A DNA stretch of 41,322 bases from an uncultured Bacteroidales bacterium (GCA_963747625.1 CAVVGP010000161.1:1-41322); one strand, 5' to 3'; positions 1 to 41,322 are shown, counted from the first letter of the stretch. Notes: generated by a model not told the origin, from the letters alone. Numbers and translations: made by a program.

Positions 1-262
1 TGTCATTGTACTTGGTTCGGTTGGTCTTGTTCTTGATTATCCCCAGATTCTCGGTCATCGCGAATATTACTCTGTCCGATGGGTCGCCAGCCGCACTCGG
101 TCCGCGAATTCAGACGGCCCCTGAGGACAAGATGCGCCAAATGCGTCGGAAGCCCACCGTTTTAGACGGGATGGTGTTTTTGCCAACGACAAGGCCGAAA
201 ACGGTTCGGTCCGGCTTCGGACAAAGTGTATTGTGCCGGCAACCACACTATCTTCAGGCAAA

Positions 263-277
263 GTTGATTGAATCAAC
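263..277. promoter_or_regulatory. Perfect 7-1-7 palindrome GTTGATTGAATCAAC upstream of the CWC ORF; candidate operator
   Basis: Read directly at 263-277, about 28 nt upstream of the ATG at 305, in the G+C-rich left flank. No known consensus recognised. Confidence 0.25.
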
Positions 278-304
278 AACCGGGATAAGTGGTCTGAAAC
301 CAGT

Positions 305-536
305 ATGAAGGAGAAGAGTTCATCGGAATGTCCGTTGTGCGGAAAACCCAACCACTGCGGATTGGCCCGGGCGCGAAGTTTGCTGGTGTCTGAACGTGCA
401 AATCCCAGTTCGTCGTTTGATGCAAATTCCGTCAGCGTCCGTTGGCAATGCTTGCATCTGCCAAGCCTGTGCAACCGCCCCGTTGCACGCGGAGCCAGCA
501 AAAACCCTCAGGCCTGCTGAATCCATTAATACATAA
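305..536 (+). pseudogene. Cysteine-rich CWC family protein, frameshifted as assembled
   Basis: ORF 305-520 starts MKEKSSSECPLCGKPNHCG. A +1 shift after ~365 reads PGREVCWCLNVQIPVRRLMQIPSASVGNACICQACATAP and ends at TAA 534-536. This gives the CPxCG...CWC...CxCxxC cysteine pattern of the family. Confidence 0.55.
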
Positions 537-724
537 GAACCACAATGGCTCTCAGCTTTCGTTCTCATAATTGGCCTGTGATGCCGGTGTAATGAGCAGG
601 TCTTGGTTCCGAATGCGGACATCCCGGCTTGGGAAAAGCAGCGGCGGGCCGCAAATCAATTGGCAGGTGTAAAGCTGAGGACCCACTTCTTCGGTTTCCC
701 TGGTAACAAGCCGTATCCGGAACC

Positions 725-760
725 GAGTGCGGTAATCATTAAATGAAATGTTGAGGATTA
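725..760. other. Left compositional junction between the G+C-rich flank and the low-G+C core
   Basis: An unlisted flank ORF (…NADIPAWEKQRRAANQLAGVKLRTHFFGFPGNKPYPEPSAVIIK) stops at TGA 744-746. AT-rich sequence encoding the middle of an acyltransferase starts immediately afterwards. Confidence 0.6.
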
Positions 761-1483
761 GGCTAAGATATGATCTATTAGTTGTAGTCCTCGGGCATGA
801 GCCTGAAGGGGTTTTGGTTTTCCCAATCAGTCGTAGTGCCCAAGGTACAAGGGTTGGTTAGTGTGTTGTTAAGGACCGGACGCTGCAAGACCTGGAAATT
901 ATTGAAAGGCTCAGGCAGGAAAAAAGAGATATCATTGGTGTTCTGGGTCATTATAATAACTGGGAATGGCCTACATTGCTTCCATATTATCTTAAATACA
1001 AAACCATTATAATCTATAAACCACTGCAAAACAAGTATTTCAACAATTTTGTCAACAAACACAGATCAAAATACCGGAATAGTTCTTACTCCGACATCTC
1101 TGGTGATAAGGGAAATAATAAACAACAGGAAGGATAAAATAAATACATTTTCTGTTTTTATCTCCGACCAGATTCCTGCAAAAGGAGATATAAAATACTG
1201 GACAAAATTTCTGAACCAGGGATTAGGCTTTACTGTACAGGTGCCGGAAAAATAGCTGCAAAGTACGACATTGCAATAGTTTTTTATACATGTTCAGAAA
1301 GTTAAAAGGGGTCATTATAATATTGATTTTGAACTTCTTTATGATCATACAGCCGGACTATCGGAAGAAGTGATCACAGAGACTCATGTCAGAAGGCTCG
1401 AGGAGATCATGAAAAGAAAAACCTGAATATTGGATTTGGAGTCACGGCGCTGGAAACACAAAAAACCGGTAGAAAATGGATAA
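747..1483 (+). pseudogene. LpxL/HtrB-type lipid A / lysophospholipid acyltransferase, 5'-truncated and frameshifted
   Basis: Fragments in three frames: SLKGFWFSQS; RDIIGVLGHYNNWEWPTLLPYYLKYKTIIIYKPLQNKYFNNFVNKHRSKY (HX4E box); FISDQIPAKGDIKYWTKFLNQGLGF; KRGHYNIDFELLYDHTAGLSEEVITETHVRRLEEIMKRKPEYWIWSH. The N-terminal ~70-100 codons are missing at the junction. The corrected stop TAA 1481-1483 overlaps the next ATG. Confidence 0.75.
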
Positions 1484-2493
1484 AACAGCAATTGTAATAT
1501 CTAAACTGGAACGGGCTTGACTTTCTGAAAAAGTTCCTTGCAACAGTTGTAAAATACTCAGAAGATGAAGAAACGATAGTTTGTGTGGCAGATAACGGGT
1601 GAACTGACGGGTCTCCTGAATGGGTAGCTGAAACCTTCATGAAGTAAAATTATTAAAACTCGATAAAAACTATGGTTTCGCCGGGGATATAACCTCGCTA
1701 TGAATCAGCTTGAAGCCACATATTTCGTTTTACTGAATTCCGATATTGAAGTTACTGAAAACTGGCTCCATCCGCTTGTCCGGCTCATGGAAAAAAATCC
1801 TGATGTTGCGTCATGTCAGCCAAAAATTTTGTCATACAACCAGAAAGATCATTTTGAACATGCCGGCGCTGCAGGTTGCTTTATCGATAAATACGGTTAT
1901 CCTTTCTGCCGCGGAAGAGTTTTAAATAAAATTGAAAAAGATACAGGTCAGTATGATTCTGCAATTGATGTTTTCTGAGTAAGCGGAGCTTGTATGATAG
2001 TAAAGAGTGAGCCATGGACAAAATGTAGGGTTTGATGATGATTTCTTTGCTCATATGGAAGAGATTGACCTGTGCTGGCGTTTTCATAAAGCCGGGTATC
2101 GTGTATGTTTTTTGCCTGATTCAGTTATCTACCATGTGGGAGGTGGACCCTCCGTACAGCTCACCATTAAAAACGTATCTGAACTTCCGGAACAGCCTGT
2201 TTCTTCTTTATAAAAACCTGCCGGATAATAAACTTAAGTCCGTTTTTTATCCATCAGAAAATCATTGCACGAGTTTCAGCAATTTATTTTCTTTTGAAAG
2301 GCAGCTTCAGAGCCTCAAAGCTGTCTGGAAAGCTCATATGGATTATTATAAGGCAATAGATAAACTCAAAGGAAAAAGGGAAGCTGTCAAAAAGATAGAA
2401 ATAAACGCAGCCCAGGAAACTGTTTTGAACAAGAGCATTGTTTTTGAGTTTTATATTAAGGGCAATAAAACTTATAAGAGCCTTATATCATAA
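1476..2493 (+). pseudogene. Family 2 glycosyltransferase, multiple frame breaks
   Basis: MDKTAIVI|LNWNGLDFLKKFLATVVKYSEDEETIVCVADNG*TDGSPEW (in-frame TGA); KLDKNYGFAG; ORF 1700-1978 MNQLEATYFVLLNSDIEVTENWLHPLV; WVSGACMIV; HMEEIDLCWRFHKAGYRVCFLPDSVIYHVGGG; C-terminal ORF ends at 2493. Reading the G4 run 1683-1686 as G5 restores GFAGGYNLAMNQ. Confidence 0.8.
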
Positions 2494-2504
2494 AGCAGAC
2501 TATA

Positions 2505-3665
2505 ATGAAGAGATATCAGATGATAGTATTTTTTTTCATAGTACTGACAATATACTCACTGGTAAATATTTACTTGTTTTTTAAAGGGTATAATGCAATT
2601 CCCTTCCTGCAAAAAAACAGGTTTATCTATGCAATTACTTTCTTCTTGCTTGCTGCACTTTTTATTTTTGCAAAAATACTCGAATCAAAACACTCCTCTG
2701 TTATAACTGACATTCTGAATATCGTTGGAGGATTCTGGCTTGCTTTTATGCTTTATGGTTTCCTGTTTTTTCTCCTTTCTGATATTATTTTGCTGATAAT
2801 CAGGTTTCCCGGGGTTATCAGGGGCGATAATATCTTTCTTTTCAGAAAATGGTCATTTATTGTTGTGGCTTCTGTTTCTTCACTTTTAATAATAGGAGGT
2901 TTTATTAATGCTATAATACCTGTAACAAGGGAATATAATATCACAATAAACAAATCGGCCGGACAAGTAAAGACCCTGCGTATAGCAGCAGTGTCTGATA
3001 TTCATCTCGGGAGTATAATAAGAAAAAGAAGCCTTAAAAAGCTGTCGGGTATGATAAAGGATATGAAACCGGATCTTATTTTACTGCTTGGAGATATAGT
3101 TGATGGCGAAATCGGTCCTGTTCTTCGAGGTGATCTGCTACAGTATTTCACATATCCGAAGTCCATGGATGGTTTGTACGCTATTACCGGTAACCATGAA
3201 TTTATTGGGGGCGCCAATCGTACTATACCATACATTGAAAGCAAGGGAATAAGAGTTCTGAAAGATGAAGTTGTGACTCTTGAAGGAGGTATTCAGCTAA
3301 TAGGTAGAATAGATAGGGATTCGTACCGTTTCTACAAAAAAGAGAGAATGCCTCTTAGTGAACTTATGCAAAAAGTGGATACAACCAAACCTGTTATTCT
3401 GCTTGACCATCAGCCTTTTCACCTTGATGAGACTGCCAAATATGGTATTGATATTGAACTTTCCGGACATACTCATAACGGACAGATGTGGCCACTTAAT
3501 TATGTTACCAGGAAGATCTATGAATTGAGTTATGGCTATATGAAGAAAAGAAATACAAACTTTATAGTCTCCTCAGGCTACGGATTATGGGGGCCAAGAG
3601 TAAGGTCGGGCAGCAGATCTGAGGTCCTTTTGATAAACCTTGCTTTCACCGGAAATAAGAATTAA
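2505..3665 (+). CDS. Membrane-anchored metallophosphoesterase (calcineurin-like)
   Basis: Intact 386-aa ORF. Several N-terminal hydrophobic helices, then the motifs AAVSDIHLG, LLGDIVDG, GNHE and SGHTHNGQ. Confidence 0.85.
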   Translation: MKRYQMIVFFFIVLTIYSLVNIYLFFKGYNAIPFLQKNRFIYAITFFLLAALFIFAKILESKHSSVITDILNIVGGFWLAFMLYGFLFFLLSDIILLIIRFPGVIRGDNIFLFRKWSFIVVASVSSLLIIGGFINAIIPVTREYNITINKSAGQVKTLRIAAVSDIHLGSIIRKRSLKKLSGMIKDMKPDLILLLGDIVDGEIGPVLRGDLLQYFTYPKSMDGLYAITGNHEFIGGANRTIPYIESKGIRVLKDEVVTLEGGIQLIGRIDRDSYRFYKKERMPLSELMQKVDTTKPVILLDHQPFHLDETAKYGIDIELSGHTHNGQMWPLNYVTRKIYELSYGYMKKRNTNFIVSSGYGLWGPRVRSGSRSEVLLINLAFTGNKN

Positions 3666-3793
3666 TCATAAAATAATCCATCAGAACTTAAACACCGATC
3701 TGCAAGGTTATATATAACTATAATGCAAGTCAATATTTGTTCTTTGACTTCAGCAGATTGCAATTTGCTAACAGATCTATCACTTTGAAGGTC

Positions 3794-5126
3794 TTAGAAA
3801 AATATAATACTCCTATAGAAGATCATAAATTTTTTAAGCCTGATTCCTCTGGAACCCTTAATCAGAATTGTGGCTCCCGTTATTGGCTCTGCTTTCAGAA
3901 ATTCAACCAGCTTTTCTGCGTTTTCAAATGCTTTAAAATCTGATTTTGAGGATATTTTATAAAATACATGTCCTGGAAGAATGACCTTTTCAGCAAAGTG
4001 CGAATGCAGGACTTTCAATACCCTGATGTGCTCCTCTTCGCTTTTATCTCCCAGTTCGAGCATATCACCCAGAATAATAATTTTCCTTTCAGCTTTTATC
4101 TCAGCAAAAGAGTCCAGGGCTAAAAACATACTGGTTGGATTGGCATTATAAGAATCACATATAAGGGTATTGTTTTTTGTGACTTTAATCTGTGATCTGT
4201 TATTGGCAGGCTTATAATTTCCGACAGCACTTATAATTTCCTTTATATCGACTCCCAGGAACAGCCCTGTAGCTATCGCGGCTCTTACATTTTCCAGATT
4301 ATAGCTGCCAAAAAGGCTGGTGCTTACAATTATAGGTATTATGATGGTAGGTAACTGATAATTTAAGGTTAAAATCCGAAGGATCCTGTCGATCAGTAGA
4401 TCGATTCCGGTAGGATCAGAAAATGGAACAGCCCGGTTAAGGACTCTGAATATTTTTTCAGCAAGTAAAGGATCTTTATCGTTATATAATGCAACACCAT
4501 TTACTTTCCGCAGATGTTCATAAAGTTCTGTTTTTGCTTTAACAACACCTTCAAAAGAACCAAAACCTTCAATATGAGCAGTACCAATATTTGTAATAAT
4601 TCCATAATCAGGTTTTGCTATAAGACATAAGGTTCTTATTTCACCAATATGGCTTGCGCCCATTTCGATAATCAACATTTCTGTACCTGCAGGTGCAGAC
4701 AGGATTGTAAGAGGGACACCTATATGATTATTAAGGTTTCCCTGGGTATAATGAACTTTAAACTTTTTTGAAAGAATAGATGCAAGAAGTTCCTTGGTAG
4801 TCGTTTTACCATTGGTTCCTGTTATAGCAAGTACCGGAACATTCAGTCTCCTTTCTGAAATGAGATGCCAGAGCCTGAAGCTCTAAAAGACAATCATCTA
4901 CAAGGATTGTGTTTTCAGTTTCAAACAGAGGGTCGTCAATAACAGCACATGAAGCTCCTCGTGAAAGAGCTTCGGATGCAAATTTATTCCCGTTATAATT
5001 ATCGCCCCAGAGAGCAAAGAAAATCTGCCCTTTTTCAACTGTTCTTGAATCAGTTGATACTCCGGTGGATTCTTTAAAAAGTTTAAATAGCTGTTCTGTT
5101 TTCATATCAGTAAAAAAATGCCTCAT
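3794..5126 (-). pseudogene. murF: UDP-N-acetylmuramoyl-tripeptide--D-alanyl-D-alanine ligase, one frameshift near 4850
   Basis: ORF 4806-5126 carries the N-terminal domain (FFALWGDNYNGNKFASEALSRGA). After a 1-nt shift it reads LNVPVLAITGTNGKTTTKELL (P-loop), continuous with ORF 3794-4678 (IIEMGASHIGEI, ICDSYNANPTSM). Confidence 0.85.
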
Positions 5127-5168
5127 TATGAAAGCATAATGAGGCTAATATTGTCAGAGAACCAGGTT

Positions 5169-6677
5169 TTATAAGCCTGCCGGGCTTCCAACCCTTATCA
5201 TTGCACACCTGAAGCCGATATCATCACGACTGCTTTCCTGATCAAGAAATCTTCTTGTTGAAGGATTCAGCCAATAAGCTCTGTCTCTCCACGATCCACC
5301 TTTATACACCCGTGCATTATCATTAATCAGAGTAACAAAATCATTTGCTGTTTGGAGCAGTATCCTGAGCATACATTCTCACTGAACCTTTTTTCCCGTC
5401 CTCTACAGTAAAATCGGTTCCTCCACCACTGGGAATAGCCGACTGCAAGATCGCCATCCCTGTAGTTCCTGTAATCACCTTTCTGATAATTATACCTGTT
5501 TGCGACATCTGCATCTTTAACTGTATCGATGATTAAACGTCCAAGTTTATCTTTAGCAACAACTGCTCCATTTGCATCACGCTTGAGATCAGTAAATACA
5601 TTCCCTCTGAAAGGATTAAACTCATCGACATCTTCTGAAGTAAGAGGACGATAAACATCCTGAACCCATTCGTTAACATTTCCTGCCATACAGTAAAGCC
5701 CATAGTCGTTAGGCCAATAAGATTTCACATCAACCGTAATACTTCCATTATCGTTCAGACTTCCTGCTACTCCCATAAGGTCACCCCTGCCACGTACAAA
5801 GTTAGCCATCATCTGTCCTCTGTTTTTTTTTGATGAATTTCTGACGTTATGGCCATCCCACGGGTAAATTCTTCTTTCGTAGATCCTTTCTTCAAATGTA
5901 TTGCCTCTTAGTCCATAAGCAGCAAATTCCCATTCAGCTTCCGTAGGAAGCCTGTAATTTGGAAGAAGTAATCCATCTTCAAAAGTTGTACGGCGTTCAG
6001 TTTTATTTGGATTAAGGCTCGGCCTTAACTGATTTACAACACCTTCATATTGACCGGCCAGATATGCTTCAGTATTAAAATTCTTCTCGTTAGTTTGATT
6101 CGGATCGGGGTTAAGTTCACCTTCATCTATAAGCAACTGTTCATTAACCCTGTCAGTCCTCCATAAACAGAAATCGTTTGCTTTCACCCAGCTTACACCT
6201 ACTACCGGATAATTATTATATGCAGGGTGCCTGAAATAATACTGCACATAAGGATCATTAAAACCCATCGGGGTTCTCCAGACCAATGTATCGGGTAAGG
6301 CTCTTCTGTAAACTTCAGGATAATCTTTATAAACTCTGCGCAGCCAGAAAAGGTATTCTCGGTAGTCAACATTCTTAACTTCCGTTTCATCCATATAAAA
6401 TGAAGATACAGTAACTGTTCTTGGCCGGTTATTCCAATCGAACATAACATCCTGCTGCAACCTGTCCCATCGTAAAACGACCGCCCTCAATCAGCACCAG
6501 GCCGGGACCTGTTTTCTGCTCAGCACCAAGAGCAACTTCAAATCCACCATTGTCAGGATCATTATATTTCCATCCTGTTGAAGTGGAAACTTCATCTTTA
6601 CCCTTTTTCTTAAAGATACAGGAAGTTAAAAGCAAGACAGCGATTAAAACAACTGGTAAGGCTCTGAATTTATTCAT
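5169..6677 (-). pseudogene. gldJ: Gliding-motility/T9SS lipoprotein GldJ (SUMF1/FGE-like fold), two frameshifts
   Basis: MNKFRALPVVLIAVLLLTSC lipobox; GGRFTMGQ; ORF 5327-6490 with YPVVGVSWVKANDFCLWRT and MAGNVNEWVQDVY; C-terminal ORF 5169-5372 with YKGGSWRDRAYW and IGFRCAM. The three ORFs lie in different frames. Confidence 0.8.
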
Positions 6678-6765
6678 AACTCCTTTAGTTTTATGGCTTT
6701 TAAGAATATCCAAATATACAAAATTTCACTAAATCGTTTTTTTACTCACCAAATATAACTACAAT

Positions 6766-7731
6766 TTAGGAAAATTTATTGTTTTGATTGATATTTCTTT
6801 TTTCAACATTATTCAAACTGAATGCCAGTCCTGCCTGATGGAGAAGCGATACTGGCATTAACTTATTTCCGGAAATTGCATTAAACCTGTAATTGTAATA
6901 CAGAGTGATTCTTCCGGTAGTTAGAGAAAATCCTGCCTGAATATCCAGGTTTTTTTCTGAGTCGCCTAACGCTACAATATTAATTGCCAGATACTTGCTC
7001 TCTAAAGCTGCTCCTAACCCACCATTAACATATCCATTCTGAATTTCAAAATATGTAAGAGGCTGGATTTTTAGATTCTGAGCACTGTTAACAGGAAAAT
7101 CTCCTGAAATGTGAATAAGCAGATTTCTCTTTAATCTTTCATTTGAACTCCCTGTTGGCTGACAGGTCAGGTTCAGCAAGGTTGATTAATGGAAAATCCG
7201 CCCGAAATTTTCCTGATAATAAAAAAGAAACCTGCCCCAACATCGAATATGGTTCTTCCCGGAGAAGCCAGCACTTCAGATGAAGGAAGCGATCACTCCT
7301 CCCAGAGGATCAATCTGATCGGGAAAAATTGCATTTTCAAAATTAAAGCCCCTGTGGTAAATTGAAGCAGAAAGACCGGCATTGATAAATAGGTCTTTAC
7401 CTGCCTGCAAAAAATATGCATATGACAAGCCTGCCTTCAGATCATTAATGATTCCACCCAGGTAATCATCGGTGAGATATAGACCAGCACCGCCATGGAG
7501 TTCAGAAAAATATGAGTCATATGAAAAATATACTGAATGAAGATTATAATTGTTTCCGGGATAAAAATTAAGATATGACAGCCTCAATACACCATCTCCT
7601 CCGCTTCCGGCAAGTGATGGATTATTAATCATCATCATCTGGTAACCCGGGCCCGGATCAATTTCCTGTCCGAAACAGTAGACGGGAAGTAAAAAAACAA
7701 AATAGACTAATTTATTAAGGTGTCTCAACAT
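6766..7731 (-). pseudogene. T9SS membrane protein of the PorP/SprF family, compensating indels around 7180-7275
   Basis: N-terminus MLRHLNKLVYFVFLLPVYCFGQE…YQMMMINNPSLAGSGG…YFSYDSYFSELHGGAGLYL…DQIDPLGG. The middle reads in other frames (RTIFDVGAGF…GKFRADFPLINLAEPDLS). The C-terminal beta-strand-rich part is ORF 6766-7179. Confidence 0.7.
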
Positions 7732-7834
7732 ATTAAAAATTACTGCAATATCAACGCAATGATGTCGTTATTATTATATTAATGACCTGACGTACAAAAA
7801 AACGAAATAAAGTAACAAACAAAAAGCACATTTC

Positions 7835-7842
7835 TATCTTTG
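7835..7842 (+). promoter_or_regulatory. Bacteroidota -7 promoter element (TAnnTTTG) upstream of porU
   Basis: TATCTTTG at 7835-7842, 10 nt before the ATG at 7852. Confidence 0.45.
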
Positions 7843-7851
7843 TCAGTCACA

Positions 7852-10800
7852 ATGAGAAGAATTTTTCAAATATTCCTGATATACTGTTTCCTTTTTATCC
7901 GCTAACTGTGCGCACAGAACACCAAAGATAGTTATTCTTCAAGTTCCGTACTCTCGTCAGGGATATGGTTCAAAATTGCGGTTACATCCGATGGAATATA
8001 CAGGATTGACTACTCGAAGCTTAAACAACTTGGACTGGAGAATCCATCGAATCCAAGGATTTTTGGAAATAACTTCGGACGGTTATCATATTATAATGAT
8101 GATCCAAAACCCGATGACCTGAAAGAGTTGGCTATTTTTATATACACAGGTAGTGATGGTATCTTTAATGATGGCGATTATCTGTTATTTTATGCTAAGG
8201 GCACAGGAAGGTGGAATTATAACCAAACCACAAAAGAGTATGATTACCTGCATCACAATTATTCCGATACTGCATTTTATTTTATAACATCAGGGCCAGA
8301 TCCCGGGAAAAAGATACTCAATTCAACAGAGCCATCACAAACTGCGACTTACACTTCTTCTGAATCAGATGCTTTATTTATACATGAAGAGGATGATGTA
8401 AATCTGATAAGTTCCGGAAGAGAATGGTTCCAGGAAATATCAGGAATCCAGATAGATCCGGGTTTTAATGAACTTGTGACTTCAGAAAATGTAAAATATA
8501 ATATCAGGGTGGCTGCAAGGGCTTCAGTGCCTACCAGCTTCAATATTTACGAAGGAAATTCACTTATAAGCAGTCTGCCGGTACCAGGAGTGGATCTTTC
8601 TGATTATAATGGCACATATGCACAGATTGCAGATTCATCAGGCTCGTATCTGCCATCTTCAGCCTCTCCTATATATAGCATAAATTTCTCTGATAATGGG
8701 GAAACAGGAGCACACGGATGGCTTGAATGGATAACGCTTCAGGGAAGAAGGATCAACTCATTTTCAGGTTCAGCAGTACAGTATTCCGACTCAAAATCTG
8801 TTGCACCTGGAGCTATAACCACATTCAAAATTCAAAGTAATGGAAATGATCCGTTAGTCTGGGATGTTACCGATCCTGTAAACGTCAGTCAGATCAAATA
8901 TACCAAATCGGGAGATACTATCAAGTTTAAAAGTGCTACAGATACGCTCAGGACATTTATTGCTTTTACAGCTTCCGACGCTATAATACCGCTTATTAAA
9001 CCTTCTGCTATCCCTAACCAGGACCTTCATTCATCTGCATCTGCCGATATGATAATTATTACGCACCCCTTATTCCGGGCTTATGCTGAAGAACTGGCAG
9101 CTCTTCATTTAAAAAACGATGGTTTGATATCCCAGGTTGTCACTCCGGCTCAGATTTATAACGAATTTTCAGGAGGGATACCTGACATTGCCGCGATTAG
9201 GAATTATTTGAGGATGAAATATCTGAAACAGAAGGACAGTTCTCATCCTCTGAGATACCTTCTCTTGCTCGGTGACGGTTCGTATGAAAATAAGACCCCT
9301 CCTCCGAATAATCCGAATTTCATTCCTACATACCAGTCAGAGAATTCGAATGTTGTTGTTTCTTCATTTACATCTGATGATTTCTATGGCCTTCTGGAGG
9401 ACGGAGCCGGAGAAGCTGACGGTAACCTTGATATAGGTATCGGACGTCTGCCTGTTTCAGATACAATACAGGCAGGTATCGTCATTTCAAAAATTAAAAG
9501 ATATCTCGACCCTGCAAATATGGGTGATTGGAAAAATGTGATCTGCCTTACTGCCGATGACGAAGATGAGAATATTCATATGATTGATGCCGAGGGACTT
9601 GCAGAAGTAATTAATGACAGTGTTCCTTCGTATAATATTGATAAAATCTACCTTGATGCATACAAAGAGACAACAACCGTAAACGGACAATCCTATCCCG
9701 ATGTTAATAAAGCAATTGACGACCGTATAAATTCAGGATGTCTCATATTCAATTATACCGGACACGGGGATGAAAATAATCTTGCAGCCGAAAGAGTGGT
9801 CACAACAGCCGATATTAATTCATGGAATAACGGGGGTAAACTGCCACTTTTTATAACAGCTACATGCGAATTCAGCAGGTTCGACGACATAATAATTAAT
9901 ATAGCTACAAAACAGATGACAAATAAACCATCAGGCGGTGAACTTATCCTGATGAACAAAAATGGCGGAGGTATAGCCTTAATGTCCACTACAAGAGTCG
10001 TATATTCTGCTCCCAATTATGATCTGAACAAAAATATATACAGTTGTGCATTTACTCATAATAATGATGGTAAATCACTTACCTTCGGAGATATCATAAA
10101 AACAGCTAAAAATAATTCTGTTCCCGGTCCAAATAAAAGGAATTTTACTCTTCTGGGTGATCCGGCACTTAAGCTTGGCTACCCTTATTACGGAAAGGTT
10201 ATTACAGACTCTATTAACAATGTATCGGTATTAGATAAAATCGACAGTCTTAAAGCACTTTCACTTATTACGGTTGCAGGGCATGTGGAAGATCCCCTTG
10301 GAAACACACTCAACACATTCGAAGGGATAGTCTCTCCGACAGTATTTGATAAACCCACTTTAATCAGTACTCTCGCAAATGACGGGGGACAAACAATGAC
10401 TTTTTACCAGTCAGAGAATATTCTTTTCAGCGGCAAGACAATGGCAAAAAATGGAAGATTCAGTTTTACATTTATGGTACCAAGGGATATTGACTATACA
10501 TTCGGTTCGGGGAAAATTAGTTATTATGCCAACGATGACAATGAAGACATGAACGGAAGTTTCAGTGCAATTGTTGGGGGATTTTCCAATTCCTTTATGA
10601 CTGATAGCGTCGGACCTGATATCAGATTATTTATGAATGACACACTCTTCAGGAATGGCGGAGTTACCGACAGCAATCCAACGCTACTGGCTCTTATAAG
10701 CGACCCGGGTGGCATAAATACCACAGGGACAGGAATTGGACACGATCTGACAGCGTATATGGATAATGAAACCAGCCAGTCATTTGTCCTGAATAATTAT

Positions 10801-11262
10801 TTTGAAAATGATTTTAACAGTTATGTCAGCGGAAAAATAAACTATCCTCTTTCAGGTTTGAGTGAAGGGAATCATTCTCTCACGTTAAAAGCCTGGGATA
10901 ATTTTAATAACTCCTCGGAAAAAACGATTTCATTCCTGGTTGTTACCGGAGAAAAATTTATACTCCGTAATCTTATTAATTATCCTAATCCGTTTTTAAA
11001 CCAGACAAGCATTTCGCTGGAGCACAACAGGCCGGATAACGAAATGGATATTACTATAAATATCTTTGACATGAGCGGAAGGAGCATTAAAGTCATAAGG
11101 ACAAAGGTTGCAGCATCCGGTTATACCATACCCCCGATAGTTTGGGACGGAAATGATGATGGTGGAAAAAGAGTCAGCAGGGGAATATATCCATACACTG
11201 TGACAGTAATAAGCGGAAATAATGAAACTGCAAGAGCTTCAGGCCGAATGATCATTTTATAG
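7852..11262 (+). CDS. porU: T9SS sortase / C-terminal signal peptidase PorU (peptidase C25-like), with an in-frame TAA at codon 18
   Basis: MRRIFQIFLIYCFLFIR-TAA(7903-7905)-LCAQNTKDSYSSSSVLSSGIWFKIAVTSDGIYRIDYSKL is in frame with the 1044-aa ORF 8128-11262. C25-type motifs LLLGDGSYEN, YTGHGDEN and ATCEFSRFDD. C-terminal beta-sandwich (LINYPNPF…IFDMSGR…WDGNDDGGKRVSRGIY). Confidence 0.85.
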
Positions 11263-11295
11263 GATCTAAACAATATTAGGCACAAAAAATAGTTT

Positions 11296-11303
11296 TATAT
11301 TTG
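11296..11303 (+). promoter_or_regulatory. Bacteroidota -7 promoter element upstream of porV
   Basis: TATATTTG at 11296-11303; ATG at 11330. Confidence 0.45.
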
Positions 11304-11329
11304 TAAATTCGTTGAATTAAAATATCCTT

Positions 11330-12509
11330 ATGAAGAAAAAGAAAATTGCTTTGGTTATATTTCTCATAGCCCTCTCTGGGAAAACTACTATATTTTCACA
11401 GCAAAGTTCAGGAGAATTAAATGCTATCCAAACGGTTGTTCCATTTCTTACAATAGCTCCCGATTCAAGAGCAGGAGCTATGGGCGATGCCGGAGTTGCT
11501 ACTTCTCCCGATGTATACAGCCAGCATTGGAATCCTGCAAAATTTGCTTTTATCGACGGTAATGGCGGAATAGGTGTCTCTTATTCTCCATGGCTCAGAA
11601 ATCTGGTCCCGGATATTAATATAGCCTATCTATCAGGATATAAAAGAATTGACTCAAAACAGGTTGTGGCAGCAAGTCTTTTGTACTCTTCACTTGGCGA
11701 TGTGCCATTCACTGATGAATTTGGAAACCTTCAACGCACTTTTACTCCTAATGAATTTGCAATTGATGCAGGTTATTCAAGACTTTTATCCGATAATTTT
11801 TCAGGAGGAATTGCTTTCCGTTTCATATATTCCAATCTTACAGGAGGAACATACTCCGGCGGCGTTGCAACAAAACCAGGAATTTCATTTGCAGCTGATG
11901 TTTCAGCTTACTACCATAAGCCTATCAGTTTATTAAGCAAGGATGGGCAAATTGGATTTGGCGTTAATTTTTCAAATATCGGCACAAAAATGAGTTATTC
12001 ATCAGTGCAAGCTGCTGATTTCATACCTATGAATTTGCGCATCGGAACATCCGCAACAATTAACCTCGACCAATTTAATAAATTAACTGCCACCCTCGAC
12101 CTTAATAAACTTCTGGTTCCGACTCCTCCTATTTATAGCAGTACAAACCCCGATAGCATAATAAAAGGCAGAAATCCTAATGTCTCTGTCCCGGTTGCAA
12201 TAATACAATCATTCTATGATGCCCCGGGCGGATTTAAGGAAGAAATGCAGGAAATTACCTATTCGATCGGACTGGAATACTGGTACAATAATCAGTTTGC
12301 CATCAGGGGCGGCTATTTTTATGAAAATCCGACAAAAGGAAACAGAAAGTACTTTACTGCCGGAGCAGGATTCAGGCTTAAAGCAATTACACTTGATTTC
12401 TCATACCTGATGCCGGTTGCACAAAATAATCCTCTTGCTCATACCTTACGTTTTTCGATAGCATTCGATTTCAATTCGCCAAAAAATGCCAACAGGATCA
12501 AAGGGATGA
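11330..12509 (+). CDS. porV: T9SS outer-membrane shuttle protein PorV (LptO)
   Basis: Signal peptide, then [30 protein letters not shown]…HWNPAKFAF and beta-barrel-like repeats. As assembled it runs in frame into ispF. Reading the A6 run 12481-12486 as A5 gives TGA 12507-12509, which overlaps the ispF ATG (ATGA). Confidence 0.8.
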
Positions 12510-12983
12510 ATATAAGGATCGGGCAGGGAATTGATTTTCACCAACTTAAAACAGGATTGGATTTATGGCTGGGAGGAGTGAAGATACCTTCCGAAAAAGG
12601 ATGTGTGGCGCATTCTGACGGCGATGCACTACTGCATGCAATATGTGATGCCCTTCTTGGTGCAGCGGGATTAAGAGATATCGGATATTATTTCCCCGAT
12701 ACATGATAACAAGTATAAAAATATCGACAGTAAAATACTGCTGAAAGAAACATATGACCTGATAAGACAAAAAGGATTACAGATAATTAATATTGATAGT
12801 ACAGTATGCCTGGAAAAACCTAAAATATCCTCTTTCATCCAGGAAATGAAAAAAACTATATCAGCCATAGTTGAAACTGAACCTGACAATGTAGCAGTGA
12901 AAGCCACCACTACTGAAAAACTTGGTTTCACGGGGAGAGAAGAGGGAATTATCGCAATAGCAGTCGTATTGCTTTCAAAATAA
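12506..12983 (+). pseudogene. ispF: 2-C-methyl-D-erythritol 2,4-cyclodiphosphate synthase, 1-nt insertion near 12704
   Basis: [14 protein letters not shown]…[31 protein letters not shown] | DNKYKNIDSKILL…VKATTTEKLGFTGREEGIIAIAVVLL, TAA at 12981-12983. Confidence 0.85.
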
Positions 12984-13075
12984 AGGTCTTACACGGAATT
13001 TGCTGACAATTAAGTGACCATGGCCTGGCACTCTTCCCAGTAATTTTTATTTTCCTTTAATCTTAAAAACATTTC

Positions 13076-15086
13076 TTAAGGCTTTCTCAAAGCATCTTCA
13101 ATCAACTTATCATCTGCAATATAAGGCACAGTTACCTTAAGACCAGGTGTCCTTTCCATTTCTCTTTTAATTGTGAAAATAGCTTCTTCGTTCCTTGCCC
13201 AGCTGCGACGTGCAATTCCGTTGTTTACATCCCAATGAAGCATCATCCGGAGTTTCTTTCAGTTTCGGAAGTGCCATCGAGGACCATTCCAAATCCTCCA
13301 TTTATAACTTCTCCCCACCCTACTCCACCTCCATTATGCAGCGATACCCATGTAGCTCCACGGAAAGAATCACCGATTACATTCTGAACAGCCATATCGG
13401 CTGTGAATTTTGAACCGTCATAAATATTTGATGTTTCCCTGTAAGGAGAATCGGTCCCTGATACATCATGATGGTCTCTTCCTATAACTACCGGGGCTGA
13501 GATTTTCCCCTTTGAAATGGCATTGTTGAATGCAGAGGCAATTCCATTCTTCCTTCAGCATCAGCATATAGAATTCGTGCCTGTGAACCAACCACCAGTT
13601 TGTTTTTCCCTGCTCCTTTAATCCAGTGAATATTGTCCTTTAGTCTGTTGCTTTATCTGCATGGCGATTTTTTAATAATTCCATAAGTGTTTCAATGGCA
13701 ATATTGTCAGTGATTTCCAGATCGGAAGGTTCATTTGAACAACAAACCCACCGGAAAGGACCAAAGCCATAATCGAAACACATGGGTCCCATAATGTCCT
13801 GAACATATGAAGGGTATCTGAATTCTCCATCATGTTTCAGAACATCTGCTCCGGCCCTTGAAGCTTCAAGCAAAAATGCATTTCCATAATCAAAAAAATA
13901 GGTTCCTCTTTCAGTGTGCCGATTTATAGCCTTAACCTGTCTTCTTAATGATTCACGTACAATTCCTTAAACCTTTCAGGATTTTCCGACATCATTAAGT
14001 TTGATTCTTCAAAGCTTAAACCGGCTGGATAATATCCCCCTGACCATGGATTATGAAGCGAAGTCTGATCAGAGCCAAGATCAACATAAATGTTTTCATC
14101 AGCAAATTTCTCCCACACATCTACAATATTCCCCTCGTATGCAATTGAGGTCGCTTTTTGAGCTGAAGTTGCCTCTTTTACTCTCCTCAAAAGACTATTC
14201 AAATCGACAAATACTTCATCGACCCAACCCTGGGAATGCCTTATTTTAAGTGCTTTGGGATTGATCTCCGCTATAACCGAAATAATACCTGCAATGTTTG
14301 CCGCTTTTGGCTGGCCCCAGACATTCCGCCAAGACCGGATGAAACAAAAAGCTTACCTTTTAACACATCTTCCGCCTTAGATATCATCCGTACGGCATTG
14401 AGAATTGTAATGGTAGTACCATGAACGATACCCTGAGGTCCGATATACATATACGATCCTGCTGTCATCTGTCCATACTGCGATACTCCGAGAGCATTAA
14501 ATTTCTCCCAGTGATCCTGTGATGAATAATTAGGGATTACCATTCCATTCGTAATAACTAATCTGGGGGAACTTTTCAATGAAGGGAAAAGACCCAGAGG
14601 ATGACCGGAATACATTACCAGCGTCTGCTCATCAGTCATCTCTGACAGGTATCTCATAGTTAGCCTGTACTGAGCCCAATTCTGAAAAACCGCACCATTA
14701 CCACCATATGTTATTAATTCATGAGGATGCTGTGCAACAGTAACATCAAGATTATTTGAGATCATCAGCATAATTGCACCCGCACTTCTGGAGTGAAACG
14801 GGAAATCATCAATATGACGGGCCTTAATTTCATAATCAGGTCTGAATCTGTACATATATATCCTGCCATAAGATGCAAGTTCCGTGGCAAATTCTTTTGC
14901 CAGTACAGGATGGAATCTTTCCGGAAAATACCTGAGGGCATTCTTTATTGCAAGTCGTTTCTCAACATTATTAAGTATATCTTTTCTTTTGGGAGCATGA
15001 TTAATGTTCAGGTCATATGTCTTAAGTTCAGGTAGTTCAGAGGGAATACCCTCTGAAATCAATTTCTTGAAATCAGTAATTGTCAT
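13076..15086 (-). pseudogene. hutU: Urocanate hydratase, several frameshifts
   Basis: ORF 14271-15086 (…RIYMYRFRPDYEIKA…ELITYGGNGAVFQNWAQYRLTMRYL…LVMYSGHPLGLFPS…QYGQMTAGSYMYIGPQGIVHGTT…SSGLGGMSGA). ORFs 13945-14202 and 13640-13873 continue it. C-terminal end …LRKP-TAA (plus strand tta at 13076-13078). Confidence 0.8.
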
Positions 15087-15188
15087 ATCCGGTTATTATA
15101 AATTATTATGTAAAGTTAGTAAAAAACAAAAAAGCCGGACTCTATACAGTGAATCAGCTTTCATTAATATTTTGGAATTCAAGCACTA

Positions 15189-15953
15189 TTACAGATGTCC
15201 TTCTTTTATTATTTCATCATCGACGAGAATTCGTCCGCAATATTCGCAAACTATGATTTTCTTTCTTGATCTGATATCCAGCTGCCGCTGAGGAGGGATC
15301 TGATTAAAGCACCCGCCACAGGCATCTCTCTGAACCGGAACTACTGCAAGACCGTTTCTGGCATTTGAACGGATTCTTTTGTAAGCTGCGAGTAATCTAT
15401 CTTCAATAATAGCCTCAACTTTTTCGGATTTTTTATATAAGCCTTCCTCTTCTTTCTGAGTATCGGAAATTATCTCATCAAGCTCTGATTTTTTGTTATC
15501 AAGATCAGTCTTGCGATCGGCTAGAGTTGCCTCTGATTCTGCAATAACCAATTTCTTTTCCTCAATAAGAAAATTAAACTCCTTAATTTTTTTATTGAAG
15601 AGTTCAATCTCCAGGTTTTGATATTCAATTTCTTTGGAAAGTGAATCAAATTCCCTGTTATTTCTTACATTTTTTTGCTGTTCTTCATATTTTTTTATCA
15701 GCAATTCAGCATCGGTAATCTCATTATTCTTCTTAATAACCGATTTTTCAAGAGTTTCAACTTCATCTTTAAGATTCCCTAACCTGGTTTCTAATCCAGC
15801 TATCTCATCCTCCAGATCCTGTACCTCAAGCGGTAATTCTCCCCTGAGAGTCTTTATTTTATCTATCTCTGAATCAACTAATTGTAAACCATATAATGCT
15901 CTTAATCTTTCTTCAACAGAAATTTCAGACTCATGTGATTTTGCTTTTTCCAT
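15189..15953 (-). CDS. Coiled-coil C4 zinc-ribbon protein (COG1579-like, the usual Nif3 neighbour)
   Basis: Intact 254-aa ORF. Long heptad-like E/K/L-rich region, then CGGCFNQIPPQ…VCEYCGRIL. Confidence 0.75.
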   Translation of the reverse strand: MEKAKSHESEISVEERLRALYGLQLVDSEIDKIKTLRGELPLEVQDLEDEIAGLETRLGNLKDEVETLEKSVIKKNNEITDAELLIKKYEEQQKNVRNNREFDSLSKEIEYQNLEIELFNKKIKEFNFLIEEKKLVIAESEATLADRKTDLDNKKSELDEIISDTQKEEEGLYKKSEKVEAIIEDRLLAAYKRIRSNARNGLAVVPVQRDACGGCFNQIPPQRQLDIRSRKKIIVCEYCGRILVDDEIIKEGHL

Positions 15954-15955
15954 CT

Positions 15956-17046
15956 TTAAAAATAATTTATCGGATTCGTATTTGTTTCTGAAAACCGGAC
16001 TGCAAATTTAGGGAATTTTTTAATAATTAAGTCTTTTAAAATTTCTCTCGAGAATTTTTCACTTTCAAAATGTCCTGTATCTACAAGTAATATCTTGTCT
16101 TCCGCTTTAAAAAAATCATGGTATTTAAGATCAGCAGTCAAAAATACATCGGCACCAAGCTGAAATTGCCTGATTGATAAGAGATGCTCCGGAACCTCCG
16201 CAAAGTGCAACTTTTTTTATCATTTTCCCGGTCGGCTTCGAGTATCTTATACCACAGCACTAAAAACAGAAGAAACAAGTTTCAGAAGTTCGTTTTCAGT
16301 GACAGCATCTTTAAATTTTCCGATGCATCCCAAACCGATTCCAGCATTTTTGTTTTCAAGGGAGTAAAGATCATAAGCCACTTCCTCATAAGGATGAGTA
16401 TCAAGAAGAGCCGTAATCACTTTATCTTTCAGATGAGAAAAGAGAATAGTTTCAAAGCGGATCTCCTTTTCAAAATGGACTTTCCCTTTTTCACCGACAA
16501 ATGGTTTTGCCATTTCATCGGCTCTGAAGCTTCCCGTACCAGAAGTTATAAAACCGCACCGGTCGTAATTACCAATAACACCTGCTCCGGATTCAAAAAG
16601 ACTGTTACTTCAGCTTCCAGATGAGATTCAGGGATATAAGTAACAAGTTTTAATAAGATGTTTTCAGACGGGGATAAAACGCTGATTTCTTCCAGACCAA
16701 TTTTTTCTGCCATTTTCGTGCTGACGCCACCAGTGAAGACGTCGAGGTTAGTATGAGCTGAATAGACAGCAATATCGTTCTTTATTGCCTGATACTATTC
16801 TCTCAGTAAATGATTTACCTCCAATGCTCTTAATCCCTTTGAAGATAAGAGGATGATGCGATATTACCACATCTGTTTTATCAGCAATAGCTTCATCCAT
16901 CACCTCCCCGGTAATATCGAGGTAAATAAATCTGAGGATATTTCACGTTCCGGTATGCCGACCTGCAGACCGGAATTATCATAACCTTCCTGAAATGACA
17001 GAGGAACTGCCGAATCAAGATATAAAGTAAGATCTTTAAGTTTCAT
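15956..17046 (-). pseudogene. Nif3-like dinuclear metal centre protein, several frameshifts
   Basis: Start MKLKDLTLYLDSAVPLSFQEGYDNSGLQVGIPERE (ATG 17046-17044). Internal …DVVISHHPLIFKG… in a shifted frame. ORF 16247-16513 is the insert domain. ORF 15956-16210 has FLTADLKYHDFF…LLVDTGHFESEKF. Confidence 0.75.
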
Positions 17047-17170
17047 ACTGATTTCCTCTGTATCCCTTTATGCCTTCTCAGTGGCACTCTATGTAATAGA
17101 AAAGAATTTAATCCCCTTCGAAGAACTACAAAGAGGATCGCAGAGAAACAAAGAGATTATATATTATATA

Positions 17171-17521
17171 TTATCTTTTATGTTGAGAAGGAATGTTTAT
17201 CTTCAGAAGTGATTCATTGATTTCGTATTTATAATCTGTTTCGGCCCATTTTTCAGACAGCCTTTTTTTGGCTCCTGAAAGAGTCATTCCTTCATCTTTT
17301 AGCAGATGATAAATGATCCTAAGGTTTTTAATGTCGGCAGGTGTAAAAAACCTGTTCCCTTTTTTATTTTTCATGGGTTTGAGAATATCGAACTCATTTT
17401 CCCAGAAACGAATTGTAGATACCGGAACTTCAAGCATTTCAGCTACTTCCCCTATCGAATAATAGAGTTTTTCGACTCTTTTTTCTTTATATGGCATATT
17501 CATTATATAAGACTTCACCAA
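17171..17521 (-). CDS. MerR-family transcriptional regulator (short form)
   Basis: Intact 116-aa ORF with HTH YYSIGEVAEMLEVPVSTIRFWENEF…NKKGNRFFTPADI. Confidence 0.8.
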   Translation of the reverse strand: MVKSYIMNMPYKEKRVEKLYYSIGEVAEMLEVPVSTIRFWENEFDILKPMKNKKGNRFFTPADIKNLRIIYHLLKDEGMTLSGAKKRLSEKWAETDYKYEINESLLKINIPSQHKR

Positions 17522-17577
17522 TGAAGGTTTTAGTCAGGGAACAAAATATCTTTTATCCAAAAATTCTTTCTTAAAAG

Positions 17578-18473
17578 TTAATCCAAAGATTGACCAGTTT
17601 TAGACGCAATTTCAATAATTCTCTCATATTCAGCAGAATTCAGATCTTCGAAATAGTAGTTTACAGGATCTACATTGACACCATTTAGTTTAATTTCATA
17701 ATGAAGATGGTTTGCAACCGATATTCCTGTACACCCGACAAAACCAATGACATCGCCTCTTTGTACCTTTTGTCCAACCCTTACATTGAAATCACTTAGA
17801 TGCGCATATATGCTTGTATACCAAAACCATGATCAATAATAATATGTTTTCCCGGCCTCTTGTGCAGATAAAACTCCAACAACAGTCCCATTCCCTGTAG
17901 CATAGACGCGGTTCCAAGAGGAGCTGTGAAATCCATCCCGTAATGAAACTTGCTGATTTTATAAATAGGATGTATTCTCCATCCGAAACCTGAAGCTGTC
18001 CTTATAAGATCTTTATTGGAAATAGGAATAATAGCCGGGATTGATCTGAGCATTTCTTCCTTATTTTTAGCCAGTTTAATTAGCTCATCAAACGATTTTG
18101 ACTGGATATAAATCTTCTTCCTGATCTTATCAAGCCTTTTAGCTGTTTCTATAACGAGTTTGGAATTGTTATAACCTTCAAGAGCTTCATATCTGTTCAC
18201 TCCTCCTATGCCTCCTTCCCTCTGGGTAGATGGGATTGGCTCAGCTTCAAAGATTGTCCTGTAAAGATTATCGTCGGTTTTCTGAAGATCTTCCAGAACA
18301 TTTTCAACGCTATCCATCTCACGGTGAATAAAGTCATACTGAATTGTCATTTGTTCAACTTCCCGTTTAAGGGCTTTCTCCTTCGGAGAATCAAAGAAGG
18401 AAGCAAAAATAACCCAGTAAATCAGCGCAATAATAAGCGATCCGACAAAGTAAGCCAGAAGCCTAAGCATCAA
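17578..18473 (-). pseudogene. M23 family metallopeptidase, paralogue 1, frameshift near 17800
   Basis: N-terminal TM and coiled-coil. FGWRIHPIYKISKFHYGMDFTAPLGT, then IIIDHGFG… In the shifted frame …GDVIGFVG.TG…HLHYEIKLNG…VDPVNYY. Confidence 0.75.
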
Positions 18474-18636
18474 AGTTTTTATTCCAAGTCTTATTTTGTC
18501 GAAAACTCAGAGAATCGGGATTAAATTTATATTTCGTTGTTGGCATAATGTGCAAAGATAATTAATTCTGAAAAAATAAGAAACTCGCTATCCAATATGG
18601 ATATTAAGTTATTTGAATATAGGAAGGGAAAAGGGA

Positions 18637-19575
18637 TTATTTGAATTTTGATTTTGATTCGAAAGCCTGAATCATTTCTGTATATTCTTCCGCACTGACA
18701 TCGTTGTTGAAGAAATTAACCGGGTTTTTATGCTGACCAAATTGTTCAATCTGGTAATGAAGATGAGGTCCGTGAAGATAACCGGTACTGCCGCTTAAAC
18801 CGATCAGATCTCCTCTTTTACATTCTGCCCTTTAACAACTTTAATATCACTAAGATGCCCATAAACCGTCTGAAACCCATAACCATGATCAATTACAATA
18901 CAATTTCCGAATCCTCCTGAGTTCCAACCGGATTCAATAACCGTGCCATCGCCTGTTGCATATACATCTGTACCATACGGCACTTCAAAATCCTGTCCGT
19001 TATGCATTCTCGGTGTTCCAAGTATAGGATGAATGGTCCTGAATTTGAATCCGTCACCAAGCTTTAAATTTCACACTTACCGGACTTATTCCCGGGAAAT
19101 GATCCATTTCCCTCTTCCATTCAGTGGCTTTTTCAGCGATAGTCTTGAATGATTCGGTCTGGACAGTGGCCATACTCTTTATCTCATCAATCTTCGATTT
19201 GTAAGCGATCAGCAGATCTGAGTTATGATATACCTTAAGATCACTGTATCTGTCAACGCCTCCGAATCCTGCTTTCCTGTATGATCCAGGAACACTATCC
19301 ATATCGAGTATAGGCCTGTAACGTTTATCATCGGAAAGTCTGAGACTATTAAGAGTTGCAAGTGAATTGTCGAGCTCTCTGCCATCAAAGAGTATTGAAG
19401 CTTAAGATTTTCGATCTGCTGATTAAGCAGTTTCTCTTTGGAGATCCGAACAATTTTCAATAAAAGTGCCATAAAACGTTGCCAGAATAAGCGATCCGGC
19501 AAGCCAGAGGAGAATGTGCAAAAGTTTCTTCTTCCAGGGAAACCTGACCTGCTTATATTGCAGATCGGTCAAATC
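18637..19575 (-). pseudogene. M23 family metallopeptidase, paralogue 2, at least 3 frameshifts; start uncertain
   Basis: ORF 18804-19007 MHNGQDFEVPYGTDVYATGDGTVIESGWNSGGFGNCIVIDHGYGFQTVYGHLSDIKVVKGQNVK. Shifted C-terminus RGDLIGLSGSTGYLHGPHLHYQIEQFGQHKNPVNFF. The N-terminal TM/coiled-coil pieces are in ORFs 19054-19302 and 19209-19502. Confidence 0.7.
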
Positions 19576-19713
19576 AAGACATATTTCCGGTTTCGTATCA
19601 ACAGCCAGTAGAATTTTTGAAATATATATTGCTATTTCACAAATCTAAAGCAAATAAATTAATTTTACAAGCTTAAAATTAACGAAGCTTAATTTAATAT
19701 AATTCTCAATCAC

Positions 19714-22345
19714 ATGAAGGCACAGGAACTGAGGCAATTATTTTTTGAATTTTTTAAATCTAAAGGACATCATATAGTGCCTTCAGCACCAATGGTAATT
19801 AAAAATGACCCGACACTTATGTTTACCAATGCCGGGATGAACCAGTTCAAGGATATATTCCTCGGTAACATACACCGGTGAACATAAAGAGTAGCAAACT
19901 CACAAAAATGTTTAAGGGTTTCAGGCAAACATAATGATCTTGAAGAAGTTGGACATGACACTTATCACCATACGATGTTTGAGATGTTAGGCAACTGGTC
20001 ATTCGGTGATTATTTTAAGAAAGAAGCTATCGAATGGGCGTTGGGAATTACTTACAGAAACTTGAAAATTGATAAGGACAGATTGTATGTTACAGTATTT
20101 GAAGGTAATAAAGAGGAAATGTTGCACGTGATGATGAAGCATATACCTATAGGGAAAAATGTATTTCAGAACCCGAAGAAGGATTATCTGAAGGATCAAA
20201 AAAAGACAATTTCTGGGAGATGGGTGAAACGGGACCATGCGGACCATGTTCAGAAATACATATTGATCTAAGGGATGAGGAGAGAGAAAAAAGATACCAG
20301 GGGATGAACTTGTAAATAAAGGACATCCACTGGTGATTGAAATATGGAATCTGGTCTTTATCCAGTATAACCGAAGGTCTGATGGATTCTTGAGCAACTT
20401 TACCTGCCAAACATGTCGATACCGGCATGGGATTTGAAAGACTATGTATGGTTGTTCAGGGTAAAAAATCGAATTATGATACAGATATTTTCCAGTCCGA
20501 TAATAAAGGAGATTTCTTCAATAACAGGTAGGAAATACGGGGTAAATGAAAAATGGGATATCGCACTCCGTGTTGTTGCAGATCATCTGAGAGCAGTAGC
20601 CTTTTCAATTGCCGATGGACAATTCCCTTCAAATAATAAAGCAGGATATGTTATAAGAAGAATTCTCCGACGGGCGGTCAGATATGGTTATAATAACCTT
20701 GGTATAGAGGAACCATTCATGTATCAAACTTGTTCCAGTACTTGCATCGACAATGGGAGACAATATCCTGAACTTCAGTATGGCAAAGAACAGATCTCGA
20801 AAATAATCCTCGAGGAAGAAATTGCCTTTCTTAAAACTCTTGGAAAAGGATTAAAGATGATTGAGAAAATGATCACTGATCTCAGGAAAGAGCATAACAA
20901 TATTCTCTCCGGGGAAAGTAGCCTTTGAGATGTATGATACTTTTGGATTTCCTGTTGACCTTACTCAGCTGATTCTTAAAGAAAATGATATGCAATCTTG
21001 ATATGAAAGGATTTGAGGAAGAGATGAAGAATCAGAAAGACCGTTCACGTGAAGATGCCTCTGTTGAAGCAGCAGACTGGATAGTTATAAAGGAAATAGA
21101 AGGGACCGCATTCACCGGTTACCACAAATTGGAAGATGAAGTCTGCATAACAAAATACCGGAGAGTAAAGGTTAAAGGAAAAGAGACGTTTCAGATTGTT
21201 TTTGATAAAACCCCATTCTATGCTGAGGCCGGTGGTCAGACTGGAGATACTGGTTTTATCTTATCCGGAAATGAAAAAATTCTCATTTCAAATACGATTA
21301 AGGAGAATAATCTGATAATTCATATTGCCGCTAAAATGCCGGCAGATGTTACTAGTGTGTTAAAAGCGACGGTAGATTTCGAAAAGCGTCTGATGACCGC
21401 CAATAATCATACTGCCACTCACCTGATCCATTTTGCGTTACGTTCTGTCCTTGGAAATCATGTGGAACAGAAAGGTTCTCTAGTAACTCCTGATCGACTG
21501 CGTTTCGACTTCAGCCATTTCAGCAAAATGAGTAAGGAGGAATTTCAAAGGTTGAAGATCTGGTGAATAAAATGGTCAGGGCAAATTATACCGGGAAGAT
21601 AACCGATGGAGTTTCTATGGAAAAAGCCAGATCGATGGGTGCTATGGCTCTTTTTGGAGAAAAATATGGTGATCGCGTAAGAGTTGTCGAGTTTGGAAAA
21701 TCAATTGAGCTGTGCGGAGGAACCCATGTTAAAGCTACAGGTAGTATAGGCCTTGTAAAAATTGTTTCAGAAGGCGCCATTGCTTCCGGCATTAGAAGAA
21801 TTGAAGCTGTAACTGCCTCAAAAGCTGAGGAATATATTAATGAAAGATTAAATATTGTCGAAGAGATTGGCACACTTTTAAAGAGTACTGGAAACATATC
21901 AGAAAGTATTGAAAGACTTCTGGCAGAAAATAATTCCCTTAAAAAAAGTGTCGAAAAATACCAGGTTCAGTTTACTGCCGGAAGGATGAAAGAACTTATA
22001 GATAAAGCGGTAAAAATTAATGATATAAGATTTATTTCCGGCCAGATTGAAACCGATTCAACCGATGTGATAAAGAATGTTGCCTATCAGCTTAGAGGAT
22101 CTTCTGTAAATACAGTAATGGTTATCGGATCAGAAATTGCGGGAAAAGCAAATTTGCTGGTTACGGTTAGCGATGATCTTGTAAATGAAAGAAACCTTAG
22201 CGCAGTTGACATTATCAGGGAAATTTCAGGAGAAATCAATGGAGGCGGAGGCGGACAACCTTTTATAGCAACTGCAGGAGGAAAGAAGCCGGAAGGCATT
22301 AAATATGCATTTCTAAAGGCTGCTGAATTCCTGAAAAAATTCTGA
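19714..22345 (+). pseudogene. alaS: Alanine--tRNA ligase, six or more frame breaks or in-frame stops
   Basis: [52 protein letters not shown]…[51 protein letters not shown]… Editing domain NNHTATHLIHFALRSVLG. C-terminal DHHA1-like GGGGGQPFIATAGGKKPEG. TGA at 22343-22345. Confidence 0.9.
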
Positions 22346-22601
22346 ACTCATCATCTCGCAATAAATAAATAATATTCCAATTCGAAATTTATTATAAAAT
22401 ATACTATTTATAATATGCTGTTTATGTGATGTTTGCATGTCAATATGCTTTTTATTGCAAACCTCCCTGGTATTTGTTCGAAAATAATTATTAGACTTGT
22501 TGCCGGATTAATTAAATACCTGTAACCGGTTTTTAATGTTTGAAAATTAATTTTCAAGTAGTTTGATCAGGCAAATAATTCCGCCTGACCTTTAATAATA
22601 T

Positions 22602-24455
22602 ATGTTTATGATCGAAGTTAAAAGAACTTTTGACATTATTGAATGGAACCTAGAGAAATATCCGCGGAAGGATATGTTTGGAGGAAAAAAAGACAAGGAA
22701 TGGATAACCTATTCTACTGAAGAGGTAAGTAATTATGTAAACTGGGTAAGTTATGGCCTTCTTTCCTTAGGATATAAAAAGGGAGACAAAGTGGCTACAA
22801 TAACCGGCAACAAGCCTGAGTGGAATTTTGTGGATATGGGTCTCGCCCAGGCCGGACTTATTCATGTACCTATATACCCTACAATAGGTACTGATGAGTA
22901 CGAATATATTCTTGAACACTCTGAAGTAAAGGTAATTATACTAGGCAACAAGACAATATATAATAAGGTAAAACCAATTGCCAATAAAATAGGCGGATTA
23001 AAGGAAATCTATTCATTTGACCCTGTTGAAGGATTGAAATCATTTGACGAAATAGTTGAAGCAGGCAAGAAAAATGCTGGTAAATTTAAGGATGAGCTGC
23101 AAAAAATAAAAGAGAGTATAAAACCTGAAGATCTTGTAACTATTATTTACACTTCAGGGACTACCGGAAATTCCAAAGGTGTTATGCTTTCTCACAACAA
23201 CCTGGTTAAAAATGCAATAACAACATCAAAAGCTCACCATCTTGGCTATGGACACAGAGCTATCAGCTTTCTGCCTCTATGTCATGTTTATGAAAGAATG
23301 GTAAACTACCATTTTCAATATAAAGGAATAAGCATTTATTATGTGGAAAATATGGGTACAGTGTCGGAGACTGTAAAAGAGATTCAACCACATATTTTCA
23401 ATACTGTACCTCGTTTACTTGAAAAAATCTATGATAACATTATAAGTAAAGGAAGAAATCTTCCATGGTTAAAAAAGAGGATATTTTTCTGGGCAGTTAA
23501 TCTGGGACTTAAATTCAAACTGAAAGAAAATTCTAAGTTCTATAAATTCCGTCTTAAGATCGCAAGAAAATTAATTTTCAGCAAGTGGAAGGAAGCTCTC
23601 GGAGGAGAGTTGCAGGTTCTCGTATCCGGTGGTGCAGCCCTCCAGTCACGACTCGAGAAAATATTCTGGGCAGCCGGTATACCTATCATTCAGGGGTATG
23701 GCCTCACCGAAACCTCTCCTGTAATTTCAGTTAATCCTTTAAGAATTGATGAAATAGGGTTTGGAACCTGTGGGCCTGTCATTGAAGGTGTCGAAGTTAA
23801 GATCGCGGAGGATGGTGAAATTTTATGCAAAGGAGTCAATGTAATGATGGGTTATTATAAAGCTCCTGACCTTACAGACGAAATGATTGACAAGGAAGGA
23901 TGGCTTCACACCGGTGACATAGGTATAATTGAAGATGGAAAATTCCTGAGGATAACTGACAGGAAGAAAGAAATGTTTAAACTCAGTGCCGGAAAATATA
24001 TTGCACCACAGCCAATTGAGAATAAACTAAAAGAATCATTCTTTATAGAGCAGGCCATGGTAATTGGTGAAAATCAGAAATTTGCCAGCGCTATTCTTTC
24101 CCCTAATTTTACCTTTCTGCACGACTGGTGCTCAATACATAAGATACAGTTCCGCGATAACAAAGAGCTGATTGAACTGGCCGAAGTTGGTGAAAGATTC
24201 AGCAAAGAGGTGAAAGAGGTTAACAAATCCCTAGGCGAATTTGAACAGATCAAGAGATTCAGGCTGGTAACTGAAGAATGGACTCCACAGACCGGAGAAT
24301 TATCTCCTACACTGAAACTAAAAAGAAATTATCTTGCCAAAGAGTACTGGAACTTAATTGCTGAGATATACTGTAACGGTGAAAAAGCGACAAACGTATT
24401 GCACAGAATTAAAAAAGGCATTAACGGGGTGCTTAAGAATCTGCCAAAATTCTAG
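22602..24455 (+). CDS. Long-chain-fatty-acid--CoA ligase (AMP-dependent synthetase family)
   Basis: Intact 617-aa ORF. AMP-binding motifs IIYTSGTTGNSKGVMLSH, QGYGLTETSP, GWLHTGDIG and DRKKEMFKLSAGKYIAP. Confidence 0.85.
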   Translation: MFMIEVKRTFDIIEWNLEKYPRKDMFGGKKDKEWITYSTEEVSNYVNWVSYGLLSLGYKKGDKVATITGNKPEWNFVDMGLAQAGLIHVPIYPTIGTDEYEYILEHSEVKVIILGNKTIYNKVKPIANKIGGLKEIYSFDPVEGLKSFDEIVEAGKKNAGKFKDELQKIKESIKPEDLVTIIYTSGTTGNSKGVMLSHNNLVKNAITTSKAHHLGYGHRAISFLPLCHVYERMVNYHFQYKGISIYYVENMGTVSETVKEIQPHIFNTVPRLLEKIYDNIISKGRNLPWLKKRIFFWAVNLGLKFKLKENSKFYKFRLKIARKLIFSKWKEALGGELQVLVSGGAALQSRLEKIFWAAGIPIIQGYGLTETSPVISVNPLRIDEIGFGTCGPVIEGVEVKIAEDGEILCKGVNVMMGYYKAPDLTDEMIDKEGWLHTGDIGIIEDGKFLRITDRKKEMFKLSAGKYIAPQPIENKLKESFFIEQAMVIGENQKFASAILSPNFTFLHDWCSIHKIQFRDNKELIELAEVGERFSKEVKEVNKSLGEFEQIKRFRLVTEEWTPQTGELSPTLKLKRNYLAKEYWNLIAEIYCNGEKATNVLHRIKKGINGVLKNLPKF

Positions 24456-24699
24456 TTTGTTTCAGCTTCAAAAGTCAAGAAAGTTCCTAACGACGGTAAT
24501 CGAGTAAGACCTGTTGTAACTACTCAGTGGCTATCGGTGCATTTCAAATGATTCTAAGTATATCTGAAAATGTATTTTCACAAAGGTATCACCTGATGGC
24601 AGAGAGAAAAAGCAATTTAAATTAACTCATACTTCATAAGTTCTGATTTTTTGTATATGGCACAGTATTTTTTGTAATTTTGAAGCTTTCATATAAGAA

Positions 24700-25167
24700 A
24701 TGAGGAAATTTATTGAGGTAACTCTTTTTATTATTGTACCGGTTATTGTCCTGTTACTGCATTCCTGTACGCCTGGATCCTGTTTTGAGGAAACAGAGTC
24801 ATACCTCAAAGCCTCGTTTTATGATAATGCTACAAAGACACTTCTTGCACCCGACAGTATATCACTCAGCGGATTGAATAATGATTCTATTATCTATAAT
24901 AAGATAGCAAGTTTACAACTTGCACTGATACCCCTAAATGCCTCAGCCGAAAGTTGTGCATTCAGTATTAAAATAAATGGAGTCACCGATACCCTGGAAT
25001 TCCGTTACAGCAGTTATCCGCATCTTATATCCAAGGAATGCGGCTATACATATTACCATCAGCTTGATACTCTACCTAAATATACAAAACACATCATCAA
25101 GGATATATACACTAGTAATGAAACAATTACAAATTTAAATGTGGAGAATATTCGCATATTCTATTAA
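24700..25167 (+). CDS. Small lipoprotein of unknown function
   Basis: Intact 155-aa ORF. Signal peptide with lipobox VLLLHSC. No motif recognised. Overlaps the next gene by 29 nt. Confidence 0.6.
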   Translation: MRKFIEVTLFIIVPVIVLLLHSCTPGSCFEETESYLKASFYDNATKTLLAPDSISLSGLNNDSIIYNKIASLQLALIPLNASAESCAFSIKINGVTDTLEFRYSSYPHLISKECGYTYYHQLDTLPKYTKHIIKDIYTSNETITNLNVENIRIFY

Positions 25168-25921
25168 TCTCCTGCTTTTCCTGTACTGTAGTTTGATTCA
25201 GGTTTATGCCCAGGATACAATTCCAATTCCTCTCAAAGTTAAAATTGGTTTGGAAGTATCTGGTCCTGCTATATATTATTCAGATAAAAGTATTCTAAAT
25301 GAAGAAGGCTATATTTCCGTCGATCTGAATGAAAAGCGATCGGTCATACTTGACATCGGGCATCTCAATTATAAGTACAGTCAGTATAACTATTCATATC
25401 TGAGCAATGGAAATTTTGTAAAGATTGGAATAGATTTCAATCTTCTCAGCGCAGATAAATCACTTGGAAAGTATTATGCAGGAATTGGCTTCAGGTATGG
25501 TCTGAGCCGCTTCTTTCGGAAGTTCCAATGCTACAAAAGACAGATTACTGGGGCACAACCATCTCTTCAATTCCTCAGAGCATGAATTGGGGTCATTTCC
25601 TGGAAGCATCTCCTGGTGTGCGTGCAGAAGTTTTAAATCATTTCAGCATAGGGTGGTCAGTTAGCCTTAGAATGTTGCTCTACACAAGTACCGGCAAAAA
25701 CCTCAGACCAGTTTATTTCCCGGGATATGGAGATGGTAGCTAAAACATTCACAACCGGGATGAGCTATTTCATTGTATGGAATATCCCTTATAAAAAGAT
25801 ACAGGTAATACGTAAAAAAGAGGTTAAGGAAGAACCTGAAGATGATGAGGATACCAATACCGATAATAACAATGCCAATGGTACTTCAGGCAACAGGCAA
25901 CAGGGAAAAAACATCAGGTGA
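25139..25921 (+). pseudogene. Putative outer-membrane beta-barrel-like protein of unknown function, two frameshifts, with an acidic/Asn-rich tail
   Basis: Signal peptide MWRIFAYSINLLLFLYCSLIQVYAQ, alternating-hydrophobic strands (KVKIGLEVSG, FVKIGIDFN, YAGIGFRYG, SIGWSVSLRM). Tail KKEVKEEPEDDEDTNTDNNNANGTSGNRQQG. Pieces lie in ORFs 25139-25585, 25528-25743 and 25727-25921. Confidence 0.5.
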
Positions 25922-25991
25922 TTAATTTTTTTCCTGTCATGGGATGATGCGGAACCATGAAGGAATGATTAACTTCAAACAATCAAGGCTG

Positions 25992-27442
25992 TTATGGTTT
26001 TCTGCTGAAAATAAGTAACCCGATAAAAGTAAGTACGCCATTTAACAGCAGCAATTCAAAACCGAATTTATACCCGTTAAATAACTGCACTGAATATTTA
26101 CTGAGAAAAAAACAGGCTACCGGTGAAAAAACTGCAATAGCCGGAGTAATTTTATCATTTACCCTTCTTCTGGTAAATAACCCAAAGGAGTATAATCCCA
26201 GCAACGGACCATAAGTATAGCCTGCAATTGTAAAAAGCTTATCTATTACTGCCTTGTCATTCAATGCACTGAATATCATAACACTGATAAAAAACACCAG
26301 GGCAATTGTCAGATGCACCATATATCTGATTCTGGTTTTTGCTTTTTCTGTAAGATGCCTTCTCTTCGTTCAAGACCCAGGAAATCGATACTCACAGAGG
26401 TTGTCAGAGAAGTTATTGCACCATCAGCGCTCGGGAACGCGGCCGAGATAAGCCTAATAAGGAATACAACACCTGCCACCGGTCCCAGATATTTGATCGC
26501 AATGGTAGGAAAAATATCATCACTTGAGGCTAATTGTAATCCCCTTATTCTGCATAAAAATAAGTAAAAGTGCCCCAAGAAACAGAAACAACAGGTTTAC
26601 TACAACGAGTATGCCGCTGAATGTGAACATATTCTTCTGAGCTTCCTTTATGTTCCTGCAGCTGAGATTTTTCTGCATCATTTCCTGATCGAGCCCTGTC
26701 ATAACTATTGTAATAAACATCCCGCTGAAGAACTGCTTAAGGAAAAATCGCGGATGATGCCAGTCAGTTATAAACATTTTTGAGACAGGACTTTCTCTTA
26801 CAACTGGAAACAAGCTTAAACAGGGTAATATGCAGGTTTTTCCCTATATAAATAACTGACAGGATAACTGCCAGCAGCATAAAAGTCGTCTGCAGGGTGT
26901 CTGTCCATATTATTGTCCTTATTCCTCCTTTCATTGTGTAAAGAATAATCAGAATGATAAATATCAAGAACATTAACCCAGAATGGAATGTGCCATGCAT
27001 CAAAAACAAAAATCTGCAGAACATCTATAACTAGGAACATTCTCAAAGAAGCTCCGAGTGTTCTGGATAATATGAAAAAGCCTGCACCTGTTTTATATGA
27101 CCAGAATCCAAACCGCTGTTCCAGGTATGAATAAATAGATGTCAGTTTTAACTTGTAATACAAGGGCAGCAGGACCAGTGCTATGACAACATAACCGAGC
27201 AAGGTATCCTAAAACGACAACCATATAGCTGAACTGGGTATCTTTTACCCAACCGGGGACAGACATGAATGTTACACCGGAGAGAGAAGCACCAATCATT
27301 CCATAAGCGACTACAAACCAGGGAGATTTTTTGTTGCCTATAAAAAATGACTGGCTGTCGCTTTCCGGGCTGTCAGCCAGGTAACTGAAAACAAAATCAG
27401 CGTATAGATCAGAAAAATTCCGAGAATAAGCAGAGGTGACAT
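25992..27442 (-). pseudogene. Sodium:solute symporter family transporter, many frameshifts
   Basis: Start [23 protein letters not shown] (ATG 27442-27440), then …[21 protein letters not shown]… A run of hydrophobic ORF fragments (27093-27299, 26816-27202, 26764-27024, 26520-26813, 26309-26578, 25992-26321) together gives a ~480-aa polytopic protein. Confidence 0.65.
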
Positions 27443-27528
27443 TTAAGGATCAATTAGTTTACAAGAATAACAAAAAGAATGGAAGACAAAAAATTCTCTC
27501 TCTGTTTAATAACACCGGAAAATTGAAC

Positions 27529-27536
27529 TAATTTTG
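27529..27536 (+). promoter_or_regulatory. Bacteroidota -7 promoter element upstream of recR
   Basis: TAATTTTG at 27529-27536; ATG at 27553. Confidence 0.4.
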
Positions 27537-27552
27537 CCTAAAAGTTTTCAAT

Positions 27553-28166
27553 ATGAGTTTTACGGAATTTCCTTCAAGGCTTCTTGAAAATGCCGTGAAT
27601 GAATTTGCTTCACTTCCAGGAATTGGAAGAAAAACAGCTTTCAGGCTGGTAATGAATTTATTAAGAAGAGACTCTGAAGAGATAAAAAAGTTCGGGGAGA
27701 GTATAATCAGGCTTCATGAAGAGATTCATTATTGCAAGATCTGCAATAATATTTCAGACACGAAATTTGCAATATCTGCAGCGATGAAAAGAGAGACAGA
27801 TCTCTTATCTGCGTGGTGGAAAACATACAGGATGTGATGGCGATTGAAAACACACGGCAATTTCAGGGGATTGTATCATGTACTTGGAGGAATCATTTCA
27901 CCTATTGATGGTATTGGTCCTTCCGATCTGAAAATCGACAACCTTGAAGAAAAAGTAAGACCGGAGGTATCAGTGAGATAATTCTTGCTCTGAGTACCAC
28001 GATGGAAGGTGATACTACAAACTTTTATCTTTTTAAAAGACTAAATAAATATAATATACGTATGACAACCCTTGCCAGGGGTGTGGCAATTGGAGATGAG
28101 CTGGAATATACCGATGAAATTACTTTAGGACGGGCTATTAATAACCGAAATCCATACCAGCAATGA
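27553..28166 (+). pseudogene. recR: Recombination protein RecR, frameshifted
   Basis: [37 protein letters not shown]…[10 protein letters not shown]. Shifted frames give …[40 protein letters not shown] (Toprim) and …[17 protein letters not shown] 28164-28166 overlaps the next ATG (ATGA). Confidence 0.85.
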
Positions 28167-29353
28167 TAACTTCCATTAATCAGTTTCTTTCAAATTCAGG
28201 AAAAGGCATGAAGAGATCTGCAATCAGAGAGATCCTTAAAAACCTTCAAAAACCAGGGATGATCTCTTTTGCAGGCGGGCTGCCGGCACCTGAAACATTT
28301 CCTGTTGACGATCTCAAGGAGATTGCAATTGAAATCCTTGAGAAAAACGGACCCGAAAGCCTCCAGTACAGTACAACGGAAGGAGATTATCTTTTAAGAA
28401 AAATGCTTGTCGAAAGGCATAACAGGCAGGGTCTTAAAATAGGTATTGAAAATCTGATTATTACAACTGCTTCACAACAGGCTCTCGATCTTATAGCCAA
28501 AGGTATTTCTTGATCCCGGCGACTATGTTATATGCGGTCTTCCCTCCTATCTTGGCGGATTAAATGCTTTCTCCTTTTATGGTGCAAAGCTTAAGGGTAT
28601 ATCTCTTGATGAAAGATGGAATGAAACCGGATGAACTTGAGGAAACCATAATAACCCTGAAGGAGCTTGGACGAAAAATCAAGTTTATTTATGTAATACC
28701 TGATTTTCAAAATCCGTCAGGCATAACAATTCCGGATTCCAGAAGACTGAAAATTATTGAGATTGCCGATAAATACGATCTTCTGATAGTAGAGGATTGC
28801 CCTTACAGGGAGGTTCGGTTCGAAGGTGAGCCTCAAAAACTTATGAATCAACTGGATACAGCTGGCAGAGTCATTACATTGTGTACATTTTCAAAAATTT
28901 TTGCACCGGGTTTCAGGGTCGGATGGGTAGTGGGAAACCCTAAATACTCGATAAACTTGTTATGGCAAAACAGACTGCAGATCTTTGTACTTCTGCTTTT
29001 GTTCAGAAAATCATCGCCCGGTATATGGAGAAAGGGTTACTTGATAAAAATCTGAAAAAGACAATTGATCTTTACCGTGAACGACGTAACAAAATGATAA
29101 CCTGTTTCAGAAAATATATGCCTGAAGGAATAATCTGGACAGAACCTCAGGGCGGATTGTTCCTGTTTGTAACTCTTCCTGCGCGCAATCGATACAGATG
29201 AAATATTTAAAAAAGCCATTGGGAAAAAATGTTGCTTTCGTTGCCGGCTCCTCTTTCTTTTGTAATAATTCCGGACATAATACAATGCGATTAAATTTCT
29301 CATTTTCAAATAATGAAGAGATTGAAACGGGTGTCAGTAGACTTTCCAGGTAA
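28163..29353 (+). pseudogene. PLP-dependent aminotransferase (class I/II, 2-aminoadipate/aromatic type), about 4 frameshifts
   Basis: …MKRSAIREILK…ISFAGGLPAPETFP…; FIYVIPDFQNPSGITIP; LLIVEDCPYREVRFEG; LCTFSKIFAPGFRVGWVVG (PLP lysine context); …WTEPQGGLFLFVTLP…; …NTMRLNFS… TAA at 29351-29353. Confidence 0.75.
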
Positions 29354-29466
29354 TACGAGAAGAATTGACCATCAAATAATTTCAGGAGAGCAAACTCTGA
29401 TATTTGTCAACTTCGGTACAAGAGATTACTTTTTATAGTGCATGCCATCGATTTTCAGGACACCTG

Positions 29467-29500
29467 AATGTTTCATCATATAAGAAATATCTGAAACATT
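29467..29500. repeat. 9-bp perfect inverted repeat AATGTTTCA-N16-TGAAACATT in the 290-nt leader upstream of the E2 gene
   Basis: Read directly: 29467-29475 pairs with 29492-29500. Confidence 0.35.
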
Positions 29501-29644
29501 TAGTCAATACGGTTGTTTAGTATGTAAGAAGTTTTCAGCTTGTAACCCCCTTATGGTAGGCTAAAATAATGTATCAGGGTTATTCTTTAGCTGCAGGTTA
29601 AAAAGGCTGGAAAGTGTTCCTGTAAAGAATAAATAATAAATGAA

Positions 29645-30997
29645 ATGATATATAAATCAAAGCTTATGGCAAGATTAAATATAGTACTGCCTGCAATGGG
29701 AGAAGGAGTAATAGAGGCAACTGTTAATAAATGGCTCGTCACTGAAGGATCACATGTAAAAGAAGATGATCCTCTTGTTGAGGTGGCAACAGATAAAGTG
29801 GATTCTGAAGTTCCGGCTCCCTCGGCCGGCATTATAGTTTCAATAATAGCAAAAGAGGGTTCGGTTGCCAAAATCGGGGAATTACTGGCAATAATTGAAA
29901 ATAATGCCGTTCCGACTAAGGAGGATCTTAAAAAAGTTGATGTGGAAGTAGGGAGAATCCGCGAAACAATTGCTCCATAAAACAAAGTAATACTGAAATA
30001 GAAGTCATTGTCGCATGATATGAAAAGCCGGACACCATCAGGTAAATTCATATCACCACTTGTTAGAAGTATTGCCGCACGCGAAGGGATAAGTTACGAC
30101 GAGCTTGATAAAACAACCGGAACAGGGATGGACGGCAGGATAACAAAAGATGACATATTGAGAATTATTGAAGAGAAGAATATTGCAACAAAAACAATAA
30201 AGGCGGATGAATTTGCGAAAATGAAAATGTTTTAAATGAAGCAAAGAGTTCTAAGAAAGAACCAGTGACTTTAATCAGGGCAGCAAACAGATGAGATAAT
30301 ACCGATGGACAGGGTCAGGAAAATAATAGCAGAACACATGATTCTGTCAAAAAGAACATCACCTCATGTTACATCATTTATTGATGCCGATGTAACCCGT
30401 TTAGTTAACTGGAGAAATGCCAACAAGGAAAAGTTTATGGCAGCGGAAGGTCAGAAACTTACTCTGACACCCATTTTTATTGATGCCGTTGCAAAAGCTC
30501 TCTACGAATTTCCAATGGTCAACATTTCAGTTGATGGTGATAATATAATCAAAAAGAAAAACATCAATATTGGAATGGCCACTGCACTACCTGACGGCAA
30601 TCTGATTGTCCCGGTCATAAAAAATGCCAATGAAAAAAGTCTTACAGGACTGGCAAAAGCTGTGAATGATCTTGCAGGAAGAGCCAGAATAAATAAGTTA
30701 AAGCCCGATGAAATTACAGGTGGTACCTTTACTATCACAAATTTTGGAAGTTATAATAACCTGGCAGGAACACCAATTATAAATCAACCGCAGGCTGCCA
30801 TTCTTGGTACAGGTGTGGTCCGGAAAATGCCGGTGGTGATCGAAACCACTGAAGGAGATGTGATCGCAATCAGGCAGATAATGATACTTTCATTAAGTTA
30901 TGACCACAGGGTTATTGACGGCGCACTTGCCGGAAAATTCCTTCACAAAGTGAAAGAGATTCTTGAAAATTATTCTCCTGACAATGATTTAATGTGA
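29645..30997 (+). pseudogene. 2-oxoacid dehydrogenase E2 (dihydrolipoamide acyltransferase), two frameshifts
   Basis: Lipoyl domain LPAMGEGVIEATVNKWLV…LVEVATDKVDSEVPAPSAGII. Subunit-binding domain SPLVRSIAAREGISYDELDKTTGTGMDGRITKDD. Catalytic domain ORF 30305-30997 ending LSLSYDHRVIDGALAGKFL. Confidence 0.85.
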
Positions 30998-31073
30998 TCA
31001 TCGAGTCTATGAAACTGAATATGATTTTCATCTGCCAATAAACGCAATTAGAAAAAAAAAGGAAAGATTTGAT

Positions 31074-31104
31074 AAAAAGGGCTGTTATAAATAGCCCTTT
31101 TTTC
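31074..31104 (+). terminator. Rho-independent terminator after the E2 gene
   Basis: AAAAAGGGCT-gttataaat-AGCCCTTTTTT: stem GGGCT/AGCCC extended by A/T tracts, followed by a T-run. Confidence 0.6.
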
Positions 31105-31188
31105 TAATATTTATCCTATATTAGTAGCCTTGAGTAGAGAAATAACAGATTGATTTCCTCCATTCTAAAAATAGAAACTTAAGGATTA

Positions 31189-31196
31189 TATTTTTG
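31189..31196 (+). promoter_or_regulatory. Bacteroidota -7 promoter element upstream of PorE-like paralogue A
   Basis: TATTTTTG at 31189-31196; ATG at 31241. Confidence 0.4.
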
Positions 31197-31240
31197 CAAA
31201 TGCTTTACATGCCTACATTCCATTTAGATTTAATTGTATT

Positions 31241-34112
31241 ATGATGAAAAGGTTAGTTCTCTTAACGTGGCTTCTGGCTACATTTATCAATTCTGATTTA
31301 TTTTCTCAGTCCAAAGGAGATCTGAGAGATAATTTTTATGATGCCGAAAGCTGGATTTTGTTTGAATCTTACCAGGACGCATTGCCTTTATATCTGCAAT
31401 TATTGAGAAAGTTACCCGGATAATTCAAATTTCAAGTACCGGATCGGCCAATGCTACATAAATATCCCGGGAGAAAAAGTTAAAGCTGTCAGTTACCTTG
31501 AAGACGCAGTTAAGAATATTGATCCGAAATATAAAGAGGGAAAATTCAATGAAACGGGAGCACCTTATGATGCTCTATATTATCTTGCCAATGCATACCG
31601 GATAAATAACCAGATCGATAAAGCTATCAGAGCTTATGAACTTTTCCGAAAAAACCTTAACCCCGAAGTTTACGATTCGACAGTTGTAAACCTCCAGATC
31701 CAATCGTGTCGTAATGCCAAGTGATACTTATGAAGATGCCACTCTATGTTAAGGAGAAAAACCTTGGTAAAATTATAAACAGCAGCAATAATGATTATAA
31801 TCCGGTTGTGTCTGATAAAGAGGATCTTATTGTCTTTTCCAGAAGCCAGGCATTTTATGATGCACTTCTTTACTCGGTTAAAGTAAATGGTGTATGGACA
31901 GAGCCACGGAACATGAATGAGTTGCTGAAGGTCGACAGGGATCTCTTTCCAACTTCTATATCAAAAGACGGAAAGGATCTTTATCTCTACAGTTCAGCCG
32001 ATTATGACGGGAATATTTATACATCACGATTTGAGAACGGTGCCTGGGCCCCTATTGTAAAACTAAATGATAACATCAATACAAAATACTGGGAGTCACA
32101 TGCAACAATCTCACATGACAACAAAAAACTATACTTCACCAGCAACAGAAAAGGAACATACGGAGGACTTGACATATATGTTTCAAAACGTGACAGCACA
32201 GGCGACTGGGGACCTGCAGTTAATCTCGGACCTGTAATAAATACACCGTATAATGAAGAATCTCCGTTTTTAAGCGAGGATGATCAAAACCCTGTTCTTC
32301 AGCTCCAGAGGACATTTTAACATGGGAGGCTATGACATCTTTTTATTCTACACTGCTTGATAATGGGGAATGGACAGTTCCTATGAATGCCGGCTATCCT
32401 TTAAACACTACCGACGATGATGTGTTCTTCTATCCGATTAATCAAGGTTATGACGGATATATTTCAAAGGAACTTCCGGGTGGTTTCGGGAAACAGGATA
32501 TTTACCGAATCGAAATTTTTTCAGATGAGCATCCCAGAAAATTTATTATAAAAGGGATAGTAAATATAGCCGACCTGATCAGCGATATGAATGATAGCGT
32601 GAAGATTAGCGTTATGAATATTAAAAAGCCGGGCAAACTGATAACTGATTATTCAAATCCTAAATCAGGGGAATTTGAGCTTCATCTGCCCCAGGGAGAT
32701 TATCAAATCACATATGAAGCAGATGGAGCTGAAAAAGTAGTCAGAAATCTGAACCTGCCTCTGCAGAATCCATCTGACACTATTCTACTGCCGGCAACAA
32801 TCTTACCGAAAACAGACTTTATCGCAGATTTAATAGTTGAAACAAATAAAACTATTTCTGTAACAAACGGCGACACAATCCTTTTCCCTCTGAAAGTGGA
32901 ACCACGATCTTCGCTTACTATCGAACATTGGGTTGGGGATTCTTTAGTTTCAGCTGAACACTTTAAAGTACTGGATTCAACTTTTAACTATAAGATGGTA
33001 CCAAGTCCGGGGAACAACAGAGTGGTCTTTAAACTCACTGACAGGTTCAATAATACAACTCAAACCGAAGTACTTGTTATAAGGGAGAATAAAACTGTAA
33101 AACAACCTGAAATAAGCCCGGAATATAACAGAATAATATCACAAAAACAGATCGAATCATTCTCCTCAGTGTTGAAGAGCAGGGCTAATGATAGTCTGCT
33201 TAAGGTTATTTCAGAAGCAAATCTTGAAAATAAAAAATTCGGGAAAATCGATGATTATATCTCATATCTGAAAGAAGAAGCAGGTAAAAAAGGCATAAGT
33301 ACTGATGAGGTTGATAAACTGGCCCTGAAAGTGGCACTGATGGATAATATACTAACACAGGCTGCAGTTGATTTCCTGGCCAGAAACACAGAAGGCGAAC
33401 TGAAAAACCTTCTTTCAGATCTTGATATTTATAAAATGAATCTTAAGACCTGGACTGATTTACAGGAGTATATTAAAAATAAGTCAGATGGAAGGATAAG
33501 CCCTGATGACCTGAATAGGATTGCTAATGCAATTCTTGCGGGAATAGATCCGTCAATAGCAATAATAAGAAATAAAATCCTGGTCTTCAGTGAAAATTCA
33601 AGTGAAGGAGATCTGATCCGCCAATCTTTGACAAGCTGTCGACCAGAGCAATATCAAAACAAGAGGAAAATGGCTGAAGGCATATTATAATGAAGCTATC
33701 GGTCACGGTCTTTCGCAAAGACAGGTTTCGGAATTGCTGGTCGACTATCAGCTCATTACCTAGTACTAACGCGGCTCAATATCTTAAAGATCTGATCGGA
33801 AAATCAGAAGAACCTCTTATATCTTCACTGAAGTCAATAGATCTTAAGAAAGAAAAAATTAAAACTGTTGAGGATCTGATTTCTTATCTGATTACAAATA
33901 AGAGAGAAGTATTCCGGCGAAGCTGTTTTCAAGAGTATTGCTGACCTTATCACTTCAAAAGACATATCAACTGAGGATCATTAAATCACATTTTAAACAT
34001 GTCGCGCCAAATCTGATCTTATGGATACTATGGGTTCTTACTTGGAGCCGGCATGTTAATCCTATTCCTGATACTGATAAGAAGGAAAAAGAATAAAGAA
34101 AAAGAGAAATAA
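31241..34112 (+). pseudogene. PorE-like paralogue A: signal peptide, TPR, PD40 beta-propeller, CRD/Ig-like sandwiches, long helical region, C-terminal TM anchor. At least 6 frame breaks.
   Basis: MMKRLVLLTWLLATFINSDLFSQ; TPR (GQCYINIPGEKVKAVSYLEDAVKN in a shifted frame); PD40 repeats NDNINTKYWESHATISHDNKKLYFTSNRKGTYGGLDIYVSKRDSTGDWGPAVNLGPVINTPYNEESPF and GGYDIFYS…GYPLNTTDDDVFF. CRD-like FIIKGIVN…GEFELHLPQGDYQITYEADG. Helical 33100-33950. End …GAGMLILFLILIRRKKNKEKEK, TAA 34110-34112. Confidence 0.7.
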
Positions 34113-34116
34113 GGAA

Positions 34117-34142
34117 ATATGACCGATTTCAGTCGGTCATAT
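34117..34142 (+). terminator. 10-bp perfect hairpin immediately after paralogue A (candidate terminator)
   Basis: ATATGACCGA-tttcag-TCGGTCATAT at 34117-34142. The downstream sequence is A/T-rich but has no clean T-run. Confidence 0.45.
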
Positions 34143-34188
34143 TCATAAAATAATATATGATTAATAATTCTTTTGCTATTTTTTTTAA

Positions 34189-34196
34189 TAAATTTG
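34189..34196 (+). promoter_or_regulatory. Bacteroidota -7 promoter element upstream of paralogue B
   Basis: TAAATTTG at 34189-34196; ATG at 34216. Confidence 0.4.
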
Positions 34197-34215
34197 TTTA
34201 CCAAAATCTCTGTCT

Positions 34216-35503
34216 ATGAGCAAAAGAGCAGTATGTCTGTTGTTAATAATATTTTTGATCATTCCTGCTTATGCACAAGAAAATAAAGAGCTCCAGGATT
34301 CATTTCTTGAGGCTGAATATTTTCGTATGAATGAAGCTTATTCAGACGCTCTGATAAACTATCTGCAACTTTATGAAAAACTCCCTGACAATGCAAACCT
34401 GGCTTATTGTGTTGGTGTATGCTATCTGAATATCCCGGGGAAAAAGAACCTGTCTATTGAGTATCTTGAAAACGCAACAAAAAACATGTCGGCCACACAT
34501 AAAGAGGGCACACTTACGCAAACTGCAGCTCCATACGACGCATTGTTTGAACTTGGAAAAGCATATCGCATAAATTACAGGTTTGATTTGGCAAAAGAGA
34601 CATTCGCCAAATACCTTGCCACACTTCTTCCTGACGATCATGAGAACATTGATTTTGTTAAGAATGAAATGGCGGTATGTGATATGGCGAAAGATCTTAT
34701 TGCCAAGCCTGTACATATACAGAGGAAAATGTAGGGGAACTCTTTAATGATGAAAAATCAAACTTCAATCCTTTGATTTCAGCCGACGGGAAATCTTTTG
34801 CTTATATGGTTTCTCTGAAATTCTATGATGCCGTAATGTTTTCAAAACTTGTCAATGGGAAATGGACAGCTCCTGTCAATATCACTCCTGAATTACAATC
34901 TGATGGAGATTTTTATATTTCATGTCTTTCGGCAGATGGAAAATTACTCTTCCTTTCCAAAGATGATCATGTTAACAGTGACATCTATATGAGTAAGTAT
35001 AATGGTGAAAATTGGAGCAAAACTGTTAAACTGAATAAAAATATTAATACAAAATACTGGGAATCACATGGTTTTATATCCCAGGATGGAAATCAACTTA
35101 TTTTCGCCTCCGACAGGCCCGGTGGTTTTGGTGGACTCGATCTATATGTCTCCCGTAAAATAAATGGTGACTGGGGACCAGCGGTTAACCTTGGCCCGAA
35201 ATTAATACGCAATTCAATGAAGACAGACCATTCCTTATAAATGACGGGAAAACTTTGTTTTTCAGTTCACAGGGTCATGAGAATATAGGAGGTTATGATC
35301 TCTTCAGATCTGATCTTCAGTCAAACGGACTGTGGAGTGAACCTAAGAACCTGGGTTATCCTATAAATACTCCTGATGATGATATATTCTTTATGCCCGT
35401 TGGAGACGGTAAATCGGGTTACTATTCAAAATTTAAAGATACAGGCGGATACGGGAAAGAAGATATTTATAAGATCACCTTTCAAATAATAACAGGCTTT
35501 TGA
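34216..35503 (+). pseudogene. PorE-like paralogue B: signal peptide, TPR and PD40 beta-propeller only. Two frameshifts.
   Basis: MSKRAVCLLLIIFLIIPAYAQ; GVCYLNIPGKKNLSIEYLENATKN; NKNINTKYWESHGFISQDGNQLIFASDRPGGFGGLDLYVSRKINGDWGPAVNLGP; GGYDLFRS…GYPINTPDDDIFF. Stops at 35503 with no CRD or cell-wall-binding domain. Confidence 0.7.
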
Positions 35504-35528
35504 TCAACTAAATCCGTTGGATAATTAA

Positions 35529-35536
35529 TATATTTG
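35529..35536 (+). promoter_or_regulatory. Bacteroidota -7 promoter element upstream of paralogue C
   Basis: TATATTTG at 35529-35536; ATG at 35542. Confidence 0.4.
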
Positions 35537-35541
35537 TTTTA

Positions 35542-37504
35542 ATGGCAAAATTCAGAGTAAAGATTATAAGTGTTCTGCTGCAACTAGTAACTTTAGTTTG
35601 CTTTCCGTTTGCAGTTTCTGCTCAATCTCAAAGCGAGATGAAAAAGATATTTGAAAGGGCAGAATCATATTATCTTTATGAGGATTATGAACTTGCTAAT
35701 CAGCTCTATCTTCTTCTTGATACTGCTGACAATCTAAATATTAAATATAAAATTGGCAACTGTTACCTGAATATCCCGGGTGAAAAAGAGAAATCAATCC
35801 CTTACCTTGAAGATGCTGTTAAAACAGCCACTTATGATTCAAAAACGGAATCCTTTAAAGAAAAAAGTGCCCCACTTGATGCCTATTTTTCACTGTCTAA
35901 AGCTTATCTGATTAATAATCAACTGGAAAAAGCACTCAGTACTCTGCAAACATTCAGTAAGCTGGCCCGGGAGGCAAAATCCAAAGGAGGAATGAAGAAC
36001 TTCGAGTATATCGATCAACAGATCCAGGCCTGCAAGAATGCAATTCAATATAAAGAGATCCAATGACATTCAGCAAAAAGACGATGGGAAGTGATTTAAA
36101 CCAGGGTGCAATAAATGAAAACCCTGCAGTTAGTTTTGACGGCAACACATTAGTTTACACTGAACGCAGAGGAATTGTCAATGCTATCTTCTATTCAAAA
36201 AAGGAGAAAGGAAAATGGCAGACTCCGGTAGAAATAACTGATGAACTTAATGCCGGCGGAAGATTGTTCCACATGTTCACTTAACAGTGATGGCACTGAA
36301 ATGTTTCTATATAAAAATGATAATTATGATGGTGAATATATATTCCTCTAATTATGTGAATGGAGCATGGACTCCAATTAAAAAACTAAACAAGAATATT
36401 AATACCAAGTTTTATGAATCCCATGCCTCTATTTCTCCGATGGTAAAAAACTGTATTTTACCAGCAACAGGGATGGCGGACAGGGGAATCTCGATATTTA
36501 TGTTTCTGAAAAAGATGCTTCAGGCGACTGGGGACCGGCAGTAAATCTTGGGGCTGCAATAAATACACCATATAACGAGGATACTCCTTTTATAACTCAG
36601 AATGATTCGATCCTATATTTTAGTTCAGAAGGACATAATTCAATGGGCGGCTTTGATAATTTCAAAAGCCGGAGAACAGGAACAACCTGGAAAACTCCGG
36701 CTAATCTGGGATTTCCTATTAATACAACTGATGATGATAAATTCTTTCAACCGGTGAATAATGGGCAAAATGCTTATTATTCAATGACAACAGGTTACAA
36801 AAAGAAAGATATATTTTATCTCGGCTTGGGAAGAACGGATGTCAACCAACTATTTGAAATAAAAGGAAGTTCAGCCTGAAAGATACTACTGTCACCTTTG
36901 ATAAGAATTATTCCATTCATCTTGATTAACAAAACATCAGGAGATACTCTCGATGTCGGTTACCCAAATAAGTATACCGGCCTATATAGCTTTTCCGTAG
37001 CTCCCGGACAATTCAATATATTTTATAAAGGATATGGATTTATAACTCAGACAGATCGATACTGCAATTTTGCAGGACAATCCTAAGATGATCAGATTAA
37101 TATAGATGTTACTCTGCAAAGAGATACTTCTATAATTAACGGATATAGCATGAAGCCACCTGTAGTATATGATAAGATCGATCTCGCACTAATACCAACA
37201 GTTGCCTCAGTTGATACAAGCATCTTGATAAGAAATCTGAATGTAAGTGATGTAGGCGATATCAATATCAAGGACTCTGATGTTCTTTACTATACAGTTC
37301 AGGTAATGGCGCTTCATAATCCTGTTGATATGACCTATTTTAAATACATCTCCGATATGAAAGTAATGTACAATGATATCGATAAGTTTTACAGTTATAC
37401 TACAGGTAGATTTCCTACAAGGGAAGATGCTTATTCCATTAAGACTGGAGTTGATAAGGAAAGGTTATCCTGATGATATCTTTATCAAGAAAGTATCAAA
37501 ATAA
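35542..37504 (+). pseudogene. PorE-like paralogue C: signal peptide, TPR, PD40 beta-propeller, CRD-like domain, C-terminal SPOR-like domain. At least 6 frame breaks.
   Basis: …FPFAVSAQSQ; GNCYLNIPGEKEKSIPYLEDAVKT; NKNINTKFYESHASISP…LYFTSNRDGGQGNLDIYVSEKDASGDWGPAVNLGAAINTPYNEDTPF; GGFDNFKS…GFPINTTDDDKFF. CRD-like FEIKG…TGLYSFSVAPGQFNIFYKGYGF. SPOR-like YYTVQVMALHNPVDMTYF…YSYTTGRFPTREDAYSIKTELIRKGYPDDIFIKKV (after dropping one G at 37447-37448). TAA 37502-37504 overlaps the next ATG. Confidence 0.7.
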
Positions 37505-39924
37505 TGAAAACTATATTCAGAAAGACTATCGTCTTATCTTTTTTGTTTTTTTACTTCCTTCCACTTTTTTCACAAGTGACATCCAAAAAAGTATTCGTCA
37601 AAGCTGTTAAGAAGGCCGATGATTTTTATTATTATGATCAGAACTATGAAAAGGCTGCCGGATTTATTTGAAGCACTTCTCAAAATATATCCCGATAATG
37701 CCAACCTTTGTGCCAAAGCTGGGAATATGCTATCTGAACCTCGATGGGAAAAGAGCTGATGCTCTGAAACTTTTATTAAAAGCATCCTTAAACGTAGTAA
37801 ATAACGAAAAGGAATATTCAGAATACGGGGAAAAAGCCCCTTTTGATACCTATCTTTACCTCGCAGTGGCATATCATCAGAACGACAGTCTTCAAAAAGC
37901 CATATCACAATATAATTATGCAAGAAAAAAACTGGGTGAAACTAAAATATTTCAGGATGATTATTTTGATAACCAGATAAGAGATTGCCGCTATGCAATG
38001 GAAATCAAGAAAAAACCTTTAACCCTGATAACTGATCTTTTTGCCCCATGGCTTATTGATTATCCGGGAGCATGTAACCCGGTTCTTTCAAAGAATGACT
38101 CGGTATTTATCTTCACACAAAAGCAGAATGGGAAAACCAGAATCTTATGCTCTTATAAATCAGGCGTATGGAAAAGACCTGTTGATATTACCAAGCAACT
38201 TGGAGGATTTGACAGGTTTTATTCAAATTCAATTACAGGCGATGGAAAATTACTCATAATTTTCATGGATGATGGTGGTGACGGAAATCTATATTACAGT
38301 CAGAGAAAGGACTCTGTGTGGAGTAAGATAAAAAGCGTGGGAAAACCAATTAATACAATTTACTGGGAATCCCATGGTTTCATAACACCAGATGGAAACA
38401 CGATGTACTTTGCAAGCAACAGGCCCGGTGGTGAGGGTGGATTTGATATCTGGTATTCAGAAAAAACTTCTAACGGCAAATGGGGTGAACCTGTTAACTG
38501 CGGGAATGCTAATTAATACACCATATAATGAAAATACTCCATTCTTCGATCCCGAAACAGGTGCGTTGCTTTATAGCTCCGACGGCTTAATCGGTATGGG
38601 AGGATATGATGTATACAGATCGGTGAAAAAAAATGGATTTTGGAGCGACCCTATCGATATGCCTTACTCTTTCAATACCTCACAGGATAATATCTTCTTT
38701 ATTCTCAATAATAATGCACCAGGATTTATAACCAGTATTTATGACGAAAAAAATAAATCGAGGAATATTTATTCTGTTGTGGCTGAAAACCCGGCTGATA
38801 AATTAATAACTGCTTTTGGAACTATCTCTCTAAAGGATGGTATGAATATTGACCGGAAACTGGTTCGTATAAAGCTTGTTGACCTGAAAAGGAGTACTCC
38901 GGAAGTCAACCTCACCTTGTCTGATTCAGCAACCTTTAAATTTGAAATTAAACCCGGGGAGTATCAGCTGCTTGTCAGTCAGGAAGGTTATAAGACCGAT
39001 ACAATTAATCTGAATGTTCCATTGTACTTTTCAGGCAGCTCAATTTCTGTTAATTCCTCACTCACTCCTGATAAGGTCTTCGGTGGCGACTTCCTGACTA
39101 TAAATAACATTCTGTTCGATTTCAACAGTTATGCTCTTACTGATTCTTCTAAAGCAAGTCTTGAAACTCTTAAATCTATCCTTATACGCTATCCTGATCT
39201 TACGGTAGAGGTTGCGGGCTATGCAGATGCTATAGGCAGCACTGAATATAACAAAAAACTGGCTGACAAAAGAGCCCAGGCTGTCATTGATTATTTTACA
39301 AAATCCGGAATACAGACTACATTATTTATTAAAAAGGCATTCGGAAAATCCAATTTCGTTGCTTTAAATAATAATCCTGATGGTTCTGATAATCCTGAAG
39401 GAAGAAAGTATAACAGGAGAGTCACTTTCGGAATTGTCGATCCGAAAACCGGTGTCGTCATTAGAAAAGAAACATATACCCCGGAACACCTCAGACAGCC
39501 GAATTCACTGAGATATAGTATCGTATTGGCCCGGACTAACAAAAAACTATATCCAAAAAATTTCTCTGTTCTGACAAAGGATAATTTCCTGTTTATCAAA
39601 GAAATTCAGACAGATTCAGCCACGATGTATGTACTAAGCATATTTTACACTAAAACAGATGCTTTAAAATACCTGGAATATGCAAAAGAAAACGGATTCG
39701 AAAATGCCTACATATTGAACCAGTATGAATTGGATCGGGTCTCGGGAAAAGACGAAGACAGTGTTGATAAATCCGTACTAAACCCTGACGAACTGAAGAC
39801 TTATACTGTTCAGGTGAAAGCTACCATGAATTCCCTTAATATCGAAAAAGTTTTCAAAGGACTTAAAGGAATAAGTGAAATAAAAACCAGCAGTGGCGAG
39901 CCGGAAAAGGGTCAAATGCCGTAA
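37504..39924 (+). pseudogene. PorE-like paralogue D: signal peptide, TPR, PD40 beta-propeller, CRD, OmpA_C, two SPOR-like domains. At least 3 frameshifts. The true 3' end is lost at the right junction.
   Basis: MKTIFRKTIVLSFLFFYFLPLFSQ; GICYLNLDGKRADALKLLLKAS; GKPINTIYWESHGFITPDGNTMYFASNRPGGEGGFDIWYSEK; GGYDVYRS. CRD ITAFGTISLKDG…FKFEIKPGEYQLLVSQEGYKTD. OmpA_C (~39091-39440) ILFDFNSYALTD…LTVEVAGYADAIGSTEYNKKLADKRAQAVIDYF…NRRVTF. SPOR-like ~39511-39720 and ~39800-39890 (YTVQVKATMNSLNIEKVF…). The last ~10 codons are G+C-rich flank sequence. Confidence 0.75.
39880..39905. other. Right compositional junction between the low-G+C core and the G+C-rich flank
   Basis: …ataagtgaaataaaaaccag|cagtggcgagccggaaaagg… The SPOR-like domain breaks off after …GISEIKTSSG, and G+C jumps (44/60 at 39961-40020). 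Confidence 0.6.
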
Positions 39925-40049
39925 CCGCACCGCCGCCGCCACCCGCCCGCAGACACCTGGCGGTGGATCCGCCGACGCGCCGCGGAAAGAGGACCACGGC
40001 CTGCGGCTGGCGACTGGCTACGCCGCGCCCCCGTTGATCCCCGCGCCGC

Positions 40050-40234
40050 TTAGCGACAGGTCCACCAGGGAGTGGGCCGGGGCGTGGAAGTGGTCAGGCG
40101 GCCGAGTTCGGATGATTCGAAGCTGGGCCGCCGCCGGTGCCGGATTCGGAAGGTGGCCGCCTTTTGGCGGCGGTAATACCAAACAGCAGCGCCCACGACG
40201 AGCACCGCGATGACGATCGGATGGCTGTCTTCAT
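40050..40234 (-). pseudogene. Possible small single-pass membrane protein in the G+C-rich flank (needs one frame correction)
   Basis: ATG 40234-40232 overlaps the upstream frame's TGA (ATGA). MKTAI…, then in the adjacent frame PIVIAVLVVGAAVWYYRRQKAA…, ending at TAA (plus strand tta at 40050-40052). Weak evidence. Confidence 0.25.
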
Positions 40235-40463
40235 GGTAGGATCGGTTTCGGGTTGAGGTTGAGGGAGAAGATTACGCCCACACGCGCTTTGGCGCGGCAG
40301 GTGCGGCCAGCACGACAGTGCCGTGCGGCATAGGAGAGGCAGCGGTCAGGGCCGCAGCCTGCGCTGCAATGTCCGCATCCGGAGCCGAACAGCCGCAGGT
40401 TGGCCCGCTCGCCGGGATACATGACGGCGGGCGTCGTGACCGTAGGCGGCATCGTGGAGGTGT

Positions 40464-41300
40464 TCACCACGGCAGGCACCTCCACCATCGGGCCAATGTA
40501 GTCGAGGGCGACACCGGGGATCGGCACGCATCGGGCGCGGGAGGCCGTCCCTCGGGCGCAGCCGGCCCAATCGGCAAGCTCAGGGCAGGCGGGACGGCGA
40601 CAAGGCCGAGTGCCGCGAGGTCCGCGATGCAGTCGGCGCGGGAGGTGACCCGAAGATAGATGTCTAACATGTGGAGAGTCGCCTGAAGCAGTTGATCGCT
40701 GACCGCCCACGGGAGGGACTGGAGGCGCTTGATGCCTGCCGTCCATTTGACCGAGACTGTTAAATGCACAGCCGAGATAAAGCAGGCTGGGGTAGGGACT
40801 GCACCGGAGGTCTTCGCTTGGACCGCCTCTGCAAAGGCGGACATGGCCAATTTATTCAGCTGATAGCTGGCGGCGACCCGCTTGAATGCTGCTCCCCATG
40901 TCCCTGCCGATGTTAGGATTCCCACGCTGGTATACAAGCATTCGGCTTTGTTGGCGGGCGTAGAGTAGATCCCATGCTCGGCCCCCACGTTCGCGTCCAA
41001 GACGTTGTAGTAGCCAGCGGCGGAGGATGGCCACGCTTCGACCACCCACGTCCCCGCAGTCGTGTTGAACCACGGCGTCAGGCTCGTGATCGTCGCCACG
41101 TCCGCAGCCCGCGTGACGGCGGCGGTCGTGGTGGGGATGGGGCTGGTTGGGATGGCACCTGCTTCAAATTGTATAAAGTCCACCGCGATCTTATCTCCGC
41201 TGGTCGCTACAAGGCAAACCCGATATTGGCCGATGTGCTTCTTGTTACCGGAGGCAGCGACACCCTCGTCCATCCGGCAGTTACCGTTATCGGCACCCAC
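40464..41300 (-). CDS. Phage tail fibre / host-specificity-like protein fragment (G+C-rich flank)
   Basis: 278-aa ORF. …KIAVDFIQFEAGAIPTSPIPTTTAAVTRAADVATITSLTPWFNTTAGTWVVEAW… and …IKRLQSLPWAVSDQLLQATL resemble the 'Q.E.G..ATS.IPT.G..VTRAAD … RLSDA.LQ.LT' C-terminal modules of proteobacterial prophage/GTA tail proteins. The last ~60 codons may belong to a following gene after a frame error. The upstream part may lie beyond the window. Confidence 0.4.
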   Translation of the reverse strand: MGADNGNCRMDEGVAASGNKKHIGQYRVCLVATSGDKIAVDFIQFEAGAIPTSPIPTTTAAVTRAADVATITSLTPWFNTTAGTWVVEAWPSSAAGYYNVLDANVGAEHGIYSTPANKAECLYTSVGILTSAGTWGAAFKRVAASYQLNKLAMSAFAEAVQAKTSGAVPTPACFISAVHLTVSVKWTAGIKRLQSLPWAVSDQLLQATLHMLDIYLRVTSRADCIADLAALGLVAVPPALSLPIGPAAPEGRPPAPDACRSPVSPSTTLARWWRCLPW

Positions 41301-41322
41301 CCCACTCCATCTTCATAACTGG

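What the first reader, a model, noticed from the sequence alone, without database searches (positions are those of the whole stretch)
31241..39924. Tandem array of four PorE-like paralogues (TPR, PD40 beta-propeller, and in three of them a CRD) with different C-terminal envelope anchors
Four consecutive same-strand genes share a Sec-type signal peptide without a lipobox Cys. They also share a TPR region with the recurring box CY(L/I)N(I/L)PG(E/K)K…YLE(D/N)A.K and a PD40 propeller with the near-identical blade NINTK(Y/F)(W/Y)ESH…(F/Y)(F/A)S(N/D)R.GG.GG.D(I/L)(Y/W)(V/Y)S…G.WG.(A/P)VN.G. Three of them (A, C, D) add a CarboxypepD_reg-like sandwich.

TPR + beta-propeller + CRD + OmpA_C is the published domain plan of PorE (PG1058/PGN_1296), the peptidoglycan-binding T9SS component of P. 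gingivalis. Only paralogue D keeps the OmpA_C domain. A ends in an inner-membrane-type C-terminal TM anchor, B ends straight after the propeller, and C ends in a SPOR-like domain.

One scaffold combined with IM, septal-PG and general-PG anchors suggests a multi-subunit, Tol-Pal-like trans-envelope tether. I do not know of such a system being described as a unit. The same window also encodes gldJ, a porP/sprF-family gene, porU and porV.
Basis: partly seen in the sequence, partly recalled or inferred. Interest (0 to 1): 0.75.

Follow-up and report, generated by a model that had tools for sequence, protein, structure and literature searches.

The report
Four-gene PorE-like envelope scaffold cluster
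Four neighbouring genes of an uncultured Bacteroidales bacterium encode related periplasmic scaffold proteins that differ mainly in how they are fastened to the cell envelope (inner membrane, cell wall, or not at all); the set is real and conserved in about 50 related species, but it is an uncharacterised variant of the known PorE/CHU_0125 protein family, not a new kind of system.

Summary
Window 31241-39924 carries four same-strand paralogues, A-D, with 32-47% identity over about 400 aa. Each has a Sec signal peptide without a lipobox, a TPR region and a TolB-like PD40 propeller.

- A adds a CRD, a beta-sandwich, a helical-repeat stalk with no PDB match, and a C-terminal TM helix with a basic tail.
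- B has nothing more.
- C adds a CRD and a SPOR domain.
- D adds a CRD, an OmpA_C domain and two SPOR domains.

In the window the genes are broken by sequencing frameshifts. D is cut at about 39897 by a chimeric join to 65%-GC phage-like DNA. Intact A-B-C-D arrays occur in 42 of 50 informative species-level MAGs, all uncultured Bacteroidales. The other 8 are six ABC, one AB and one ABCDD.

All four proteins hit NCBIfam PorE and CHU_0125 far below the curated cut-offs (120-199 bits against 600/620). They are superfamily relatives, not PorE.

The reading of PorE as a CpoB-TolB-Pal fusion is already published. A multi-subunit tether remains inference:
- no OM anchor was found;
- a terminator-like hairpin follows A;
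- promoter boxes precede B and C, suggesting units A | B | C-D.

Verdict: new variant of a known kind, moderate interest.

The parts
31241..34112 (+). Gene A, about 957 aa when frame-corrected. Layout: signal peptide 31241-31309; TPR about 31316-31721; PD40 propeller about 31778-32520; CRD-like sandwich about 32536-32820; second beta-sandwich 32827-33087; helical-repeat stalk about 33118-33963; TM helix 34020-34079; basic tail RRKKNKEKEK 34080-34109; stop 34110-34112.
   Evidence: Frames and stitching. Pfam PD40 and TPR. AF2 of the orthologue P0121 and of window 32827-33669. TolB-like propeller by Foldseek. The TM helix and K/R tail are kept in nearly all family representatives.
34116..34142 (+). 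GC-rich stem-loop directly after the stop of A (ATATGACCGA-TTTC-AGTCGGTCATAT). It looks like a terminator or attenuator.
   Evidence: One search gives the sequence; the same ATGACCGG...CCGGTCAT hairpin is in most of the 49 orthologous A-B spacers, divergent species have a different hairpin at the same place, and the median MFE of the first 60 nt is -18.7 kcal/mol. One search reports a hairpin at the equivalent position in L003 (11283-11308), but on the minus strand; the stem is palindromic, so it would also form on the gene's strand.
34189..34196 (+). TAAATTTG, a Bacteroidetes-type -7 promoter box (TAnnTTTG), 27 nt upstream of the ATG of B.
   Evidence: the motif lies 12-80 nt upstream of B's start in 43 of 56 orthologous loci, most often at 27 nt. 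Random 76-nt windows carry the motif 3% of the time. That this motif is a promoter element rests on established knowledge of Bacteroidetes promoters, not on a test here.
34216..35503 (+). Gene B, about 424 aa in orthologues. Signal peptide 34216-34278, then TPR and PD40 propeller, with no further domain.
   Evidence: The orthologues end ...KITFK immediately after the propeller.
35529..35536 (+). TATATTTG, a -7-type promoter box, 13 nt upstream of the ATG of C.
   Evidence: at 13 nt in 39 loci; within 12-80 nt in 43 of 55 loci. No such box precedes D (0/47).
35542..37504 (+). Gene C, 650 aa in orthologues. Signal peptide 35542-35625; TPR; PD40 propeller to about 36831; CRD-like sandwich around 36979-37038; SPOR-like domain about 37282-37501; stop 37502-37504.
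   Evidence: CRD homology. SPOR.
37504..39897 (+). Gene D, 831-839 aa in orthologues; about 797 aa are present here. Signal peptide 37504-37575; TPR; PD40 propeller to about 38787; CRD around 38929-39000; OmpA_C 39091-39438; SPOR1 39508-39732; first half of SPOR2 39796-39897. The start codon overlaps C's stop codon.
   Evidence: P0001 is 99% identical over window 38494-39897, and the match ends at aa 797 of 832.
39898..39924 (+). Not part of gene D. These are the last 9 codons and stop of the chimeric ORF, read from foreign high-GC DNA.
   Evidence: GC rises to 65%, and the downstream ORF 40464-41300(-) matches a phage tail protein.

Best explanation
**Shown.** The locus encodes four paralogous, Sec-exported, non-lipidated periplasmic proteins of the PorE/CHU_0125 superfamily. 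All share a TPR + TolB-like PD40-propeller module for binding partners. They differ in the C-terminal module that fixes them to an envelope layer.
- A is held in the inner membrane by a C-terminal TM helix with a cytoplasmic K/R tail. It projects its propeller outward on a CRD + beta-sandwich + helical-repeat stalk of variable length.
- B is free in the periplasm.
- C carries a SPOR domain.
- D carries an OmpA_C domain with intact peptidoglycan-binding residues, plus two SPOR domains.

The gene set and its order are conserved across an uncultured Bacteroidales lineage.

**Inferred.** The four act together as a periplasmic scaffold. Its common TPR-propeller heads engage one another or a shared, still unknown outer-membrane partner. 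Its tails tie that partner to the inner membrane (A) and to peptidoglycan (C, D). SPOR domains bind denuded glycan at the septum, so the wall-bound members would concentrate at division sites. This would be functionally analogous to Tol-Pal/CpoB, which Bacteroidetes lack as a recognisable locus. It would not be a dedicated T9SS part.
For: **Paralogy and architecture:**

**Superfamily:** NCBIfam CHU_0125_OmpA and T9SS_PorE hit all four proteins. TolB-propeller and YbgF models give weak hits. Foldseek matches the propeller to TolB structures with rmsd about 5 A over about 200 columns.

**Peptidoglycan binding by D:** D's OmpA_C aligns to PorE 6TOP, with the equivalents of Asp576 and Asn584 present.

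**Inner-membrane anchor of A:** AF2 predicts a TM helix at 915-941. The TM helix and K/R tail are retained in nearly all full-length representatives, down to 23% identity, while the number of helical units varies widely and protein length runs from 840 to 2108 aa.

**Conservation:** 63 species-level loci were found. Of the 50 that are informative, 42 are ABCD, 6 ABC, 1 AB and 1 ABCDD, always in the same order and followed by the same GNAT gene. C and D overlap by 1-4 nt.

**No lipobox:**

**Literature:**
- No tol-pal loci are found in Bacteroidetes, and PorE has been proposed as a compact CpoB-TolB-Pal tether that may traffic to the septum (PMC12204202).
- Loss of CHU_0125 gives outer-membrane leakiness and hypervesiculation (PMC5891637).
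- PorE bridges PorP to peptidoglycan, and its WD40 domain probably binds PorP (PMC9143113 and PMC12773672).
Against: - No interaction among A-D, or with any outer-membrane protein, was tested. No multimer prediction tool was available.
- None of the four has a lipid anchor or a beta-barrel, so the link to the outer membrane is entirely hypothetical.
- A conserved terminator-like hairpin follows A, and separate promoter boxes precede B and C. The genes are therefore probably three transcription units rather than one operon.
- 8 of 50 species lack D, or lack both C and D, at the locus. The full set is therefore not obligatory.
- No TolQ/TolR-type or ExbB/ExbD-type motor genes are adjacent.
- AF2 confidence is low for the last propeller blades and the CRD of A.
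- SPOR in the window's own C copy scores only 13.6 bits.
Confidence: 0.45

Rival explanations
1. The array is a T9SS accessory set. D would be this lineage's functional PorE, anchoring a PorP-type barrel and the PorK/N ring to peptidoglycan. A-C would be PorE-like adaptors that tie other PorP/SprF-like barrels, or the gliding track, to the inner membrane or to septal wall.
For: - D has the full PorE plan of TPR, propeller, CRD and OmpA_C, with the peptidoglycan-binding residues.
- The organism has a T9SS: porU scores 1225 bits and porV 492 bits, and gldJ and porP/sprF fragments lie in the same window.
- F. johnsoniae has several porE-like genes (PMC9143113).
Against: - All four proteins are far below the curated PorE cut-off and score higher on CHU_0125.
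- They have no lipobox, whereas PorE is an OM-associated lipoprotein.
- No porP-like gene is adjacent in the neighbourhoods annotated with Pfam. A BLAST of the window's PorP fragments against the ORFs of the 63 loci also found nothing, but that test is weak: the one PorP-like-looking ORF I saw by eye in L048 was not picked up. In F. johnsoniae, porE-like genes sit beside porP-like genes.
- The T9SS genes of the window are at least 18 kb away.
- D is absent from the locus in 8 of 50 species.
- I could not check whether a bona fide PorE exists elsewhere in these genomes.
Confidence: 0.25
2. The four are independent paralogues. A tandem duplication was followed by domain shuffling, producing four scaffold proteins that each serve a different partner or process. 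Adjacency would reflect history, not a shared machine.
For: - Separate promoter boxes and a terminator-like hairpin suggest separate transcription.
- Array composition varies: ABC, AB and ABCDD all occur.
- D is markedly more divergent, at 32-33% identity against 42-47% among A-C.
Against: - Order and spacing are kept across about 50 species, whose A C-terminal halves have diverged to about 39-70% identity.
- C and D are translationally coupled by overlapping stop and start codons.
- A and B never separate, apart from one locus (L065).
- The TPR box and the propeller blade motifs are nearly identical in A-C, as expected for heads that recognise the same or a similar ligand.
Confidence: 0.2
3. 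The array is an artefact: a collapsed or mis-joined repeat, or a run of pseudogenes, given the many frameshifts.
For: Every gene in 31241-39924 is frameshifted in the window. The contig is chimeric at both ends.
Against: Intact arrays of the same four genes occur in many independent assemblies. Frameshifts also break housekeeping genes across the whole window, such as alaS and the E2 dehydrogenase subunit, which is typical of unpolished long-read consensus. The chimeric junction lies after the array, inside SPOR2 of D.
Confidence: 0.02

Closest known systems
PorE (PG1058/PGN_1296) of Porphyromonas gingivalis; NCBIfam NF052230
   Same: D has the same domain order of TPR, beta-propeller, CRD and OmpA_C. 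Its OmpA_C aligns to the PorE crystal chain 6TOP (E 6e-16), with the peptidoglycan-binding Asp and Asn conserved. A-C share the TPR-propeller(-CRD) part.
   Different: - Scores are 120-169 bits against a cut-off of 600.
- There is no lipoprotein signal.
- D has two extra SPOR domains.
- A, B and C lack OmpA_C, which is essential for PorE function (PMC12773672).
- There is no adjacent porP, and no evidence of a T9SS role.
CHU_0125 family OmpA-like outer-membrane integrity protein (Cytophaga hutchinsonii); NCBIfam NF053607
   Same: It is the best-scoring curated family for all four proteins (139-199 bits). It has TPR + PD40 + OmpA_C, and its published role is Pal-like envelope integrity rather than secretion.
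   Different: The scores are far below the cut-off of 620. CHU_0125 is a single gene, found in the outer-membrane fraction and annotated as a lipoprotein. It has no IM-anchored or SPOR-bearing paralogues.
Tol-Pal/CpoB system of Proteobacteria
   Same: - The module types match: a TPR (CpoB-like), a PD40 propeller (TolB-like by Foldseek, with weak TIGR02800 hits) and an OmpA_C (Pal-like).
- A is an inner-membrane-anchored protein with a long helical periplasmic stalk, which recalls TolA.
- The SPOR domains imply the septal targeting that Tol-Pal shows.
   Different: - No TolQ/TolR motor genes are adjacent.
- A's anchor is C-terminal and is not homologous to TolA.
- There is no TolB N-terminal domain.
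- There is no lipidated Pal.
- The modules are fused and duplicated rather than encoded as separate single-domain proteins.
porE-like genes next to porP-like genes in Flavobacterium johnsoniae
   Same: Several PorE-like paralogues occur in one genome.
   Different: Those genes are dispersed, each paired with a porP-like gene and a type-B CTD cargo gene. Here four paralogues sit in tandem without porP-like or cargo genes, and they carry different C-terminal anchors.
SPOR-domain division proteins (FtsN, DamX, DedD, RlpA)
   Same: C and D end in SPOR domains. D's SPOR2 passes PF05036, and so do some C orthologues.
   Different: The known SPOR proteins have an N-terminal TM helix or a lipid anchor plus a linker. 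None is fused to a TPR-propeller scaffold or to OmpA_C.

Membership tests
PorE family T9SS protein (NF052230) | Whole-protein score at or above NCBI's curated cut-off of 600 bits | tested here: not met
   A 120.6, B 145.4, C 128.0 and D 169.4 bits, measured on the intact orthologues from L002.
PorE family T9SS protein (NF052230) | Domain plan TPR + beta-propeller + CRD + OmpA_C | tested here: met
   Met for D only, which has two extra SPOR domains. A and C lack OmpA_C. B lacks both CRD and OmpA_C.
PorE family T9SS protein (NF052230) | OM-associated lipoprotein with a lipobox Cys (PMC7192894, PMC9143113) | tested here: not met
   lipobox-like motifs in 0/60 A, 0/56 B, 1/55 C and 2/47 D orthologues. 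The window copies have SPase-I-type ends (LFS-QS, AYA-QE, VSA-QS, LFS-QV).
PorE family T9SS protein (NF052230) | Peptidoglycan-binding Asp576 and Asn584 in OmpA_C (PMC12773672) | tested here: met
   alignment to 6TOP: D2 reads ...GYTDSKGSKEYN... and the window reads ...GYADAIGSTEYN.... Asp and Asn lie in the same columns, 8 residues apart. This applies to D only.
PorE family T9SS protein (NF052230) | Binds PorP; required for T9SS secretion | not testable with these tools
   No porP-like gene is adjacent in the Pfam-annotated neighbourhoods, and a weak BLAST test found none in the 63 loci. The nearest porP/sprF fragment in the window is at 6769-7767, about 23 kb away.
CHU_0125 family OmpA-like OM integrity protein (NF053607) | Whole-protein score at or above the curated cut-off of 620 bits | tested here: not met
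   A 174.7, B 148.9, C 138.6 and D 199.4 bits.
Tol-Pal system | TolB with its N-terminal domain, at equivalog score (TIGR02800 cut-off 343 bits) | tested here: not met
   only partial propeller matches, 28-30 bits (B and C). By fold, the propeller resembles TolB.
Tol-Pal system | Adjacent TolQ/TolR/TolA motor and lipidated Pal | tested here: not met
   the neighbours are a 2-oxoacid dehydrogenase E2 subunit, a GNAT acetyltransferase, a radical-SAM protein and a peptidase M3. D has no lipobox.
SPOR domain (PF05036) | Pfam gathering score of 21 bits | tested here: met
   D2 residues 766-830 score 26.5 bits. For C, 3 of the 6 sequences tested pass (22.9-23.7 bits); the window's own C scores only 13.6 bits. 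hhalign of the C C-terminus against D SPOR2 gives 98.3%, E 2e-14.
CarboxypepD_reg-like domain (PF13620) | Pfam gathering score of 32.3 bits | tested here: inconclusive
   Only 13.5-14.7 bits. The A, C and D segments are mutually homologous (95-96.6%). AF2 gives strands but low confidence.

The most novel reading that the evidence does not exclude
A-D would assemble into one machine that replaces Tol-Pal in a Bacteroidales lineage. An inner-membrane-anchored stalk protein (A) and a soluble propeller protein (B) would cooperate with two wall-bound, septum-seeking members (C, D). Together they would couple the inner membrane, the peptidoglycan and an outer-membrane partner during division. That would be a modular envelope tether built entirely from PorE-like paralogues.
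Probability: 0.2. Interest if true: 0.7.

Novelty: new variant of a known kind. Interest (0 to 1): 0.45.

Why it matters
Bacteroidetes have no recognisable tol-pal locus. How they keep the outer membrane attached and make it constrict at division is an open question. PorE-like proteins, which look like CpoB-TolB-Pal fusions, have recently been proposed as the substitute.

This locus adds three things to that idea:
- PorE-like proteins fused to SPOR domains, which target the septum.
- An inner-membrane-anchored PorE-like protein on a variable-length helical stalk with no match in the PDB.
- A conserved gene neighbourhood that unites these forms.

If the four work together, the PorE scaffold would be a general envelope-tethering module rather than a T9SS-specific part.

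The practical value is limited. All carriers found are uncultured MAGs, and nothing about function was tested here.

Tried and rejected
- **Artefact or pseudogene reading.** Rejected, because intact orthologous arrays exist.
- **Pfam on the stitched window proteins**. SPOR was missed in C and D, and the CRD was only sub-threshold. This was resolved with intact orthologues and profile-profile comparison.
- **AF2 of full-length A** (pLDDT 66). Residues 374-534 were poor. Foldseek returned only propeller matches such as TolB and prolyl endopeptidases.
- **A second AF2 model of window 32827-33669** (pLDDT 77). Foldseek gave only weak beta-sandwich matches (MD-1/NPC2, FnIII, CBM) and nothing for the helical repeats.
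- **Internal repeat in the helical stalk.** Only moderately supported (hhalign 70%, E 4e-5).
- **Sortase-like C-terminal sorting signal in A.** JGI names some orthologues 'LPXTG-motif' proteins. Rejected: no conserved motif precedes the TM helix, and the TM helix itself is the conserved element.
- **Sigma-70 promoter scan**. Uninformative for Bacteroidetes, so I counted TAnnTTTG motifs instead.
- **BLAST for porP-like genes in the 63 loci**. It found nothing, but the test is weak because the query was fragmentary. One ORF that looks PorP-like by eye in L048 was not detected.
- **Rfam on the window.** No hits.
- **Literature searches** for this array, for A-type proteins or for SPOR-PorE fusions found nothing.
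- **Not done.** I could not test whether the same genomes hold a separate bona fide PorE. The third homologous-protein search was left unused because it would only have returned more close orthologues.

Full report
**1. What is in the sequence**

Between 31241 and 39924 the + strand carries four genes. No single reading frame runs through any of them. Stop-to-stop segments switch frame every few hundred bases, and C has two in-frame stops. tblastn with close orthologues shows at least 3 frame switches in A, 2 in B, at least 1 in C and 2 in D.

The same damage affects housekeeping genes elsewhere in the window. alaS is split into four pieces at 19888-22342, the E2 dehydrogenase subunit is split at 29645-30997, and porV runs into ispF. 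The frameshifts are therefore consensus errors of the assembly, not pseudogenisation.

The window is also chimeric. GC is 34-41% over most of its length. It is 42-58% in bases 1-900 and 65% from about 39900 onward. D matches its closest relative, P0001, at 99% identity up to window 39897, which is aa 797 of 832. The sequence then turns into GC-rich DNA whose next ORF resembles a phage tail protein. The reported end at 39924 is thus the stop of a chimeric ORF, and about 35 aa of D are missing.

**2. The genes are real**

The D query found hundreds of 831-839-aa relatives in metagenomes and MAGs. Two genomic contexts were examined: UBA1797 contig DCFT01000160, and the 4.99-Mb MAG chromosome OY970276.1. 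Both show four intact genes of 942-950, 424, 650 and 831-839 aa, in the same order. In both, a 2-oxoacid dehydrogenase E2 gene lies upstream, as in the window, and a GNAT acetyltransferase lies downstream.

**3. Anatomy**

I used the intact orthologues (L002) and the stitched window proteins.

- PD40 passes Pfam in all four, and TPR families pass in A and D.
- OmpA (60 bits) occurs only in D.
- SPOR passes at D residues 766-830.
- Profile-profile comparison over about 36-60 orthologues per segment shows three things. The C-terminal domain of C is homologous to D's second SPOR domain (98.3%, E 2e-14). D has two SPOR domains (96.5%). The CRD-like segments of A, C and D are homologous to each other (95-96.6%).
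- SPOR is the top Pfam hit in all six C C-termini tested (five orthologues plus the window's own), and the only hit in four of them. Three pass the gathering score; the window's own copy scores only 13.6 bits.
- D's OmpA_C aligns with the crystallised PorE domain 6TOP (E 6e-16). It keeps the Asp and Asn that PMC12773672 found necessary for PorE function.

AF2 of A (pLDDT 66) gives a TPR at 17-156, a propeller, and a poorly modelled stretch at 374-534. After that come a beta-sandwich at 537-605, an all-helical region at 625-903 (pLDDT 80-92) and a TM helix at 915-941. Foldseek links the propeller to TolB, with rmsd about 5 A over about 200 columns. The helical region has no PDB match. It may consist of two units of about 140 aa each.

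Across orthologues, lipobox-like motifs are essentially absent. All four proteins are therefore SPase-I substrates.

The cores are 42-47% identical among A, B and C, and 32-33% identical to D.

**4. Family placement**

NCBIfam has curated models for both characterised relatives. All four proteins hit CHU_0125_OmpA (139-199 bits, cut-off 620) and T9SS_PorE (120-169 bits, cut-off 600). They are clear homologues, but none would be named PorE or CHU_0125. Sources call D 'OmpA family protein' and call A 'hypothetical' or 'tetratricopeptide repeat protein'.

**5. Distribution**

I scanned one genome per GTDB species with an alignment of the A-specific C-terminal half. The scan found 63 loci. All are MAGs of uncultured Bacteroidales/Bacteroidia from fens, peat, soils, sediments and digesters. 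One 2.8-kb contig sits in a bin labelled Methanobacterium.

Fifty loci have at least 6.3 kb of sequence downstream of A. Of these, 42 are ABCD, 6 ABC, 1 AB and 1 ABCDD. One further locus is AB and one is A-C-D-D'.

The search used two exact peptide patterns, so more divergent carriers may have been missed. An exhaustive phmmer search of 1.84 billion cluster representatives, using A's beta-sandwich and helical segment, found only 122 clusters. Nearly all full-length ones place the segment at about residue 540 and end in a TM helix with a K/R tail. The number of helical units varies widely, and protein length runs from 840 to 2108 aa.

**6. Expression signals**

Median spacers are 104 nt for A-B and 52 nt for B-C. 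C and D overlap by 1-4 nt; the window reads TAATG at 37502-37506.

A GC-rich hairpin sits directly after the stop of A, at window 34116-34142. The same stem sequence recurs in most orthologous spacers. Divergent species have a different hairpin at the same place. A scan of L003 reports a hairpin at the equivalent position on the minus strand; the stem is palindromic, so it would also form on the gene's strand.

The Bacteroidetes -7 box TAnnTTTG lies upstream of B in 43 of 56 loci, most often 27 nt before the ATG. It lies upstream of C in 43 of 55 loci, at 13 nt in 39 of them. It never precedes D. The background rate is 3%. The likely transcription units are therefore A | B | C-D. That this motif is a promoter element is established knowledge, not a test made here.

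**7. Relation to T9SS**

The window does encode:
- a gldJ fragment at 5330-6490(-);
- PorP/SprF fragments at 6769-7767(-);
- PorU at 7906-11259 (1225 bits);
- PorV at 11330-12703 (492 bits).

These genes lie 18-26 kb upstream of A, behind alaS, an acyl-CoA ligase and other housekeeping genes. The immediate neighbours of the array, where I looked at them, are metabolic genes.

In F. johnsoniae, porE-like genes sit beside porP-like genes (PMC9143113). That is not the case here.

**8. Interpretation**

Firmly shown:
- one TPR-propeller head duplicated four times;
- that head joined to an inner-membrane anchor, to nothing, to SPOR, or to OmpA_C with two SPOR domains;
- the arrangement conserved as a neighbourhood.

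By analogy, I infer a periplasmic scaffold whose heads bind each other or a common outer-membrane partner, and whose tails fix it to the inner membrane and to septal and general peptidoglycan. The analogies are three:
- PorE bridges PorP to peptidoglycan.
- CHU_0125 maintains outer-membrane integrity (PMC5891637).
- PorE has been proposed as a compact CpoB-TolB-Pal in a phylum without tol-pal loci (PMC12204202).

The weak points are the missing outer-membrane anchor, the probable split into three transcription units, the absence of C or D in 16% of species, and the complete lack of interaction data.

The T9SS-accessory reading and the 'independent paralogues' reading both remain open.

**9. 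Novelty**

The Tol-Pal-like reading of the PorE plan is published, and so is the existence of multiple PorE-like copies. I found no paper on any of the following:
- the tandem four-gene set;
- the inner-membrane-anchored member with its orphan helical stalk;
- the SPOR fusions.

I rate it a new variant of a known kind. It is interesting as a lead on envelope tethering in Bacteroidetes, but it is confined, as far as seen, to uncultured organisms.

Noticed in passing
window 1-~900 and 39898-41322: Both ends of the window differ in composition from the 34-41% GC body: 42-58% GC on the left and 65% on the right. The right junction lies inside gene D. ORF 40464-41300(-) matches a phage tail protein (phrog_5939, E 2.5e-14). 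The contig is probably a chimeric assembly.
   Followed up: partly
whole window, e.g. 19888-22342 (alaS-like, in 4 pieces), 29645-30997 (E2 subunit), 11330-12980 (porV running into ispF): Pervasive 1-nt frameshifts break most genes, which is typical of unpolished long-read consensus. The PorV ORF continues into an IspF match at residues 396-458.
   Followed up: partly
window 34116-34142; L003 11283-11308; A-B spacers of most of the 49 loci examined: A conserved GC-rich stem-loop (ATGACCGG...CCGGTCAT), often followed by a T-run, sits immediately after the stop of gene A. Divergent species carry a different hairpin at the same position. It is probably a terminator or attenuator separating A from B-D.
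   Followed up: partly
window 34189-34196 and 35529-35536, and the same positions in orthologous loci: TAnnTTTG boxes sit at fixed distances upstream of B (mostly 27 nt) and C (mostly 13 nt), in 43/56 and 43/55 loci, and never before D. The 13-nt distance implies a very short or absent leader for C.
   Followed up: partly
L018, L032, L044, L047, L054, L059 (ABC); L048, L058 (AB); L017 (ABCDD); L065 (A-C-D-D'): Array composition varies between species. D or C+D may be missing, or D may be duplicated, while the downstream GNAT acetyltransferase gene stays in place.
   Followed up: partly
proteins P0241, P0263, P0269, P0291, P0324; P0122, P0184, P0240: Some A-type proteins are much longer, at 1130-2108 aa, and carry many more copies of the helical unit between the beta-sandwich and the TM anchor. 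The stalk length is evolutionarily variable.
   Followed up: partly
window 5330-7767(-) and 7906-12703(+): T9SS genes are present: gldJ, porP/sprF family, porU and porV. gldJ and porP/sprF are fragmented by frameshifts. All lie 18-26 kb from the array.
   Followed up: yes
L021 (PMMY01000017.1): A 2.8-kb contig with an A-type gene is binned in a MAG labelled Methanobacterium sp. This is almost certainly a binning error.
   Followed up: no
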